Of a stretch of DNA of 64,000 nucleotides, positions 1-64,000 are shown piece after piece. This DNA is from an uncultured Planctomycetia bacterium. GTDB lineage: Bacteria; Omnitrophota; Gorgyraeia; 1-14-0-20-64-10. The stretch lies in NCBI GenBank assembly GCA_964373055.1, contig CAYJTM010000001.1:28688-92687 (forward strand), written 5' to 3'. A program made the position numbers and the translations under genes. Below the pieces are notes generated by a model. The model had not been told where the DNA came from. It searched no databases and worked only from the letters and a program-made list of their open reading frames with translations. Each line of letters starts with the position of its first letter. Position 1 is the first letter of the stretch.

Positions 1-1676
1 TGTTCCACCGCCATCGCGGCGGCGATTTCGGTCAACCGGAAGTTGAAGCCGATCAGGTTGGTCAGCGGCTCCGCGCCGGCCTGCTCGGCGACCGCCTCCG
101 CGTGGTTGCGGATCAGGGCCAGCCGGTCCCGCAGCTTCGGATCGCGCGTGACGCAAACCCCTCCTTCCCCGACATGGATCATCTTGTTGACGTTCAGGCT
201 GAAGATGCCGATGTCGCCGAAGGAGCCGACGAACCGCCCGTTGATCTTGGCGCCGTGCGCCTGCGCGCAATCCTCCACCACCTTGAGGCCATGCTTTCGG
301 GCCAGCGCCATCAGCGGCTCCATGTCGGCCGGCAGGCCGAATTGGTGGACCACCACGATCCCGCGCGTCCGCGGAGTGATGCAGCGTTCGATCGAGGCCG
401 GATCCAGGGAACCGGTCTCCAGCTTCACGTCGGCGAAAACCGGGATCGCGCCGTAGACCAGGACGCAGGAGGCCGCCGCCGACATCGTGTAGGGGGAGAC
501 GATCACCTCGTCGCCGTAGCCGAGCCCCAGCGCGCCGATCGCCGCGATGAGCCCCGAGGTGGCGCTGTTTACGCTGACCGCATGGGGGACGTTGTAATAC
601 TCTTCCCAGGCCCGCTCCAACTTTTGGATGGAAGGCCCGCCCCAGAAACTGAAGGGCGGCTCCGGGTTCCAGTTTCCCTCGAAGAGCGAAAGCTGGCCCC
701 TCTGCAGCACCTCCAGCGCGGCTTGTTTCTCCTCTTCGCCGAACGTCTGTTTCTCCGGCGTCGCCATCGCTTGCGCCGCCCAGACCAGCTTCATGGTTTG
801 CGCGGTTTCCTCCAATGGGAAACGCCCTTCCTCCAGCGCCTTGGCCGCCGCTTCGACGGCGCCGGGCATCGATCCCTCCAATCCGCGCCAGGGGGATCCC
901 TCCACGGGCACGAGAACCCGCTCCCCGCGGGGGGTGAGGCGAACCTCCTCCGCCTCGATCCGCTTTCCGAAATCCAGGAAACGGATCCTTCCCTGCTCGA
1001 ATTGGAACTCCCCCTCGAAGAGCAGATAGCCCCGTTCATCCACGGAACGCAGATGGACCGGCGCCTCTCCCACCTGAAGCTCCACGTGGAGGTCGGCGTC
1101 GCTTCCCCGCCCAAACCCGGCCTGCCGGGCGGAAAAGAGCTGGGGTTCCTGCGGGAAGAGCATCCGGAGCAGATCGATCCAGTGGGTGCCGTTGTTGATC
1201 CATCCTCCATAGGTGGTGCAGGACCCTTCCAGCAGCTTTCCGAACCGGTTGGAGCGGGTCCACTCCGCGAGCTTCCGGTGGGGCGGGTCGAACCGCCGCG
1301 TGTGGTTGACTATCACGGTTACGCCGGCCTCCTGGGCCCGCTGCCGGATCTCGGCCAGCTCCTCGGGTTTCAGGCAGATCGGTTTCTCGACGAAGAGCAG
1401 CCGCGGCCGGCGGTCTCCCGCGAAGATCTGCCGGATCTGCGGAAAGTGGAGCTCCGTCGGGCTGCAGAGGGCGATGACATCCGGAGGGCCTCCGGAGAGC
1501 AACTCGTCGAGGTGATGGAAACCCCGCGGGACGCTCCACTCCTTCCGGAAACTCTCCAGCCGGTCCCCCCCCGGATCCACGGCGGCGGTCAAGCGGAAAC
1601 GGGGATGCTGTGAGAAGGCCTTGGCGTGCCGGCGGCCCATCCTTCCGCAGCCAACGATCCCAACGGACCATTTCAT
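1..1676 (-). CDS. Partial (C-terminus beyond window start): fusion protein, N-terminal Gfo/Idh/MocA NAD(P)-oxidoreductase + C-terminal DegT/DnrJ/EryC1 PLP aminotransferase
   Basis: Manual minus-strand translation from ATG at 1676: MKWSVGIVGCGRMGRRHAKAFS... (Rossmann GxGxxG), continuing without stops through ...FGEEEKQAALEVLQRGQLSLFEG...AVSVNSATSGLIAAIGALG...FSLNVNKMIHVGEGG (PLP-lysine motif) to position 1. The C-terminal half is paralogous to the stand-alone DegT at 23764..25059. Not in the ORF track because it runs off the edge. Confidence 0.72.
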   Translation of the reverse strand, partial: MKWSVGIVGCGRMGRRHAKAFSQHPRFRLTAAVDPGGDRLESFRKEWSVPRGFHHLDELLSGGPPDVIALCSPTELHFPQIRQIFAGDRRPRLLFVEKPICLKPEELAEIRQRAQEAGVTVIVNHTRRFDPPHRKLAEWTRSNRFGKLLEGSCTTYGGWINNGTHWIDLLRMLFPQEPQLFSARQAGFGRGSDADLHVELQVGEAPVHLRSVDERGYLLFEGEFQFEQGRIRFLDFGKRIEAEEVRLTPRGERVLVPVEGSPWRGLEGSMPGAVEAAAKALEEGRFPLEETAQTMKLVWAAQAMATPEKQTFGEEEKQAALEVLQRGQLSLFEGNWNPEPPFSFWGGPSIQKLERAWEEYYNVPHAVSVNSATSGLIAAIGALGLGYGDEVIVSPYTMSAAASCVLVYGAIPVFADVKLETGSLDPASIERCITPRTRGIVVVHQFGLPADMEPLMALARKHGLKVVEDCAQAHGAKINGRFVGSFGDIGIFSLNVNKMIHVGEGGVCVTRDPKLRDRLALIRNHAEAVAEQAGAEPLTNLIGFNFRLTEIAAAMAVE

Positions 1677-1705
1677 CGCACCGACTCCTGCCGGTAGGCC
1701 TTCCA
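1673..1705. repeat. 33-bp exact direct repeat copy A (tcatcgcaccgactcctgccggtaggccttcca); contains start codon and SD region of gene 1
   Basis: Identical 33-mer re-read base by base at 1673-1705 and 3447-3479. Confidence 0.85.
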
Positions 1706-2482
1706 TCATTTAACGCACGCCATGATGGACCCCGTTGCAAAGAAATCCAAACCCGGTTTATCTTCGGCCCACGCCGCGATTCTTGAGGTAAACTTTGGCC
1801 ACACCCTGGAGAAAGGATACGGAATGATCAGCTTGTTGTAACTGCACTGAGCCGTCACCCTGCAGCCAGCATCCAGAAGCAGACGCCGGAACTGCCCTTG
1901 GGTGTACGTGTTGCGCCGGATCCCGGCCGGTTTCCGGATGGTGAAGCGAACGAGGGCGCGCAGGGGCCCTGTGGTTCTCACGAGAAGGTCGTCGCAACTG
2001 AATTTTCTCGGTACATTAAATACCAGCCTCGCCCCCGGCCTGGCCACCCGAAGAGCTTCTCGGAGGACCTGTCGCGGATCCTCAAAATACTCCAGCAGCC
2101 CCAACCCGATGACCGCGTCGAACGCCTCATCGGGATACGGCAGCGACTCCGCATCCGCGACTTCAGCCGTAAACCGGGACGTCAGCCCCAAATCGCGAAT
2201 GCACTTCTGAGCATGGCGAATCATTTCGGGAACGCTGTCCGCCCCGTGGTATTCGACCTCTCGCTCCTTGAGCAGCTCGATCAAGGCCCCTGACCCGCAG
2301 CCGGCGTCCAACAAACGCTGCCCCTTGAGATCGCCCAGCAGCTCCACCGCCTTGCGTCGCCTCACCAGAAAACTATAGCTGGCCGGATTCGATGGGTTAT
2401 AGAGCTCGCCCCAGCGATTGCCCATGGCGTAGTCGTCGAAGTGCGCCCGAACCACCCTCCGCTGATTGCTGGGAAGAGTCAC
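1706..2482 (-). CDS. Class I SAM-dependent methyltransferase
   Basis: 258 aa; LLDAGCGSGALIELL motif I, acidic post-I; 4-bp overlap with upstream deacetylase. Confidence 0.85.
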   Translation of the reverse strand: MTLPSNQRRVVRAHFDDYAMGNRWGELYNPSNPASYSFLVRRRKAVELLGDLKGQRLLDAGCGSGALIELLKEREVEYHGADSVPEMIRHAQKCIRDLGLTSRFTAEVADAESLPYPDEAFDAVIGLGLLEYFEDPRQVLREALRVARPGARLVFNVPRKFSCDDLLVRTTGPLRALVRFTIRKPAGIRRNTYTQGQFRRLLLDAGCRVTAQCSYNKLIIPYPFSRVWPKFTSRIAAWAEDKPGLDFFATGSIMACVK

Positions 2483-3450
2483 ACGACACCCATCCGATGA
2501 ATGAGCGGCGTCATCTTCGCCACCAAGATGCTCACTGGAGCGAAGTCATCGATCATGATGCGGGGCAGCCGATAGGGGCCGTCGCCGGATGAGACCATGC
2601 GGAGTTCTGTAGTCCAGGCCGACCGATAGCCGGCCATCCGGATTCCCTGAATCACCCGCTCATCGTAATTTCCGCTGGGAAAAGCAAAGTGGTGAACCGG
2701 CCGGCGGGTCCACTGTTCAAGCAGCTGTTTGGACGTCTGGAGCTCTGCGGCCAACTCCTCATCGCTGAGCTGGGTCAGTTGGGCATGGGTGTGGGAATGG
2801 CTCCCCAGCGTGACCAGATCCCAGTCCAAGCCGCGCAGATGCTCCCGCGATGCGAGCTGGAATCTCTGAAGGCGGGAAGCGGGAGGTTCCCCCAGCTGCT
2901 TTAGAAAGTCCGCCAGGAGCGGCTCTCCCCGCGCTGCATCCGTCTGTTTGAGCATCTTGCTCACCGAGGCGACGACATATCCCCGGTTCCAGGAGCGCAG
3001 GCTCCATCGCTGCCCATCGCAAACCAACTGGGTTTTTGGGCTGTACAGAATGGCCGCGCGCAGACGATCGAACCAGAAAATATCGCTGGAGCCAACGAAC
3101 GCGGTCGGGACAAACCAGGTAGCGGGAAGCCGGTGAGCCTGGAGGGTGGGCAGGATCTCCTGGGCAAACGAAGCGTAGCCATCGTCAAAGGTCAGGGTGA
3201 TCAGCGGTTTCCGGATGTTGGAAGACAGGCTCGCAAGAAATTCTTCGATCCCCACAACATCTGCGTGCTCTTTCAGGAACAGCGCGTGCTTCTTGAAAAC
3301 GCGCGGGTCCACATTATGATAGCTCAAAGCGATCCGACGCTGGCCGGATTCCAAGCGGCCCGCCAAACGCAATAGGCCTGATCCGTGAAGAACCGGGATG
3401 GCCACCCTCTTTAGAACATGCCGGAGTCTGTGATGAGATGGTGGGGTCAT
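2479..3450 (-). CDS. Polysaccharide deacetylase (NodB-like)
   Basis: 323 aa; TFDDGYAS and HSHTH motifs typical of the NodB/CE4 fold. Confidence 0.82.
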   Translation of the reverse strand: MTPPSHHRLRHVLKRVAIPVLHGSGLLRLAGRLESGQRRIALSYHNVDPRVFKKHALFLKEHADVVGIEEFLASLSSNIRKPLITLTFDDGYASFAQEILPTLQAHRLPATWFVPTAFVGSSDIFWFDRLRAAILYSPKTQLVCDGQRWSLRSWNRGYVVASVSKMLKQTDAARGEPLLADFLKQLGEPPASRLQRFQLASREHLRGLDWDLVTLGSHSHTHAQLTQLSDEELAAELQTSKQLLEQWTRRPVHHFAFPSGNYDERVIQGIRMAGYRSAWTTELRMVSSGDGPYRLPRIMIDDFAPVSILVAKMTPLIHRMGVV

Positions 3451-3479
3451 CGCACCGACTCCTGCCGGTAGGCCTTCCA
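3447..3479. repeat. 33-bp exact direct repeat copy B; spans stop of cytidylyltransferase gene / start of deacetylase gene
   Basis: Identical to 1673-1705; here it encodes the C-terminus ...WKAYRQESVR* of the 3447..4211 gene and the ATG of 2479..3450. Confidence 0.85.
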
Positions 3480-4211
3480 GCGCCGCTCCACGCCCCGGTT
3501 TCGATCGGCGAGCTCCGGGTGCTCCTTCATGAATTCAAGGATCTGCGCCAGCCCGAATTCGGGGCCGCGCGGATAGAGATGCTCGTAAACGGCGCTCACC
3601 ACCTCAAAATCCTCGCGCGTATCCACCTCCAGGTAAAGCTCCGGCTGACGGAATCCCGGAGGGGCTTCCAGGTTGCAGATCCGGTACCGCTCCGGCCGGC
3701 CCAGGGTGCCTAAGCTCACATGTTCCCTCTGCTCGGGAGATCGGGCCGTTTGCTCGGCGTCAAACAGGAGGCGGGAGGGATAGACCGTCACCTCCATGCC
3801 GGGCGGATAGGTGGTCTTCAGGGCGCTCGTGACGACGTCGTAGCGGCCCGCGTGCTTGAGGGAGAAACCGATGAACTGGTCGATCAGCAAGGGATCCGGC
3901 AGAGGGCTGTCTCCGAGGAACTCCGCATGAAGATCGCCCGGAAAGGCGCGCAACGCGCCGGCGATACGAGACAGCACATCCTCCTCGCTGCCGCGGAAAA
4001 CCCCTACCCCAAGCCGGCGGGCCAACTCTTCCAGCGGGTCATCCTGCGGGTTGGTGCTGGTGGCCAGGACGATTTGATCAATGAGCCGACTACGGCGCAG
4101 GCGCTCGATCTGCAACTCAATCATCGGTTTGCCCAGGATCGGCAGCAGCACCTTCCCGGGAAGCCGGGAGGAGCCGGTCCGGGCCTGGATCGTCGCCGTG
4201 ACGGTCATCAC
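3447..4211 (-). CDS. Cytidylyltransferase, SpsF/PseF/NeuA-like (CTP:sugar nucleotidyltransferase)
   Basis: 254 aa; IQARTGSSRLPGKVL N-terminal signature of the CMP-sugar synthetase family; paralog of 22393..23157. Confidence 0.82.
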   Translation of the reverse strand: MMTVTATIQARTGSSRLPGKVLLPILGKPMIELQIERLRRSRLIDQIVLATSTNPQDDPLEELARRLGVGVFRGSEEDVLSRIAGALRAFPGDLHAEFLGDSPLPDPLLIDQFIGFSLKHAGRYDVVTSALKTTYPPGMEVTVYPSRLLFDAEQTARSPEQREHVSLGTLGRPERYRICNLEAPPGFRQPELYLEVDTREDFEVVSAVYEHLYPRGPEFGLAQILEFMKEHPELADRNRGVERRWKAYRQESVR

Positions 4212-5332
4212 CCCATCACCTCCGCCCTCAGATCCAAGAGGAGCTCTGCGATCCGGGCCGCCGCGTCGCCTGAGAGCAGCCGGCGCCGGAAGTCGGACTC
4301 CGAAACGGAAACGCCGGCGCCAGAAAAGAGGCCCTCCGACAGGTGGGCCGCGATCCCTTCCGGAGAGCGGGCGGAACGGACCAGGCCTGTCTCGGTCCCG
4401 ATGAAGGGGACGGCGATCCCCTGGGCCGGCTGGTAGCTGACGGCCGGCCGGCCCAGCAGCGCCGCCTCCACCAGGAGCATCGAGGTCATCCCGACCACGC
4501 CATCGGCGGCCAGCAGACAGGCCCAGGGCGGCTCGGCCTGCGCGAGCAGGAACTCCCTGGCGCGCGCCAGCGGGCCGGGCCGAAAGCGATCCCGATCCTC
4601 TTTCGGATGCAGCTTCACCACCCCCTTCAGCCGCCGGCCGTCCCGGCCCTCAACGATCCGGAGCGCCTGCGCCAACCCTTCGAGGGCGTCCGTCTCGGTG
4701 TAGCCCCGGTCATGGGGCGTCCCGCGCCGGAAGTCCTCGGAAAAGAGCTCCGAGGCGAACAGGATCAACGTCGCCGGCTCCTCGCCCATCCAGGCCGCGC
4801 GCAGCTGCCGGGCCTGCTGCAGCAGGCCGGCGTCTCCCGCCATGGCGGCGAGAGACTGCAGATGCGGCTGGCCCGTGATTCTGAGGATCTCCCTGGGAAG
4901 CCCCTCCGCCACTGCCCGCTCCAGAGCGATTTCGTCCATCACGGAGATCTGATTGGGCAGCCTCAGACGGCCGGATCCCGGCTCCACGAACCGCTCCCGG
5001 TAGTTGGACCAATGATCCACCACCGACAACGCGGGAATGCCGTTTTCTTGGCCAAACCGCAGGATCTCTTTTTCGATGCTCCGTCCCCAGGAAGTCCCCA
5101 GCAAAAGGGCCTCAGGCGCAGCGTCGCGCCAGCGCTCGCGCAGGAACCGCTCTCGTTCGCCTCGATCGGCCGGCGCCTCTTCGGCCGCGACCCCTTGCTC
5201 CCGGAAGATCCGCAGCGCCGGTCCCTCAGCGACAACGCGCAGCTGCACTCCAGGGTTGGCCTCCAGCCTTCTTAAGACCGGCAGCAGGATGTTGGCTCCG
5301 CCGGCGTCGCGGGCGGCGACCCAGACTCTCAT
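4208..5332 (-). CDS. GT-B fold protein, PseG/SpsG-like (possible nucleotide-sugar hydrolase or 2-epimerase-like)
   Basis: 374 aa; sits between NeuB-like and cytidylyltransferase genes as in sps/pse loci; C-terminal GVVGMTSMLLVEAALLGRPAV resembles the MurG/PseG C-domain. Family assignment uncertain. Confidence 0.55.
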   Translation of the reverse strand: MRVWVAARDAGGANILLPVLRRLEANPGVQLRVVAEGPALRIFREQGVAAEEAPADRGERERFLRERWRDAAPEALLLGTSWGRSIEKEILRFGQENGIPALSVVDHWSNYRERFVEPGSGRLRLPNQISVMDEIALERAVAEGLPREILRITGQPHLQSLAAMAGDAGLLQQARQLRAAWMGEEPATLILFASELFSEDFRRGTPHDRGYTETDALEGLAQALRIVEGRDGRRLKGVVKLHPKEDRDRFRPGPLARAREFLLAQAEPPWACLLAADGVVGMTSMLLVEAALLGRPAVSYQPAQGIAVPFIGTETGLVRSARSPEGIAAHLSEGLFSGAGVSVSESDFRRRLLSGDAAARIAELLLDLRAEVMG

Positions 5333-6165
5333 GGGGTCTCCCGACCGGCGGCGGTTTTCGGAAACCGGTTTCGGACCCTCTCGCGGATGGCCAGCTCCGC
5401 CTCCACCGGTTTCTTCAGCGCGGTTCCCAGCAGCCGTTCGGCCTGGCGGATCATCCCCACCAGCTCCCGCAGCTCCTCCGGGGTGACCGACAGGACGTGG
5501 TCGGTCCCCGGCAGCGTCTTATCCAGCGTGAAATGCTTCTCGATGACGGTTGCCCCGAGCGCCACCGCGATCACCGGAGCCAGCGCCCCGATCGTGTGGT
5601 CGGAATAGCCGATGGCGTGGTTCGGAAAGGCTTCGCGCAGGGCCTGGATGGCCCGGAGGTTGGCGTCGGAATCCCGGAGCGGATACTGGGTCACGCAGTG
5701 CAGGATAACGACCTGGGGAACCTTCCGGAGGAGGTTCGCCGCCTCCCGGACTTCCCCCAACTCCGCCATTCCGGTGGAAAGATAGACCCTCTGCGCATGG
5801 CCGGCGACGTATTCCAACAGAGGGCGGTTGAGCATCTCCGAGGAGGCGATCTTGATGGAGCGCAGGCCCACCTTCTCGCAGAGGAAGCGGGCCCGCTCCG
5901 GCGTGAAGGGGGCGCTCAAGAACTCCACGCCGTTGTCGCGGGCCAGGGCCGCCAGCTCGAAGTGCATCGCGTCGGGCAGCTCCACCTGATGGAACCATTC
6001 CTTTTCCGGGTCTTGGTCGGAGATGTCCCTGCCCCGGTAGGACTGGAACTTGACGACGTCCGCGCCGGCGCGAGCCGCCTCAATCACCATCTGCCGCGCC
6101 CGGCTCCAGTCCCCGACATGATTCTCGCCGATCTCGGCGATCACCGTCGTGCGTGGGTTCGTCAT
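5329..6165 (-). CDS. NeuB-family nonulosonic acid synthase, TIM-barrel only (no C-terminal SAF domain)
   Basis: 278 aa; IAEIGENHVGD, KFQSY, KIASS, GYSDHTIG, EKHFTLDK motifs of NeuB/PseI/SpsE. Confidence 0.82.
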   Translation of the reverse strand: MTNPRTTVIAEIGENHVGDWSRARQMVIEAARAGADVVKFQSYRGRDISDQDPEKEWFHQVELPDAMHFELAALARDNGVEFLSAPFTPERARFLCEKVGLRSIKIASSEMLNRPLLEYVAGHAQRVYLSTGMAELGEVREAANLLRKVPQVVILHCVTQYPLRDSDANLRAIQALREAFPNHAIGYSDHTIGALAPVIAVALGATVIEKHFTLDKTLPGTDHVLSVTPEELRELVGMIRQAERLLGTALKKPVEAELAIRERVRNRFPKTAAGRETP

Positions 6166-6863
6166 CGAAGGGCTTCCTCCAGCTCAGGGTTGGGCCCGGC
6201 CTCCCGCAGCGCCTGCATGCCCCAGGCCTGCGCGAGCTCGCGCCACCCCTCATGACGCGCCTGGCGCGAGTGAGTCATGCCCGCGGCGTGCCGATGGTAC
6301 GTGTAGAGAGGGGCGGCGACGTGCAGGAACCTTCCCTGAACGCGCAGCCGAAGGTAGAGGTCGTATTCTTCCCAGTAGAAGGGGCGATACCCTCCGATCG
6401 CGCGGAGCAGCTCGGTTCGGAAGAGCGTTCCGCAGGCGATCAGGGAGTACAGGTTGTCAGGGTCCACCCGGACGTGCCGCTTCTCCTCCCCCTCCCATTC
6501 GGTGCGGTCCGGCACGGCGCAGCTGGCCTCGGGGGCCGCCTCCAGCGCGGTTGCCATCCGCTCCAGCCAGTCCGGCGCCGCCCGATCATCCGAGTCGATC
6601 CGGGCAAGGTACTTTCCTTGGGCCAGCCGAAGCCCGGCGTTGCAGCTGGCGGGCAGCCCCTGGTTCGGCTGGCGGATGACGCGGAGCCAGTCCGATTGAT
6701 GCGAGAGGATCTCCTGAGTCTCATCGGTGGAACCGTCGTTGATGACGATCACCTCCCACCGATCAGGAGGAAGAGTCTGCGCGCGGAGACTCCGGAGCGC
6801 TTCGGAAAGCAGGGCGGCCTGGTTGAAGGTCGGCAGGACAGCGCTTACCAGGGGGCGGCTCAT
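6162..6863 (-). CDS. Family 2 glycosyltransferase
   Basis: Start at internal Met (MSRPLVSAVLPTFNQ) gives ATGA overlap with the upstream gene stop; VINDGSTDET, DSDD motifs. The ORF-track N-terminal 93 aa is a read-through extension. Confidence 0.78.
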   Translation of the reverse strand: MSRPLVSAVLPTFNQAALLSEALRSLRAQTLPPDRWEVIVINDGSTDETQEILSHQSDWLRVIRQPNQGLPASCNAGLRLAQGKYLARIDSDDRAAPDWLERMATALEAAPEASCAVPDRTEWEGEEKRHVRVDPDNLYSLIACGTLFRTELLRAIGGYRPFYWEEYDLYLRLRVQGRFLHVAAPLYTYHRHAAGMTHSRQARHEGWRELAQAWGMQALREAGPNPELEEALR

Positions 6864-9151
6864 CGGGGCTTCTCGCAAAGGGCGCCCAGCCCCAACAAAA
6901 GGACGAACGTGATCCCACAGCCGGCCGTAAGCATTTGCAGCGGCACGGCCTCTGCCGCTGTCAAGAGCACAGAGGAACTCTCCGGCGGCACATCGGCTTC
7001 CCACCGAAACCCGGAGAATTGAAGCGCAAGCGGGACGGCGTGGCCACCCCGGTCGACTGCGCTTGCTTTCATTTTCCGGAGATCCACGTGAAGCGACAAC
7101 CGTCCCCCTTTCGGATTTTGGAACCGGACGGCAATTCCCCACGGGATATGTTCCAGCGGCAATGGAACCCCGGGCTCATCAAGAAAGAAGGCAACCGGCT
7201 TGGCGCTTCTGTTTTCGAAGACCGCCGCGTACTCTCCCTGATACACCCGGCTGAACTTCTCTGGGTAAAGGCTTCGCAGGTCGAAATTACTCAGCCAATA
7301 CCGCACCCCATACGCTTCAAAACTCTCCGGCCCGGGGTCGACAATCTCGGCGAGGCGACGATTCAGGAAGGCGCCCTCCGGGCTGTTCGGCCGGTGGAGG
7401 AACGGGTTGCCGTCCGCCCTTAAGTTTCTTTGGACCGGCGTGTAGAAATGCAAGCTGGGGAGCAGGAACGCGAGGCCCTGCCGAAGGGACTTGTCATCCG
7501 CCGAAAGATAGGAAAGGATGACGTTCTCCCGCTGCATGACGGTCGCCCAAAACTTCTTCAAATTCCCTTGGGCAAGGTGGACGTTCGAGGCGAGGATCAA
7601 CCCGACCCGGTATTCGTAGCTCGGGACGCGATCCCGCAGGAACCGGAATTCCGATGGAGGAGACAAGGCCGCATCCAACCCCGGCTGCCGAACGTGCCAT
7701 TCCTGCGAATACCCGACGCTCAACGTGGGCGTCGCGATCGTCAAAAACAACGCGCCAAAGCAAAGAACCGGCCGAGAAGAGGCCCGAAAGGCCCGGGCTC
7801 CGAAATAGCCCGCAAGCCCCAGCGCGACCCCGGCCGCCACGGCGCGTGTGCCGCGCAAAAACTGCGGGATCATGGCCCCGGAACCCAGCATCCCGAAGCG
7901 CGAAGCCCACTCGGTCAACTGCTGGGCGTTCAGCGCGCAGAGAGCAAAAAAGGTCGCGGCTGCGCCGATCAGGAGCGCCTGGTAGAACCGGTGCAAGATC
8001 CGATTCGGCCGGCCAAACTCCTCTCGTCCGACGCCTGCGGCGACCACGAAGCCGCTGAGCAATGGAAAAAGGAAGGTGCGATGGAACCCCAACCCCCTGA
8101 TCAGCGGGGAGGGAATCCGGACCGCCTCCGCCACAGCCAAGGAGCCGATGTACAATCCCATCCCGATGGCCAAGGTTCGCATGCCCCTTTGCCTGGACCA
8201 CCCAAGGGCCAGGAGACTCGGGAGAAAGAGGAACGACCCAAAAAGAAAATTATTGGGAGGTTGTATTTTGCCCAGCCACCCCAGCTTGCTCAGCACGTCT
8301 CCCGCCACGATCGGAGCGGGGAACAGCAGACCCAACAAGCCGGTAAAAACGGAGCCGTCCAAGCCCCAGGCAAGCTCTCTCGGAGTGTATCGGGCGACTA
8401 AACCGGAACCCAACGAGAAGAGGATCGGAGCCAGGATTGGCGTCCAGGCAAGGGCGGTGATCGGCCATACCCACAGGGTCCATGGAACAAGCGTTCGCCT
8501 CCAGCTCCCCTTGCGGTAGACGGCCATCAGAAGAATCGCGGCGAACAGGTAAGCTTGGCTTGCGATCAGGGATGACAGGCCGGCAACGTACGGCTGCAGG
8601 GCGTTGGCAACCGCGCAGGCAAGCAGGTGCCCGCGCCGCCCTGTCTTGAGAAAAAGCCAAAACTCCCCCAAGGAGACCGCCAGCAGAATGGCAGCGGGCA
8701 CCCCGTAGGCCGTGACGACCCATTCCGACCACGAAGGCGAGAAGAACGCCACCACGGCTCCCGTAATCCCGGCGGTTCGAGTAACCCGGAAAACCGTTCG
8801 GCTGTAGCGATACACCACAAAGAAAAGAAGACTGTGCAGGCCCATCAGAAGGATCCCCCAGCCGGCCGCGCTGGCGCCCAGGGCGATGCTGGCCAGGCGA
8901 AGCAGGTGGAATGGATGGAAGACAATGTCCTGGCCCCAAAGCCGGGTATCCGCTGAGAGGTCGAAGTAGTGAAAGAACCGTCCCCCGGGCCGGTTGTCAC
9001 CCAGCAAGGTCAGCATGTGCTCCACGGGATCATCCTCTGAGCTCGTGAGGACGGTCCGCGCGGAAAGCAGCATGGGCCCATAAAAGACAAGCAGGCATAA
9101 AGCCAGCGCAAGGAAAGGAAGGAACCGATCCTTCCCCGGAGAATCGTTCAC
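6860..9151 (-). CDS. YfhO-family polytopic membrane glycosyltransferase (GT-C-like), paralog 1
   Basis: ~764-788 aa, >12 predicted TM helices plus C-terminal extracytoplasmic domain. Shares LALCLLVFYGP, YGVRYWLSNFDL, EGEYAAVFEN blocks with the next gene. Likely GTG start at 9151 overlapping the upstream TGA (GTGA); the ORF track starts at 9226. Confidence 0.75.
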   Translation of the reverse strand: MNDSPGKDRFLPFLALALCLLVFYGPMLLSARTVLTSSEDDPVEHMLTLLGDNRPGGRFFHYFDLSADTRLWGQDIVFHPFHLLRLASIALGASAAGWGILLMGLHSLLFFVVYRYSRTVFRVTRTAGITGAVVAFFSPSWSEWVVTAYGVPAAILLAVSLGEFWLFLKTGRRGHLLACAVANALQPYVAGLSSLIASQAYLFAAILLMAVYRKGSWRRTLVPWTLWVWPITALAWTPILAPILFSLGSGLVARYTPRELAWGLDGSVFTGLLGLLFPAPIVAGDVLSKLGWLGKIQPPNNFLFGSFLFLPSLLALGWSRQRGMRTLAIGMGLYIGSLAVAEAVRIPSPLIRGLGFHRTFLFPLLSGFVVAAGVGREEFGRPNRILHRFYQALLIGAAATFFALCALNAQQLTEWASRFGMLGSGAMIPQFLRGTRAVAAGVALGLAGYFGARAFRASSRPVLCFGALFLTIATPTLSVGYSQEWHVRQPGLDAALSPPSEFRFLRDRVPSYEYRVGLILASNVHLAQGNLKKFWATVMQRENVILSYLSADDKSLRQGLAFLLPSLHFYTPVQRNLRADGNPFLHRPNSPEGAFLNRRLAEIVDPGPESFEAYGVRYWLSNFDLRSLYPEKFSRVYQGEYAAVFENRSAKPVAFFLDEPGVPLPLEHIPWGIAVRFQNPKGGRLSLHVDLRKMKASAVDRGGHAVPLALQFSGFRWEADVPPESSSVLLTAAEAVPLQMLTAGCGITFVLLLGLGALCEKPR

Positions 9152-11481
9152 GGAATCACCCTGAATAAAAGCACAAGGAGTAAGAGAAAGCTGGCAACGG
9201 ACCCGGTCGTCAGCCGCCTGAGCCAAACAGATTCCTTCGCCGTAAAAACAACGGTGGAAGTGCCCGGCGGCAGTTCAACCACCCAGCGCAGGCCGGAGGG
9301 CTGCAGGACAAGTGGAGATGCGTGTCCATTCGCATCCATCGCCCGAGCGTCCATCCTTCTTAAATCCAGGTGGACCGAGAGCTTCCCGCCTTTTTGTCGG
9401 GGGAGTGCGATGGCGACTCCATAGGGTGCGTGTTGGAGCGGCAGCGGCACTTCCGGTTCATCCAGAAAGTGGGCGACCGGTTTGGCGCTCGGATTCTCGA
9501 ACACCGCCCCGTACTCACCCTCTGCCACGCGGACAAACTTCTGGGGGTGGAGCCGCTGCAGATCGAAGTTGCTTAACCAGTACCGGACACCGTAGTCGTC
9601 GAAGCAGCCCGCCTCAGGACGGACAATCACGTCGCGTCGAGTGAGCATCTGCGTTTCTCTGCTGTCCAGGCGTTTCAGGAACGGGTTTCCCTCCCTCCGA
9701 AGCTCACGATGAACGGGCCCATAGAAATGCAAGTACGACAGCACAAAAGCCAGGCCCTGCCGCATCCACGGACCGTTTAGACGGATGGAGTACAAAACCC
9801 GATTCTGATACTCGCTCGACGCAGTCCAGTAGCCCTTCCAATCTCCTTCTGCGAGCAGCATCTCCGAGGCGCAGAGGACCCCTGCCCGGTAGGTGTAGTC
9901 TGGGATGCGCTCTTGGAGGAACCGAATCTCTCGCGGATGGAACAACGTCGCGTCCAATTCCGAATGCCTTGTGTACAATCCCCATCCATACCCGATACCG
10001 AGCGCCGGTGGCACGATCGCCACGAACAAGGCGATGACCCGAGCTCTCCCTTTCGCGTTCTTGGATCGAAAATAGCCCAGAAGCCCCAGCGCAATCCCTG
10101 CGCAGAAGAGGAGGGTGCCTCGGAAAAAACGAGGAATCTCTGTTCCAGACCCCCCTAGCCCAAGTCGGAAGACAACGTCGGTGAGTGCCTGTTCACCTAC
10201 CATCCACAACGCGATCCCTCCAAGGAGTGCCACCCCCAGGATCAGCCCATAGAGACGGTGCAGCGTCCGCAGCCCTCTCGGGTTCACATTCGTCAGGAGT
10301 GCCTCCATCCCCCCCGCGACCACAAAACCGCTCAGCATTGGGAAGGCAAGCGGCAGCCAGAACGAGAGCGGCCGGAACAGGGGTGAAGGAACCAAGACCG
10401 ATTCTACCGCGAGGAAGAAGATGCAGCACAGCGCAACCCCACGGCCAAGGATCCGAAAGGCGCTCCGCCGCGACTGCCAGAGCGCGAGAAAGCAGGGCGC
10501 GAAGAGGAACGATCCAAAAAACCAGGGGGCCGGAGGAGACAGCCTGCTGATTCCAAGTTTTGCCCAGAGGACAAAAGTCACGCTGGGGACTGGGAAGAGA
10601 AGCCCCAAGAGCTGCGTCGAGCGCGAAAGGTCGATCCCCCACCTTAATGGCGCAACTGCCTCCCGAACCGCTAACCCAGAGCCCACGGTGTAGAGGAGCG
10701 GCCCGAGGATCGGCATCCAGCCGAGAAGCGATCGGGGCCAAACGATCAGGAGCAGCGGCAACACGGAGCCCCAAGCATCCCTCTGCGCAGAGGTGCGTGG
10801 CGGCGCATCCTCTAGCGCCGGCCGCCGGCGGAAGAAAGCCATGAGACCCACTGCCCCTAGAAGATAGGCCTGCGAGGGAATGAGGGAGTGCGATTGAGAC
10901 ACGTACGGCTGAAGTACGTTGGCAAGGATGCACAGGATCAGGTGCCGGCGCTGCCTCGTTGTTAGAAAGAGCGCGTATTCACCGACGGACACGACCAGAA
11001 GAAGCAGGGCGGCCGTGGGATGAATCGCCGCTGTCCACATCGGCCAGGATGCCGCGAAGAAGGCTACCGTGGCCCCCGTCAGGGCGGCCGCCGCAGAGGT
11101 TTGCAGCACGCTGCGGCTATACGCGTAGAGGGTCAGGAAGACCAAGCTGTGCACCCCAACAATGAGCGCTCCCCATCCGGTTTGGTTTGAACCCAACACG
11201 ATGCTGATCCATCGGATGAGATGAAGAGGGTTGTAAACCACGTCATCGCACCACAGCCGCGCGTTCACCGAAAGGTCAAAATAATTGAAAAACCGTCCCG
11301 CCGCTTGGTTGTCGCCGAGCAAGGTGAACATGTGGGCCGCCGGATCGAGAGTCGTGCCGGTCAGGACGCTTCCCGAAGAGAGGAGGATGGGCCCATAGAA
11401 CACAAGCAGGCACAGCGCCAGCACGGCGAAAGGCAACACGCGACTTTTCTCGGTACTGGGAGCCAACACGGGGTCAGGCAT
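9148..11481 (-). CDS. YfhO-family polytopic membrane glycosyltransferase (GT-C-like), paralog 2
   Basis: 777 aa; clear protein- and DNA-level homology to 6860..9151 (tandem duplication). Confidence 0.78.
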   Translation of the reverse strand: MPDPVLAPSTEKSRVLPFAVLALCLLVFYGPILLSSGSVLTGTTLDPAAHMFTLLGDNQAAGRFFNYFDLSVNARLWCDDVVYNPLHLIRWISIVLGSNQTGWGALIVGVHSLVFLTLYAYSRSVLQTSAAAALTGATVAFFAASWPMWTAAIHPTAALLLLVVSVGEYALFLTTRQRRHLILCILANVLQPYVSQSHSLIPSQAYLLGAVGLMAFFRRRPALEDAPPRTSAQRDAWGSVLPLLLIVWPRSLLGWMPILGPLLYTVGSGLAVREAVAPLRWGIDLSRSTQLLGLLFPVPSVTFVLWAKLGISRLSPPAPWFFGSFLFAPCFLALWQSRRSAFRILGRGVALCCIFFLAVESVLVPSPLFRPLSFWLPLAFPMLSGFVVAGGMEALLTNVNPRGLRTLHRLYGLILGVALLGGIALWMVGEQALTDVVFRLGLGGSGTEIPRFFRGTLLFCAGIALGLLGYFRSKNAKGRARVIALFVAIVPPALGIGYGWGLYTRHSELDATLFHPREIRFLQERIPDYTYRAGVLCASEMLLAEGDWKGYWTASSEYQNRVLYSIRLNGPWMRQGLAFVLSYLHFYGPVHRELRREGNPFLKRLDSRETQMLTRRDVIVRPEAGCFDDYGVRYWLSNFDLQRLHPQKFVRVAEGEYGAVFENPSAKPVAHFLDEPEVPLPLQHAPYGVAIALPRQKGGKLSVHLDLRRMDARAMDANGHASPLVLQPSGLRWVVELPPGTSTVVFTAKESVWLRRLTTGSVASFLLLLVLLFRVIP

Positions 11482-12478
11482 GGGGACGGTAATAGATCGG
11501 CGCGCACCAGTGATTCTTAGAAACCCAGTCCGTATTCGGGAAGTCCCCTTCCCTCTTGAGGATCCGGTGGCAGGGCTGGTCGTACACCTTTCCGGTGGAG
11601 GGCTCCGCCGGCTCGAAGGTGATGAACTTGTAGTAGCCGGAGGTCATGCCCTCCGGCAGCGTCAGTCGGCGCGGGAACCGGGGATCCAGCACCCGCCGCG
11701 CGTAATCGTTCTTCCAGGCAACAATCTCCGGCAGCCGCTGGGTCTGCACACAGCCGATCGCGGCGGCGAACTCGCTCATTCGGAAGTTCATGCCCTCGAC
11801 GTCGTAGGAGTTTTTGCCGTAGTTGCGGTGCTTCCGGGCGAAGGCCTCCAGCTCCTTATGCCGGGTGACCAGCATCCCCCCTTCCCCGGTGGAGACGGTC
11901 TTGGTGGCGTAGAAGGAATAGATGCCGGCATCGCCCCAGCTGCCCGGTTTCCGGCCGTTCCATTCCGCGCCGTGCGCGTGCGCGCAGTCTTCCAACAGCC
12001 AGATCCCGTTCTTCCGGCAGTAGTCGGCGATCAGTTCCACTTCGAAAGCGATGTGCCCGCCGATGTGAACCAGCCAGGCCGCCTTCGGTTTAAAGCGCTC
12101 CACCTTGCGGATGAAGTCCTCGTAGGAGAGGCAGAGATCGTTTCGGTTGCAGTCCACGAACTCCACCCGTCCGCCCGCCTTCAGGACGGAGAGCGGAGTG
12201 GCCATGAAGGTGTTCGAAGGGCAAAGGACCGTCTCGCCCCGGACGCCGATGAACTCGAGAGCCGCCATTGCCGCCCCCGCCCAGCTGGAAGTGGCCACAG
12301 CCGGCAGGCCGTTCCACCGGGACCAGAGCTGCTCGAACCGCTCGGTGAAGGGTCCTTCGCTCCACCGCTCGGAGGCGACGATCGAATCCCACATCTCGTG
12401 CAGCCGGGGAAGATCCCGCCGGTCGAAACCGATCGAGAAGGCCTGGGACTGAGCCTGATCAGGAACGGAGAGCGGCAT
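11474..12478 (-). CDS. DegT/DnrJ/EryC1/StrS family aminotransferase
   Basis: Start at internal Met MPLSVPDQ (12478); ...SSWAGAAMAALEFIGV..., SFYATKTVSTGEGG (PLP lysine). The 105 aa upstream in the ORF track overlap the epimerase gene and are discarded. Confidence 0.78.
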   Translation of the reverse strand: MPLSVPDQAQSQAFSIGFDRRDLPRLHEMWDSIVASERWSEGPFTERFEQLWSRWNGLPAVATSSWAGAAMAALEFIGVRGETVLCPSNTFMATPLSVLKAGGRVEFVDCNRNDLCLSYEDFIRKVERFKPKAAWLVHIGGHIAFEVELIADYCRKNGIWLLEDCAHAHGAEWNGRKPGSWGDAGIYSFYATKTVSTGEGGMLVTRHKELEAFARKHRNYGKNSYDVEGMNFRMSEFAAAIGCVQTQRLPEIVAWKNDYARRVLDPRFPRRLTLPEGMTSGYYKFITFEPAEPSTGKVYDQPCHRILKREGDFPNTDWVSKNHWCAPIYYRPHA

Positions 12479-13403
12479 CCACCTTGCTCCAGCTCTGCTG
12501 CTGTTGCCGCTGCAGGGCCTGAGTCCAGTCCAGGTAGCGCCGCAGGCCCTCTTCAAAGGGGGTCGAGGCGCGCCAGCCCAGCTCCTGCTGGGCGCGAAGG
12601 GAGCAGGCCACCTTTCCCGAGAAGTCCCCCGGCCGGCCCGGCGTGTGCACGATCTCTCCCCGGCCGACGACCCGCTGGACCGCCTGCGCGATCTGAAGGA
12701 TCGAGACCCGGTCTTGGCCGTCCAGGTTGTAGACCCGGTTGGCGGCCGCGGGCTTAAGGGCCAGCACGATCCCCTCGGCCAGGTCCTCGACATAGATGAA
12801 CTGGCGGAATTGCTGCCCGTCGCCCGCCACGGTGATCGGTTCCCCCTTGAGGGCCTTCGACACGAACAGCGGGACGACGGCGCCGCTGCGGGCCCGGGGC
12901 CCGTAGGGGATCCCGAAGCGGAGGATGGTGTACGGCAGATGGTAGAGAGCCCCGTAGGAACGGCAATAGAACTCCGAAGCGATCTTGGTGGCGGTGTATA
13001 GGTGGGAGGGAGGCGGTATCGGTGTCTCCTCGTCCACCTCCGTTTCCGGGCAATCGCTGTAGACCCAGGTGGTGCTTCCGTAGATCACGCGCGGGGCGGA
13101 GCCGCGGCGGGCCGCCTCCAGGACGCAGATTGTTCCGCGCGTGTTCACCGTCTCGGCATAGGAAGGGTCCTCAAAAACCTCCTTCACGTCGGCGACGGCC
13201 GCCAGGTGGATGACGGCGTGGATCCCCGTCATCGCCAGGCGGAGCGCCTCGATGTCCAGGACCGAACCGATGAAATGCTCCACCCCCGCGTGGTAAGGCG
13301 AGCGCTGCTGGTCGAAGATGCACGGCTCCACGCCGTGCGCGGAAAGACGATCCACCACGTGCGAGCCGATGAATCCCGAACCGCCGGTGACGAGGACTCT
13401 CAT
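12459..13403 (-). CDS. NAD-dependent epimerase/dehydratase (SDR-type nucleotide-sugar enzyme)
   Basis: Start MRVLVTGGSGFIGSHV (13403, ATGA overlap with upstream gene); YxxxK present (YTATKIASE). Confidence 0.85.
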   Translation of the reverse strand: MRVLVTGGSGFIGSHVVDRLSAHGVEPCIFDQQRSPYHAGVEHFIGSVLDIEALRLAMTGIHAVIHLAAVADVKEVFEDPSYAETVNTRGTICVLEAARRGSAPRVIYGSTTWVYSDCPETEVDEETPIPPPSHLYTATKIASEFYCRSYGALYHLPYTILRFGIPYGPRARSGAVVPLFVSKALKGEPITVAGDGQQFRQFIYVEDLAEGIVLALKPAAANRVYNLDGQDRVSILQIAQAVQRVVGRGEIVHTPGRPGDFSGKVACSLRAQQELGWRASTPFEEGLRRYLDWTQALQRQQQQSWSKVDAALRS

Positions 13404-14374
13404 CTTTCTCCTTGTTGGTTCAGGTGACGTTGCAGAAGCCCTAAGGCCAACCGGGCGGCTTGGGTCTGAGACTCGACCGTGGCACCGGCAATGTGGGGGG
13501 TAATCACGATCTGGCCCGAACGGTGAAAGCGAAGCAGCGGCGACCGGTCTTGGGTTCCCAGGGTTTCCCCCTCCAGAACGTCCAGGCCGACCCGAAGGTC
13601 GGGCCGCCGATCGAGAACGGTTGCCAGGTCCCTTTCCACCAGGACCTCGCCACGGGAGGTGTTCACCAGGCACGCCCCGGCTTTAAGCCGGCCCAACAAC
13701 GCGGCGGTGACCATTCCGGTTGTTTCCCGGCTCAAGGAACAGCAAATGCAGACCGCGTCGGATCGGCTGAACAGATCTTCCAAGGAAACGGCCGGAGCGG
13801 CGGCGGAAACAACGAGCGGATCGTGGTAAACAACCTGGGCGTCGAAGGCCGCGCAGTACCGGGCGACCCGCCGTCCGATCCGGCCGAAACCGACCAGGCC
13901 GACCTGTTTCCCCTGCAGCTCATACCCCCGCAGCAGCTCCTCGCGGTCCCGCCAGCGGCCTTCCGAGACTTCTCGGATCGCCGTGTCCAGGCGCCGCAGC
14001 GTGTTGAGCAACAGCAGGAACGTGAACTCCGCGCTGGCCGAGATCTCGTTCAACCCCTCCCGGTCATCCAGCAGGCTGTAGACGGCGACGCCCCGTTCCC
14101 GGCAGGCCTTGAGATCCAAGTGATTGCTTCCGGTGGAGGGAGTCACGATCACCGACAGGGCCGGGAGATCCCGAAGCACGGCGCCGTCCACGTGGAATTG
14201 CTGGCCCGGATTGACCACCCAAGCCGTGAGCCCGGGGTCCGGCAGGAGCTCTTCCCGCTTCCAGATCTCACGGAAGGCGGTCGGCATCAGGCGCCGGAAC
14301 TCCCCCTGGAGATCCCCCAGGAAAGAGAACGGCGCGCTAAAAAGGCAGGAAGCGGTCTGGGTTTTAATCATCAT
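13400..14374 (-). CDS. D-isomer-specific 2-hydroxyacid dehydrogenase family protein
   Basis: Start MMIKTQ (14374, ATGA overlap); GLVGFGRIGRRVA NAD-binding motif; catalytic His region ITPHIAG. Confidence 0.78.
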   Translation of the reverse strand: MMIKTQTASCLFSAPFSFLGDLQGEFRRLMPTAFREIWKREELLPDPGLTAWVVNPGQQFHVDGAVLRDLPALSVIVTPSTGSNHLDLKACRERGVAVYSLLDDREGLNEISASAEFTFLLLLNTLRRLDTAIREVSEGRWRDREELLRGYELQGKQVGLVGFGRIGRRVARYCAAFDAQVVYHDPLVVSAAAPAVSLEDLFSRSDAVCICCSLSRETTGMVTAALLGRLKAGACLVNTSRGEVLVERDLATVLDRRPDLRVGLDVLEGETLGTQDRSPLLRFHRSGQIVITPHIAGATVESQTQAARLALGLLQRHLNQQGER

Positions 14375-15069
14375 CGGACCACCTCCCTGACTCGGTCCGA
14401 AAGCCTCCGGAACTCCTCCGGGGTCGCGCTGAGCGCGTGGTCCCGGATCACGGTCGAGCTCTTGTCCATCGTGAAATGCTTTTCCAGGTAGCGGGCGCCC
14501 CGGTCGATCGCCAGGAAGCAGGCGGAGAGATCGAGGCAGTGGTCGCTGTAGCCGTAGTAGCCCGATTCTTCGAACCGCTCCGGAAACCCCGCAAGGTCCG
14601 ACCCGAAGGCCGGATATTTGGAGCGGCAATAGATGTAGAAAAGGGTTTTTCCGTCCGGCGGCCCGAACGGGAACCGGGGTTCATCCCACATCCCCAGGGA
14701 GACGAAGGTCGGCTTCCCCTCCGCCAGGATCTTGCGGACGAGCTCCGGGCGATCCACCACGGTGCGGGAGGCCACCTTGTAGCGCGGAAGCTCCAATTCC
14801 CGCGCCCACTCCAGCGCCTCCTCCGTGAAGAGTGAGGCCATCAGCTCGATACCGGTTTCCACGCACCAGTCTTTCAGCCGGCGTACCCGCCCGAGGTCCA
14901 TCGCGTTGATCTCCCCCGGCCCGGATCTCCAGCCGAACTGGAACTTGGCGGCGTCCGCCCCGGCGAGCTTCGCCTGGCGGATCATCTCCCGGGCGCGATC
15001 CCAATCTCCGTCGTGGTTCAGCCCGATCTCAGCAACAAGCAGCATGGAGGGGCTCCAGGCATTTTTCAA
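14371..15069 (-). CDS. NeuB-like nonulosonic/ulosonic acid synthase, short form (232 aa, no SAF domain)
   Basis: VAEIGLNHDGD, AKFQ, YKVAS, GYSDHCLD, EKHFTMDK...RDHALSATPEE; second NeuB paralog in window. The start may be the internal Met at 15045. Confidence 0.72.
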   Translation of the reverse strand: MKNAWSPSMLLVAEIGLNHDGDWDRAREMIRQAKLAGADAAKFQFGWRSGPGEINAMDLGRVRRLKDWCVETGIELMASLFTEEALEWARELELPRYKVASRTVVDRPELVRKILAEGKPTFVSLGMWDEPRFPFGPPDGKTLFYIYCRSKYPAFGSDLAGFPERFEESGYYGYSDHCLDLSACFLAIDRGARYLEKHFTMDKSSTVIRDHALSATPEEFRRLSDRVREVVR

Positions 15070-15949
15070 AAGGGGCGGTGAACTCCACCATGTTCCGCCT
15101 CAGGTGAAACGGGGAGGTCTCATCGGTGTTGAAGCCGAAGAGGGCCGTGCAGGAAAGGGAGAAGCCGGCCGACCGCAGCAGGGCGACCGTCTCCTCATCG
15201 AAATGCCCCTCCTGCCCCTCCGGGTAGGAGAAAAGATCTACCGGCTCTCCCAGCTGGCGTTCGATGGCCTGCCGGCTGCCTTGGATCTGGGACTCTTTCC
15301 CTTCCCGGCTCAGATGGGTGAGGATCGCATGGTCCACCGTATGCGCGCCGAACTCGCAGAGACCGGAGCGCCGCATCTGCCGGACCTGATCCCAGGAAAG
15401 GGTGCGGTAATCGGGATAATCGTATCGGGGGTCCACACCCAGCCGCTGCTGCATCTGCGCCAGAACGGGCTCGATCAGACCCGGGGTCTGCTTCAAGGCG
15501 GCCTTGATCTGGCACAGCGCCGCCCTGCGGTCGTCCGGTGTCCGAAGGAGAAACCCAAGCTGCAGGGCGGGCAGGAAAAAATCCGCCTGAGCGGTTTCGT
15601 TGAGGAGGTACTCCACCTTGTCCACCCAGAAAACCCTCTCGGTTCCGATGTGGCCGGAGGAGAGAAAGAAGGTGGCCGGGATGCGCAGCCGTTCCAGGAT
15701 GGGAAACGCCACGTTGTAGTTGTTCTCAAACCCGTCGTCGAAGGTCACGGCGACCGAGCTCTCCGGCAGGGCCCGCCGGGAACTCAGGCGGACCAGCTCG
15801 CGCAGAGACAGGACTTGGTATTCCGCCGCAAGCCGCTCCATCTGACGCTTAAATTCCCCCGCGGGGATCTGCTTGCGGGACGAGTTCTCGATCCCGCGGT
15901 GATTCTGCTCCGTGACGCCGTGGTAAAGGAGGATGACGAATCGACTCAT
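15029..15949 (-). CDS. Polysaccharide deacetylase (NodB-like), second copy
   Basis: Start MSRFVILLYHGV (15949, ATGA overlap); VTFDDGFENNY, HTVDH motifs. Confidence 0.8.
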   Translation of the reverse strand: MSRFVILLYHGVTEQNHRGIENSSRKQIPAGEFKRQMERLAAEYQVLSLRELVRLSSRRALPESSVAVTFDDGFENNYNVAFPILERLRIPATFFLSSGHIGTERVFWVDKVEYLLNETAQADFFLPALQLGFLLRTPDDRRAALCQIKAALKQTPGLIEPVLAQMQQRLGVDPRYDYPDYRTLSWDQVRQMRRSGLCEFGAHTVDHAILTHLSREGKESQIQGSRQAIERQLGEPVDLFSYPEGQEGHFDEETVALLRSAGFSLSCTALFGFNTDETSPFHLRRNMVEFTAPFEKCLEPLHAACC

Positions 15950-16653
15950 GGGGCCATCCCATCCAGGTGTCGCTGCAGGCGCCGGCCGGCCAGCCACCGC
16001 TTGAGGGGCCCGATGGCGGAGAGGGTGGTGCCCCGGGTCAGGTCCTGGGGCACGGCGGCAGGGAGATTCCCGAGCTGAAGCTCGCTCAGGATCTGCTCCG
16101 CCATCTCGGCGGCCAGGAGTGTGGTGTGATAACGCAGGTGGTGTGCTCTCATGCCGGACCGCAGCTGCAGCCGGCGCTGGAGGAGCACTGGGCCGGTGTC
16201 CAGCTTCTCCTCGAGGAGGTGGAGGGTCGTCCCGACGTTGCCGAAATCCCGCTGGTACACGGCCCAGAGGTCGGAATCCAGGCCCCGGTAATCGGGCAGG
16301 ATTCCCCGATGGACGTTGAGGCTGAGACGTCCCAGCCGGTAGACCGCCGGGAGGATCCGGCCGGTCCCGAAGGTAACGAGCAGATCCGGTTGGACCCGGC
16401 GGATCAGGGCTTCGCATTCCGGCTGATTCCCGCTGCGGAACCGATGGAGGCCTCCCGGCGCCTCGAACCGCTCCGAAGCGCCGTTGAACGACTGCTGCTC
16501 AAACCGGTCCTGGAGGCGCCCGAAAGGCGAGTGGGCCGGACGCGCCGGGCCTTTTTCCTCCAGCACGACGGTTAACTCCGCGCAGCGGGCGATGCGGCCC
16601 GCGAAGTACCGGTGGTGACGGGTGTCCGTCGTCAGCAGCAGGCAGCGGATCAC
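15946..16653 (-). CDS. Formyltransferase (Fmt/ArnA N-domain-like; probable sugar N-formyltransferase)
   Basis: 235 aa; SLNVHRGILPDYRGLDS matches the formyl_trans_N catalytic His/Asp region. Confidence 0.75.
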   Translation of the reverse strand: MIRCLLLTTDTRHHRYFAGRIARCAELTVVLEEKGPARPAHSPFGRLQDRFEQQSFNGASERFEAPGGLHRFRSGNQPECEALIRRVQPDLLVTFGTGRILPAVYRLGRLSLNVHRGILPDYRGLDSDLWAVYQRDFGNVGTTLHLLEEKLDTGPVLLQRRLQLRSGMRAHHLRYHTTLLAAEMAEQILSELQLGNLPAAVPQDLTRGTTLSAIGPLKRWLAGRRLQRHLDGMAP

Positions 16654-18101
16654 GGGGCCACCTTCTCCGGTGCTCCGGTTCTCGGGACCGGGGTCTGCGC
16701 AGCTGACGCCTGATGTGCCTGCCGCTGCCGCAGCAGGAACTCGATCAGCTGCAGATCGAAGGGGGTTTTGATCTGGAGACTTTCCTCCCGCGTCATCGTG
16801 ATGTGGCCAACCCTGCGGCCGACGAGATCCTGTTCGGTCAGGATGTCCCGCCAGAGGGCCCGGATCGCCCCGTTGCTCTCGTACAGGCCCTCCCGTTCGA
16901 GGCGGATCTGCCGGTGCATCGCCGGGTTGAGCGGCGTCAGCCCGTTCGGGCCGTGCACGAAATGGAGGTCGGTGTCTTCGCAGACGCTCACCACGCTGTC
17001 GGCCTCATACAGGATCAGGGTGTTCACCGCTTCGCGGATGTGCGCGGCGGTGCGCAGAGGCGCGTGCACGCTCAGCAGCACCAGGATGTCCGGCCTGCTC
17101 CCAAGCTTTTGTTCCAGGTGGGTCACCGCGTCCAGCGCCACTTCGGCTTCCGAGGTCCTCTCCCCGGAGAGCCCCGGAGAGCGCAGCATCGCGGAGATCC
17201 CCTGGACGCCCTGGCAGTGCCGCGCCACCTCGGGGTCATCGGTGCTGACCAGGATCTGCTCGAACAGCTCGGCCTGCAGCGCAGCCTCCAGCGTGTAGTC
17301 GATGAGCCGGGCCCCGGAGAGCTCTTTCAGCACGACGTTGGGCAGATGGGCGTAGCTGTTTTTCGCCTGCACGATCGCGGCGATCTTCAAGCCCGCCGTG
17401 CTGTTTCGGCTATCCACCATCGCCTGCTTGATTTGGCGGCGGGCCTCCAACAGACGCTCCTGCTTGCTGGACTGGGAATCGGCATGCTGACGGTAGAAAA
17501 AGAGGGGCGTCGCCACATTGGCGATCTCGTGCTGGGGGAGCAGCTTCAGCCACAACTCGTATCCGTCCTGGGCGCTGTGGCGCTCGTCATAGCCGCCCAG
17601 CTTTTTCAGCACCTCCCTGCGGACCAGCGTGCCGGCCCCGTGAGCGGGCAGGTCCAGGAACTGGGCCTCCTTCCCGATCCGTTTGCGGTGCTCCACGCCG
17701 AGGTAGTTGCCGGCTTCGTCCACGTAGATGTAGTTCGGGTAAACGAGTGCCACCTCCGGATGCCGATCCAAATAAGAGGTCAACACGAGCAGCGCGTTCT
17801 CATCCAGGAAATCGTCGGCGTCCAGCCGCAGGATAGTGTCGCCCCGCGCCGCTTGCAGCGCGGCATTGGCGCCAAACTGCAATCCGCGCGGCGGCGAATG
17901 CCGGATCACCCGGATCCGGTCCGGATGCTCCTTCTGGAAGCCCTCCGCCACCCGCGCCGTCTCATCCTCGGAGCCGTCGTCCACGATGATCAGCTCCCAA
18001 TCCGCGCGGCTCTGGCTCAAGACCGACTCGATGGCCTGCGCGAGATACCGCCCGTAATGGCGGCACGGGATGTAAACCGTCACCTTGGGGATCGAGCTCA
18101 T
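16650..18101 (-). CDS. Bifunctional: N-terminal GT2 glycosyltransferase + C-terminal acylneuraminate (CMP-NeuAc) cytidylyltransferase-like domain
   Basis: Start MSSIPKVTVYIPC (18101, ATGA overlap). N-terminal IIVDDGSEDET...DADD is GT2. C-terminal KIAAIVQAKNSYAHLPNVVLKELSGARLIDYTLEAA...LLSVHAPLR...ESNGAIRAL matches CTP_transf_3. Confidence 0.78.
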   Translation of the reverse strand: MSSIPKVTVYIPCRHYGRYLAQAIESVLSQSRADWELIIVDDGSEDETARVAEGFQKEHPDRIRVIRHSPPRGLQFGANAALQAARGDTILRLDADDFLDENALLVLTSYLDRHPEVALVYPNYIYVDEAGNYLGVEHRKRIGKEAQFLDLPAHGAGTLVRREVLKKLGGYDERHSAQDGYELWLKLLPQHEIANVATPLFFYRQHADSQSSKQERLLEARRQIKQAMVDSRNSTAGLKIAAIVQAKNSYAHLPNVVLKELSGARLIDYTLEAALQAELFEQILVSTDDPEVARHCQGVQGISAMLRSPGLSGERTSEAEVALDAVTHLEQKLGSRPDILVLLSVHAPLRTAAHIREAVNTLILYEADSVVSVCEDTDLHFVHGPNGLTPLNPAMHRQIRLEREGLYESNGAIRALWRDILTEQDLVGRRVGHITMTREESLQIKTPFDLQLIEFLLRQRQAHQASAAQTPVPRTGAPEKVAP

Positions 18102-19192
18102 GGAAGCTCCTTGGCCTTTCCGGTCCGTTGGGATTTGAGCGCCCGCATGAACTCTTCCTCGCTCAGGCCCGTGATCTGAAGGTAGTAATCCAGCTGCCCC
18201 GGCCGCTGGGGATCGAACTTCTTGATCAGCTCGAATCCCTCCTCGCGGGTGAGCAGCCCGGCCCGCACATCCTGGCTGACGTGATCGGTGGCCCGCCCGA
18301 AACCCCGTTTCACGAACTTGGCGTAGTCGTGCACGCCGGCCATCCTGCACTCCACGCTCTTGTACCCCTTGTAGGTCCCCTCGACGTTGTCTTCCCGCCA
18401 GCCGTAAGCGGATTTAAGAAACTCCACTTGCCGCTCGCCGTCCCAGAAGAGGTAGTCGCCGAGAAAGATCCCGCGGACGCCGGCGGCCTGGAGCTCCTCC
18501 GGGGTCGGAAACCGGAACGGGTAGAGGTCCCGGCCCGAGAGCCCCTCCCCCTCCATCCCTTCCACCCCCACCTTCATCGAGACCTTGGGATAGTAGCCCT
18601 CGTCGAACCGGACGGCGTCCTGGTAGCTTGCCTTGTTTCCCGCCTCGGCGACCGATTCCCCCCAGATGATCAAGGGGACGTTGAACTTGACAGCCACCTG
18701 CAGAGGGAAGGAGCCCACGCCCGCGTGGCAATGCCAGCAGGGATCCCCGATCCGGTAGAGGGATTTTTGGGCGATCCGGTTCACCAGGTCGCGGGCCGGG
18801 CTGAACAGCAGGTGGTCCACCCCCATCTTCTCCAGGATGTTCCAGAGATTGTATTCGCCGGTCTCGGTGAACCACCGGTGGCTGAAGGTGCAGGCCAGCG
18901 GCTTCATCCCGTATTGTTTCACCAGCACGTGAAGCTGGAAGGCGCTGTCCTTGCCTCCGCTGATCGGAACCAGGCAGTCGTAGTTGTCTCCGCTGGAGCG
19001 CTTGGCCTCTTCCAGGATCCCGCGCAGCTGCCGTTCTCGTTCGGCCCAATCGATACGCATCTTCTGTTCCGAGCTCTGGCACGCGCGGCAGACCCCCATC
19101 TCATCAAAGAGGGTTCCTTCGGAAGTCTCCGGCATGCAGCAGCGGACGCAGGTGCGCAGGTTCGCGAACAGAGGCCGGCCCGGCGCGCTCAT
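18098..19192 (-). CDS. N-acetyl sugar amidotransferase, PseA/WbuX family (PP-loop ATPase)
   Basis: 364 aa; N-terminal Cys-rich zinc ribbon (CVRCCMPE...CRAC), SGGKDS PP-loop, strong overall similarity to the PseA/WbuX family as recalled. Confidence 0.85.
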   Translation of the reverse strand: MSAPGRPLFANLRTCVRCCMPETSEGTLFDEMGVCRACQSSEQKMRIDWAERERQLRGILEEAKRSSGDNYDCLVPISGGKDSAFQLHVLVKQYGMKPLACTFSHRWFTETGEYNLWNILEKMGVDHLLFSPARDLVNRIAQKSLYRIGDPCWHCHAGVGSFPLQVAVKFNVPLIIWGESVAEAGNKASYQDAVRFDEGYYPKVSMKVGVEGMEGEGLSGRDLYPFRFPTPEELQAAGVRGIFLGDYLFWDGERQVEFLKSAYGWREDNVEGTYKGYKSVECRMAGVHDYAKFVKRGFGRATDHVSQDVRAGLLTREEGFELIKKFDPQRPGQLDYYLQITGLSEEEFMRALKSQRTGKAKELP

Positions 19193-20280
19193 CAGTTCAT
19201 CTTCGCGGCGGCCGCGAGGAACCGGCGCGCTTCCATCTCGGCCCGTTGCACCGCCTCTTCCGGAGGGCCATCCAGGATCGTAAAGGGGTTCTTCTCTTTG
19301 CGGATCGTCTTCAGGATCCGACCGGTGTCACCCGAGCAGGCTTCCACCAAAGACAAGAATCCACGGGCCTTGTCCTCAAACCGGCGCTCGTAGGTCCGGA
19401 GCCGATGGGAGAGGTCAGCCGCGCTGTCCCGGGTCCCGCCGTCGATCGCGTCGAGGAGCTCCGCGCGGGAAAGCGGCCGGGCCGCGCGGGCCAGCGTGTA
19501 GTACGCGCCCGGGATCCCCTCGAGGGGCTCGGAGGTGAACCGGATCGGCTTGAAGCCGAAGCGCAGCAGCGCCAGCTTCAGCGTCCGGTTCGAGAAATAG
19601 CGGTAATGGTTGTGGTTGTAATATTCCAGCGGGGAGCCCCACATCGCGTGGCTGCGGGTGCGCATCAGCAGCAGCCCGCCCTCCTCCAACACGAAGCGGC
19701 AGCGGCGCATCGCGCGGGAGAAATCGTAGACGTGCTCGAACGTGCCGAGGCTGACCGCCAGCGAGAACTCCCCTTTCCGGAACGGCAGGTTCTCGGCGTC
19801 GCCGATCCGCACTGGCAGCCGCAGGCCCCGGCCCGTCTTCACCGAGCCGACGTCCGGGTCCACGCCGGCGCACCGCCAGCCGGCTTTCAGGAACGGGACC
19901 ATCGTGGCGCCCGCCGAGCAGCCGATGTCCAGCATCTTGCCGGCGGAGCTGGCCGCCTTTTCGATGAAGCGAAGGATTTGTTCCCCCCGGTGTGTTTGCC
20001 GCCTCAGGTATTCTGCCGTGGGGGCGGAGCGGCCGGTGGCGACGTGCCGGTAGGTCTTACGGTAATAATCGATGTAGAACCGGCGCTCGTACCGCGGGTT
20101 GATCATCACGAACCCGCAGCGCCCGCAGACCCGCACCGGCAGCGGGCCGTAGACGCCCGGCCCGCCGACGCGGCCCTTGGACTGCAGCAGGCTGAACCGC
20201 CTGCTGTCGCAGATCTCGCAGGGGATCGTCCGCGGACGGTAGCGGCCGTTCATGCCGATGATTTCCAGATATTTTTTCAT
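19192..20280 (-). CDS. Zinc-ribbon SAM-dependent methyltransferase (class I); possible CmoB-analog partner of the adjacent CmoA
   Basis: 362 aa; CEICDSRRF...CGRCGF ribbon, MLDIGCSAGATM motif I, GTFEHV motif. Confidence 0.78.
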   Translation of the reverse strand: MKKYLEIIGMNGRYRPRTIPCEICDSRRFSLLQSKGRVGGPGVYGPLPVRVCGRCGFVMINPRYERRFYIDYYRKTYRHVATGRSAPTAEYLRRQTHRGEQILRFIEKAASSAGKMLDIGCSAGATMVPFLKAGWRCAGVDPDVGSVKTGRGLRLPVRIGDAENLPFRKGEFSLAVSLGTFEHVYDFSRAMRRCRFVLEEGGLLLMRTRSHAMWGSPLEYYNHNHYRYFSNRTLKLALLRFGFKPIRFTSEPLEGIPGAYYTLARAARPLSRAELLDAIDGGTRDSAADLSHRLRTYERRFEDKARGFLSLVEACSGDTGRILKTIRKEKNPFTILDGPPEEAVQRAEMEARRFLAAAAKMN

Positions 20281-21011
20281 GGTTTCAGCGCGATGAACGA
20301 GGCGAAGTTATACCAGCGGAAATACAGCTCCGGCGCGGCAAAACCGTTTCGCTGGAGCAGCTCGGCGTTCTCTTTTACCTTGTACGGGACCAGCACATTC
20401 TCCAGAGCTTCCCTTTTTTGCGCAATCTCCATTTCTGAATAGCCTTTCTTGCGCTTGAACTCGTAGTAGAGGTCGATATACATGCTGTTCAGCGTGGGGT
20501 CTTCCGCGAGCACCTTTTCCGACAGCAGCAGGCAGCCCCGCGGCCGCAAGGCCTGGAAGATGTTCCGGATCAGCGTGTCCCGGTACAGGGGGCGAACGAA
20601 CTGCAGCGTGTAGTTCATGATCACCACGCTGACGGGCCCAAGATCGAATTCCTGGTGGAGGTCCTGCTGGCGCAGGTCGCAGCGTTGAAGCAAGCCCAGC
20701 CGGCCCAGGTTCTCCCGGCTCTTGTCCAGCATCGCCTTCGAAAGGTCGAAGCCCACAATGCGGACCGTGGGGTCCGGAATGCCCTGACAGAGCAGGGCCA
20801 TCGTGGTTCCGGTTGAACAGCCCAGATCGGCCACCCCGCTGCCCGGCTGCGCGAAATTCCGGGCCAGCTCGACCGTCATGCGCTGCGCCTCCCTGTAGAG
20901 CGGCACGCTGCGCTCCAGCATATCGTCGAACACGTTGGCCACCGTCTCGTCGAACTGGAAGCCGGACGCCCTCTGCACCGGGGAATCGAAAATCTTGTCC
21001 CGGCCGCTCAT
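20277..21011 (-). CDS. cmoA: Carboxy-S-adenosyl-L-methionine synthase (CmoA family)
   Basis: 244 aa; N-terminal FQFDETVANVFDDMLERSVPLY and C-terminal KKGYSEMEIAQKREALENV align closely with E. coli CmoA ([20 protein letters not shown] ... ANGYSELEISQKRSMLENV); same length class. Confidence 0.8.
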   Translation of the reverse strand: MSGRDKIFDSPVQRASGFQFDETVANVFDDMLERSVPLYREAQRMTVELARNFAQPGSGVADLGCSTGTTMALLCQGIPDPTVRIVGFDLSKAMLDKSRENLGRLGLLQRCDLRQQDLHQEFDLGPVSVVIMNYTLQFVRPLYRDTLIRNIFQALRPRGCLLLSEKVLAEDPTLNSMYIDLYYEFKRKKGYSEMEIAQKREALENVLVPYKVKENAELLQRNGFAAPELYFRWYNFASFIALKP

Positions 21012-22381
21012 GAACGGCTCTCCGCCATCGCCGGGTCTCTCTGGGCCATTTCCACGGGGCTCCTCTCTTGCAGAAACCCTTCCTGCGTCAGCAGGCGGGC
21101 GAATTGGAGCAGCGGGTAATCCCCGTATTTTCGCCCCACCAGTTGCGCGCCGAACGGGAGCCCGGAGGGAGCGGTGAAAACCGGTATGCTCAGGGCCGGA
21201 ACACCGCAGAAGGTCCAGATCAGGCAGTTGTCCGGCAGGTCCCTTCCCTCGAGGCCGAGCGGGGCCTCTGAGCCGGTGGAGAGCGTAAGCAGCAGGTCTA
21301 CTGCTTTCTCCTCAAACAGGCGATCCAAATCCTGGGTGGCCCTTGCCTGAAAATCCAGGCAGTCCCGGTACTCGGCCGGGCCGACCTTCGCCCCTTCCTC
21401 CAGCATGGAGCGGAACAACCCGCTTAAGGCGTCCGGGGTCCGGTTCTCCGCCTTGAAGTAGTAGGCCAGCATGCGGCAATAGATCCGCTGGTGGACGTCG
21501 TGGATCCTTGCAAAATCGGGCGGCAGGTTCACATCGACAACCGAAACACCCCGCACCGCCGCAAGCCGGCCGACGAACCGCTCGAGCGCTTCTCTCGCGT
21601 AGGGCTTCGCCTGCTCCCACTTGGGCCCCCGCACGAAACCGACCCGCCAGCCGGAGGGGTCCGGCGCCTCAGCCGTGGGATCCACACGCTGCTGGACCAC
21701 TGGGTGGTTGCTCCCTCGAACGCGCGTCCGGTCGAAAATCAGCCGGAGATCGTCGATGTTCCGAGCCAAAAAGGAAACGTGATCCAACGTGTCCGTTGTC
21801 TTGAGCATGCCCGTCCTGGGAAGCAACCCGAAGCTGGGCTTGAAGCCATAGATGCCGCAGTAGCTGGCCGGCCGGATCGTGGAGCCGGCGGTCTGGCTGC
21901 CCAAGGCGAGGGGGACCATTCCCGTGGCGACCGCCACGGCCGAGCCGCTGGAAGAGGTGCCCGGTGAGCGGGCGAGATCGTGGGGGTTCCGTGTGGGCCC
22001 CGGCGCGTGGACCGCGAACTCACTGGTGACCGTCTTGCCCAGCACAATCCCGCCGCTGCGTTTCAACGCGGCCACCACCCGGGCGTCGTTTCCTGGGGTG
22101 AAGCCCTTCCAGAGGGGGCTCCCCATCTCGGTCGGCATCTCGGTTGTGTTGAAGATGTCCTTCACCCCGATTGGGGCTCCCTCCAGTGGGCCGGCGGTTC
22201 CGCCCCGTGCCCTGGAGTGGTCCGCTTCCTCCGCGTGCCGCAACGGGATCTCCGGATTCAGGAAGGCCCAGGCGCGGAGCTGCGGTTCCAGCGAATCGGC
22301 GCGAGATAAACAGGAGCGCGCCCATTCCGCGGAGCGGAGTTTCCCCGCCCGGATCTCCGGAATCGCCCTAGAGGCCGACAT
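21008..22381 (-). CDS. Amidase-signature family amidase (GatA-like)
   Basis: GTSSSGSAVAVATG (GGSSGG-type motif), Ser-cisSer-Lys context. Start likely MSASRAIPEIRAGKL (22381); the ORF track starts at 22426. Confidence 0.78.
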   Translation of the reverse strand: MSASRAIPEIRAGKLRSAEWARSCLSRADSLEPQLRAWAFLNPEIPLRHAEEADHSRARGGTAGPLEGAPIGVKDIFNTTEMPTEMGSPLWKGFTPGNDARVVAALKRSGGIVLGKTVTSEFAVHAPGPTRNPHDLARSPGTSSSGSAVAVATGMVPLALGSQTAGSTIRPASYCGIYGFKPSFGLLPRTGMLKTTDTLDHVSFLARNIDDLRLIFDRTRVRGSNHPVVQQRVDPTAEAPDPSGWRVGFVRGPKWEQAKPYAREALERFVGRLAAVRGVSVVDVNLPPDFARIHDVHQRIYCRMLAYYFKAENRTPDALSGLFRSMLEEGAKVGPAEYRDCLDFQARATQDLDRLFEEKAVDLLLTLSTGSEAPLGLEGRDLPDNCLIWTFCGVPALSIPVFTAPSGLPFGAQLVGRKYGDYPLLQFARLLTQEGFLQERSPVEMAQRDPAMAESRS

Positions 22382-22392
22382 CTGCCAGGGGT

Positions 22393-23157
22393 TCACGCGG
22401 CGCACGCCTCTTTCTGCGACATCCATTCCAGCGGAAGCCGACCGGCCGCAGCGGCTTGCATCACCGCGTGAAGATCAAAGTCCGGATCCCACGGATGGCA
22501 GGCCGTGAAGACCTCCCGGACCCCATCGAGGTTGTGAGGGTAATTAACGGCAAACGTCCACTCCGGTTTGTGGAGCTGAGCCCAGGGGCCTTCGGCCGCC
22601 AGGTAGCCGATCGAAAATTCTTCGGGATGTTCCGTGAAATAGCGTGTCGAATGCTCCCGGTCCATCGGATCGGTGGTCCGCGCAGCCACCCGGTCAAGCG
22701 CGTCGGCCGAGTAGACCTGGGCCCGGATCCCAATGGGGAATCGGGGCAGCCCCGCAGGGGCGTGCGGGTATTCCCGGGTCACATTGACGGCATAGTCAAA
22801 ACGGCCGGACTGATAGAGCCCCACCACGGCCTCGATCAGCGCCGAGTGGACCAGCGGGTTGTCGCCCAAGAGCTCCACGATGGCGTCCCCTCCGAAACGT
22901 TTCCATGCCTGATGGACGCGCCCGAGCACATCCTCGGCGGGGCCGCGGTGACAGAGAACGCCCAGGCGCTCTGCCCACAAGCTGAGGGGGGCGTCCTCCG
23001 GGCAGTCCGTCGTGGCCAGGACGATCCGGTCCAGACAGCGCGCCTTGGAAACCCGCTCCAGCATCCGTTCGATCATCGGTTTGCCCAGGATCAGCTGCAT
23101 TGTTTTGCCTGGAAACCGGCTGGAGCCCATCCGCGCCACTAGGATCGCCGTCGTCAT
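22393..23157 (-). CDS. Cytidylyltransferase, SpsF/PseF/NeuA-like (paralog of 3447..4211)
   Basis: Start MTTAILVARMGSSRFPGK (23157, ATGA overlap); 254 aa, same length and signature as 3447..4211. Confidence 0.82.
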   Translation of the reverse strand: MTTAILVARMGSSRFPGKTMQLILGKPMIERMLERVSKARCLDRIVLATTDCPEDAPLSLWAERLGVLCHRGPAEDVLGRVHQAWKRFGGDAIVELLGDNPLVHSALIEAVVGLYQSGRFDYAVNVTREYPHAPAGLPRFPIGIRAQVYSADALDRVAARTTDPMDREHSTRYFTEHPEEFSIGYLAAEGPWAQLHKPEWTFAVNYPHNLDGVREVFTACHPWDPDFDLHAVMQAAAAGRLPLEWMSQKEACAA

Positions 23158-23735
23158 GAGCCGTTTCCGAAGCGCCGCAGGAACTCGTTTTTGAGAACGC
23201 CGTATTCGATCACGTCCAGGTATCGGTTCTGTTTGAACGCCGCTTGGCGCCGGCACCCCTCTTCCCTCATCCCGAGGGAGCGGGCAAGCCGCCTCATCGG
23301 CGCGTTGGTTTCGAAGGTTCCGCAGTAAACCCGGTTCAGATTCAGCGTGAAAAAGGCGTGCCGGAGCAGCAAGGCCGCCGCCTCCTTCGAATACCCCTTA
23401 CCCCAGCAGGACCGGTCGCCGATGAGGATGGCGAACTCCCCGGAACGGGAGACCGGATCGATGCTCTTTAAGGCCACGTTCCCGATGTGCTGCCTGTCGC
23501 TCCGGCGGGCCACGGCCAGGATGAGCTCGCTCGCGTTGGAATGGGCCCGCTCGACGTACCGGAGCGCCTGCTCTCTCGAGTAAGGGAACCGGTGGTGCCC
23601 GTTCCCGGCGCAGACCACCTCATCGTTGAACCACTCCGCGTAGGGGCCGAAGGCGTCCTGGCGGCGGAGGGGCCTTAAAAAAACCTTTTTTCCTTGGAGG
23701 AAAGGAACCCCCTGGGAATGGACAGATTTCATCAT
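23154..23735 (-). CDS. GNAT-family N-acetyltransferase (PseH/RimL-like)
   Basis: Start MMKSVHSQ (23735); acetyl-CoA binding-like segment RQHIGNVAL...GKGYSKEA. The N-terminal 71 aa of the ORF track are discarded. Confidence 0.72.
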   Translation of the reverse strand: MMKSVHSQGVPFLQGKKVFLRPLRRQDAFGPYAEWFNDEVVCAGNGHHRFPYSREQALRYVERAHSNASELILAVARRSDRQHIGNVALKSIDPVSRSGEFAILIGDRSCWGKGYSKEAAALLLRHAFFTLNLNRVYCGTFETNAPMRRLARSLGMREEGCRRQAAFKQNRYLDVIEYGVLKNEFLRRFGNGS

Positions 23736-23763
23736 GTAACTTGTTATGATAGCACGAATTCTG

Positions 23764-25059
23764 TTACCGGGGAGCGGATTCGAGGAGTGCGGGGGCGTTC
23801 TCGAGGACCTTGTGAAAAGCGGCACTAACCTGGTCCATATGCGTCTGCGTGAGGGGCCAGCGGCAGAACCGCCCGAAGAGGAGCTCCCGCTCAAACAGAG
23901 CTTCCGCGGCGGGACAGAGGCCGCGTGGATAGCGGTAGGGAGCTCCACCCGGCCCGTTCCGGAACGGGAAGCCCTCTTTCCCGATGGCGATCCCCTTCTG
24001 GAAGAGCGGCTCCCAGTAGACGGGTCGGGCGTAGTCGCTCCTCAAGGGGATCCCCTCCGCCTGGACGGCCCGCAGGAACAGCTCACGCGGCAGTCCGCAG
24101 CGCTTCTCGTCGTAGCGCATGGCGTAGAAGTAATAGACGTGCCGGCTGTCCGGGTCGAGCGCCCGCTGAGGCCGCAGGCCGGGCAGCGAGGCCAGCTCTT
24201 TGTCCAGCGAGGCGGCCAGCCGCAGGCGATGCTGCGTCAGCTCTTCCAGCCGGCGCAGTTGCACGGAGGCGATGGCCGCTTCAATTTCGGTCATGCGGGT
24301 GTTTCCGCCGAAGGTGTTCTCCAGGCGCTCCACCCCCAGGGCTTCCACCGCGGTTTCGCCGTGATTCCGGATCAGCCGCAGGCGCAGGGCCAGCTCCTCG
24401 TCCTCCGTCACCATCACCCCGCCCTCCCCGGTCTGGATCGTCTTGTGGACGTTGAGGCTGAACCCCCCGATCCGACCCAGCGTGCCCACCGGCTTGCCCC
24501 GGTACGCCGCCCCCGGGGCCTGCGCGCAGTCCTCGAGGACGGCCAGGCCGTGGCGGCGGGCGACCTCCAGCAGCGGCTCCATCGGGGCGGGATGCCCGAA
24601 CAGGTGGACCACCACCAGGGCCCGTGTCCGCTCGGAGATCCGTTCCTCCACTGAAACGGGGTCGATGCAGAAGGTCTGCGGGTCCACGTCCGCAAAGATC
24701 GGGACCGCCCCGTAGGCCAGCGGGCAGACGGCGGAGGCGGACATGGTCAGCGGCGGGACGATCACTTCATCGCCGGGACCGATTCCCAGCGCTCCGATGG
24801 CGGCGTACAGACCGGAGGTCAGGGAGTTGAAAGCGATCGCGTGGCGCACCCCAAAATGGCCCGCCCACTCCTGTTCCAGCTTGCGCACCCGTGGGCCACC
24901 CAGGAAACCGGGCCCGGGTCCCGCTTGGAATCCGGAGAGGGTCCCCGAATCCAGAACCTCGAGGACGGCCTGCTTCTCCTCCTTCCCGATGGTGGAGGCC
25001 TCGGGCCACCTCTCTCGGCAAACGGGGACGCCTCCCAGGAGGGCTAGCTGTTCAGGCAT
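23764..25059 (-). CDS. DegT/DnrJ/EryC1/StrS family aminotransferase
   Basis: 431 aa; EEKQAVLEVL..., SLNVHKTIQTGEGG PLP-lysine; paralog of the C-terminal half of gene 1. Confidence 0.85.
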   Translation of the reverse strand: MPEQLALLGGVPVCRERWPEASTIGKEEKQAVLEVLDSGTLSGFQAGPGPGFLGGPRVRKLEQEWAGHFGVRHAIAFNSLTSGLYAAIGALGIGPGDEVIVPPLTMSASAVCPLAYGAVPIFADVDPQTFCIDPVSVEERISERTRALVVVHLFGHPAPMEPLLEVARRHGLAVLEDCAQAPGAAYRGKPVGTLGRIGGFSLNVHKTIQTGEGGVMVTEDEELALRLRLIRNHGETAVEALGVERLENTFGGNTRMTEIEAAIASVQLRRLEELTQHRLRLAASLDKELASLPGLRPQRALDPDSRHVYYFYAMRYDEKRCGLPRELFLRAVQAEGIPLRSDYARPVYWEPLFQKGIAIGKEGFPFRNGPGGAPYRYPRGLCPAAEALFERELLFGRFCRWPLTQTHMDQVSAAFHKVLENAPALLESAPR

Positions 25060-27040
25060 GCCGCGCCATCTCTTGAACCTCCGCCGGTTCCGGAGGGGGC
25101 GTCACGGATCCGTGTTGCCGCCCGACATCCTCGACGGCGGAGAGGATCACCCGGCGGAATCGCTCGAGGCATTCCCCGTCGGAATAGCGGCTGAAGTCGC
25201 GCGCCAAAGAGTCCCAGTGGCAGTCGAATCCCCGGAATCCGGACGCTATGCCCCGGAAAGCGCGTACCAAATCCTTCCGATTCCGGAGGACTAAATCCCG
25301 GCCGTACTGAGCAAAGACTTTTTCCGCCAGGAACCGGTAGTCGAACGTGAAGGTGGGCTTGCCGGCCGCCGTCGTCTCGATGAGGCCTGTCGTGGTTGTG
25401 GCCGCGATCACCAGATCTGCGAGCGCAAACCACTCGTACGTAGTGAAATGGCTTAAGTCCAGCACGATCCGTGAATCCTCTCGCAGCACCGCTTCAAGCC
25501 CAAGGGCCCGAGTGCGGGCAGCAAGCTCCACGGAACGGAATCGACAGACCACCGTGAGGTCACCGGGCACCTCGGCGCGCAGGAGGCGCAACCCCTCAAT
25601 CGCCTCCCGGATGCGGCGGAGGTCTTGGTGCCCGCCCAGCGTCGGAAAGAGCATGACCACCAGCGGCCTGCGGCCGCCGGTGAGGCCCCGGAAGCGCTCC
25701 TGCAGCTCTTGTAAGCGCTCCTGCCGCTGGGCGGCCTTCACAAAATCGCTCCTCCAGGAGCCGACAAGTATATTCTGCATGTGGTTCCAGTGCGGCTCGA
25801 AGGCCCTCAGGAACGCCTCTCCCCACACGGCGTGCCGGTGGATGTGGGTGTATCGGAGCACCGGGAATCCGGCGGGCCCATCCGGGGCTCCGTGGTGGTC
25901 CCCGACGGTGATTCGCCCCAACTTCTCGGATAGGATCGTGCGGACCACGTGGGAGGAGGAATAATCCTGGGCCTCCAAGAGCACCTTGTATTCCACCCAC
26001 GTGGTAAAGAGCTGGATTTTCAAGAAATTGTGCAGCAGGGCGGCGGAGGCCCAGGTGATCCGCGGATCTTCGGAGAGGGCCTCTCCGAAACGCCGGAGGA
26101 GTCCTGCCAGAAAATGCAAGTAATAGCCGAGCGCCTCCCGCGTGAATCCAAGAGTCAGGGGGAACCGTTTCGGATCGAAGTAGCGGATCCCCCGGCGGTT
26201 CATCCGTTCCTCCTGATTCCGCCTCTCCTCCGGGGTGAAGAGCCATTCCGAAAAATAGAAGGCCATGCGCGACGGGTCCAAGTCGCCGCCGAGAAGATAG
26301 GAATCGTCCAACCCGGTTTTCAAACCGCGGTTCGTGCCGTCCTCGCTGAATCCCCAGATCAACGGCGCCACCACATCGGCCCGGATCGGAGCCGCTCGCC
26401 GGCGAAACCCGGCGCGCCACGCGGTCCTCAGCAGGAAGAGGGCGGGCGTCCCGAGAAGGAAGAGCAGGTTGAACCCCAAGAGGCGGCGGACCCAATGGCC
26501 GAGGCGGTCCTTCATCCATAAGGCCGAGCGGACGGCTGAAGGAACCGCGTCATGGAGCTCCTGCTCCGTGAGGAAGGACTGATGGAACGCGTACCGGTCG
26601 TATGCGGCCGGGATGATGCCTAACGTTTCCCCGGAGCTCTTGAGGTGGCGTGCCGTCCGGTAGAACTGGGTCTCATAGAGGACCCAGGGAAGCAGCCGGA
26701 TTTTATAGAAGCGGTCCAGATGCGGGTCCGCGATCAGGCCCTGAAGAACCGAGGGGCTGGCGGAGCCCGCGACGCGGGGAAAGAGCGCCTCCAGGGCGCG
26801 GTCTGAGGCGAGGTTGTTCTCATAGGCCAGCGGGAAGGCCTCCTCGGGTTCCTGCTCCCCGACAACCGCCCGCCGGTTGATCCAGCGGATAAGACGCTCC
26901 GCCCACCGGCCGCGCCTGGCCTTGCGCCCTAACCGACCCAGCCAGTAAGGGCGATAAAAAACCACTCGGTCCGCCCGCAGGAGCTGAGGCAATGCCAGCA
27001 AGACCAGCCCGATCGACGGGTTTTGAAAAAAGAGGGTCAT
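25052..27040 (-). CDS. Large cytoplasmic transferase, probable TagF-like (CDP-glycerol glycerophosphotransferase family, PF04464-like) polymerase/phosphotransferase
   Basis: 662 aa; C-terminal ADLVIAATTTTGLIETTAAGKPTFTFDY resembles the aDiLITDYSS...grPiifY block; VVMLFPTLGGHQD resembles the YAPTWR region. Family call is tentative. Confidence 0.45.
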   Translation of the reverse strand: MTLFFQNPSIGLVLLALPQLLRADRVVFYRPYWLGRLGRKARRGRWAERLIRWINRRAVVGEQEPEEAFPLAYENNLASDRALEALFPRVAGSASPSVLQGLIADPHLDRFYKIRLLPWVLYETQFYRTARHLKSSGETLGIIPAAYDRYAFHQSFLTEQELHDAVPSAVRSALWMKDRLGHWVRRLLGFNLLFLLGTPALFLLRTAWRAGFRRRAAPIRADVVAPLIWGFSEDGTNRGLKTGLDDSYLLGGDLDPSRMAFYFSEWLFTPEERRNQEERMNRRGIRYFDPKRFPLTLGFTREALGYYLHFLAGLLRRFGEALSEDPRITWASAALLHNFLKIQLFTTWVEYKVLLEAQDYSSSHVVRTILSEKLGRITVGDHHGAPDGPAGFPVLRYTHIHRHAVWGEAFLRAFEPHWNHMQNILVGSWRSDFVKAAQRQERLQELQERFRGLTGGRRPLVVMLFPTLGGHQDLRRIREAIEGLRLLRAEVPGDLTVVCRFRSVELAARTRALGLEAVLREDSRIVLDLSHFTTYEWFALADLVIAATTTTGLIETTAAGKPTFTFDYRFLAEKVFAQYGRDLVLRNRKDLVRAFRGIASGFRGFDCHWDSLARDFSRYSDGECLERFRRVILSAVEDVGRQHGSVTPPPEPAEVQEMARHA

Positions 27041-28764
27041 GGGTTCAAGAGGAGAGGTGTTCCCTGCTCGACCGGTCCTCCCCGGCTCAGCGTCAAGACC
27101 TGGTCAAACCGAAGCACGCTGGAGAGGTGATGGGCGACGACGAGGATGGTCCGCCGGCCTCTCTGCTCCTCCAACGTCCGGTGGATGTACTGCTCGGAGG
27201 CCGGGTCCAGGGCGCTGGTGGCCTCATCGAGGATCAGGATCTCCGGGTCGCGCACGATAGCCCTGGCCAGCGCGATCCTCTGCCGCTGGCCGCCGGAGAG
27301 GCGGCAGCCGCGATCACCGATAAGGGTGTCATACCCTTCATGCAGCCGCTCCACAAACTCCTCGACGCGCGCGGCGCGAGCGGCGGCCAGGATCTTCTCC
27401 GGCGTGGCCCGGGGGTCGCCGAAAGCGATGTTCTCCCGTATGCTGGCGTGAAAAAGAAAGGGGTCCTGGGCGACAACACCCAGCCGGTCGCGCCAGGAGT
27501 CCAGCGAGAAGGCCTGGATCGGCTCTCCATCCACAAGGATCTGCCCGGCGGTGGGCTCATAAAGCCGGACCAGGAGATCCAGCGCGGAGGATTTCCCGGA
27601 TCCGGAAGGCCCGACGAACGCTGTAAAACTGCCGCGAGGGATCCGGCAGGAGAAGTTCTCCAGGGCGGGCGGCTCATCCGGACGGTAGCGCAGCGCCACC
27701 TCCCGGAATTCGATCTCACGCCGCAGGCCGGCGAACCGGCGTCCCACGGAGGGGGAACCGCCGCCGGCCGCTTCCGCCGCCCGGAGGAAGTCCACGATCC
27801 TCTTCAGGTGGGGCTGGGAGCTGGCGATCGCGGAGAGACTCGTGTGGATCGCCCCGATCCGGGGCGACATCCGGTGCAGCGCGATCACGAATGCCAGAAG
27901 GGAGGGCAGCATCTGTTTGGCCTCGGAGCCGAGCCAAACATATCCGCTGAGCAGAAAAAAGCCGGCCCCCAGCACCATCAGCGAGTCCACCACCGGCTCC
28001 AACACGGAGCCCCAGATGGCGGTGTCACGGGAGGCGGAGGCGCCCCGGCGTGAGATCTCCTGCAACGAACGCATCGCCTCCTCCTGGCGGCTGAACGTGT
28101 GGATCAGGCGGATCCCCTGCACGAATTCGGTGCTGCGCTCATGGAGCCGCTGGGTCGCCTCCGTGAGGGAGCTTGCGTGGCGCTTGACCTCCACGATCAC
28201 GCGCTGCAAAAGACGGGAGATCAGCCCATAAACGATAAATGCGAGCAGGCTGAGCTGCCAGGAGATCGTCAGCAGGATCCCTGCATACACGGCAGCCAGC
28301 AGGCAACTTCGCACGAGGAGGTTTATCTGCGCCAGGAACTGGTGCAGCCACTGGGATTCCTGGAGCAGATGGGTCAAATCTCCCAGGCGGTAGGCGGAAA
28401 CCCGCTGGAACGGAAGCTCCATGATCCGACGGAAAATCCGCTGAAAGCCCTCCATCTGCACCCTGACCTGCAGATGGGCGGTGGCCCAACAGCCCGCGAA
28501 CTGCAGCAGCGATCTGGAAAGCTGGGCTCCGACGGCCAGCAGGACCAGCACCAGGAACAGTTTTCCCTGCCCCAGTTCTGCCAACATCCCGGGAAGCGCC
28601 TGTCCCGCGGAGGGAAAGTTGCCCACAAGGGTGTGAATGGCCAGGACGAGACAACCGATCGTGGCCCCCTCAAAGAAGGCGGCCAAGAGGTTGGCGACAC
28701 CGGCGGCCAGGGCCCACCGCCACCCTGCCCGCGTCACATCCCAAAGGAGATGCCTGGCTTTCAT
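27037..28764 (-). CDS. ABC transporter, fused permease/ATP-binding (type I exporter, MsbA-like)
   Basis: 575 aa; 6-TM N-domain, Walker A GPSGSGKSS, signature LSGGQRQRIALARA, Walker B ILILDEATSALD. Confidence 0.88.
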   Translation of the reverse strand: MKARHLLWDVTRAGWRWALAAGVANLLAAFFEGATIGCLVLAIHTLVGNFPSAGQALPGMLAELGQGKLFLVLVLLAVGAQLSRSLLQFAGCWATAHLQVRVQMEGFQRIFRRIMELPFQRVSAYRLGDLTHLLQESQWLHQFLAQINLLVRSCLLAAVYAGILLTISWQLSLLAFIVYGLISRLLQRVIVEVKRHASSLTEATQRLHERSTEFVQGIRLIHTFSRQEEAMRSLQEISRRGASASRDTAIWGSVLEPVVDSLMVLGAGFFLLSGYVWLGSEAKQMLPSLLAFVIALHRMSPRIGAIHTSLSAIASSQPHLKRIVDFLRAAEAAGGGSPSVGRRFAGLRREIEFREVALRYRPDEPPALENFSCRIPRGSFTAFVGPSGSGKSSALDLLVRLYEPTAGQILVDGEPIQAFSLDSWRDRLGVVAQDPFLFHASIRENIAFGDPRATPEKILAAARAARVEEFVERLHEGYDTLIGDRGCRLSGGQRQRIALARAIVRDPEILILDEATSALDPASEQYIHRTLEEQRGRRTILVVAHHLSSVLRFDQVLTLSRGGPVEQGTPLLLNP

Positions 28765-30065
28765 CGGAATTCACCCCGCCAGTAGAGGAACGTGAACCAG
28801 ATTCGAGAAAGAACGTAGGCCAACGGGAGAAGGAAGGGATACAAAATCTTGCGGAGCATATCCCGCCACGAGGTGAACCGGGCGTACCACCTAAGGGGCG
28901 GCACCTCTCCGGAGAACGGGAGGAGAACGTTGAGCAGGGCGCGGGGCCTGGATCGGCTCCGGCCGAGGACCATGAACGGGTACTCCAGCTCACGCATCTC
29001 CCGCTCGTAGATCACTTCCAGGAACGCGATTTCCCGCGGGAGCAGCCGTTTCTTCCAGCGCTCGGTGACCTCTCTGTTCGGCCTGAAGAAACGGTCTTGC
29101 CCTGGAGGATCGTTGGCCAGCGGGCCCTGCGTGAAGGGCTGGTACGCGGTGCTGAAGGCGCTCATCCCTTGCCAGGGGACCCCGTTGGAGGTTGGGACGT
29201 AGTCGGGCGAAGACCAGGGATCAAACCAGCTTACGCCAAGCCAGCGCGTGAGCCGTTCCAGCGTGGCCGCAAACCGGAGATTGAGATCCTCGTTCCGCAC
29301 CGTGAAAACTTGGGCCTGATCCACGCCGGATTTCCAGAAACGGACCGCCCGCGCGCCGCGCGTGGTGGTCAGCAGGATCCAAACCCATGTGAAGCCGTTC
29401 TCGCCCCGGAGGAACCGCTCCAGCGGGTACATGCTCCGCCACTGGTTGACATACTGGTGGCGCAGGGAGGCGAAGTTGGCGCGGGGATCCCGCACCAGAT
29501 GGATCACCCGGGCGGGAGGGGACTCTCTTCGGACGGCCTCCAGGAAAGCTCCGTCGTTGGACTCGACCGACTCGGTCAGCAGCAGGTACCGGATGGAGCG
29601 CAGGGACCTGCCGGTGGCCAGCGCGTAGCCCAGGTAGAGGGCCCGGACTACATCGGACGGGCTGACCTCCGCTTGGTCTCGCACGAGCGCGCGAAGGACC
29701 CGCCGCACCGCCTCTCGGTCGATCGGCGCGTTCGGGTCGTTTCCCATCCGGAGAAACAAGCGGCGGATCTCCGGGGTCGGGTCGTTCACCAGAAGGGAGA
29801 CATTGGTTTCGGTCATCAGATGCTCAAAGGCCTCCCTGCCGGGGAGGGCGCTCCGGCCTCGAGCGAGCTCCGTGAGGCCCTGGTAGAGATAGGAGACATA
29901 AGGCAGGGTCAGGACCTCCGGGTGCCGGTCGAACAGCCGGGTGAAGAAATTTCCGCCCGCCCGGGCATGATCCACCGCGAGGAGAAGAGGCGCTTGCCGT
30001 ATCCCCGCGAAGGCCTCCCCGAGGTCGGCCGGGGCGGCCTGCAGAGGGGCGGAGGAGATCGTCAT
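28761..30065 (-). CDS. Sulfotransferase-domain protein with C-terminal membrane anchor
   Basis: Start MTISSAPL (30065, ATGA overlap); HARAGGNFF resembles the 5'-PSB loop, HLVRDPRANFAS the 3'-PB motif (RDPRD...S); hydrophobic C-terminus ILYPFLLPLAYVLSRIWFTFLYW. Confidence 0.55.
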   Translation of the reverse strand: MTISSAPLQAAPADLGEAFAGIRQAPLLLAVDHARAGGNFFTRLFDRHPEVLTLPYVSYLYQGLTELARGRSALPGREAFEHLMTETNVSLLVNDPTPEIRRLFLRMGNDPNAPIDREAVRRVLRALVRDQAEVSPSDVVRALYLGYALATGRSLRSIRYLLLTESVESNDGAFLEAVRRESPPARVIHLVRDPRANFASLRHQYVNQWRSMYPLERFLRGENGFTWVWILLTTTRGARAVRFWKSGVDQAQVFTVRNEDLNLRFAATLERLTRWLGVSWFDPWSSPDYVPTSNGVPWQGMSAFSTAYQPFTQGPLANDPPGQDRFFRPNREVTERWKKRLLPREIAFLEVIYEREMRELEYPFMVLGRSRSRPRALLNVLLPFSGEVPPLRWYARFTSWRDMLRKILYPFLLPLAYVLSRIWFTFLYWRGEFR

Positions 30066-31096
30066 AGCTGAAGAGAGGGAGGCGCCGGTTCCTTGAACAC
30101 CGCCGGATCTACCTCGCGCCCCCCGTGAGCCTGATAGCGGCGGACCAGCCCCATCGTCATGCGCACGCACTCCACCGGGTACTTTCCGATCGCCGTCTCC
30201 GCCGCCAGGACCAGGCCGTTGGCCCCATCCAGCAGCGTGTTGGCGATGTCATTGACCTCCGCCCGCGTCGGGTAGGGCCGCTCCACCATGCTCTCAAGCA
30301 GGTTGGTCGCCACATAAACGGGGATCGGCCGCCGGACCGCCTTCGAGATGATCCACTTTTGGATCGCCGGGATCTCCTCCAACGGAACGCTGCGCGAGAG
30401 ATCCCCCCGGTCAATCAGCAGGGCGTTGGACTCTCCGATGATCTCATCCAGATGAACCAGCGAGGGGCGGTTCTCAATCTTCGAGAGGATGCTCGACTCC
30501 GGGCCGACCAGCTCCCGGAGCATCCGCACCGCCTCCGCGCTTGAGCAGAAGGAGTAGGAGTAGAAGCGGATCCCCAGCCGGCGCGCCAGGGCCACCGCCC
30601 GTCTGTCCTTTGGGGTCAGCGGTGGAAGCGACAGCTCCCGATCCGGCGCCACCCCCTTGTTGCTGCCGATCCGTCCCCTGCTTAAGACCCGCGCCTTGAA
30701 CCCCTCCCCTTCTCGTTCTCCGACGCGCAGCACGCAGGTGTCAAAATCGACCCGCAAGGTCATGCCCGGCTCCAGAAAGGGAAACGCCTCAGTCGGATAG
30801 AGCGCCAGGCGCTGTGGGTTCCCTTCGGCTGTTCCCGGCACCAGATGGACCGTTTGCCCTGAGCTCAAATCCACCCGCCCCCCCTGCATCGGCCCGGTCC
30901 GGATCTGCGCTCCCTCCGTATCCAAGCAGATGGGGACCTCCGTCGCCGCCCGGATCTCCCGAACCAGCGACTCTAACTCCTCTAACGGCGTGTGGGAAAG
31001 GTTGATCCGAAAAAGGTTCGCCCCAAACCCTTCCATCTGCCGGAGAATGGCTGGGTTTCGGGAGGCCGGCCCGACGGTGCAGATCAGCTTAAACAT
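30062..31096 (-). CDS. Pyruvate kinase-like protein (barrel + lid domains, lacks C-terminal regulatory domain)
   Basis: 344 aa; ICTVGPAS, FRINLSHT, EIRTG-like, KIENRPSL, IDRGDLS, TRAEVNDIANTLLDGANGLVLAAETAIGKYP all parallel PK core motifs. About 120 aa shorter than canonical PK. Confidence 0.75.
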   Translation of the reverse strand: MFKLICTVGPASRNPAILRQMEGFGANLFRINLSHTPLEELESLVREIRAATEVPICLDTEGAQIRTGPMQGGRVDLSSGQTVHLVPGTAEGNPQRLALYPTEAFPFLEPGMTLRVDFDTCVLRVGEREGEGFKARVLSRGRIGSNKGVAPDRELSLPPLTPKDRRAVALARRLGIRFYSYSFCSSAEAVRMLRELVGPESSILSKIENRPSLVHLDEIIGESNALLIDRGDLSRSVPLEEIPAIQKWIISKAVRRPIPVYVATNLLESMVERPYPTRAEVNDIANTLLDGANGLVLAAETAIGKYPVECVRMTMGLVRRYQAHGGREVDPAVFKEPAPPSLQL

Positions 31097-31108
31097 AGGG
31101 ACATGATA

Positions 31109-33001
31109 CTATAACCCGCGTGGAGCGTCCAAGGGGCGCTCGAGGGAACGAAGCCACACTTCAAACGTCAGCAGCAGCCACAACCTCTGGCCGGCATCCT
31201 CCCGCCCGCTGTCATGATGATGAAGGAAGGCCTGCAGCCCTTCCGGCTTGAGGTACCGAAGCACTCTCGGGCGCCCCGCCGCAAGGAGGTCGTGCAGCGG
31301 TTCCTTCCAGGGACCCCGGAACCAGGTTTCAAGCGGAACGCCAAACCCCATCTTCCTGCGGGTCAAGATCGGTTGCGGGAGGTCATCCCGGAACGCTCTC
31401 CGCAAGATCCATTTCGTGACCCCTTTTCTCCACTTGAAGCGGTCCGGCAGAGAAAAGCTCCATTCGATCAAGCGCGTATCCAGGAAAGGAGAGCGGGTTT
31501 CCAGGCCGTGGGCCATGCTGCATCGATCCAACTTCACGTTTAAATCATTCGGCAGGTAATCGTGAAAATTGAGCCGGAGGAGTTGTTGCAGCGGGGTCGC
31601 CCCCTGCTCCACGGCCACGGCCGGATCCGGCTGGCGGTATTCCGGTCGCAGGATGGAGTCCAGGTCCGGGAAGTAGCGCATCCAGGAGGAAAACCGTTCC
31701 GGTAGCCCTAAGTGGGCGGACGCGAAGAAACGGCGCAGCCGCGTCCAAGAGGATTTCTGAGAAGCCCCGGCCGGCAGCCGGTTCGCGAGATGAGAAGCGA
31801 GCAAGCGGATGGGACGCGGAATCCTCTCGGCAAAGAGGCCCGCCGAAAAGCGGTCGTAACCGGCAAAGAGCTCATCCCCGCCGTCCCCGGTGAGGGCCAC
31901 GGTCACCTGGGACCGGGCCCACTGGGACAGCAGGTAGGTGGGAACCGCGGAAGAATCTCCGAAGGGCTGGTCATGGTGCCAGACGAGTTTTTCCAGAAGA
32001 TCGAAGGACTGGGCGGTTACGGTGAACAGATGATGCCGGGTTCCAAACCGGGCCGCCGCTTGGTTCGCGAAGGAGGCCTCGTTGTAGCGCTCATCCCCTT
32101 CAAACCGGATGCTGAAGGTGCGAAGCGGTTCCCCCGTGATCAGCTTCGACAACAGAGAGACCACGATGCTCGAGTCCAACCCACCGCTTAGGAAAGCGCC
32201 CAGAGGCACGTCGGAAATGAGCCGGCGGCGGACAGACTGGGTCAAGAGGTCCCGCAGCTGGTCGACGGCTTCCTGATCGGACCGAGGCGCCGGAACGGCG
32301 CCGGGGACCGGGTTTGGGGCTGGGAGAGACCAGTAGACGCGGGGCTGGGGATCCGGATCATCGGCGCGGAAACGGAGCAAGGCGGCCGGAGGGACTTGGC
32401 GTATTTCTCGATAGCAAGTCAAGCCGGCGGGAGGGGCGCCGAAGGCCAGCAGAACTCCCAAGGCCTTCTCGTTGACCTCCCGGGGAACGTGGGGATGGGC
32501 CAAGAGGGCCTTGATCTCTGAGGCGAAGGTGACACAGCGGCCGTCGGTCCAGTAATAAAGCGGCTTCTTGCCCGTGCGATCGCGCGCCAGCAGGAGCTCT
32601 TGACGGCGGGAGTCCCACAAAGCGATGGCAAACATCCCGTCCAGGCGCGGGATCGCTTCCGCTCCCCAGACCTCGTAGGCGCGAAGGATGACCTCGGTGT
32701 CCGACCGGCTCCGGAATCGGCAGCCGCGCGCAGTCAGCTCCTCCCGGAGCTCCTTGAAATTATAGATCTCGCCGTTGAAGCAAATCCAGAGGGATCCGCT
32801 TTCATTCGACATGGGTTGGTCGGCCGCTTCCGACAGGTCGATCACCCTCAGGCGGGCGTGGGCCAGCGCGATTCCCGGTTCCGGAAGGAGATGGGCAAGC
32901 CGGTCGGGCCCCCGGTGCTTCAACCGGTCGGCCATGGAAGCGGCTTCTTGCTCCGCCACCGGCCGGCGATCCCAATGGACAATCCCCCCGAATCCGCACA
33001 T
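31109..33001 (-). CDS. asnB: Asparagine synthetase (glutamine-hydrolysing) family amidotransferase (AsnB/WbpS-like)
   Basis: 630 aa; N-terminal MCGFGGIV (Ntn Cys2), SGGLDSS PP-loop. Confidence 0.88.
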   Translation of the reverse strand: MCGFGGIVHWDRRPVAEQEAASMADRLKHRGPDRLAHLLPEPGIALAHARLRVIDLSEAADQPMSNESGSLWICFNGEIYNFKELREELTARGCRFRSRSDTEVILRAYEVWGAEAIPRLDGMFAIALWDSRRQELLLARDRTGKKPLYYWTDGRCVTFASEIKALLAHPHVPREVNEKALGVLLAFGAPPAGLTCYREIRQVPPAALLRFRADDPDPQPRVYWSLPAPNPVPGAVPAPRSDQEAVDQLRDLLTQSVRRRLISDVPLGAFLSGGLDSSIVVSLLSKLITGEPLRTFSIRFEGDERYNEASFANQAAARFGTRHHLFTVTAQSFDLLEKLVWHHDQPFGDSSAVPTYLLSQWARSQVTVALTGDGGDELFAGYDRFSAGLFAERIPRPIRLLASHLANRLPAGASQKSSWTRLRRFFASAHLGLPERFSSWMRYFPDLDSILRPEYRQPDPAVAVEQGATPLQQLLRLNFHDYLPNDLNVKLDRCSMAHGLETRSPFLDTRLIEWSFSLPDRFKWRKGVTKWILRRAFRDDLPQPILTRRKMGFGVPLETWFRGPWKEPLHDLLAAGRPRVLRYLKPEGLQAFLHHHDSGREDAGQRLWLLLTFEVWLRSLERPLDAPRGL

Positions 33002-33002
33002 G

Positions 33003-35999
33003 CTATAGCCAACCCTTCAGCCGGTAGTAGAGGATGCTGAACATTTCGTGAAGAATCCCCCGCAGCTGCTTGTACGTGATGGCGCCGTGCGGCGCGTAAT
33101 AACCGCTTTCGTGGGCCGGCGTGTGAACGACCTGAAGCCCAGGGGCGTTGCGTCGGAAGGTCAGGTCGGCCCGGCGGCCATGGTAAGGGGAGGTGACCAG
33201 CAGGATCCGTTTCCAACCCCTTTGCCGAGCGGTCTCCTTGACCTGCAGCACGTAATCCTTCGTGGAGCCGACCCGGGTCTCCTTCCGGATGGCCGCATCA
33301 GGCACGCCCAAGCTTTCCGTGAGGAGGGCCATCACATCCGCCTCGCGAAAGATCCGGGTAAAACCGGAGATCAGGAGGATCTCCGGAGCATATCCCTGTT
33401 GATAAAGCTGCACCGCCTGTTTTACCCGTTCCTCATAACCCTCCCCCGCTTGACCGGATTCACCGACTCCCCCCGCGAAGACGACAACGGCATCCGCCTT
33501 TCTCGGCGGGTCGGAGATGCGCAGCGGACTTGCCGCCCACCAGAGCAAGGGCGTCTGGAAGAACAGCAGGTAAACGCACAGAACCCCCGCCGGAAGAAGG
33601 AGCGCGCGCCACATCAACCTCTGGGAGGTCCTGCGAAGGATCCCGCTCCAGCCCTCAGATCGGGCCCGGCGCTTGGTCCGAAGCGCCTCCTCCAGGATCC
33701 CACTCATTGAATCGATCCGGTCGGGCCAAGAATGCGTGCGGGCGACCGCCTTGCGCAGCTCCTTGTAGCGCGGATCCTTTTCGTCGAGGGCCTCCCGTAC
33801 GTGGGCTTCGAACTGGCCGGCGTTTTCTCCGATGCGGACGAGAGCGCTGTTCCCTCGCGCGATCTCCAACACCTCCGGCAGGGCGGTGGAGACGACCGGT
33901 TTCCCCAGGCTCAGGTACTCGTAGAGCTTGGTGGGATACACCGTTTGGGTGTAGGGGTTGAGGCAATAGGGAATCAGGCAGACGTCGAAGTGGGCCATGT
34001 GCTGGGGGATTTTCTCATGCGGCTGAGACCCGAGCCAAAAGACATTGCGCTTTTGGCGGAGATTCTGCGCCGGTTCCTGGGACGGCCCCACCAAGACGAT
34101 CGACCAGTCCGGATGCCGGTCGGCGAGGGTGCCCAACAGCTCGAAGTCCACGTGGCGCTGCAGCGCCCCCACGTAGCCGATCCGGGGCCGCGGGATTTTG
34201 GCCAGCTCCTCCGGAATCTCCATCAACTCCGGCCGCTCAAAAAGCTCCGGGCGGACCCCGAACGGAAAGATAGAGACATTCGAGACGAATGGGCGGCAGC
34301 GCTGGGCCAGCAGCTCTCCCTGGGCGAACACCACATCGGTGCGGCGCAGCAGCGCCTGCTGGGCTTTCCGGACCTTCCGAGAAGGGCCGACCTTCTCGAA
34401 ATCGGCGATGCAGTAATAGACCACCAGCTCCGGGTCCAGCACATCCATCAGGTCCAGCGTGATGCGGGTCGGCAAGAAGGTCCAGAGGATGGGATTCTTG
34501 GAGCCTACCAGCCGCAGCCATTCGCGAATCGTGCGGTACAAAAGGAACCGGTTGATGGTGCCGGCCAGCCGGGAATACGGGAAGGGAAAGATCACCGGGG
34601 AGCAGACCCAGAGGCGCTCCCGGATTTTCCGGATGCCTCCGACGTTCCTTCTCCAGTTGGCCAGGCGGGCCCCCAGCCGGGAGAGATCCTTCAGGCCAGG
34701 CACGCGAATCCCGGTATTTTCGATGAAGAGGACCGTGTTCCCTTGATCGGCAAAGGCGGACATGACCTCCTGGTGTCCCTGCCAGTTGAAATCCCAATCA
34801 ATGGAAGAGACGCAGACAACGGTCTCGGAATTGAGCCGCGGGGCCGGCGCGTGTCCTGGCTCAGAGGTCCCGTTCTGTCCGACCCTCAAGACCGGCGCGT
34901 GCCGTTTGGACGCCGGGAGGATCTCCTCCAGCGCCTGGAGAAATTTCGGAGCGAACTGGGACAGCGCGTACTGCTCTTCGACGGAGCGCCGCCCGGCGTC
35001 CCCGAGCCGGCGCCGGAGTTCGGAACCGTCCAGCAGCCTCTCCAGGGCGGGCAACCACTCCTCCGGAGAGCGGGCCAGCAGTCCATCCGTGCCGTGGCGG
35101 ATGATTTGGTTGTTCATTCCAATGGCGGATGCGACGACAGGCACGCCGGAGGCCATGAACTGGAGTGCCTTGTAGCCGCATTTTCCTCTTGACCACTCGT
35201 CATCCCAGAGCGGATAAACCCCGATGTCGCAGTTCCGGAACTCTTCCGCCTCCGTTTGCAGGTCCCACCCCTTGCAGTCCACCTCCACGCCCGGAATCCG
35301 GACCGGCTGGCCCGCCCCCACCACCTTCAGCCGAAACCGATGGGTGCGGGCCAATTGCTGGAAGACCGGGGTCAGACTCAGCAGATACTTCGCCGTGCTG
35401 GGGGATCCGATCCAACCCACCGTGAGGAGAGACCCGCCGGGATTGTTGGATCTTGGAACGTAGCGATCCGTGTCCACCGGCGTGGGGAGGCAAACCACAT
35501 CGGGGTTCAACTTCGCCGCGTATTCGGCCAGAAATGAATTGCCGGCAATGACGCGCCGGCTCAAGGCGATCAGGTGCCGGACGCTGTGGGTGTTTTCCAG
35601 TTTTCCCACGAGGCCTCGGTTACGCCGGTGAGGCAAAAAGATGGCGTCGTCGAAATCGTAGATCACGGGCGCTCCATGCCGCCGGAGTTCCCCCTCTAGA
35701 AGTGCCATGCCGGGCAGGAGCCCCAGCGGAAACAGCTCCCGGTGGATGAAGACCAGGTCGTATCGGGTGCCGCGCAAGACCTCCAACCTTTTTCGAGCTC
35801 CCTTCAGCAGCCAACCGGTCTTGCTCCCCGCCTTGCCGGGCGCGTAGAGCTCCTCCAAGGATTCCGAAGGGAAGAAGGGATGGAACTGGATTTCATAACC
35901 GGCTTCGCGCAGGGCCGGTTCGTAGGCCAGCACCCGGTACCGGGTGGAAGCCACCTCGAGGGGGTGTGTCGCCAGGAAGAGGAGGCGGACGTTATTCAT
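33003..35999 (-). CDS. Multidomain protein: two tandem GT4/GT1-type (GT-B) glycosyltransferase domains + TM segment + C-terminal DUF218 (SanA/YdcF-like) domain
   Basis: Start MNNVRLLFLATHPLE (35999). Two GT-B C-domains (EWSRGKCGYKALQFMASGVPVV; TVYPTKLYEYLSLGKPVV), TM LLPAGVLCVYLLFF, then ADAVVVFAGGV...ILLISGF typical of DUF218. Confidence 0.75.
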   Translation of the reverse strand: MNNVRLLFLATHPLEVASTRYRVLAYEPALREAGYEIQFHPFFPSESLEELYAPGKAGSKTGWLLKGARKRLEVLRGTRYDLVFIHRELFPLGLLPGMALLEGELRRHGAPVIYDFDDAIFLPHRRNRGLVGKLENTHSVRHLIALSRRVIAGNSFLAEYAAKLNPDVVCLPTPVDTDRYVPRSNNPGGSLLTVGWIGSPSTAKYLLSLTPVFQQLARTHRFRLKVVGAGQPVRIPGVEVDCKGWDLQTEAEEFRNCDIGVYPLWDDEWSRGKCGYKALQFMASGVPVVASAIGMNNQIIRHGTDGLLARSPEEWLPALERLLDGSELRRRLGDAGRRSVEEQYALSQFAPKFLQALEEILPASKRHAPVLRVGQNGTSEPGHAPAPRLNSETVVCVSSIDWDFNWQGHQEVMSAFADQGNTVLFIENTGIRVPGLKDLSRLGARLANWRRNVGGIRKIRERLWVCSPVIFPFPYSRLAGTINRFLLYRTIREWLRLVGSKNPILWTFLPTRITLDLMDVLDPELVVYYCIADFEKVGPSRKVRKAQQALLRRTDVVFAQGELLAQRCRPFVSNVSIFPFGVRPELFERPELMEIPEELAKIPRPRIGYVGALQRHVDFELLGTLADRHPDWSIVLVGPSQEPAQNLRQKRNVFWLGSQPHEKIPQHMAHFDVCLIPYCLNPYTQTVYPTKLYEYLSLGKPVVSTALPEVLEIARGNSALVRIGENAGQFEAHVREALDEKDPRYKELRKAVARTHSWPDRIDSMSGILEEALRTKRRARSEGWSGILRRTSQRLMWRALLLPAGVLCVYLLFFQTPLLWWAASPLRISDPPRKADAVVVFAGGVGESGQAGEGYEERVKQAVQLYQQGYAPEILLISGFTRIFREADVMALLTESLGVPDAAIRKETRVGSTKDYVLQVKETARQRGWKRILLVTSPYHGRRADLTFRRNAPGLQVVHTPAHESGYYAPHGAITYKQLRGILHEMFSILYYRLKGWL

Positions 36000-36651
36000 C
36001 GGATTCCAGCGGCCGGCCCAACAGCCGTTTCCCCGCCCTCTTAAGCTCATGGAGGATTCTTGGGCCCGGCATCTGCATCCGCGCCCGGAGGGTTTGGGGG
36101 ACGGAGAACCGGCCTAGACCCGCCTGCTGAACGCTCATGAGCCGGCCGGCCGCGTCCCGGAGGGCAACGCCCTGCGCGACATCCCAAACGGTCCAGTGGT
36201 CCCCCAGGCGCACAAAGGAGAACACCCGGTCTGGAGAGCCGTCGCGGCCCCGGATCACCCTCCAGAAGGAGGGGATGCCCGCGTAGGTCGCCAGCGTCGT
36301 GAAGACGTCGGCCGCTTGATCCTTGGTTCCGTAGCCGCGGATGATGATGTGGGTGATGTGATCATCCACAATCGGCCATCCGGGAGGCACCGGGCGGATC
36401 TGCTCACGGGTCCACCTGAACAACGTCTCCGCCTTCGCCTCTTCCGGCACCACGCCCCGGGTGACCTCGGCGGCCAGGCGCCGGTACTCGTAGTCACGCA
36501 CCAGAAAGCCCATCCCTTTGACGCCGACCGGGATCTGCTTCTCGGTAACCTTGAAATTGACGCCCTGCCGGGTGGTGGCCGGCCAAGCCAGCAGGCCCAG
36601 CAGCAAGAGGCCCGCCAGGGACCCAAAGAAAACTTTTTTCGGAAAACGCAT
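35992..36651 (-). CDS. Secreted/lipoprotein-like hypothetical protein (possible degenerate transglutaminase-like core)
   Basis: 219 aa; N-terminal signal peptide MRFPKKVFFGSLAGLLLLGLLA; segment GYGTKDQAADVFTTLATYAGIPS resembles the G-x-C...GIPAR core, but Cys is replaced by Thr. Confidence 0.5.
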   Translation of the reverse strand: MRFPKKVFFGSLAGLLLLGLLAWPATTRQGVNFKVTEKQIPVGVKGMGFLVRDYEYRRLAAEVTRGVVPEEAKAETLFRWTREQIRPVPPGWPIVDDHITHIIIRGYGTKDQAADVFTTLATYAGIPSFWRVIRGRDGSPDRVFSFVRLGDHWTVWDVAQGVALRDAAGRLMSVQQAGLGRFSVPQTLRARMQMPGPRILHELKRAGKRLLGRPLESDE

Positions 36652-36665
36652 GAGGATGGCCCTAT

Positions 36666-38423
36666 TTAACGCTGGCTGGCCGCGTCGCCACCGCGACGCG
36701 GCATTTCCTCGGCAGCAAGGAGGGTGCCGCCTCGGTCAGAGACGGCCGGGACGGTCGGTTTACTTTGGAAGTAGGAACAGACCCGCTGTTGGTCATCCAG
36801 CGAATGGATCTCCGACCAGCCGTGATCGATCTCCATGCCGAACATGGGGACCTGCTGCTCAAGCAGGTCCAGCAGGAGATCGGTGAAATCGGCCTTTTCC
36901 ACCGTGGGGGATTCGTGATAGGGGCGGTCCTGGGTCCGGCCCAGGGCTTGGCGCCAGGCGGCCTGGAGTTTCGCGAAGCCCTCCGCCCGGAGATAGGCCA
37001 AGCCGATGAACTCATGCCCCGCCTTCTCGCGCGGGACCCGTTTACCGATGGAGCGGATCCTCTTGAAGCCCGAAAGCCGCAGGTCCCTGGAGCCCTCGGC
37101 GGCGGAAGGGGTCTCCTCCACCCAGACGAGATCCAACGGCTTGTCCCGCGGGGGGAGGGTCCGGTACGCGCGGTCCATCACCAGCGTGATCTCATGGGGG
37201 CTGCGCAGAAGCCGCTCGAGGATTTGCGGATCGAACAGGATATCCGAATAAAGGATCAGCACGTCCCGGTTCGACGGGTTCTGCACCTGCAGAATGGATT
37301 GGGCGCACCCGCAGCGCTCGTAATCAGGGTTGTAGAGCACGGTGACCGACTCCGCCTGTATCTTGTCATGCAGATGCCCACCCACCACGGTGACCTCCTG
37401 GACCCCGGCCGAGCGCAAAAGGTCGACCTGCCTCTCCAGCAGCGTCCTGCCGGCGATGTCCACCATGCAGAGCGGCTTGTCCTTGAGCAGGTCCAGAAGG
37501 TCCGCCTGGAAGCGGTGGTCCCGCGCGGCCGGGATGACCGCCCTGACCTTGCCCCGGTCCAGGAACCTCTTTTCCTCTTCCTTCATCCGCGTGAGCCCCT
37601 GCAGCTCGAATACCTCCTGTAAGGAAGCGATCTCCTTCTCCACCGCCGCCGTCGACCCGCTCGCGGCGATCGTCTGGAACACGCGGTCCAGCGCGCGGAT
37701 GGAGGCCCGCAGGCCCTGGTTGGCGTAGATCACCATCGAGAAGCCTTCCCGCTCCAGTTCCGAGGCCGTCACCTTGAAGTAGGTGGTCGGGATCGCCACC
37801 AGCGGGGCCCGGCGCCGCCACCTTCGGGCGAAGGCAAAGATCTCATCAGGGGTGGAGGCCTTCGAATGGATGACGATGCCGTCCGCGCCCGCCTCGGCGT
37901 ACGCCTGGGCCCGCCGGAGCGCCTCCTCCAGCCCAAAGCCGGCAATCAGCGCCTCCACCCTGGCAAAGACCATAAAATCAGCGCCGCGCTGGGCCTCTTT
38001 GGCCGCCCGGATTTTTCCGGAAAACTCTTCCAGTGAAACCAATTCCTGCCGGCCCTGCACCAAGCTGTTGAGCTTCGGAAAACGCTGGTCCTCGATGACG
38101 ACGGCGGCTAGGCCCACCGCCTCATAACGCCGCACCATGTGCATCACATTGGAGGCGTTCCCGTAGCCGGTATCACAGTCGCAGACGACCGGAAGCTGGG
38201 TCGCGTCGTTCATCGCCCGGGCGGCTTCCAAGTTCTCGGTCATTGTCAGGAGGTTGGCGTCGGGCAGCCCGTACGCGGTGGAGACCTCCAACCCGCTCGC
38301 CCAAACCCCATCGAACCGGTGCCGCTCAACCAAGCGGGCTCCCAGCCCGTTGTGCGCCCCCATGATCCGGACGATCCCGCCTGATGCCAGCCGTTCCCGA
38401 AGGACCGATGACTTATCCGTCAT
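36666..38423 (-). CDS. Fusion: N-terminal phosphoenolpyruvate mutase-like (ICL/PEPM superfamily) + C-terminal MobA/LicC-like nucleotidyltransferase
   Basis: 585 aa; IMGAHNGLGA, DCDTGYG, EDQRFPKLNS (PEPM E-D-K-x5-N-S signature with K->Q), then KVRAVIPAARDHRF...VVGGHL nucleotidyltransferase domain. Architecture resembles the Ppm-nucleotidyltransferase fusions of phosphonate-glycan pathways as recalled. Confidence 0.7.
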   Translation of the reverse strand: MTDKSSVLRERLASGGIVRIMGAHNGLGARLVERHRFDGVWASGLEVSTAYGLPDANLLTMTENLEAARAMNDATQLPVVCDCDTGYGNASNVMHMVRRYEAVGLAAVVIEDQRFPKLNSLVQGRQELVSLEEFSGKIRAAKEAQRGADFMVFARVEALIAGFGLEEALRRAQAYAEAGADGIVIHSKASTPDEIFAFARRWRRRAPLVAIPTTYFKVTASELEREGFSMVIYANQGLRASIRALDRVFQTIAASGSTAAVEKEIASLQEVFELQGLTRMKEEEKRFLDRGKVRAVIPAARDHRFQADLLDLLKDKPLCMVDIAGRTLLERQVDLLRSAGVQEVTVVGGHLHDKIQAESVTVLYNPDYERCGCAQSILQVQNPSNRDVLILYSDILFDPQILERLLRSPHEITLVMDRAYRTLPPRDKPLDLVWVEETPSAAEGSRDLRLSGFKRIRSIGKRVPREKAGHEFIGLAYLRAEGFAKLQAAWRQALGRTQDRPYHESPTVEKADFTDLLLDLLEQQVPMFGMEIDHGWSEIHSLDDQQRVCSYFQSKPTVPAVSDRGGTLLAAEEMPRRGGDAASQR

Positions 38424-39726
38424 TAGCAGTTCCCTCCAAAAGTCGGTGATGCATCAGCAGCGCGCAAAACCCGAGCAGCAGCAGGCCATAAAACGGTAGG
38501 GACCACCAGAGGTACATCAGGGAATGCTGTTGGCCCCAGACCGGATGCGGCGGCAGCTTGTTCAGGGCGCCCCCGGGAATCACCATGCCAGTCAGGCCGT
38601 AGGCCAGACCGAACAGGCCGACGTGCACGGCCGAGAAAGAGTCCCGGCGCTGGATCAGCAGCAGGCCCACCGCCACGAACCCGGGCAGCACGAGGATCGA
38701 GTAATGGACCCGGGAAGCTTGGGAGATGACCAGGATCATCACGAGGGAGAGGGTCGCCTCGAGCAGGTGCAGCGGCCAGCGGTCTTCCCGCTCCCGCCGG
38801 CTCCACCGGCCGCGCAGCAGGAAGAGGAGCCACCCGACCACCGCAAGCCCCTTCAAGGCCTTCGCAAGTCCAAGCGCCAGTGCCGGATTGGGCACCGGCA
38901 TGTAGGTTCCGCGCCGGATGTATTCGAAAAAGGAGGTTCGAGGCTCCGGCCGGGCGAACCAGCGATTGATGGTGCCGCTCAAGGTTTGCATCTCCACGCT
39001 GGCTTCCGGCCGGTTCCCCTCATGCTGGTGGTCCAACATCAGGGCGGTCGCACGGCCGAAAAACCCGGAGGAGAGAATCTTCGGGCCGAACGAGGCGAAA
39101 ACGGCCCCCAGCACCACGGCTGCCCCGAGCAGTGAACCCAGCAGGACCTTCCATTCCCGCTTGGCTCCGAAATGGACCAGCAGCAGCGCCGGAAGGTACT
39201 TCAGGTTCGCGGCCGCCATCAGCAGGCCCCCGCACAGCAGATCCCTGTGCCGCCGGAACGCCCGCAAGGCGAAGCAAATCAGCAGGAACTCGATCCCTTC
39301 CACCTTGTGCTGCGCGAGCGTCTCCAGAAAAGGTTGGGAGTTGACCACCAGCGCCGCCGTGACCCCGTACGCAATCCACGGCGGACGGGAGGGGCCGGTC
39401 CAGACGGCCTGTGTCAGGCAAAGAATGGCGGCCGGGTAAAACAAGAACTGGAGGAAATAGAAGATGAAAGCGCAGCGGCGCTGACCGCCGGCCAGCGCGT
39501 CGACCCACAGCAGCAGCGCGTAATAGAATGGCGGGTGGAGGTGCCACGAGGTGCCGCTTGGCGCGGGGGAGTCCAGGGAAACTTTCCATTCCATCGCTTC
39601 CTGATAGACCCGGTTGAAATCGCCGCTGGCGGCCCCTCGAAAAACGCTGTACTGCGTCACCGAGAAAGCCAGGTGCAGCGCCGTGTAAGCGAGCAATAAG
39701 GCCCAAAGGATCTTCTTAAGCGACAT
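38413..39726 (-). CDS. Polytopic membrane protein, DUF2029/GT87-like GT-C glycosyltransferase candidate
   Basis: ~437 aa, >10 TM helices; start MSLKKILWALLL (39726). Confidence 0.55.
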   Translation of the reverse strand: MSLKKILWALLLAYTALHLAFSVTQYSVFRGAASGDFNRVYQEAMEWKVSLDSPAPSGTSWHLHPPFYYALLLWVDALAGGQRRCAFIFYFLQFLFYPAAILCLTQAVWTGPSRPPWIAYGVTAALVVNSQPFLETLAQHKVEGIEFLLICFALRAFRRHRDLLCGGLLMAAANLKYLPALLLVHFGAKREWKVLLGSLLGAAVVLGAVFASFGPKILSSGFFGRATALMLDHQHEGNRPEASVEMQTLSGTINRWFARPEPRTSFFEYIRRGTYMPVPNPALALGLAKALKGLAVVGWLLFLLRGRWSRREREDRWPLHLLEATLSLVMILVISQASRVHYSILVLPGFVAVGLLLIQRRDSFSAVHVGLFGLAYGLTGMVIPGGALNKLPPHPVWGQQHSLMYLWWSLPFYGLLLLGFCALLMHHRLLEGTANDG

Positions 39727-40414
39727 CGCCTTCCCCCTTTGACGCGACGACCGCCACATAGGTGAACAGGTCTCCGGGTCCGAAGTCCGACCGAAGCAGT
39801 GTGAGCCGGTTGCGTCCCATCATCTCCCGGATCCACCGGAAAGAATGGATGCGGGAGAACTCGTCTGGATGCAGCTTGAGCGGTTGCCGGCGGAAACGGT
39901 TCGCAATCCCCGTGAACAGCCCCAGCGCGATCACCGACAGGCCGAAATCCGGGGGCCAGAAAAGGACCATGCGCCCCCCGTCTTTCAACACCCGCTTGAA
40001 CTCCGATAGGATTGAGCCGATCTGTTCCTCCGTGAAGTGCTCCATCACGCCGAAATTGAAGATGCCGTCCATTGAGCCCGAAGCGTACGGCAGCCTAAAA
40101 ATGTCCCCGCAAGCGTAATTGCGCCTTAAATTCATCGGTTGACGCTGATGCAGTTTCATCGCCACCGGCGACAAATCCAAGAAGTGGAACCGGGACCGCG
40201 AGAGCGGGATCCGCTGGTCCGAGCCACCGCTGCCGCAACCGGCATGCAGGTAATTCCGCTCAGGTCCGTCCGGAAAATGCCGGTTTAAGACCCGGGCCGC
40301 CGATCGGGAGATGATCTGGTCCCGGTAAAATTGTGCAATCACCTGATAAGGGTTTTGTCGGCGCGGTTCGGCTGCCCGGGTCCAGTAAAGATCCCACTCC
40401 ATGGTCTGGGTCAT
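39716..40414 (-). CDS. Class I SAM-dependent methyltransferase
   Basis: Start MTQTMEW (40414, ATGA overlap); YLHAGCGSGGSD motif I. The upstream 242 aa of the ORF track overlap the next gene and are discarded. Confidence 0.72.
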   Translation of the reverse strand: MTQTMEWDLYWTRAAEPRRQNPYQVIAQFYRDQIISRSAARVLNRHFPDGPERNYLHAGCGSGGSDQRIPLSRSRFHFLDLSPVAMKLHQRQPMNLRRNYACGDIFRLPYASGSMDGIFNFGVMEHFTEEQIGSILSEFKRVLKDGGRMVLFWPPDFGLSVIALGLFTGIANRFRRQPLKLHPDEFSRIHSFRWIREMMGRNRLTLLRSDFGPGDLFTYVAVVASKGEGDVA

Positions 40415-41283
40415 GGCTTCCTGAAGATCGCAAACATCTCGCCGGGAAGGGCCAGCGTGACCTTCAAGCCCGAGATGGCCGGATGTGCCGTCAGCCGCCG
40501 GGCGGCCGAGCCGATGGCCGGATAACGGCTCAGCGATTTCGCCACCGATCCCAACGTGGTCACGTGAGGGTAGCGACCGACCCAGACCTCCTGGAATCCG
40601 GCCTGAACGAAGGCGCAGCGCAGCGAGTGGTGGCTGAAGACCTGAAGATGTTGCCCCTGGATGTACCACCACTGTCTGCCGAATAAACGCGCCGGCAAGC
40701 TTGCGATGTCGCCGGTCCACAGGCAAACGAGTCCCCCGCCGCGGAGCAGCCCGTGCATTCTGCGGATCTCTTCGACCGGTTGCTCGAAATGTTCTATGAC
40801 GCCCCAGAGCGTCAGCAGATCGTAGGGTTCGCTTGGGCGGAAATCGGCCAGCTTGGACCGGTGGACCGTGAGCCCTCGCGAGCGGGCGATGTCGGCCGCC
40901 CAGCCGGAAAGCTCCAGTCCTTCCGTTTGGAAATGGCGGCGGGCCTCTGACAGGAAGTCTCCCGTCGCGCAGCCGATGTCCAGCAGCCGCCCCGATGGCC
41001 GGTAGCCGGTGATCCTGCGCAGCACGCGGCGGGCGCTCACCAGCCGCTCCGGTTGGCGCTTCAGGTAAGCCGGGTCCTCCACCTCCTCGTACTGTTGCCA
41101 GAGCTGGGCCGGCCGCGGCGAGGCATAGCCATGCCGACAATCCCGGCAGAAAACCACGCGGTAGGTCTTCATGTGATCCGGCGTGAAGTCATAGCCGAAC
41201 CGAGGCAGCTGGGTCTCCAGCGTGTCGGGGTAAAGCTGCGCGTGGCCATCCTGGCCGCATAGGGGACAAGGAAAATGGATCAT
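40411..41283 (-). CDS. Zinc-ribbon SAM-dependent methyltransferase (class I)
   Basis: 290 aa; CPLCG...CRDC ribbon, LLDIGCATGDF motif I. Confidence 0.8.
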   Translation of the reverse strand: MIHFPCPLCGQDGHAQLYPDTLETQLPRFGYDFTPDHMKTYRVVFCRDCRHGYASPRPAQLWQQYEEVEDPAYLKRQPERLVSARRVLRRITGYRPSGRLLDIGCATGDFLSEARRHFQTEGLELSGWAADIARSRGLTVHRSKLADFRPSEPYDLLTLWGVIEHFEQPVEEIRRMHGLLRGGGLVCLWTGDIASLPARLFGRQWWYIQGQHLQVFSHHSLRCAFVQAGFQEVWVGRYPHVTTLGSVAKSLSRYPAIGSAARRLTAHPAISGLKVTLALPGEMFAIFRKP

Positions 41284-42011
41284 GAGGGATGGGACCCGTT
41301 TCGGGCCATCCGCTGAAGACTCAGTCTACAGAGCGTCTTGACCGCTCGCAGGATCTCGGCCCGGGAGATCTTGGATTTCCCCTGGTGGCGGGAGCTGATG
41401 ACGATGGGGACCTCGCCGACCGTGTGCCCTTTCTTCCGGATGTGGAACAGCATCTCGATCAAGAAGGCGTAACCTTCCGCCTGGATCTCATCCAGATTGA
41501 TCTCCTTGAGGAGCGCCACCGGGTATAGGCGAAACCCGCCGGTGCAGTCGTACGGAATCCGCAGGAAGGAGGTCGTCAGCCCGTGAGCAATATGGGTCAA
41601 GATCCTCCTGGGGAGGCTCCAGCCCGCCAGCCCGCCTCCGGGCAGGTAGCGGGAACCCACCACCACGTCGGCGAAGTTCGAGCCCGCGATCAGCTGTTTC
41701 AGGTACCGGGGGGAATGCGCGAAATCCGCGTCCATCGTGAGGACCCAACGGTAACCGCGTTGCATGGCGTACCGGAAGCCGGCCTTGTGGGCCCCGCCTA
41801 TCCCTAACTTCCCCGCCCGGTGAAGAACCGTCACCGGCGCCTCCGATTTCAAAGCCTCCGCCACTTGGCCGGTGCCATCCGGCGAATGGTCGTCAATGAC
41901 CAGGATATCCAGCGGCAGTTTCTCCTGAACAATCTCCCGGATCAGGCGAGGCAGATTCTCCGCTTCATTGTACGTGGGGATCACCACCAGCGTTTCGGCC
42001 CAAGGAGCCAT
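41280..42011 (-). CDS. GT2 polyprenyl-phosphate glycosyltransferase (GtrB/CsbB/DPM1/ArnC-like)
   Basis: Start MAPWAETLVVIPTYNE (42011); LVIDDHSPDGT, DADF, RGYAF...KGHTVGEVPI typical of Dpm1-like GT2. Confidence 0.82.
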   Translation of the reverse strand: MAPWAETLVVIPTYNEAENLPRLIREIVQEKLPLDILVIDDHSPDGTGQVAEALKSEAPVTVLHRAGKLGIGGAHKAGFRYAMQRGYRWVLTMDADFAHSPRYLKQLIAGSNFADVVVGSRYLPGGGLAGWSLPRRILTHIAHGLTTSFLRIPYDCTGGFRLYPVALLKEINLDEIQAEGYAFLIEMLFHIRKKGHTVGEVPIVISSRHQGKSKISRAEILRAVKTLCRLSLQRMARNGSHPS

Positions 42012-43315
42012 CAAACAACCCTGGGCTCGGGGAACGCAACAACAAACCGGGTGCCGCCGGCGCGGAGCACTTTTTCCCGCTCGAGAAAACCCTCCAGGAA
42101 ATGCCATGGAAGGACCAGCAAAAGGTCCGGTTTCGCGCGGCGCATCTCTTCCTCCGAACAGATGGGAATGGAAGTGCCGGGGGTGCGCCTGCCCCATTTC
42201 GCCGGATTTCGGTCGGCGATCGCGGCCAGGTCTTCCGGCCCGAAACCGCAGTACTGCAGCAGGACATTGCCTTTGGTGGAGGCCCCGTAGCCATAGACCG
42301 ACTTCCCTTCCCGCGCGGCCTGCCTCACCAGCTCCTGAGTGGCCGACCGGATCCGGACCGCGTTGGCTTGGAAACGAGCGAAGCGTTCAGGGCTGTACAC
42401 GGCGGCCCGTTCCTCATCCGCCAACGCCCGATCGATCCTGCGCTGAGCTTCCGGATCCGGCCCCGGCTGGCCGGAGGTCTTTCGAAACGAGCAGCGCATG
42501 CTCCCGCCGTTGGAGGAATTGAAGGCCACATCCTCCAAACGGAAACCGCAGGTCTGGGCGAGACGGTTCATGCAGTTCAAGCTGTAATAGCCCAGGTGCT
42601 CATGGCAGATGGCGTCGAACGCGTTGGTCTCCAGCATGGACCCCCAGTAGTGCAGCTCCACGACCCACAGCCCATCTTCCGCGAGGATCCGGTGGATCTG
42701 GCGGCAGAACCCGGCGGGGTCCTCAATGTCGTAGAACATCGCGACGGTGGTCACGGCCCTGGCCTTCCGGCCCGGGCACTCCTTTTGAAGGTCCTGGGCG
42801 CCGGTTTGGCTGCTGAAGAAGCTCCGGAGGACGCGGACACCCCGCCGCTCGGCGACCGCCGCGGCATCGGAGGGCTCGAACCCAAACCGGACCAGGCCCG
42901 GTTCACGATAGGCCAGCAACGTGGTCCCGTCATTGGCGCCGATGTCCACCACGAGGTCGCCGGCTTTCAGATCGAGCCGGGACTCGATCTCCGCGGACAG
43001 CTGTTCCAGGTGCCGGCGCATGGTTTCATTGAGGCCGGAGCGGTAGCCGTAATCTTGGAACATCAGATCCGGAGGCACAGAATGCCGAAGCTGAATGAAA
43101 CCGCATCCTTTCGAAGAAGGATCGCAGCAGACGACTTCCAGGGGGACTGCAGCCCTCAATTGGTTCTGGGGTCTGCCGTCATCGAACAGGCCGGCCAAGA
43201 ACTGGGAGCCAAGGTCAATGACCGGGCGCAGCAGGCGGCCGCCGCAGACGCGGCAGGCCTGAATCACCCGCACCCGTTTTTCCCAGCCCTGGAGGGACTG
43301 ATCAACGGTGGGCAT
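42011..43315 (-). CDS. Zinc-ribbon SAM-dependent C-methyltransferase (TylCIII/NovU-like NDP-hexose C-methyltransferase family)
   Basis: 434 aa; CRVCGG...CCDPSSKGCG ribbon, VVDIGANDGT motif I, C-terminal C-methyltransferase domain (GYGASTKGNVLLQYCG). Confidence 0.78.
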   Translation of the reverse strand: MPTVDQSLQGWEKRVRVIQACRVCGGRLLRPVIDLGSQFLAGLFDDGRPQNQLRAAVPLEVVCCDPSSKGCGFIQLRHSVPPDLMFQDYGYRSGLNETMRRHLEQLSAEIESRLDLKAGDLVVDIGANDGTTLLAYREPGLVRFGFEPSDAAAVAERRGVRVLRSFFSSQTGAQDLQKECPGRKARAVTTVAMFYDIEDPAGFCRQIHRILAEDGLWVVELHYWGSMLETNAFDAICHEHLGYYSLNCMNRLAQTCGFRLEDVAFNSSNGGSMRCSFRKTSGQPGPDPEAQRRIDRALADEERAAVYSPERFARFQANAVRIRSATQELVRQAAREGKSVYGYGASTKGNVLLQYCGFGPEDLAAIADRNPAKWGRRTPGTSIPICSEEEMRRAKPDLLLVLPWHFLEGFLEREKVLRAGGTRFVVAFPEPRVV

Positions 43316-43652
43316 CGGATCTTCCCATCAGCCGCATCAAAAAGCTGGACTCCCAGACCGAGCGCCAATCCTCCGGCCCGAAGAGGCCGACCCCAGCGGC
43401 CACCAACCCCACGCCCCGCAGCGGAATGCCCCACGCGGCAACCTCCCGATGGAGCAGGAACAGAGCGAGCGCATTGGAAAGGATGGCCGCAGTAAGAAAA
43501 GCGGACAGGGCCCGCGGAGAAAGCCCCCACCCGAGGAGTTTACCGAGGAGGTCCTCGCTCTTCCGAAAGAACCCTTGCGCGAAGCGAGAACACGAGGAGA
43601 TCAGAAGGCTGCCCGCGAGGTAATCGCGAGTCGCGCGATTTTCCTCTCCCAT
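43302..43652 (-). CDS. Small membrane protein (~116 aa), possible GtrA-family
   Basis: Internal Met MGEENR at 43652 right after the upstream stop, AGGA 13 nt upstream; 3 hydrophobic helices. Alternatively non-coding. Confidence 0.35.
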   Translation of the reverse strand: MGEENRATRDYLAGSLLISSCSRFAQGFFRKSEDLLGKLLGWGLSPRALSAFLTAAILSNALALFLLHREVAAWGIPLRGVGLVAAGVGLFGPEDWRSVWESSFLMRLMGRSDAHR

Positions 43653-43653
43653 C

Positions 43654-44928
43654 TTACTTGATCCTTTTGTTCTCAAAATAATCATCTGAAAAGACCGCGA
43701 ACGGCTTGGAAATGACGATTCCGGAGTGTTCCTGACCGTTGATCTTAAACCAGATGCGCGCCCCCTGGTGCAACGGGCGTGCCCAGACGGATGAAACGAG
43801 CTTCCCCTCCTCCATCGTGATTTGAGCGGGCAGAAGCACTTCCGCGATGGGATAGGGGCCCATGTTGTAGTTCCTGTGCACGCCCGCAGCCCGCACCTGA
43901 CCCAGTGGACGCCTGAGTTTCCACTCCAGGGAGTCCTGAAACTCCTGCATCGCGCGCGCGCTCGGTTCGTCCAGCAGGACGGTGGCGACCATGAACGCCT
44001 GAAACCCAGAGCTGATATAGACGAGACCCTCGCCGATCCTGATCTTCGGTGCATCTTGGAGCTCAAAGCTCACGTCAGCTGCCCTTCCCGCTATCTTGGG
44101 GGTTGTTTTCAGTTGAATCTTCAAACACTCGGGGCTCACCAGGGTCGCCTCGCCGATCCGCTCTTCGTTGAGCCACACGGTGGTCCCATTGAGAAAGTGC
44201 TTTCCATAGAGGACTAAATCGACGGTATCTCCGAGAACAATCCGATCCGGCGCCACGGAAGTGATCTCGGGTGCCGGCGCCACGGTGACGGCCTCTTCCC
44301 AGGTGGCGGATTGGCCTCCGGCGTTGGTCACGGTCAACCGTTGTTGGCCCAGCGGCAGCGGAGGGCCTTTGCTGAAATCCGCGGAGAGCTTCCGAGTGGG
44401 GGCTGAGCTGTGCCTGTCCGCTGGAATTTCACGCTCTCCGAGGCGGATGGTGCACGAGCGAGAAAAGAAGTTTCCGGAGATATCCAGACGCGCGCCCTCC
44501 CCCGTGCTGTAGAGGATCTTCGGCTTGACCTCCGAGATCTTCGGTTCCCAAACGACTTCCAGAGGATCCGGGACGGTCGCGGTCCGGCCGTGACTGTCCC
44601 GCACCCACAATGCATAGACCCCGGGCTCAACCTCCTCGTTGATCTCGACCCCAAGGACCGAATCCTCCCAATAGACGCCCTTCCGCGAGATATGCTCGCC
44701 CAATCGGACGGTGGTGGGTGGATCAAAACCGGTTCCTCTCACAACCACAAATTGGCGGGGCCCCGCGACGATCCGCTTGGGCTCCACGTCGGCGATCTCG
44801 AGGGCCCGGTAGTGGGAAACGCCCACGGCGTAGGCAACCACACCCCCCATGCTTAAAAGAAAAAGTGAAACCAGCAGATCTAAAAGATTGAGCTTCCCGA
44901 AAAGGCGGCCCCGGCTATCCAGCCACAC
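43654..44928 (-). CDS. Membrane-anchored protein with three IPT/TIG-like Ig-fold repeats (function unknown)
   Basis: 424 aa; N-terminal TM LLDLLVSLFLLSMGGVVAYAV; repeated PKRIVAGPRQFVVVRGTGF / PKILYSTGEGARLDISGNFF / ITSVAPDRIVLGDTVDLVLYGKHF blocks. Confidence 0.55.
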   Translation of the reverse strand: MWLDSRGRLFGKLNLLDLLVSLFLLSMGGVVAYAVGVSHYRALEIADVEPKRIVAGPRQFVVVRGTGFDPPTTVRLGEHISRKGVYWEDSVLGVEINEEVEPGVYALWVRDSHGRTATVPDPLEVVWEPKISEVKPKILYSTGEGARLDISGNFFSRSCTIRLGEREIPADRHSSAPTRKLSADFSKGPPLPLGQQRLTVTNAGGQSATWEEAVTVAPAPEITSVAPDRIVLGDTVDLVLYGKHFLNGTTVWLNEERIGEATLVSPECLKIQLKTTPKIAGRAADVSFELQDAPKIRIGEGLVYISSGFQAFMVATVLLDEPSARAMQEFQDSLEWKLRRPLGQVRAAGVHRNYNMGPYPIAEVLLPAQITMEEGKLVSSVWARPLHQGARIWFKINGQEHSGIVISKPFAVFSDDYFENKRIK

Positions 44929-46300
44929 GGTTGGGCGCCTCCCCGGAAAACCCTTGCTTGCCGCGCGCGAAGATCCAGAAGCCGGCGGCGGAAAAGAGTA
45001 GAACCATAGGGGTTGTCATGTCCCGCATACGAACCAGGATCCCCACATTGCCGATGGACAGAGCGCCCATCAGGACCCAGAGGAGGAGAGGCGCGGCAAG
45101 GAAGGCGCAGTTCCAGGTGTTCCGGCGAATCCCCGCGGCAACGCCGATCAGCGCGAAGGGCAGCAGGAAATACCAGAGCACCATCTGGGGGATCATGAAA
45201 AAGGGGCTTCCGCTGACGGTGCGGCTCGGCAAGGGCTGAAAGAAATAGTGCGCCAACGCGGTGGGAGTTCTCCTAATCACCACCCCCACCAGGTCGGCTC
45301 TCCGGGTTTCGCTTTCCAGGTTATAGAACGGATCGGGAAGATACCGGTAGGTCATGCTGTCCGTCTGATATCCCATATGCCGGTAGACGGCGTAACCGAT
45401 CGCGCCCTGAATCCTCTTCGTTGGGTTGAAAACCATCAGGACAATGACCGCAAGCAGCAGAGCCGCGTACCACCGTTTCCGGATGCACCATTCCAACCCC
45501 CCTACGCCGAGCAAACAAACCATTAAAGCCAAGATCCACTCCTCTCTCCCGAGACTCTGCGCGACCCAGAAGATCGCCCCGAAGGCGCCTAAAATGGCGA
45601 TCCGGCGCTTGAGGCCAGGAGCGGTCCGAAGCGCGGCGAAAAGCAGCAGCAACAGCGTGATCAGAAGGAACAGCAACGGATCCTTCAGATTGCTCGCGGA
45701 CCAGACGAGAAGCGTGGGAAAGCAGGCGGCTAACCCACCCGCCCATCGGGCGATGCTGGATTGAAAACAGACCTTGGCGAGGTGGAAGAGGGCGATCACC
45801 TGCAGGGCGCCGAACCAGCAGTTCAGCCACTTCACGGAGAAGGGGCTGAAGCCGAAGGTATAGTAAAACCAGCCGACGACGAAGAGGTAGCCGTGGTGGC
45901 CGTACCTCGTGATGCGTTGAAGCACCGTGGGCGCCCGATTCCCGCTCGCGTAATGCGCCAGGGAGTACCCCCGTCCGGAGTAGTAGTCGCTGTCCCCCAG
46001 CCGAAGGAAAGCCCGGGACTGGTCGCTCATGCCGAGATCCCAAACGTGGGGAGGCCCCCATCGCGTAGGCAGGCGCCCCTCCACCTTCCATGAAATCGCA
46101 TCGAAGCAAACAGAGAGGCCCATGCGCAGGAAGAAGGCGACCAGGAACAGCCGGACCAGGAACACGCGGTCCCCCGGCGCGGTGAAGCGGCGGAGCGCCG
46201 CGCAGACGCTCGCCGCCAGAAACAGGACAAACACCCCCCCCGGCGAGAACGCCGCGGCGCCGCCCAGAAACGCCCCCAGCAACAACGGTTTTTTACTCAT
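44915..46300 (-). CDS. Polytopic membrane protein, putative GT-C glycosyltransferase (ArnT/PMT-like)
   Basis: Start MSKKPLLLGAFLGG (46300); ~461 aa with >10 TM helices. Confidence 0.55.
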   Translation of the reverse strand: MSKKPLLLGAFLGGAAAFSPGGVFVLFLAASVCAALRRFTAPGDRVFLVRLFLVAFFLRMGLSVCFDAISWKVEGRLPTRWGPPHVWDLGMSDQSRAFLRLGDSDYYSGRGYSLAHYASGNRAPTVLQRITRYGHHGYLFVVGWFYYTFGFSPFSVKWLNCWFGALQVIALFHLAKVCFQSSIARWAGGLAACFPTLLVWSASNLKDPLLFLLITLLLLLFAALRTAPGLKRRIAILGAFGAIFWVAQSLGREEWILALMVCLLGVGGLEWCIRKRWYAALLLAVIVLMVFNPTKRIQGAIGYAVYRHMGYQTDSMTYRYLPDPFYNLESETRRADLVGVVIRRTPTALAHYFFQPLPSRTVSGSPFFMIPQMVLWYFLLPFALIGVAAGIRRNTWNCAFLAAPLLLWVLMGALSIGNVGILVRMRDMTTPMVLLFSAAGFWIFARGKQGFSGEAPNRVAG

Positions 46301-47199
46301 CAGGCCACCGGGGCGGCCACAGGAGCCGCCGAGCGATCCGAACCGGGAAACCGGAAACATACGGGAGGATCCGCGGAGAGGTCCGCACCGCCTTGGCTGC
46401 CCAGGCGACCGCCTGTTTCCACTCCCCATTTCGAGAATAGCCGCCCGCCAGCATGGCATAGAACCGGGCCCAAACCTGCGGGGCTTGCGCACGGAGCGCG
46501 GGTTCCAGTAAGGGGTTCGAGAAGAACCGCTCCAGCGAGCGAACCCCCGGTTCCAAGTGGATCCCCACGTCCCGGCTCTGGTTCTTGGGATACTGCCTGT
46601 ACAAAACCAGGATTTCCGGAACCGACCGGAGGGTTCCCGCGCGCGCCAGCCGGCAAGCCATATCCCAGTCGGAGAGGATGACCAGGTCTTCCCCGAAGCC
46701 CCCGACCATTTCAAAGGCGCGCTTGCGCACGACCAGGGTGGAGGAGAAGGCCGGCAGGTTCTCGAAGAGCAGAAAATTCATCAGGCTGTCCCGCGCGGGG
46801 TCACAGCGCCGGACCTCCAGGACCTCCTTCAGTTGAGCGTCCACGCAGCAGGCGCCGCATTGGACGGCCAGGATGCCGGGCTCCCGCTGGAAGGCCGCCA
46901 TCTGGGTTTCCAGTTTCCGGGGAAGCCACAGGTCGTCTCCGTCCAGAAAGGCCACAAATTCACCTTTTGCCCGGGCGATTCCCAGGTTTCGCGCCGAGCC
47001 GGTCCCGCCATTGGGTTTCGGAAGGTAGCGGACCTTGTCCCCGTAAGGCCGCACTCGGGCGGCCGTGTCGTCTGTGGAGCCGTCATCCACCACGAGGACC
47101 TCGATCTCCCGGTACGACTGGCGCAGCACCGAGTCGATCGCCTCCGGGAGGGTGTCCGCCTTGTTGTACGTGATGATGCACACGGAAACGTTAGGCACG
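46293..47199 (-). CDS. Family 2 glycosyltransferase
   Basis: Likely GTG start at 47199 (GGAG 9 nt upstream, 9-nt overlap with upstream TAA) giving M-PNVSVCIITYNK...; VVDDGSTDDT, DGDD motifs. Confidence 0.72.
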
Positions 47200-48120
47200 G
47201 AAAAACTCCACGATGTTGCGCGCGCAGCGAAGCTCCATCTCACCCCGCGAGCGGGCGGTGAGAGAGGCCACGTGCGGCGTGCAGAGCACTTGAGGGAATC
47301 GGCACAGCTTCCCGGCGGTGGTCGGCTCGCTCTCAAAGACATCCAGGGCCGCCGCGGAGAGATGGCCCGACTCCAGGGCCTCGATCAGCGCGGCCTCGTC
47401 CACGAGGCGGCCCCGGGCCGTGTTGATGAGGCGGCTTCCCTTCCGCATGAAGGCGAACTCTCGCCGGCTCAACAGAGGTGGGGCGTCCGGCGGCAAGGCC
47501 GCGTGAAGCGAGACGACATCCGACTCCCGCAGCAGGGATTCAAGCTCCGCGCAGCGGGTCTCCTGGGGGAAGCGCTGCGCGGGGAGGTTGGGATCGTAGA
47601 CCCGGATCGCGCACCCAAAAGGTTGAAGGTACTCGTGAAACGCTCTTCCAACCCTTCCCAAGCCGACGACCCCCACCGTCCACTCCGAAAGAAGATGGCC
47701 CGTGCGCTTCCTCCACTCTCCCCGACGGAAGTCGTCCCAATGCAAGGGCAAGTTTCGAGCAAGGGCCAGCAGCATCGCCAGGGCCATCTGCGCCACCGGC
47801 TCGACTACCTCATCGGGCGTGGTAAGCACAGCAACCCCCCTTTTCCGTGCGGTTTCCAGATCAATGCTGTCGGTCCCGGTCCCGCAGCGGCTGATGCACC
47901 GCAAACGGGGCAGGCGTTGCAGGATCCCCGCGTCGTAGGGCTCGATTCCGGCCAGCACCGCGTCCGCCTCATTTAGAAAATCCGGCATCTCTTCCCGGCG
48001 GAGGCGCCGCCCCAGCGGATTCTCCCGCACGCGCAGGCCGGCCCGCAGCAGCTCCCGCCGGGGCCGGTCATTCCCCTCGCAGAAGGTTTGCAGCGCGACA
48101 AAAACACTTTCTCCACTCAC
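47191..48120 (-). CDS. D-isomer-specific 2-hydroxyacid dehydrogenase family protein (second copy)
   Basis: Likely GTG start at 48120 overlapping the upstream TGA (GTGA); GVVGLGRVGRAF NAD motif, CTPHVAS. The ORF-track N-terminal 113 aa are a read-through extension. Confidence 0.72.
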   Translation of the reverse strand: MSGESVFVALQTFCEGNDRPRRELLRAGLRVRENPLGRRLRREEMPDFLNEADAVLAGIEPYDAGILQRLPRLRCISRCGTGTDSIDLETARKRGVAVLTTPDEVVEPVAQMALAMLLALARNLPLHWDDFRRGEWRKRTGHLLSEWTVGVVGLGRVGRAFHEYLQPFGCAIRVYDPNLPAQRFPQETRCAELESLLRESDVVSLHAALPPDAPPLLSRREFAFMRKGSRLINTARGRLVDEAALIEALESGHLSAAALDVFESEPTTAGKLCRFPQVLCTPHVASLTARSRGEMELRCARNIVEFFRA

Positions 48121-48884
48121 GTGTTGAGGATCTCCTTCAATACAGCTTGCTGGCGCGGATCGGAGGCCAGGATCTTCTTCGCCTGGGCAAGCTCCCGGGG
48201 GTGATTGACGCCCGCGTACGCCTTCCGGAAAGGGACGCTCTGAAGCCAGTGGTCGTGCTCGATGATACGGGATTGGTCCACCGATTCGGCCCTCTCCAGG
48301 GGTGTGCGCTTCAGCCGGCCGTAGCGCTCCAAAAAGTCCACCCGATAGCCGAGGATCCCGAGCAGGCTCCGGACCGGCTCCATTCCGCCAGGCGCTTGGG
48401 CCAGCCACGAGGCGTCCCGGGTGCAGAGCAGGATCCGACCGCTGGCCGAAAGGATACATTTTACAACGGAACGGTCGTGGAATGTCGCCTCATGCTCGAT
48501 GGGTCCCACCGCGTTCCAGGCCGGTATTTCAGGACGCCGGAGGATTGCCGAAACCATCCTCTTGAGGTCGCGCGGGAGGACCAGAAGCTCATCTCCCTGC
48601 ACGTTGACGACATGGGAACATCGAATCCCCCGGGCGGCTTCCCGCACGCGGTCCGTCGCGGCCGGATGCTTGGCGGAGGTCATCCGGACCTTCCCGCCGT
48701 AACGCCGCACGCAGCGGGCGATCTCCCTGTCGCAGGTGGCCACCCAGACCTCGCTGAAGGCGCCCGACAGCAGCGCCCGCCTGCGCACATGCTCCACCAT
48801 CGGCAACCCGCGGATCTCCTTCAGCGGTTTTCCGGGGAATCGTGTGGAGGCCATTCGCGCGGGGATGATCGCTACGATTCTCAT
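48117..48884 (-). CDS. kdsB: 3-deoxy-manno-octulosonate cytidylyltransferase-like (KdsB family CMP-ulosonic acid synthetase)
   Basis: 255 aa; MRIVAIIPARMASTRFPGKPL...GLPMVEHV...VVNVQGDE aligns closely with E. coli KdsB over the full length. Confidence 0.82.
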   Translation of the reverse strand: MRIVAIIPARMASTRFPGKPLKEIRGLPMVEHVRRRALLSGAFSEVWVATCDREIARCVRRYGGKVRMTSAKHPAATDRVREAARGIRCSHVVNVQGDELLVLPRDLKRMVSAILRRPEIPAWNAVGPIEHEATFHDRSVVKCILSASGRILLCTRDASWLAQAPGGMEPVRSLLGILGYRVDFLERYGRLKRTPLERAESVDQSRIIEHDHWLQSVPFRKAYAGVNHPRELAQAKKILASDPRQQAVLKEILNT

Positions 48885-48891
48885 CGCGGGG

Positions 48892-49647
48892 CTACTGAGG
48901 GAGGGTGCCGCAATCCACGTTGATGCATTGCCCGGTGATCGCCGAGGAGGCCAGGCCGGCCAGGAAGAGGACCACCTCCGCCACCTCCTGAACCGTGGGC
49001 AGCCGCCCCAGCGCGGTCTGGGAGGCGGCGAACTGCTCCAGGTAGCGCTCCACCCCGCCCTGCCCCTGGGCGGGGGAGCCCGGCTCGGAAAGGGACTCCA
49101 GGATTGTCTCGGTCCGGACGTAGACGGGGCAAACGGCGTTGACCCGGATGCCGCGGGGGCCCAGTTCCTTGGCCAGCGATTGGGTGATCCCGTTGACGGC
49201 GAACTTGGCCGCGCAGTAGACGCTGTTATTGGCGCTGCCTCGCTTGCCGGCCAGGCTCGAGACGTTCACGATGACGCCGCCCTCCTTCATCACCGCAGCC
49301 GCCGCAGCGCAGCCCCAGAGGGTCCCCAGCACGTTGGTCTCGATCAACTCGGAGGAGAAATCGGCGTCGATCTTCTCGATCGGGCGCCACCGAGAGATGC
49401 CCGCGCAGTTGACGAACAGGTCCAGCCCTCCGTAGGCGCCGAGCACCGATCTCACGAATTGGTCCACCTGCTCCTTCCGCCGGATGTCGGCCGGGTGAAC
49501 CAGGATGCCCGCCGGAAGTGCAGAATCCTGGGGGGAACGGGCGCAGACCGCGACCGAATAGCCGCGGGCCAGGCAGAGATCGGCCACCGCTCGGCCGATC
49601 CCGCGCGTCCCGCCCGTCACCGCCGCGACCAACTTGTGATCTTCCAT
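48892..49647 (-). CDS. Short-chain dehydrogenase/reductase (SDR)
   Basis: 251 aa; TGGTRGIGRA, NCAG, S...YCAAK catalytic triad region. Confidence 0.85.
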   Translation of the reverse strand: MEDHKLVAAVTGGTRGIGRAVADLCLARGYSVAVCARSPQDSALPAGILVHPADIRRKEQVDQFVRSVLGAYGGLDLFVNCAGISRWRPIEKIDADFSSELIETNVLGTLWGCAAAAAVMKEGGVIVNVSSLAGKRGSANNSVYCAAKFAVNGITQSLAKELGPRGIRVNAVCPVYVRTETILESLSEPGSPAQGQGGVERYLEQFAASQTALGRLPTVQEVAEVVLFLAGLASSAITGQCINVDCGTLPQ

Positions 49648-49649
49648 GG

Positions 49650-50426
49650 CTAAACCGTCATGGCGGTGAACCCGCCGTCCACAGTGACCATGGAGCCGGT
49701 CACAAAGACGGCCTCATCCGAGCAGAGCCAGAGCGCGGCGCCCACCAGCTCCTCGGGCCGGCCGAACCGGGCCATCGGCGTGTGGCCGAGGATCTTCCTC
49801 TTGCGGGAGGGATCGATAAAATGTTTCATGCTCCAATCGGTTGGGAAGAAGCCGGGCTTCAAGGCGTTGACCCGCACGCCGAACGGCGCCCATTCCCTGG
49901 CCAGGTTCTGCGTCAGGTTGGCCACGCCCGCCTTGGCCGCCGAATAGAGGAAGGCCTTTGACAGCGGCGGGCCGGAGGAGACCGAGGCGAAGTTGATGAT
50001 GCTGCCGGAGCGCTGCCGGACCATCACCTCCCCGAACACCTGGCAGCCGGTGAGGGTCCCCACCAGGTTGACCCCCAAGATCCGCCGGATCTCGGCATCG
50101 GTGATCTTCAGGAAGGGAGTCGGCGCGTTCGCGCCGGCCCCGTTGAGCAGGACGTCCACGCGGCGGTGTTTCCGGATGACCGCCCCCCTGCAGCGGACCC
50201 AATCCGCCTTCGAGGTCACGTCGCAGCTGAACCAGTCTGCCGCTTTGGCCAGATCGGCGGGCAGGCTCTTCCTCTGCCCCGGCAGGTCCAGGATCGCCAC
50301 GCGCATGCCGGACTCCAGGAACGCCCGGGCCAGCACGGAACAGAGATGCCCCGCCCCGCCGGCCACGACGGCGACTTTCCCCGCAAGGTTGAACTGACTC
50401 TCTATTGTACGCTTCGCCCAGACCAT
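49650..50426 (-). CDS. Short-chain dehydrogenase/reductase (SDR), second copy
   Basis: 258 aa; VAGGAGHLCS, NGAG, YSAAK. Confidence 0.85.
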   Translation of the reverse strand: MVWAKRTIESQFNLAGKVAVVAGGAGHLCSVLARAFLESGMRVAILDLPGQRKSLPADLAKAADWFSCDVTSKADWVRCRGAVIRKHRRVDVLLNGAGANAPTPFLKITDAEIRRILGVNLVGTLTGCQVFGEVMVRQRSGSIINFASVSSGPPLSKAFLYSAAKAGVANLTQNLAREWAPFGVRVNALKPGFFPTDWSMKHFIDPSRKRKILGHTPMARFGRPEELVGAALWLCSDEAVFVTGSMVTVDGGFTAMTV

Positions 50427-50431
50427 AGTTT

Positions 50432-52015
50432 TTACGGCCCTTTTCTCTTCCCATGATAAAAACCGTCAGGATAGACCGCCGCGTAGTCAATGAGCACCGT
50501 TCCCTTCCGAGGGATCTTCCCCTTTCCGGAGGAATGGGCCCGGAAATCAGGGAAGAAATCAAAGGTCAACATCTCTCCTTCAGATTGAACAGGAGACCGC
50601 GCTAGATGTACACCATCCCACAAAATCTTTCGGGGGTACCCGGCGCGCTGAGGGATCGTTCTCCCTATCATCCAGCTAAGTTGGGTCTCAAATCCTTTAC
50701 CCAACAACCCCTCGACCCCCCAATAGTAGTCGAGCTGATTGGCGGGATCTTTGACCCACGTGTAGGGGATCCTTTGGGCAAAACTGTACTGATCATAGAG
50801 CACCCGATCCGCCTGCAGGATGGATCCCATCTTCTCTTTAATGGTCTCCTCGATCGCGTTATTCATCCGGCATGAAACCACTTGGTTCCAGGCAATGCCT
50901 TGGGACATGATCAGACCCATTCCAAATAAAAACACCGGGAACAGCGGCCGCCATCTGATGAAGAAACGAACGGCGGCAACGACCAGGACAGAAAAGCCAA
51001 TTGAAGCCAAAGCGGTGTGGCGGCTTTCCATATAAGGAATAAATGTAAAGGGAGCCAAGAAGAAGACCCCCATGGCGGCTGAGAGAAGGATCGCTCGAAG
51101 CGGAACCCAGGGGAGGGACTGCCTCCTCAACCACCGGAAGAATCCCCAAAGAGCCAACCCGTCCATTGCCAATAAAATGAAAACCCAAGGAGACTCCATG
51201 GTAGGAAATCGCGCCAGGCCATACGCGATCCACTTGATCATTTGCCTGCCGAAATAAAGATTCGGTACCGTCACGAACAGCTGGTGCTTAAAATACATCA
51301 GCGGCTGGCTGAATCCCATGGAGGGGTAGCCCTGGCTGAGAAGATGCCCCCTCCACAACAAGCTGAGGCCCGCGGGAAGGAGAAAGAGGAGAGAATCTCC
51401 CAGTTTCTTTCTTTCGTAAAACCATGCCGCAACAATTAAAAGCAACGGAAGAAAGAAACCCGCTTCATACCAAAAAATCACAACGGTATAACACATGAGC
51501 GAAACCCAAAGAGTAACGCGATTCGAATTTCTCAAATAGATTAAAAACAAAGCCGCGCTGGCGACGGTCACCGCATAGGCCGCGTTCATGGTCGAATAGA
51601 GTAGATGATGGTAAAGTTGAACCTTATTCGGTAAAAGGACGAAGACGCCGCCGCAAATCAAACCCAGCGCGCGGTTTCCAACCATCTCCACAGTCAAGTA
51701 ATAAACAGATACGGCAAGAAGAGTGCTCGTTAAGAAAACGGTGGTGATCCACAGAGCCGGCACGTCTCCAATAAGCCAATCCAGGAGCATCGTGGAAAAC
51801 ACGAGCGGACGCGGCCCTGGCTGGGCCAGCCAAGACCGGATGGATTCCCCATAGGACCAACCCGGCTGCAGACGGACGCTCATATTCGTGAGATCATCCA
51901 ATGTCAAAGAAACCCGTTCAAAGGGAAGAAAATGAGCCAAGAGATTTAAACCTACAATGACCAAGACGGGAAGGGCGGCGGGCACCCATCTTAGGCAGGA
52001 TTCCTGGATGCTCAT
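50432..52015 (-). CDS. Polytopic membrane protein (GT-C/polymerase-like), compositionally atypical (low GC)
   Basis: Start MSIQESCLRW (52015, ATGA overlap); ~527 aa, >11 TM helices. DNA is ~50% GC versus ~66% in flanks; few shadow ORFs here. Confidence 0.6.
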   Translation of the reverse strand: MSIQESCLRWVPAALPVLVIVGLNLLAHFLPFERVSLTLDDLTNMSVRLQPGWSYGESIRSWLAQPGPRPLVFSTMLLDWLIGDVPALWITTVFLTSTLLAVSVYYLTVEMVGNRALGLICGGVFVLLPNKVQLYHHLLYSTMNAAYAVTVASAALFLIYLRNSNRVTLWVSLMCYTVVIFWYEAGFFLPLLLIVAAWFYERKKLGDSLLFLLPAGLSLLWRGHLLSQGYPSMGFSQPLMYFKHQLFVTVPNLYFGRQMIKWIAYGLARFPTMESPWVFILLAMDGLALWGFFRWLRRQSLPWVPLRAILLSAAMGVFFLAPFTFIPYMESRHTALASIGFSVLVVAAVRFFIRWRPLFPVFLFGMGLIMSQGIAWNQVVSCRMNNAIEETIKEKMGSILQADRVLYDQYSFAQRIPYTWVKDPANQLDYYWGVEGLLGKGFETQLSWMIGRTIPQRAGYPRKILWDGVHLARSPVQSEGEMLTFDFFPDFRAHSSGKGKIPRKGTVLIDYAAVYPDGFYHGKRKGP

Positions 52016-52647
52016 CGGAGGAGGGACCTGAAGTCCGGCACGGTGAGGGTGCTGCCCGGCAGAGAGGTTTCGCCCAGGGTGACAAAGGGGCATCCCGCCC
52101 TCTCCGCTGCGCGCGCGTCCTCCGGGGTGTCGCCGAAAAAGAGGATCCGGTCCGCCGGGTATCCCAGCCCCTGCAGCCCCTTGAGCCAATCCGCCTTCAC
52201 AACCGGGGCCCCGCGCTGCAGATCAAAAAGCCCAAGCCATCCGCGGGCTTCCAGGATCTCCCGGAGGATCGGATGGGGAGTGCTGGAGAGGACGGCCGTG
52301 TGGGCCTTGTGCCGGACCGACTCCAGGAAACCGGAAGCGCCCGGGACTTCAGGGGCCCCGATGATCGCCTGCGTGGTCTCCCGCTCGAAGCGCCGGTGCA
52401 GCTGCTGTTCGGCGTCGGCCGTGTAAGGCAGGCCCAGGATCCGCTCGTAGACGTGGCGGAATTTCTCGCTGCGGGTCGTGTGGTTGTTGCCGCGGCAATA
52501 GGCGAGGATCTCCCCCCGGCGGGCCGCAAACTCCGGCCCCGAGAAGCAGTTCTCAAAAGCCCGCCACTTGATCGGATTGGAGTCCACGAGGGTGCCGTCG
52601 AAATCAAAGACATAGAGGTCGGCCTCCGGGGCATGGGTCTTAACCAT
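52012..52647 (-). CDS. HAD-superfamily hydrolase/phosphatase
   Basis: Start MVKTHAPEADLYVFDFDGTLVDS (52647); DxDGT motif I, GDTPED motif IV. Confidence 0.75.
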   Translation of the reverse strand: MVKTHAPEADLYVFDFDGTLVDSNPIKWRAFENCFSGPEFAARRGEILAYCRGNNHTTRSEKFRHVYERILGLPYTADAEQQLHRRFERETTQAIIGAPEVPGASGFLESVRHKAHTAVLSSTPHPILREILEARGWLGLFDLQRGAPVVKADWLKGLQGLGYPADRILFFGDTPEDARAAERAGCPFVTLGETSLPGSTLTVPDFRSLLR

Positions 52648-54394
52648 TTCGCCGGAAGATCGTGAACTCACCGATCCGGGTCTCCACGCGATAGCCCAGG
52701 CCGTCCGCCGGCCCGGCCCAGCCGGCTTTGGCGGTCGGGACCACCAGGTAGTCCGGCGGCCCAAACTCCTCCAGGCGGTGGGACACCGCCGCGGGGTCCT
52801 GCGCTTCCCAAGCGGCCACGAATTCGTTCATCCGGCGATTCTTTTCCTCCCACCATTGAAGTTTTGGGTAGTCCAGGTAGAAGGCCGCTGGATGGCCCAT
52901 CGGCATGGTCCGTCCGGCCCGGGTTCGCAGCGAAGCGTCAAAATGAAGCGCCGAGGGTTGGCGATGGGTGTCTTCCATCGAAAGGGCCAGCACAGTGGCC
53001 GAGGGAGGCGTTCGCTCTAAAAAGTACTCGTTGACGCCGACCCATTTCGCGCAGAGGTTGTCCCCGATGATCCCGTGCCGGACCAGGTAGACCAGCGCCT
53101 CCCGGCGCTGGTGGAGGGCGCCGATCGTGTAAAGGGCCAGCGTCCCGATCAGGACCGGGACGGCCGCCAACCGAAGCCGCTCACCCGGCTGCAGCCGTTC
53201 CAGCGCGAGCGTCCGGCAGCGCATCAGCCCCACCGCCAGGAGGAACCCGGCCAGGATCAACAGCTTGACCCGCGGCTCCTCGTGCAGAAGGTACAAGCCG
53301 AAGAAGGCGGCCAGGGAGAGCCACGCGGCCCGGCAGGAGGAGGCCTGCCCGATCCGTTTCAGCAGTCCAACCGCCAGCGCGGCCATCACGATGTAGGAGG
53401 GCCAGCGCAGAGCCCGACGGGGATCGAACGGGACCAGATAGGGAATCTTCATGAAATCAGGGGCGAAGGTCAGGTAGAGCCCGCTGAGCAGCCAGGTGGC
53501 CAGGCCGATCATGACGATGACCCGGACGCGGCGAAGCGCCTGCGCCGGCAGATCTAACGGGAGGAAGGCCAGCAACGAGAAGGCCGCGAAACAGAGGTTG
53601 GCCCAGGCGGGGTACAGGAACGGGTTTGCCTCGGCGTCGTCGATCTTGGCCAGAATGTAATCGAACAGCTTCACGTCGCTGCCGTCCGGCGGGCGGATAG
53701 CCAGCGCGTAGAAGGCCAGCCCGCCGCTTACGGCGAGGCACGCTCCGAGCAGCGTCCATCGCTTGGCCGCTGGGCCCAGCCGGTCTTTCCAAAGCAGCAC
53801 GGAGGCGGCGATCACCGGGATCCAGGTGTTCTTGAGGGAGATCGCCAGGCAGAGCGCGATCAGGGGCACCTGGCGGGCAGCCCCCCACCCCGCCAACACC
53901 CCATAGAGAAGCCAGAGGGCCGCCACCGCCCCCAGGCCGGTGCCGCTGAAACCGTAGTTGTCGACCAGCACCGAATGAATGATGAAGAAGCGGTGCTCCA
54001 AAAGGAGGAAGGCCAAGATCGCCGCCCGTTCCAGCCGGCCTTTCAGGCCCAGCAGCCGGACCGTCTTATCCAAAGCGGCCAAGGAGAGGATCGCCATCCC
54101 CATAAAGAAGAAAAAGGTGAAGCGGTCATCCAGCCAGATCGGGCCGGCCAGTTTCACGATCCCGTAATAGAGAGAAAGAAGCACCGGGCGGGTTGCTGGA
54201 GCGAAGGCGTCCCCCGGGAAAGATCCGGGGTAGAGCACTTGAAACACGCACCCCGAATAGCCGCTGTGGCCTTCCAGCCCCCGGAACATGGCCGCTGTGT
54301 AGGCCAGACTTAAACCGAGGATCAGCAGCACCCAACGGAAGTGATGTCCGTTCAACGGCGCTCCCGGATCAGTTTTTTCATCCGTTCTCCCCAT
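52640..54394 (-). CDS. Polytopic membrane protein with C-terminal extracytoplasmic domain, GT-C-like
   Basis: 584 aa; >12 TM helices. Start uncertain (the 54394 ORF-track start overlaps the upstream gene by 43 nt). Confidence 0.55.
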   Translation of the reverse strand: MGRTDEKTDPGAPLNGHHFRWVLLILGLSLAYTAAMFRGLEGHSGYSGCVFQVLYPGSFPGDAFAPATRPVLLSLYYGIVKLAGPIWLDDRFTFFFFMGMAILSLAALDKTVRLLGLKGRLERAAILAFLLLEHRFFIIHSVLVDNYGFSGTGLGAVAALWLLYGVLAGWGAARQVPLIALCLAISLKNTWIPVIAASVLLWKDRLGPAAKRWTLLGACLAVSGGLAFYALAIRPPDGSDVKLFDYILAKIDDAEANPFLYPAWANLCFAAFSLLAFLPLDLPAQALRRVRVIVMIGLATWLLSGLYLTFAPDFMKIPYLVPFDPRRALRWPSYIVMAALAVGLLKRIGQASSCRAAWLSLAAFFGLYLLHEEPRVKLLILAGFLLAVGLMRCRTLALERLQPGERLRLAAVPVLIGTLALYTIGALHQRREALVYLVRHGIIGDNLCAKWVGVNEYFLERTPPSATVLALSMEDTHRQPSALHFDASLRTRAGRTMPMGHPAAFYLDYPKLQWWEEKNRRMNEFVAAWEAQDPAAVSHRLEEFGPPDYLVVPTAKAGWAGPADGLGYRVETRIGEFTIFRRNG

Positions 54395-55107
54395 TTCCAG
54401 AGCAGGAAGACGTCGGAGGCCAACACCACGAAGGTGTAGCCGGCCCTCAGGGCCGCCGCCACGCTTTGAGCGTCCGGGTCCACGACCTGGGTCCCGCAGG
54501 CCTTGCCCAGTTTCCGGCAGACCTCCACCACCCGGCTGCAGGCCTTGGTGACGCGCGGGTGCGTGAGCTTCCCCGGGATCCCCAAAGAACCCGAGATGTC
54601 ATAGGGCCCCACCATCGCGCCGTCCACCTCCGGATGGGAGAGCAGCTCCTCGGCCGCCTCCACGCCGGCGATCGATTCAATCTGGATCATCAGCACCGAC
54701 CGGCGGTTCCAGCCGGAGACATAAGAATTGAATTCGAAGCCGTATCCCTGGGCCCGGGCGACACCAAACCCCCGCTTGCCCACCGGCGGGTACTTCACCC
54801 ACTCCACGATTTGCTCCACCTCTTCGCCGGTGGAAACGTTCGGCACCAGCACGCCATCGGCGCCTGAGTCCAGCAGGCGCCGGATCTGCTCGCCGTTGTG
54901 AGAAGAGACGCGGGCGAGGCAGGCGGTTTTGTTCGCCTGGGCGGCCGCGATAATCCTCTGCGCCTGCCCGAGGCTGATCGTGCTGTGCTCCAGGTCGATC
55001 CCGACGAAATCCACGCCGATCCGGCAGAAGGCCTCGGTGATGGAGGGGTGCCCCAGCGACGTCCAGGCTCCGAAAACGGTTTGACGATCACGCAGCTTCT
55101 TGCGCAT
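54352..55107 (-). CDS. HpcH/HpaI-family class II (pyruvate-dependent) aldolase
   Basis: 251 aa; VFGAWTSLGHPSITE...VDFVGIDLEH..., RVSSHNGEQIRRLLDSGADGVLVP, MIQIES motifs typical of HpaI/GarL/citrate-lyase-beta fold. Confidence 0.78.
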   Translation of the reverse strand: MRKKLRDRQTVFGAWTSLGHPSITEAFCRIGVDFVGIDLEHSTISLGQAQRIIAAAQANKTACLARVSSHNGEQIRRLLDSGADGVLVPNVSTGEEVEQIVEWVKYPPVGKRGFGVARAQGYGFEFNSYVSGWNRRSVLMIQIESIAGVEAAEELLSHPEVDGAMVGPYDISGSLGIPGKLTHPRVTKACSRVVEVCRKLGKACGTQVVDPDAQSVAAALRAGYTFVVLASDVFLLWKWGERMKKLIRERR

Positions 55108-56257
55108 AGATCTCCCTCAAAAAATCGAGCAGCTTCGCGGAGCTGCGTTCGGTGCTGAATTCTCCAGCCGTTTCAAGTCCGCCGGCTCGGACCCGCCGGC
55201 GGAGGGGTTCCTCCCGGAGCAATCGCAGCGTCTGATCCCGCAGCGCGGCGGGGTCGCCCGGCGGGCAAAGGAGGCAGTTCTCCTCTTCCTTGGCGTACTC
55301 CACGACCCCCTCGACGGCGGTCGTGACCAGTGCGGCCCCGCAGGCCATCGCCTGCAGAGGCGGCGCCGGAAAACCGTCAAACAGACTAGGATAAACGAAA
55401 ACATCCGTTTCCTGGAGCGCCGCGATGTAATCCTGCCCGCGCAGGTAGCCGTGATTCACGTCGAAGAGATTTTTCTGCTCTCCGGCCACCTGCCCGATCG
55501 AGCAGAGCCGGATCTCCGGCGCGCGGGCCCTCAGGCCGGCCATCGCCTCCACCCCGGTCTCCATCCCCTTGTGCTTGTTCGGATCGCAGTAGAGCGAAAC
55601 CGTCAGCCGCTCCCCAGCCGGCCGCTGCTTCACCTTGAAGAGGTTCAGATCAATCCCGCCGGGGATCATCCTTTGGACCGGGATCCCGAGCCGCTCGGCG
55701 GCCTGCTGGGAATCCCGGCTGGTGGCGTAGCGCGGGATCTTCAAACCGCGCTCCAACTCCACCCAGTGCCGGAACCAAGCCGATCCCTCTGGAGAGGCGC
55801 TGCAGGCCGCCTTTTCCAGGTTGACGTGGAGCGCCCCCACCAGCTTCGGCATCCGACGCGGCCTGCTCTCCAGCAGGCGGCGGGCAACCACGTAGGTGTG
55901 CGGCGCCACCGTGATCCCCCCTTCCAGGGAGCTCAGCGGGGGGATGGCCCCGAAACGGCTGACCCGGACGCGCGGGTCCACATGGAAGTCGGAGAACCCG
56001 CACCACGGTTTCGGAAAAAGGGCCGCGCGGGCCGACTCCGCGGCCAGCTTCAGGGCCTCTTTCAGCCGGGGCAAGGGTGCCAGGCGGCCGAGCATGAAAC
56101 GCCGGTACTCCCACCAATCCACCGAGGGGAACATCACCGTCGCCGGGATCCCGTTGCGCACCAGGTAGTTGGCCGTGTCCGCCGTGATGCGGGTGACGCT
56201 AACCGGAAGGTTCGTGGCCAGCAGGAACCGGACGTGGAACCCATTCGGCTTGCTCAT
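55088..56257 (-). CDS. GT4-family glycosyltransferase (GT-B)
   Basis: 389 aa; C-terminal YPSLFDGFPAPPLQAMACGAALVTT (E-x7-E-like region). Confidence 0.78.
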   Translation of the reverse strand: MSKPNGFHVRFLLATNLPVSVTRITADTANYLVRNGIPATVMFPSVDWWEYRRFMLGRLAPLPRLKEALKLAAESARAALFPKPWCGFSDFHVDPRVRVSRFGAIPPLSSLEGGITVAPHTYVVARRLLESRPRRMPKLVGALHVNLEKAACSASPEGSAWFRHWVELERGLKIPRYATSRDSQQAAERLGIPVQRMIPGGIDLNLFKVKQRPAGERLTVSLYCDPNKHKGMETGVEAMAGLRARAPEIRLCSIGQVAGEQKNLFDVNHGYLRGQDYIAALQETDVFVYPSLFDGFPAPPLQAMACGAALVTTAVEGVVEYAKEEENCLLCPPGDPAALRDQTLRLLREEPLRRRVRAGGLETAGEFSTERSSAKLLDFLREIYAQEAA

Positions 56258-56314
56258 CCCCGCTCCAGTAATGATTTCGGTGGCTGCGATAGTAGGCGAC
56301 CGTCCGCAGGCCGC

Positions 56315-57076
56315 TCATGGCTTGCTCCTCCAGCGGGCGTACCAGGGCAATGGGAAGCGCATGTCCGGCTTGTCTTCGACGCGGACCTCGCCGGGCCGGC
56401 CGCTCTTGAGCAGCACCGCCATCGCGGTCTCGGCGGTCCCGGTCTCCAGGAGATAACACTCCTTCGGCAAATAACGGTTCTCCTTCCCGCCCAGCACCAT
56501 CCGGTGGCGCTGCACGGTCACCTCAGCTTTCGGGCGGCGGCGGCGCACGAAGTCCACTGTTTCCTGCAGGTTCAGGACCAGGTAGGGCATCCAGCCGTCG
56601 TAGTGGTATTGGCAGGAGAGCTCCGGGTCCATCACGGTTTCGCCGGAATCCCGCGTCCGCAGCCGGACCACCACCGCCTCGGTGGCCCGGTCCAGAAGCT
56701 GCCCGAGGAAACCGAATGGATCGGTCTGATGATGGACCACGTCCTTGGAGTAGACCACCTCGGCGCTCTCTGGCTGCCCGCCGGAAAGCAGCGTCTCGGC
56801 AACCGGCCTTTCCGGCGAATGAAGAAGGAAAAGACCCTTCGGGTATTTCTGGCGCGCCCTCTCCAGCGCCACGCGGGAAACGTCGATGCCGCAGTACCGC
56901 ACCGAGGGAAATTGAAGGCGCAGGTACCGATGGAATTCTCCGGTGGCGCAACCCACCTCCACCAGCGAGGCACCCGGGTTCCGGGAAAGTATCCCCCCCA
57001 GCATCCGCACGTCGTTGAATGCCCCATAGTGGCCGGCCAGCGCCCGATCGGACAAGGCGCTGCGCGCGTCGAACAC
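56315..57076 (-). CDS. Class I SAM-dependent methyltransferase
   Basis: 253 aa, GTG start; LVEVGCATGEFHRYL motif I; flanked by 57-61 nt intergenic gaps. Confidence 0.68.
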   Translation of the reverse strand: MFDARSALSDRALAGHYGAFNDVRMLGGILSRNPGASLVEVGCATGEFHRYLRLQFPSVRYCGIDVSRVALERARQKYPKGLFLLHSPERPVAETLLSGGQPESAEVVYSKDVVHHQTDPFGFLGQLLDRATEAVVVRLRTRDSGETVMDPELSCQYHYDGWMPYLVLNLQETVDFVRRRRPKAEVTVQRHRMVLGGKENRYLPKECYLLETGTAETAMAVLLKSGRPGEVRVEDKPDMRFPLPWYARWRSKP

Positions 57077-57137
57077 CCGGACGTGGCCGGTGTTCTGCCA
57101 GTCCTGATGCCACTTCGAATCCGGTTTGGTCGTGGCT

Positions 57138-58703
57138 CTAACCGACGTAGGTCAGCATCCGGTCCGCTTCGTCCACTCCGTAGACCATCTCGTAAAATTC
57201 CTTGGAGAGTTTTTCGAACAGAGCGTTCCCCTCCTCATCGAACGTTTCGGCCCTCTGGATTTCCGGGTAGCGCTCCTTCGGCAGGCGGACGTAGAGCGGG
57301 AACACGCGCTGAAGGCTGAGGATCTCCTTTCCGGAGAGATAGGGCGGCGGCATATTCAAAATGGATTCCGCGATCACCGAGGTGGTCTGCCGCTCAGGGT
57401 CCAGCCAGCCCTCCTTGAGGGCCATCTCCCTTAAGACCGTGCCGTGGTAGGGCACAAAGACGTTGACGCTCAGCGCGTCGAACGTGCCGATCTCCCGGTT
57501 GAACATCATCGACTCAAACATCAACTCCCGCGTCTCGTAGGGGAAGCCCACGATGTTGTTTAGCGTGTACGGGATGCCCACCTTGTGAACGATCTGGGAC
57601 TGCTGCAGCATCTTCTCGTTGGAGATGTTCCGCCGCAGGATCTCCTTGCGGTACTTTTCATTGCCGTGCTCGAGCCCGAAGGAGATCCGGTAGCAGCCGA
57701 CCGATTTGAGCCAGGCCAGCTTCTCCTCGTCGATGTCCTCGAACCGGGTCTGGAACCAGAAGGGGATCTTGAACTCCTTGTACATCTCGGTGAAGTCGGC
57801 GATCTCCTGCTTGGGCCTCGCCATGAAGGCGTCGTCGTTGATGTAGAAGAATTCCGGCGAGTAGCGCTTGATCAGCGACAGGATCTCCGTGCGGAGTGCC
57901 TCGATGCTCTTGCGCCGCAGGAAATAGCCCTGTCCGCTCTCCTTCGCGATGGTAACCTGGGCCGGCGAGTTGCAGAAGGTGCAGGTGTAGGGACAGCCCC
58001 GGTAGGTCTCCAGCGGGATCGTCTTCCAGATCTTGGCCCCCAGCGGGCGGTAGAAGCGCCGCTCGTCGAACAGCGAGAAGTCGGCCATCACGTCGTTGAT
58101 GTTGACCAGCGGCCGCTTGGGGTTGCGGGTCACGTTGCCTTCGGAACCCCTAGCCCACGTGCCTTGGATGTTGGCCGTGGAGGCCCCGTTCCTCACCGCC
58201 TCGCAGAAATCCACGACCGTCTCCTCTCCCTCGCCCAGGCCGATCGACTGGATGTAGGGGGATTGGATCACCATCTCGGGCGCCATCGTCGTGAAGACCC
58301 CGCCGACCAGCGTCCGAATCTCCGGGAAGCCCTCGGCCAGCACCTTCAGCATGTCCCTGGCCTGCGGCCAGGTGTCCTCCACCAGCGTCGAGAAGATCAC
58401 CGCCTGCGGCTTGAACTGCTCCACCTTTTTGACGAAATCGCCCAGCAGATCCTCGCGGGCGTCACCGAACAGGGCCTTGGCGTCGAATCTCCGGCTGTTC
58501 AGCAGGCTGTTGGCCCGTGTGACCGGCAGCGGCTCCTTCATGAACTCGTAGGAGGCCAGGTAGGGGGTGCAGTCAAAGAGGTCGATCTCGTAGCCTTGGG
58601 CTTTCAGGAGGGTCGTGAAGAGCCCCACCGCGTAGGAAGGGGTGAGCATCATGCTCAGGTTCGGGTAGGCGATCAGAACCCGAAATTTAGATTTCTCGAT
58701 CAC
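57138..58703 (-). CDS. Cobalamin-binding (class B) radical SAM methyltransferase
   Basis: 521 aa; N-terminal B12-binding domain (FRVLIAYPN...), radical SAM CPYTCTFC (CxxxCxxC); protein K/E/F/Y-richer than neighbours. Confidence 0.88.
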   Translation of the reverse strand: MIEKSKFRVLIAYPNLSMMLTPSYAVGLFTTLLKAQGYEIDLFDCTPYLASYEFMKEPLPVTRANSLLNSRRFDAKALFGDAREDLLGDFVKKVEQFKPQAVIFSTLVEDTWPQARDMLKVLAEGFPEIRTLVGGVFTTMAPEMVIQSPYIQSIGLGEGEETVVDFCEAVRNGASTANIQGTWARGSEGNVTRNPKRPLVNINDVMADFSLFDERRFYRPLGAKIWKTIPLETYRGCPYTCTFCNSPAQVTIAKESGQGYFLRRKSIEALRTEILSLIKRYSPEFFYINDDAFMARPKQEIADFTEMYKEFKIPFWFQTRFEDIDEEKLAWLKSVGCYRISFGLEHGNEKYRKEILRRNISNEKMLQQSQIVHKVGIPYTLNNIVGFPYETRELMFESMMFNREIGTFDALSVNVFVPYHGTVLREMALKEGWLDPERQTTSVIAESILNMPPPYLSGKEILSLQRVFPLYVRLPKERYPEIQRAETFDEEGNALFEKLSKEFYEMVYGVDEADRMLTYVG

Positions 58704-58775
58704 TTGGCCAGTTTAGCACGGACGATCCCTATCGTCAATCGCTGCAGCCGGTTACCTGCTCAACGAGGAGACCGG

Positions 58776-59492
58776 TTACGCCCGAGCGGGGGTCTTGGGA
58801 CCGGTGAAGCGGGCGCCGTCCTTGAGGAACATCTGCACCGTTTCCTTGCTGTAGGGGTGCACCAGCATCCCCTCGATCAGCGAAGGGGCCGCCGTGACGA
58901 TGTGGGCCCCCGCCTCAAACCACTCGATGATGTTGAGCACCTCGCGTGTCGAGCCGACGATGATCTTGGCCGGACTGCCGAAGGCGTCGAGCAGCCCGCG
59001 CAGGCGGCGGATCTCCAGCCGGGAATCGTAGCCCATGTTGTTGACGCGCCCGCCGAACAGCGAGACGTAAGTGGCCCCTGCTTGCGCCGCCAGCAGGCAC
59101 TGCTGGGCACTCATCATCGCGGTCACATTGACCCGGATGTCCAGGTCCGTTTCCAACTCATGCACCAGCTTCAGGTTCTCGGTCCCCCCTTCCGGCCCGT
59201 GGATGGGGATCTTGACGTTGATGTTCTTCGCCCAGCCAGAAAATTGCCGGGCCTGCCAGAGCATCTCCTCGGGTTCGTTGGTGGTGACCTCGACCGAAAC
59301 CGGCAGCGGGTCCACTAGACTGGAGATCTGCCGGATCTGCTTCTCGATGCCGGGCCACCCGCCGGAGACCCCCTCCTTGGCCAGGATCGTTGGGTTGGTG
59401 GTGACCCCCCGGATGATCCCCATCTCGTGCAGCTTCTGGATCTCCTCCAGCTTGGCCGTATCGAGGAAGATGCCGATCAGATCATTGCTCAT
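58776..59492 (-). CDS. Transaldolase / fructose-6-phosphate aldolase (TalC/FSA-like)
   Basis: Start MSNDLIGIFLDTA (59492, ATGA overlap); FLDTA...GVTTNP signature and Schiff-base Lys region. Confidence 0.78.
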   Translation of the reverse strand: MSNDLIGIFLDTAKLEEIQKLHEMGIIRGVTTNPTILAKEGVSGGWPGIEKQIRQISSLVDPLPVSVEVTTNEPEEMLWQARQFSGWAKNINVKIPIHGPEGGTENLKLVHELETDLDIRVNVTAMMSAQQCLLAAQAGATYVSLFGGRVNNMGYDSRLEIRRLRGLLDAFGSPAKIIVGSTREVLNIIEWFEAGAHIVTAAPSLIEGMLVHPYSKETVQMFLKDGARFTGPKTPARA

Positions 59493-60115
59493 GTCCGCTG
59501 AACCTCCTTCAAGCCCGTTGAGCCTTCCCATTTGTTTTGGCGCAGCATGAGGCGCGGGTCCGACACGATCGCGTGCCAGACCACTCCCTGAAAGGCCTCC
59601 GTATGCGGCGTCACTTGGTTTTCGTTCACCGTCGGGATCACCAACACCAGATCCCCTTTTTTCTTCGTGTAGCCGCCGTCCCGGCCGACGAGGCCCAGCA
59701 CGTCCATGCCGCGCCGCTTCGCCTCATCCACGGCGCAAACCAGATTGGGGCTGATGTTTTTCTCGCGGCTGCCGCCGCCGACAGAGAAGATCATCAGCGC
59801 GTCCTTGGAGGCCGCCTGGCTCACCTTCATCCACTCGGAGAAGACGGTCTCCCACCCCTCGTCGTTCGTGCGGGCGGTCAGCTCCGAGACATTATCCGTG
59901 GGGGCGTAGGCCTCAATGCCGGCCAGTTTCCTAAAATCGTTCACCGCGTGGCTGCAGTTGCCTGCGCTGCCTCCGACGCCGCACAAGAACAGCCGGCCCC
60001 GCTCCTCCCGAAGCCGGACCAGTCGCTGGACCATCCGGTCCAGCAGGTCGAGGTCCAACCCGGCCGCGATCTGCCGCGATTCCTCAAAAAACCCCCGCAG
60101 GAACTCCTTGCTCAT
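59489..60115 (-). CDS. gmhA: SIS-domain sugar-phosphate isomerase, GmhA (sedoheptulose-7-phosphate isomerase)-like
   Basis: 208 aa; LCGVGGSAGNCSHAVNDF matches GmhA GNGGSAxDAxH; single SIS domain, no CBS domains. Confidence 0.75.
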   Translation of the reverse strand: MSKEFLRGFFEESRQIAAGLDLDLLDRMVQRLVRLREERGRLFLCGVGGSAGNCSHAVNDFRKLAGIEAYAPTDNVSELTARTNDEGWETVFSEWMKVSQAASKDALMIFSVGGGSREKNISPNLVCAVDEAKRRGMDVLGLVGRDGGYTKKKGDLVLVIPTVNENQVTPHTEAFQGVVWHAIVSDPRLMLRQNKWEGSTGLKEVQRT

Positions 60116-61077
60116 CGCTTCTTCGCCACCACGCGCGCGAAGGAGCTCAAACCCCGGCGCTGCAGGAAACTCTGGAACTCCGCCCGCGTCTCCGCGTCCG
60201 CTTCCACGACCTGCCGCTCAAAACGGGACAAGGCGACTGACGGGTCGGCCCGCAGATGGGCCTGCACGATCTCCACGTCCAGCACGCCCGGCGTGGAAAC
60301 CTCGAGCAACTTGAAGCCCTCGTTTTCGATCAGCCGCCGGAGTCCCTTCAGGCTGAAGCAGTTGGTCCGGTCCGGCGGGTAGAGGTACCGGCTCTTGAGC
60401 CCCAGAACCTCCAGGTCGAACCCGGAAGCGACGAGGGCCGTCGCGAAGAGCAGCCCGCCGTCGGTCAGCCGGTTCGAAGCCCCTTTCAGCAGGCCGCGCG
60501 GGTCATCCACCCTGTCCAGCGACTCCAGCATCACGATCGCCTCCGCGCTGCCCTGCTCCCGCGCGGCGCCGTCGTGGGCCAGATCCATCTCGTTGACGGC
60601 GCGGATCTCGGCGAAGGAGCGGCACTCCTTGAGCAGCGCGCTCATCTCGCTCGGCGGGGTAACCGCTTCCAAGATGCGGGCCTTCCGGATCCCTTGCAGC
60701 GCCAAGGTCTCGCGGATCCAGTCCAGCTTCGGGGCATAGACGTTGTCGGTCCGCGATTGGGAAAGGTCCCCGTTCAAGCCGCCCGGCGCGTGGCGGGAGC
60801 GGCTGATTTCAGCCAGCAGGGCCTCCCATTCCTTCGGGCCGGAAAGGCGCATCAGGAAGAGGGAGCCGGTCTCGGCGCAGAGGCCGTACGGCAACCCCTC
60901 CACCTCTCCGAGCGGCTGCAGCCCTTTCCCCGTGATCGGGGAAACCGCGCGGGCACGGCCGGCCTTCTCCAGCAGCCGGCGCGTGGCCGACAGGCAGAGC
61001 TCCCTCAGCGAGGAGATCCTCTCCAGCGGCTTCACGGAAGAGAGCGGGAACGTCTGCCCTGTTTGGATGGATCTCAC
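60112..61077 (-). CDS. Hypothetical protein, divergent methyltransferase-like fold
   Basis: Likely GTG start at 61077 overlapping the upstream TGA (GTGA); IVMLESLDRVDDPRGLLKGASNRLTDGGLLFATA resembles MTase motifs II-III, but motif I is degenerate. Confidence 0.45.
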   Translation of the reverse strand: MRSIQTGQTFPLSSVKPLERISSLRELCLSATRRLLEKAGRARAVSPITGKGLQPLGEVEGLPYGLCAETGSLFLMRLSGPKEWEALLAEISRSRHAPGGLNGDLSQSRTDNVYAPKLDWIRETLALQGIRKARILEAVTPPSEMSALLKECRSFAEIRAVNEMDLAHDGAAREQGSAEAIVMLESLDRVDDPRGLLKGASNRLTDGGLLFATALVASGFDLEVLGLKSRYLYPPDRTNCFSLKGLRRLIENEGFKLLEVSTPGVLDVEIVQAHLRADPSVALSRFERQVVEADAETRAEFQSFLQRRGLSSFARVVAKKR

Positions 61078-62084
61078 CGGACCTCCTGCTTGGAAAGAGC
61101 GTAGATCTCCTGGACAAGCCGCATCACCTGCCGGGCATCCTCCAGCTGGCCGTGCGTGGCCGGTCGCTTTTGCTGGATCGCGGCGATAAATTCGTTGACC
61201 TCCCGGTCCCACGACTCGTCCCGGTCAAAATGGATGATCTCTTCCCGCGGGTTCCCCAGCGCGAGGGCTTCATCCTCGAACTGCCTTTTGCCGATCACCA
61301 GCTGCTCCCGGCCGTAGCTTCCGGTCTGGGAGAGGAAACCGCTGGCGATCAGGTAGCCGTTCTCGCAGCCGATCTCGACGCGGAAGGTGTGCTTCCAAAG
61401 GGTCGCCGAGGAATGGAGGAAGGCGGGGACCCCCCGCTCCGACTTCAGCAGCACAAACGCGTTGTCCTCGACGCCGCACTTCCAGAAGGAATCGGCCAGC
61501 ACGGCGTCCACCACCCGGAACGGACCGCCGAAGAACTGGAAAAGATCCAGCATGTGGATCCCCTGGTCGAGCAGGATCCCGCCGCCGGAGACCTCGGGGT
61601 CGTTGCGCCAGCTTTCCCGGTAGCGGGCTCCGCCGGACTTCCCGTAGGTCCCCTTGATGTAGAGGACTTCACCCAAGGTCCCTTCATCCAAGAGGGCCTT
61701 GGCCGACTGCACCGACGGGTGGAGCCGGTGGTTAAACCCGAAGACCAGCGTCTGGCCCGGCGCCTGCTCCGCGGCGGCGGCGATGCGGCTCAAATCCTCC
61801 CAGTTTCTTCCGGGCGGCTTCTCGCAGAAGACATGCCTGCACCGCTGGAGCGCCTCCACGCAGAGATCAGCCGTCACGTTGTTGGGCGTGCAGATGAAGG
61901 CGGCGTCGTGCTCCTTCCATGGCACCGGCGCTTGAGCGGGCAGCAAAGAGCCGTTCAGCTCCGAGGCCGAAGCCGGGGAGGGAGCAGGGTCCACCACGGT
62001 GATCCTCTCCACGGCGGGGTGTTTCCGCAGCGATTGATAACGGATCTTTCCCATGTAGCCGTAGCCGAAGATCAGGCAGTTCAC
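61074..62084 (-). CDS. Gfo/Idh/MocA family NAD(P)-dependent oxidoreductase
   Basis: 336 aa; N-terminal Rossmann IFGYGYMGK, EKP motif (CEKPPG), C-terminal GFNHRLHP. Confidence 0.85.
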   Translation of the reverse strand: MNCLIFGYGYMGKIRYQSLRKHPAVERITVVDPAPSPASASELNGSLLPAQAPVPWKEHDAAFICTPNNVTADLCVEALQRCRHVFCEKPPGRNWEDLSRIAAAAEQAPGQTLVFGFNHRLHPSVQSAKALLDEGTLGEVLYIKGTYGKSGGARYRESWRNDPEVSGGGILLDQGIHMLDLFQFFGGPFRVVDAVLADSFWKCGVEDNAFVLLKSERGVPAFLHSSATLWKHTFRVEIGCENGYLIASGFLSQTGSYGREQLVIGKRQFEDEALALGNPREEIIHFDRDESWDREVNEFIAAIQQKRPATHGQLEDARQVMRLVQEIYALSKQEVR

Positions 62085-63619
62085 GCGAGAACCTCCAGAA
62101 ACGCCCTGAGAGAAGTGTCGTCCACAGGAATAGCATAAGATCTCACAAACTCACTTGCAACAGTCCATTCCTTTTTGGAGGAGGCCTCCCCCGCCACTGC
62201 GTACCGGCTGAGGATCCCCTCCAGCTCTTCGAGCCCCTCCGCGGTCTCTTTCCACTGCGAAAGGGCCGAGAGGGAGTCCAAATCCGGCAGCGACCGTTCC
62301 CTCAGATAGACGGGCTTCAGGCCCGTGCGAACCGCGTACAGGACCGAAGAGGACCCCCGATAGAGCAGCACCGAGGAGCGGGCAAAATCCTCCTCCACCG
62401 CCTTGGCCGTGGAAACCTCGAGATTCGGGATCTCCGCCGGGTCGCGCCCCAAGCTGGAGCGGATCTGAGTTTTGGGGGACGGCAAGATCGGATGACACCG
62501 CAGGATGAAGTGGTGGTCCGGCAGCCGCTCGGCGATGCGCGCCGCCGTCTGGAACAGGAGCGACATCTCCTCGGCGTGGGCCTCCGGCAACACCAGCACG
62601 GTCTTGCGCCCGGGAACCGGCATGCTGCCGTTTGTCGCGGCGGTCCTCAGGCCGGCGCTAGAGGAAGCGCCGCCACGCGCCTCAGCGCAGCGAAAGGTTC
62701 CGAAGGGGATCAAGCGGGCGCCCGGATGGGCCGGCCGCAGCATTTCGGCGGAGTGGGGCCCCAGGCAAAGGACCGCGTCGGGTTTCGCGGAGAAGCGGTC
62801 CCGGCCCGGGAGACGAAGCATCGAAAGCTGGTGTGGGTGCAGGATCGTATGTTGATAACCGATGGTTTTGCAGGAGGGATGCGCCTCCTTGGCGGCGGCC
62901 CAGGCGAACTGTTCCCATGGGTGCCCCTCGTAGAGTGTGAGCATCCCTCTCGGCTTCCAGATCTCAGCGGCCCGTTTAAACATCGGATAGGTCAGCCCCT
63001 GGAGCAGGTGCCGGAAGGAAAGGCAGTCCAGCATCGCCCGCTTGGCCACTTCGGCCGTGAGCCCCGTGGTCTTGGAGCCCAAGCGGCTCAAATACCGGGA
63101 GGTGGCCCATTGAGAAAAGACCAGCCGGAGCGGAGCGGAAAGAGGCAAGAGGACCATCTCATGCAAATTCCAGGTTTCTGGGTCGGACGCAAGGCGCGGA
63201 CCTCGCCACGCGGCACCCCTCGGGTAGCTGTAGAGGGTGAGCATTCGCAGCCCCTTCTCCTGCAGCCGTCGCCGCAGATCCCCGTAGTAAAAATCCCCCT
63301 CCGCGCCCTCGCCCGTCTCAAACCGCCAGCTCTTTGCCACGAGGTCGAAGCGCTGCGAGGCGAGCGCCCGCAGCGCCGTCGAGTGCCGCGCCCGAATTTG
63401 CAAGAGCCGCGCGGTGAGAGTGAGCGCGTAAAGGAGCGAGAAGAGGGCGGAAGCCGCGCGTCGAAGATCTCCAGGCCCGCGCCGCGGCGGGCCCAGCAGC
63501 TCTCGGTGCGCCGGGTGGATGGGGTGCTTCATCTGCATCCAGGGGATGGCCAGCAATGGAACCTCCGGGCACCTTTCCCGGACGGCCTGGATCGCTTCGT
63601 GCAGGGAGTTTAGGCTCAT
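62081..63619 (-). CDS. Hypothetical protein (512 aa), possible capsule-synthesis (KpsC/KpsS-like) type transferase
   Basis: Start MSLNSLHEAIQ (63619, ATGA overlap); two HP motifs (YEGHPWEQF, ILRCHPILP). Weak family evidence. Confidence 0.5.
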   Translation of the reverse strand: MSLNSLHEAIQAVRERCPEVPLLAIPWMQMKHPIHPAHRELLGPPRRGPGDLRRAASALFSLLYALTLTARLLQIRARHSTALRALASQRFDLVAKSWRFETGEGAEGDFYYGDLRRRLQEKGLRMLTLYSYPRGAAWRGPRLASDPETWNLHEMVLLPLSAPLRLVFSQWATSRYLSRLGSKTTGLTAEVAKRAMLDCLSFRHLLQGLTYPMFKRAAEIWKPRGMLTLYEGHPWEQFAWAAAKEAHPSCKTIGYQHTILHPHQLSMLRLPGRDRFSAKPDAVLCLGPHSAEMLRPAHPGARLIPFGTFRCAEARGGASSSAGLRTAATNGSMPVPGRKTVLVLPEAHAEEMSLLFQTAARIAERLPDHHFILRCHPILPSPKTQIRSSLGRDPAEIPNLEVSTAKAVEEDFARSSVLLYRGSSSVLYAVRTGLKPVYLRERSLPDLDSLSALSQWKETAEGLEELEGILSRYAVAGEASSKKEWTVASEFVRSYAIPVDDTSLRAFLEVLA

Positions 63620-64000
63620 TTTACGAGTTTCCCCACCAAAGTGCGGACGGCCCGGACCGGGCGAGTGCGGAAAGACCGGGCGATCTCTCGGAGCCATTCC
63701 CGGTACCGGCCGTGGGCCAGGAACCAATCCGCCCGGAAGATGTACGAGTAGGAGAGACCGTCCCGGAGGATCTCCCGCTCCTCGCCAGCATAGTCGTCTC
63801 CCTCCAGCAACCGCTGGAAAACCTCGATGTACTCATCGGCGGCCTTCAGGCTGTAGGAATCTTGGGCAGGGTACCGGCGGCAACCCACCAGCGCCTCGGG
63901 CAGGTTGATCGCGCGGTACCTCCTGAGGAACCGGATGAAGAGCTCCCTGTCCGACGCGTACCGGTAGCGCTCATCGTACCCGCCGGCATCCAGCAGCGCT
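63616..64000 (-). CDS. Partial CDS (N-terminus beyond window end), hypothetical protein
   Basis: Minus-strand frame open from 64000 down to the TGA at 63616 (manual translation ...ALLDAGGYDERYRYASDRELFIRFLRRYRAINLPEAL-VGCRRYPAQ...LVGKLVK*). The ORF track shows only the 90-aa tail because of the GTG-as-M convention. Confidence 0.5.
   Translation of the reverse strand, partial: ALLDAGGYDERYRYASDRELFIRFLRRYRAINLPEALVGCRRYPAQDSYSLKAADEYIEVFQRLLEGDDYAGEEREILRDGLSYSYIFRADWFLAHGRYREWLREIARSFRTRPVRAVRTLVGKLVK

Follow-up and report, generated by a model that had tools for sequence, protein, structure and literature searches.

The fusion gene and its glycan locus

The window, by which we mean the whole stretch of 64 kb analysed here, carries on its minus strand an open reading frame (36666..38423, stop codon included) that starts with ATG and encodes a fusion protein of 585 residues. 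The first 290 residues (37554..38423) comprise a PEP mutase (Ppm, PepM) domain, in which the Pfam model PEP_mutase (PF13714) matches residues 12-252 over nearly the full profile length (E 1.4e-56). Residues 291-560 (36744..37553) comprise a nucleotidyltransferase (NTase) domain with a match to NTP_transf_3 (PF12804) at residues 315-408 (E 7e-13). The C-terminal tail (residues 561-585, 36669..36743) is predicted to be disordered (pLDDT < 50) and is common to a single relative, P0001, only. A GGAGG ribosome-binding site (38433..38437) lies 9 nt before the ATG at 38423, and the start of the gene overlaps the stop of the preceding GT87-like gene by 11 nt (38413-38423), an overlap that is identical in the related locus L003. 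The gene is complete and belongs to the widespread Ppm-nucleotidyltransferase family. At least 120 database clusters have the PF13714+PF12804 architecture, with 52-92% identity. The first-pass annotation had offered this architecture as notable, but it is already published as the commonest Ppm architecture, to which roughly one in three Ppm belongs (Rice et al. 2019, PMC6697681). The query has the same Pfam pair in the same order as the Ppm-MobA-like fusions described there, and also the glycan-locus context. The only relatives of the fusion with a name are Omnitrophota MAGs and a Planctomycetia MAG; the contig scan with a single protein as query gave 7 loci.

The genes around the fusion are encoded on the same strand, and most are conserved. 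The upstream neighbour is a GT87-like membrane glycosyltransferase (38413..39759, assigned by Pfam), whose orthologues adjoin the fusion in L001-L004 and L019 with 54-71% identity. Further upstream are two SAM methyltransferase genes (39716..41283), namely MTase_d, which has orthologues of 61-75% identity in L002, L003, and L005, and the gene at 40411-41283. A block of GT2, C-methyltransferase, DUF4330/TIG, PMT_2-like, and GT2 genes (41280..47342) links the fusion to a cassette further upstream, and the order from GT2 to GT2 is kept in L003, L005, L019, and L055. The downstream neighbour is a small membrane-anchored transglutaminase-like protein (35992..36651, weak PF01841 match; orthologues in L001-L006, 41-59% identity). 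Next to it are a GT4-GT4-DUF218 triple-domain protein of 1015 residues (33003..36050; 42-60% identity in L001-L006, L020, and L055) and an AsnB-type amidotransferase (31109..33001), which is 58-78% identical in the same eight loci and 30% identical in L076. Thus, the earlier description of a PEP mutase-NTase fusion in a glycan locus agrees with the reading frame, with both Pfam domains, and with the neighbouring glycosyltransferases. The fusion moves as a single gene among glycosyltransferases: in L020 it is flanked by GT9 genes, in L014 it follows the cassette, and elsewhere it follows GT87. Neither a LicD-type or CDP-alcohol-type transferase nor a sulfatase-fold protein was found in the window, including a permissive Pfam scan of the reading frames that otherwise had no hit.

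The mutase domain and its EDQ motif

The PEP mutase hallmarks that had been noticed before are all located in the translated reading frame: GAHNGL at residues 22-27, DTGYG at residues 84-88, and the E-D-x-x-F-P-K-x-N-S signature in the variant form EDQRFPKLNS at residues 111-120 (38064..38093, minus strand). The reported replacement of the canonical Lys of EDK by Gln is real, because the DNA reads CAG at 38085-38087, a single A to C step from AAG. Of the motif EDKX5NS, by which PepMs are recognised in the literature including Rice et al. 2019 (PMC6697681), the query keeps NS and has Gln for Lys, and it would therefore be filtered out of that inventory. The best solved relative of the domain is the Streptomyces platensis PEP phosphomutase (5UNC, E 2e-107), and the Mytilus edulis PEPM (1M1B) matches with E 1e-73. 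Both of these known mutases are stand-alone EDK proteins, whereas the query is EDQ and fused. The ligands that matter for catalysis are nevertheless the same in all three. In the alignment to the mussel enzyme, the Mg2+ ligands D55, D82, D84, and E111 correspond to D58/D85/D87/E114, the oxyanion residues S43-G44-L45 to S46-G47-L48, the lid residues K117, N119, and S120 to K120/N122/S123, and R155 and H186 to R159 and H190. All these residues are invariant across the family alignment. The sole characterised catalytic residue that is replaced in the query is K116 in mussel numbering, which is Q113; a literature search found no report on the structural role of K116 in mussel PEPM.

It had been suggested that the change from Lys to Gln could mean a different activity within the ICL superfamily, and one could also imagine that the mutase activity was lost and that the domain is a non-catalytic scaffold for the NTase. 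The substitution is indeed conspicuous. The position is Lys in all 120 other family members and belongs to the motif that defines PepMs, while it is Gln in all five sequences of the sub-clade of the query, where it is accompanied by the lid-loop changes F121L and P123Q. In addition, Gln is the state of the methylisocitrate lyases (IEDQ...KRCGH), and the query passes the PEP_mutase equivalog TIGR02320 marginally, by 2.6 bits (322.2 bits against a cut-off of 319.55). However, the lid loop is the PepM-specific FPKxNS. The isocitrate/methylisocitrate lyase loop K(K/R)CGH is not found in the query, which has FPKLNS; the methylisocitrate lyase structures have IEDQVGAKRCGH, and only the Gln is common to both. 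The loop of phosphonopyruvate hydrolase (PPH, PalA), EDKxFPKD(T/S)S, does not match either, since the query loop ends in LNS instead of DTS in the alignment to 2DUA. The sister models are far below their cut-offs, with 290 versus 374 bits for PPH (TIGR02321), 183 versus 354 for prpB, and 122 versus 420 for the CPEP mutase. We have therefore rejected PPH, methylisocitrate lyase, and CPEP mutase as identities on the basis of the curated cut-offs and the loop sequence.

The phylogeny and the neighbouring genes point in the same direction. The alignment and tree proposed earlier as a check place the query among PepMs whose other clades carry a phosphonopyruvate decarboxylase (Ppd) gene directly downstream, and the twig of five EDQ sequences is nested inside EDK relatives in a neighbour-joining tree built without bootstrap. 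The operon context of the EDK sister L002 is identical to that of the EDQ query. The motif EDQRFPKLNS also occurs in an unrelated PepM, P0162. Beside it, as beside an EDN PepM-like protein (P0145), there are TPP genes with matches to validated Ppd seeds. A fusion with EDN...PKRCS (P0131) is immediately followed by a split TPP enzyme. Both domains of the fusion are under purifying selection (omega of 0.13 for the PepM and 0.14 for the NTase domain at a dS of 0.31). Because the loss of the Lys recurs beside Ppd, and because selection on both domains is purifying and no other catalytic residue has changed, a change of the reaction is unlikely, and the substitution appears to be recurrent, lineage-specific, and tolerated. 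We regard a changed or lost mutase activity as very unlikely.

About 20% of 150 diverse representatives of PepM-like clusters deviate from EDKX5NS. Given this share and the EDQ and EDN proteins that adjoin Ppd-like genes, EDKX5NS is too strict as the defining feature of PepMs. Mining for this motif would miss EDQ and EDN genes, and phosphonate producers may thus be under-counted, especially in metagenomes.

The nucleotidyltransferase domain and the absence of phosphonopyruvate decarboxylase

Concerning the use of the mutase product, a PEP mutase requires a later step that traps it, the published equilibrium being roughly 500-fold unfavourable. The window had been described as lacking Ppd and AEP transaminase (AEPT), and two approaches bear this out. 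Pfam found neither TPP_enzyme nor Aminotran_5 domains in the long coding-strand and the longest antisense reading frames of the 64 kb, and six-frame tblastn of the window with NCBIfam-validated Ppd and other seeds gave no match to Ppd, split Ppd, or AEPT-like proteins. Ppd is present in 58 of the 82 related loci and lies at most 400 bp from the fusion in 53 of them, but it is absent from the 25-36 kb on either side of the query fusion, and all members of one clade lack it. These counts, like those for the dehydrogenase given below, are free of false calls from a Ppd-AEPT fusion seed (L038, L048, L076, and L089). Four loci (L048, L049, L057, and L065) encode a split, two-subunit Ppd and are only apparently without it. 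The clade includes eight distinct lineages with no Ppd, AEPT, or Fe-ADH over flanks of 5-36 kb. The absence of Ppd is thus a feature of the clade, which is monophyletic (by neighbour-joining without bootstrap) and embedded in a conserved glycan locus. This also distinguishes the query from the Rice 2019 inventory, because its clade has no adjacent Ppd.

A clade that has no Ppd and is under purifying selection within a conserved glycan operon suggests that a trapping step has gone unrecognised or that the pathway is unlinked, which would be unusual. Earlier, PepM clusters without Ppd have revealed an alternative coupling enzyme or a new branch point (phosphonoalanine). Because the monophyletic clade of the gene has lost the otherwise adjacent Ppd, phosphonopyruvate (PnPy) is probably not decarboxylated. 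We therefore prefer, with middling confidence and from sequence comparison, the reading that the protein is a functional bifunctional Ppm-NTase whose PnPy would be trapped as a C3 phosphonate. The N-terminal domain would convert PEP into PnPy, which would most likely keep its carboxylate. The PntC/LicC-fold domain would use an NTP (probably CTP) to turn the phosphonate into an NMP-phosphonate donor, and the surrounding, translationally coupled glycosyltransferase locus would use this donor to decorate a cell-surface glycan.

The C-terminal domain had been annotated as a MobA/LicC-like nucleotidyltransferase, and both the PF12804 match and the PntC/LicC-type fold of its AlphaFold model (pLDDT 84.3) support this assignment. 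The best structural match found by Foldseek is Tde-PntC (6PD1/6PD2), the phosphonate-specific cytidylyltransferase of Treponema denticola (E 4e-14, TM 0.63, rmsd 3.2 A for 6PD2). However, UDP-glucose pyrophosphorylases tie with it, and LicC is close behind at rank 13. Because the UDP-glucose pyrophosphorylases match equally well, the specificity of PntC is not transferable to the query. The sequence identity to Tde-PntC is only 16-18%, and about 60 residues are extra in the query domain, including a disordered loop. All residues that are invariant in the family are present. In place of the glycine-rich signature AAGxGxR the query has PAARDHRF, in agreement with the family consensus PAA[G/R]DHRF, which is one residue shorter than the canonical form. 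Of the two acidic residues with which Tde-PntC contacts the amine of AEP (E104/E196), E104 aligns to Y392, a Tyr that is invariant throughout the fusion family, and E196 falls beyond the aligned region. The nucleotide is probably CTP. As we understand Rice et al. 2019 (PMC6697681), the enzymes assayed there were PntCs unfused to Ppm, and the fused NTase domain is for this reason still uncharacterised. Another bifunctional PepM/NTase is Fom1 of fosfomycin biosynthesis, a cytidylyltransferase-PepM fusion in which the substrate activated by the NTase is a phosphonate formed from PnPy at a later step (PMC6697681). Fom1 has the opposite domain order and an NTase of another family (PF01467); its substrate is HEP, and its pathway requires Ppd.

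The fusions without and with linked Ppd differ consistently at four positions only, one of which is in the NTase domain, in the nucleotide-binding loop. Hence nothing in the pocket indicates that it has adapted to a C3 substrate with a carboxylate, and this fits an unchanged AEP or HEP substrate and an unlinked Ppd. R301 (PAARDH instead of PAAGDH) was considered as a marker of Ppd loss and rejected, because the Ppd-positive L018 also has Arg. The classical pathway could still operate if Ppd and either an AEP transaminase or a phosphonoacetaldehyde reductase were encoded in another part of the genome, the NTase activating AEP or HEP. Linkage is prone to rearrangement, as in the sister clade L016/L017 Ppd and Fe-ADH have already shifted away from the fusion to positions 1-2 kb upstream. 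In addition, the 64 kb are the visible part of the genome, and no convincing local trap was identified there. However, in 53 of the 58 Ppd-positive loci Ppd is within 400 bp, eight distinct lineages of the clade lack Ppd, AEPT, and Fe-ADH, and pathways of three steps rarely stay unlinked for long. Moreover, a new coupling enzyme has been discovered before through a PepM cluster without Ppd. We consider the unlinked classical pathway possible, though it is less than probable.

Candidate routes for a C3 phosphonate

If PnPy is instead trapped as a C3 phosphonate, as we prefer, reduction to phosphonolactate is the first route to be weighed. The two 2-hydroxyacid dehydrogenase genes (13400-14629 and 47191-48459) and the two DegT genes (11474-12793 and 23764-25059) noticed before are all present in the window. 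The second dehydrogenase, 2HADH_b, is a PGDH-like protein on the minus strand (47191..48129 of the gene at 47191-48459, assigned by Pfam) and a candidate PnPy reductase. It is separated from the fusion by 9 kb of a locus whose genes all run on one strand. Its best NCBIfam match is PGDH, with 209 bits and below the cut-off, and its best PDB matches are PGDHs. 2-Hydroxyacid dehydrogenases are an accepted coupling class for PnPy: in the valinophos route VlpA (PepM) and VlpB, a PF02826 PnPy reductase, lead to phosphonolactate, which is then converted to DHPPA by VlpCDE. Li & Horsman 2022 assign the VlpB branch where Ppd is lacking and a PGDH-like 2-Hacid_dh_C gene lies near the PepM, and the window has this combination of a PepM and a PF02826 dehydrogenase with no Ppd. 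Genes like 2HADH_b are found in 8 of 10 Ppd-less but in none of 27 Ppd-positive loci, a contrast whose Fisher statistic is inflated by shared ancestry.

Several observations weaken the case for this gene. 2HADH_b is the last gene of the cassette upstream of the fusion (SIS-TAL/FSA-B12-rSAM-MTase-GT4-HpcH aldolase-x-HAD-x-SDR-SDR-CTP_transf_3-2HADH_b, 47191..60115, minus strand), whose HpcH-HAD-SDR-SDR-CTP_transf_3-2HADH part is a CMP-sugar-acid cassette. In L102-L107 this cassette occurs with orthologues of 2HADH_b (53-61% identity), which overlap the preceding CTP_transf_3 gene by 4 nt, and with no Ppm within 10 kb, so that the dehydrogenase is not specifically tied to PepM. In the clade member L020, no such dehydrogenase lies closer than 10 kb to the fusion. 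In L014 the cassette with a 2HADH_b-like gene is directly upstream of the fusion. 2HADH_b belongs to a different subfamily than VlpB and has no PGDH 'RS' phosphate-binding motif. For these reasons we have downgraded it as a dedicated VlpB orthologue. Of the VlpB-type reduction that the first-pass annotation had put forward, the co-occurrence with the loss of Ppd stands, and it is weakened by the independent, Ppm-less cassette and the missing motif. Furthermore, the window encodes no PGK-like or Fe-ADH protein and thus no vlpCDE-type set, and its context is a glycan locus and not a small-molecule cluster. Reduction to phosphonolactate by the resident dehydrogenase is therefore rather doubtful as the trap.

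The trap could also be contained in the fusion itself, if the NTase acted on PnPy directly and formed CMP-phosphonopyruvate, with the hydrolysis of PPi as the pull and with no separate coupling enzyme. Across the clade, Ppm has no invariant partner other than the NTase domain, and the fusion moves as one gene among glycosyltransferases (L020, L014, and others). CofC/FbiD of F420 biosynthesis, which belong to the MobA clan, nucleotidylate PEP and 2-phospholactate directly, and the hydrolysis of PPi more than offsets the unfavourable equilibrium of Ppm. Their reaction on a C3 phospho-acid is the chemical analogue of the activation of PnPy or phosphonolactate. However, CofC/FbiD use GTP and a phosphate-ester substrate, are not fused to a mutase, and are not among the top fold matches of the query NTase model in Foldseek. 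We know of no precedent for CMP-PnPy. The relatives with linked Ppd have the same NTase pocket, although Ppd presumably consumes the free PnPy there, and the invariant Tyr at the position of PntC E104 gives no clue to a carboxylate site. Direct nucleotidylation thus seems unlikely. Another local enzyme as the trap would be even less likely.

Among such enzymes, the DegT-family aminotransferases had been proposed to convert PnPy into phosphonoalanine. There are two of them in the window, and the contig of P0001 has a GNAT-DegT fusion two genes from its Ppm-NTase fusion. However, both DegT proteins score best against models of nucleotide-sugar aminotransferases (PseC, ArnB, and DesI), and the known PnPy transaminases are class I/II enzymes (PF00155), none of which is in the window. 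The distances of the DegT genes to the fusion are 12 and 24 kb. They are not conserved with it in the syntenic loci, L003 and L005 having none within 10 kb, and DegT is also near the Ppd-positive fusion L018. Based on the family assignment and the missing linkage, we have rejected DegT as the PnPy transaminase, and phosphonoalanine formation by this route is highly improbable. In the 64 kb we also recognised no class-V aminotransferase and no HMGL-like, PGK, or Fe-ADH protein; tblastn with the PGK and Fe-ADH seeds of L085 gave no match in the window, and there was no GAPDH Pfam match among the scanned reading frames.

Taken as a whole, a Ppd-independent phosphonoglycan pathway in this uncultivated clade, in which nucleotidylation by the fused NTase or PGDH-like reduction would lead to a CMP-activated C3 phosphonate on a glycan, is a tentative proposal. 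If true, phosphonopyruvate or phosphonolactate would join the phosphonate head groups of glycans as a new member, possibly together with a new way to pull the PEP mutase equilibrium. To our knowledge, a C3 phosphonate head group on glycans has not been reported. In L085, a Ppd-less relative that is independent of this clade, Fe-ADH, the fusion, PGK, and a PGDH-like gene form a vlp-like core.

The fusion gene and its glycan locus

The Ppm-NTase fusion, which joins a PEP mutase (PepM) to a nucleotidyltransferase, is an intact ORF of 585 aa (window 36666-38423, - strand) with a PEP_mutase domain at residues 12-252 (Pfam, E 1.4e-56) and a MobA-like NTP_transf_3 domain at residues 315-408 (Pfam, E 7e-13). 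It passes the NCBIfam PEP mutase equivalog marginally (322.2 versus a cut-off of 319.55 bits), clearly fails the phosphonopyruvate hydrolase model (290 versus 374 bits required), and is clearly below the cut-offs of the methylisocitrate lyase and CPEP mutase models. The PEPM hallmark motifs quoted in the first-pass annotation are all present, with EDQRFPKLNS as the variant. The same two-domain protein is found in at least 120 database clusters (52-92% identity). In general, 59.5% of the Ppm enzymes carry a further fused domain, PF12804 being the most frequent partner with 33% (Rice et al. 2019, PMC6697681). The architecture is already known, and what is new here are variants of it, the EDQ motif and a glycan-embedded clade lacking phosphonopyruvate decarboxylase (Ppd). 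The modelled C-terminal domain (pLDDT 84.3, pTM 0.83) has its top fold match in the phosphonate cytidylyltransferase PntC (6PD2; E 4e-14, TM 0.63), with UDP-glucose pyrophosphorylases nearly tied and LicC close behind, and its sequence is remote from all three (E about 0.01-0.1). Its N-terminal signature reads PAARDHRF instead of the canonical AAGxGxR, and E104 of Tde-PntC, the ligand of the AEP amine, aligns with an invariant Tyr of the fusion family. Judged from the model, the fold can be regarded as secure, the substrate specificity not.

Nearly all genes of the window are on the - strand and belong to one very large glycan-biosynthesis locus, which contains many GT2/GT4/GT87/PMT_2-like transferases, methyltransferases, one B12-radical-SAM enzyme, two DegT aminotransferases, two 2-hydroxyacid dehydrogenases, AsnB, a sulfotransferase, and an ABC exporter. 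Four CMP-sugar-type cytidylyltransferases, one of them fused to a GT2 (3447-4211, 16650-18350, 22393-23256, 48117-48884), and two NeuB genes (5329-6165, 14371-15069) within 64 kb imply several different nonulosonic/ulosonic acids in a single glycan system. The start codon of the fusion gene is preceded by a GGAGG and lies within the end of the GT87-like gene upstream, the two genes overlapping by 11 nt. The fusion gene therefore belongs to a translationally coupled operon. What can be predicted robustly from sequence is that the fusion works as a member of the known Ppm-NTase family and would supply an NMP-phosphonate to the glycan locus. A LicD-like, CDP-alcohol, or sulfatase-fold phosphonyl transferase is not recognisable in the window, which is a gap in every version of the model.

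Between AsnB and the sulfotransferase, the window encodes a barrel-only pyruvate-kinase protein of 344 aa (30062-31096, -), which has no C-terminal regulatory domain, scores below the PK equivalog cut-offs, and is absent from the syntenic loci. That the locus of a PEP mutase and two NeuB genes should also encode an enzyme handling PEP/pyruvate is suggestive. A conserved neighbour of the fusion is a small membrane-anchored transglutaminase-like protein (35992-36651, -). By eye, a Lys apparently takes the place of its catalytic Cys (GYGTKDQAADVF...GIP), so that it is possibly a pseudo-enzyme or serves some other purpose. The window also has a tandem pair of paralogous ORFs, each of about 780 aa (6860-11481, -), without a Pfam match even at E <= 1. 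Each shares about 50% identity with one and the same 748-aa protein, which adjoins AsnB in three related loci (L003, L004, L055).

Ppd across related loci

The equilibrium of PEP mutase lies more than 500-fold on the side of PEP, and the reaction therefore depends on a coupling enzyme. Ppd, aminotransferases, 2-hydroxyacid dehydrogenases, and homocitrate-synthase-like enzymes are the classes accepted for this role. The Pfam scan of the window revealed neither a TPP enzyme nor an aminotransferase of class V or class I/II nor an HMGL-like enzyme, and none of the long antisense ORFs had a Pfam match. Six-frame tblastn searches across the 64 kb with Ppd, split-Ppd, and AEP transaminase-like seeds gave no match (the Ppd seeds were proteins from related loci that pass TIGR03297 with 360-374 versus 312.5 bits). 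The earlier observation that neither Ppd nor AEP transaminase is in view is thus borne out by both searches. PGK-like and Fe-ADH seeds were also without tblastn match in the window.

The comparison covered 94 related loci, 82 of which have usable flanks. Ppd, fused or split, is present in 58 of these 82 loci, and in 53 it is at most 400 bp away from the fusion gene. Among the loci with sufficient flank, those lacking Ppd are the window, L001-L006, L014, L015, L019, L020, L055, and a few distant outliers. Except for the outliers they form a single clade (61-100% identity to the query), and the absence of Ppd is a property of this clade. Its members have a syntenic module in common, with the order 2HADH, GT2, PMT_2-like, DUF4330/TIG, C-methyltransferase, GT2, MTase, GT87, fusion, transglutaminase-like, GT4-GT4-DUF218, and AsnB.

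Beside the fusions, Ppd is either a single chain of about 370 aa, split into subunits of about 165 and 185 aa like the sulfopyruvate decarboxylase ComDE, or fused to AEP transaminase (762 aa, L012); the loci that show these three formats are L048, L049, L057, L065, L095, and L101 versus L007-L009 and L012. In L052 (9968-14043), where Ppd is lacking within 10 kb, the gene directly after the Ppm-NTase encodes an STT3/AglB-type oligosaccharyltransferase (794 aa). L076 (9998-20975) has another Ppd-less arrangement: after the Ppm-NTase come a B12-radical-SAM enzyme, a class-V aminotransferase, AsnB, a 2HADH that belongs to the window's subfamily, and a HAD protein.

Possible fates of phosphonopyruvate

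As pull on phosphonopyruvate (PnPy), a reduction as by VlpB, a PF02826 PnPy reductase, had been proposed. A candidate is encoded in the window by 2HADH_b (47191-48129, -), which is PGDH-like according to NCBIfam and PDB matches. Among loci with at least 12 kb flank, similar genes are present in 8 of 10 Ppd-less versus 0 of 27 Ppd-positive loci (Fisher p ~1e-6, the loci not being phylogenetically independent), and in L014 the gene is immediately upstream of the fusion. These findings favour the proposal, but others speak against it. 2HADH_b comes last in a conserved cassette (47191-60115, -; SIS, TAL/FSA, B12-radical-SAM, MTase, HpcH/HpaI aldolase, HAD, two SDRs, CTP_transf_3, and the PGDH-like 2HADH), which is also present in L014 (697-9988) and in two independent lineages without Ppm within 10 kb (L102-L107). 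In these Ppm-free lineages the 2HADH gene and the cytidylyltransferase gene before it overlap by 4 nt. In addition, the clade member L020 has no 2HADH_b within 10 kb of the fusion, and the dehydrogenases of the window, L003, L005, L014, and L076 form a subfamily without the 'RS' motif by which PGDHs bind phosphate. That 2HADH_b and Ppd loss coincide may be due to no more than the type of glycan locus in which the clade is found. The cassette's dehydrogenase is found in more than 120 clusters at >= 58% identity, and the cassette, of which we found no published description, recurs in many uncultivated bacteria. It resembles a pathway in which a CMP-activated sugar acid would be built by a class II pyruvate aldolase and not by NeuB/KdsA.

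The distant Ppd-less relative L085 differs from the window in having a true PGDH-type dehydrogenase. Its core (7843-13462) consists of Fe-ADH, fusion, PGK homologue, PGDH-type protein, and second NTase, and is valinophos-like (phosphonolactate to dihydroxypropylphosphonate) but joined to nucleotidyltransferases. The vlp-like make-up of this core counts in favour of a dehydrogenase as coupling enzyme. Such a core points to a CMP-activated phosphonate that resembles glycerol phosphate and would go into a polymer or lipid.

For the fusion of the window, the chances seem evenly balanced that PnPy would enter a non-decarboxylative route to a C3 phosphonate. Within this route, trapping of PnPy by a reductase would be a tentative and on the whole rather unlikely proposal, direct nucleotidylation of PnPy by the fused NTase domain is doubtful, and handling by another local enzyme, e.g. 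the HpcH aldolase, appears improbable. Only four positions separate the Ppd-less from the Ppd-linked fusions. One of them is in the NTase domain, and therefore the NTase pocket shows no sign of adaptation to a new substrate. An unlinked Ppd, with a classical AEP/HEP product, is somewhat unlikely; it would be consistent with the unaltered pocket, and it would have to apply to a whole clade while most related loci keep Ppd beside the fusion.

The lysine-to-glutamine replacement

Q113 of the query, which replaces the Lys of the PepM signature EDKX5NS, is encoded by CAG, one transversion away from AAG. Lys is kept in 120 of 125 aligned family members. The other five, which are the query and its four closest relatives (78-92% identity), have Gln, and with it two further changes of this lid loop, F121L and P123Q. 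A neighbour-joining tree places the EDQ pair (window and L001) as a terminal twig with the EDK-bearing L002 as sister. Because Ppd is absent clade-wide and EDQ is confined to this twig, the loss of Ppd predates the replacement and is independent of it.

The replacement had been considered a possible sign of a different ICL-superfamily activity, and Gln is indeed the lyase-branch state at that one position (IEDQ...KRCGH in methylisocitrate lyases). However, the remaining lid loop of the query is PepM-type, unlike that of these lyases, and all residues characterised in mussel PEPM are kept (Mg2+ ligands, S-G-L oxyanion site, lid K/N/S, Arg, His). Compared with a 92%-identical relative (dS = 0.31), omega is 0.13 for the mutase and 0.14 for the NTase domain, values by which the EDQ variant is evidently maintained by purifying selection. 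An exhaustive search with the mutase domain yielded 8526 matches, of which the best 150 representatives were inspected. ED-K..PK.NS is present in 110 of these, EDN in 19, EDQ in 4, and EDA/G/S/H in a few. The stand-alone PepM P0162 has the identical EDQRFPKLNS and resides in a phosphonate cluster of typical composition, together with a split Ppd-like TPP enzyme, ATP-grasp ligases, and GNAT. In the case of the EDN fusion P0145, the gene directly downstream is Ppd-like, and there is also an Fe-ADH. Both TPP genes match validated Ppd seeds (E 1e-30 to 1e-41). The EDN...PKRCS fusion P0131 is directly followed by a split TPP enzyme, according to its Pfam annotation. From these comparisons we conclude that the 'EDK' Lys would be dispensable or easily compensated. 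The conserved residues, the omega values, the nested position of the twig, and the EDQ and EDN proteins beside Ppd all argue against the different activity, and a changed or lost mutase function is very unlikely. An EDKX5NS filter, as in published inventories, would discard this gene. The EDQ variant and the Ppd-less clade are moderately interesting for genome mining and for alternative PepM coupling steps.

EDNxFPKRCS characterises a sizeable subfamily of PepM-like NTase fusions (P0131 at L101 1039-2709, P0133, P0134, P0157, and others). In these the 'EDK' Lys and the catalytic-loop Asn are both changed, the N to C exchange giving a lyase-like K-R-C. PepM may tolerate much wider variation of the motif than has been assumed; alternatively, these proteins would catalyse a distinct reaction that feeds a Ppd-like enzyme.
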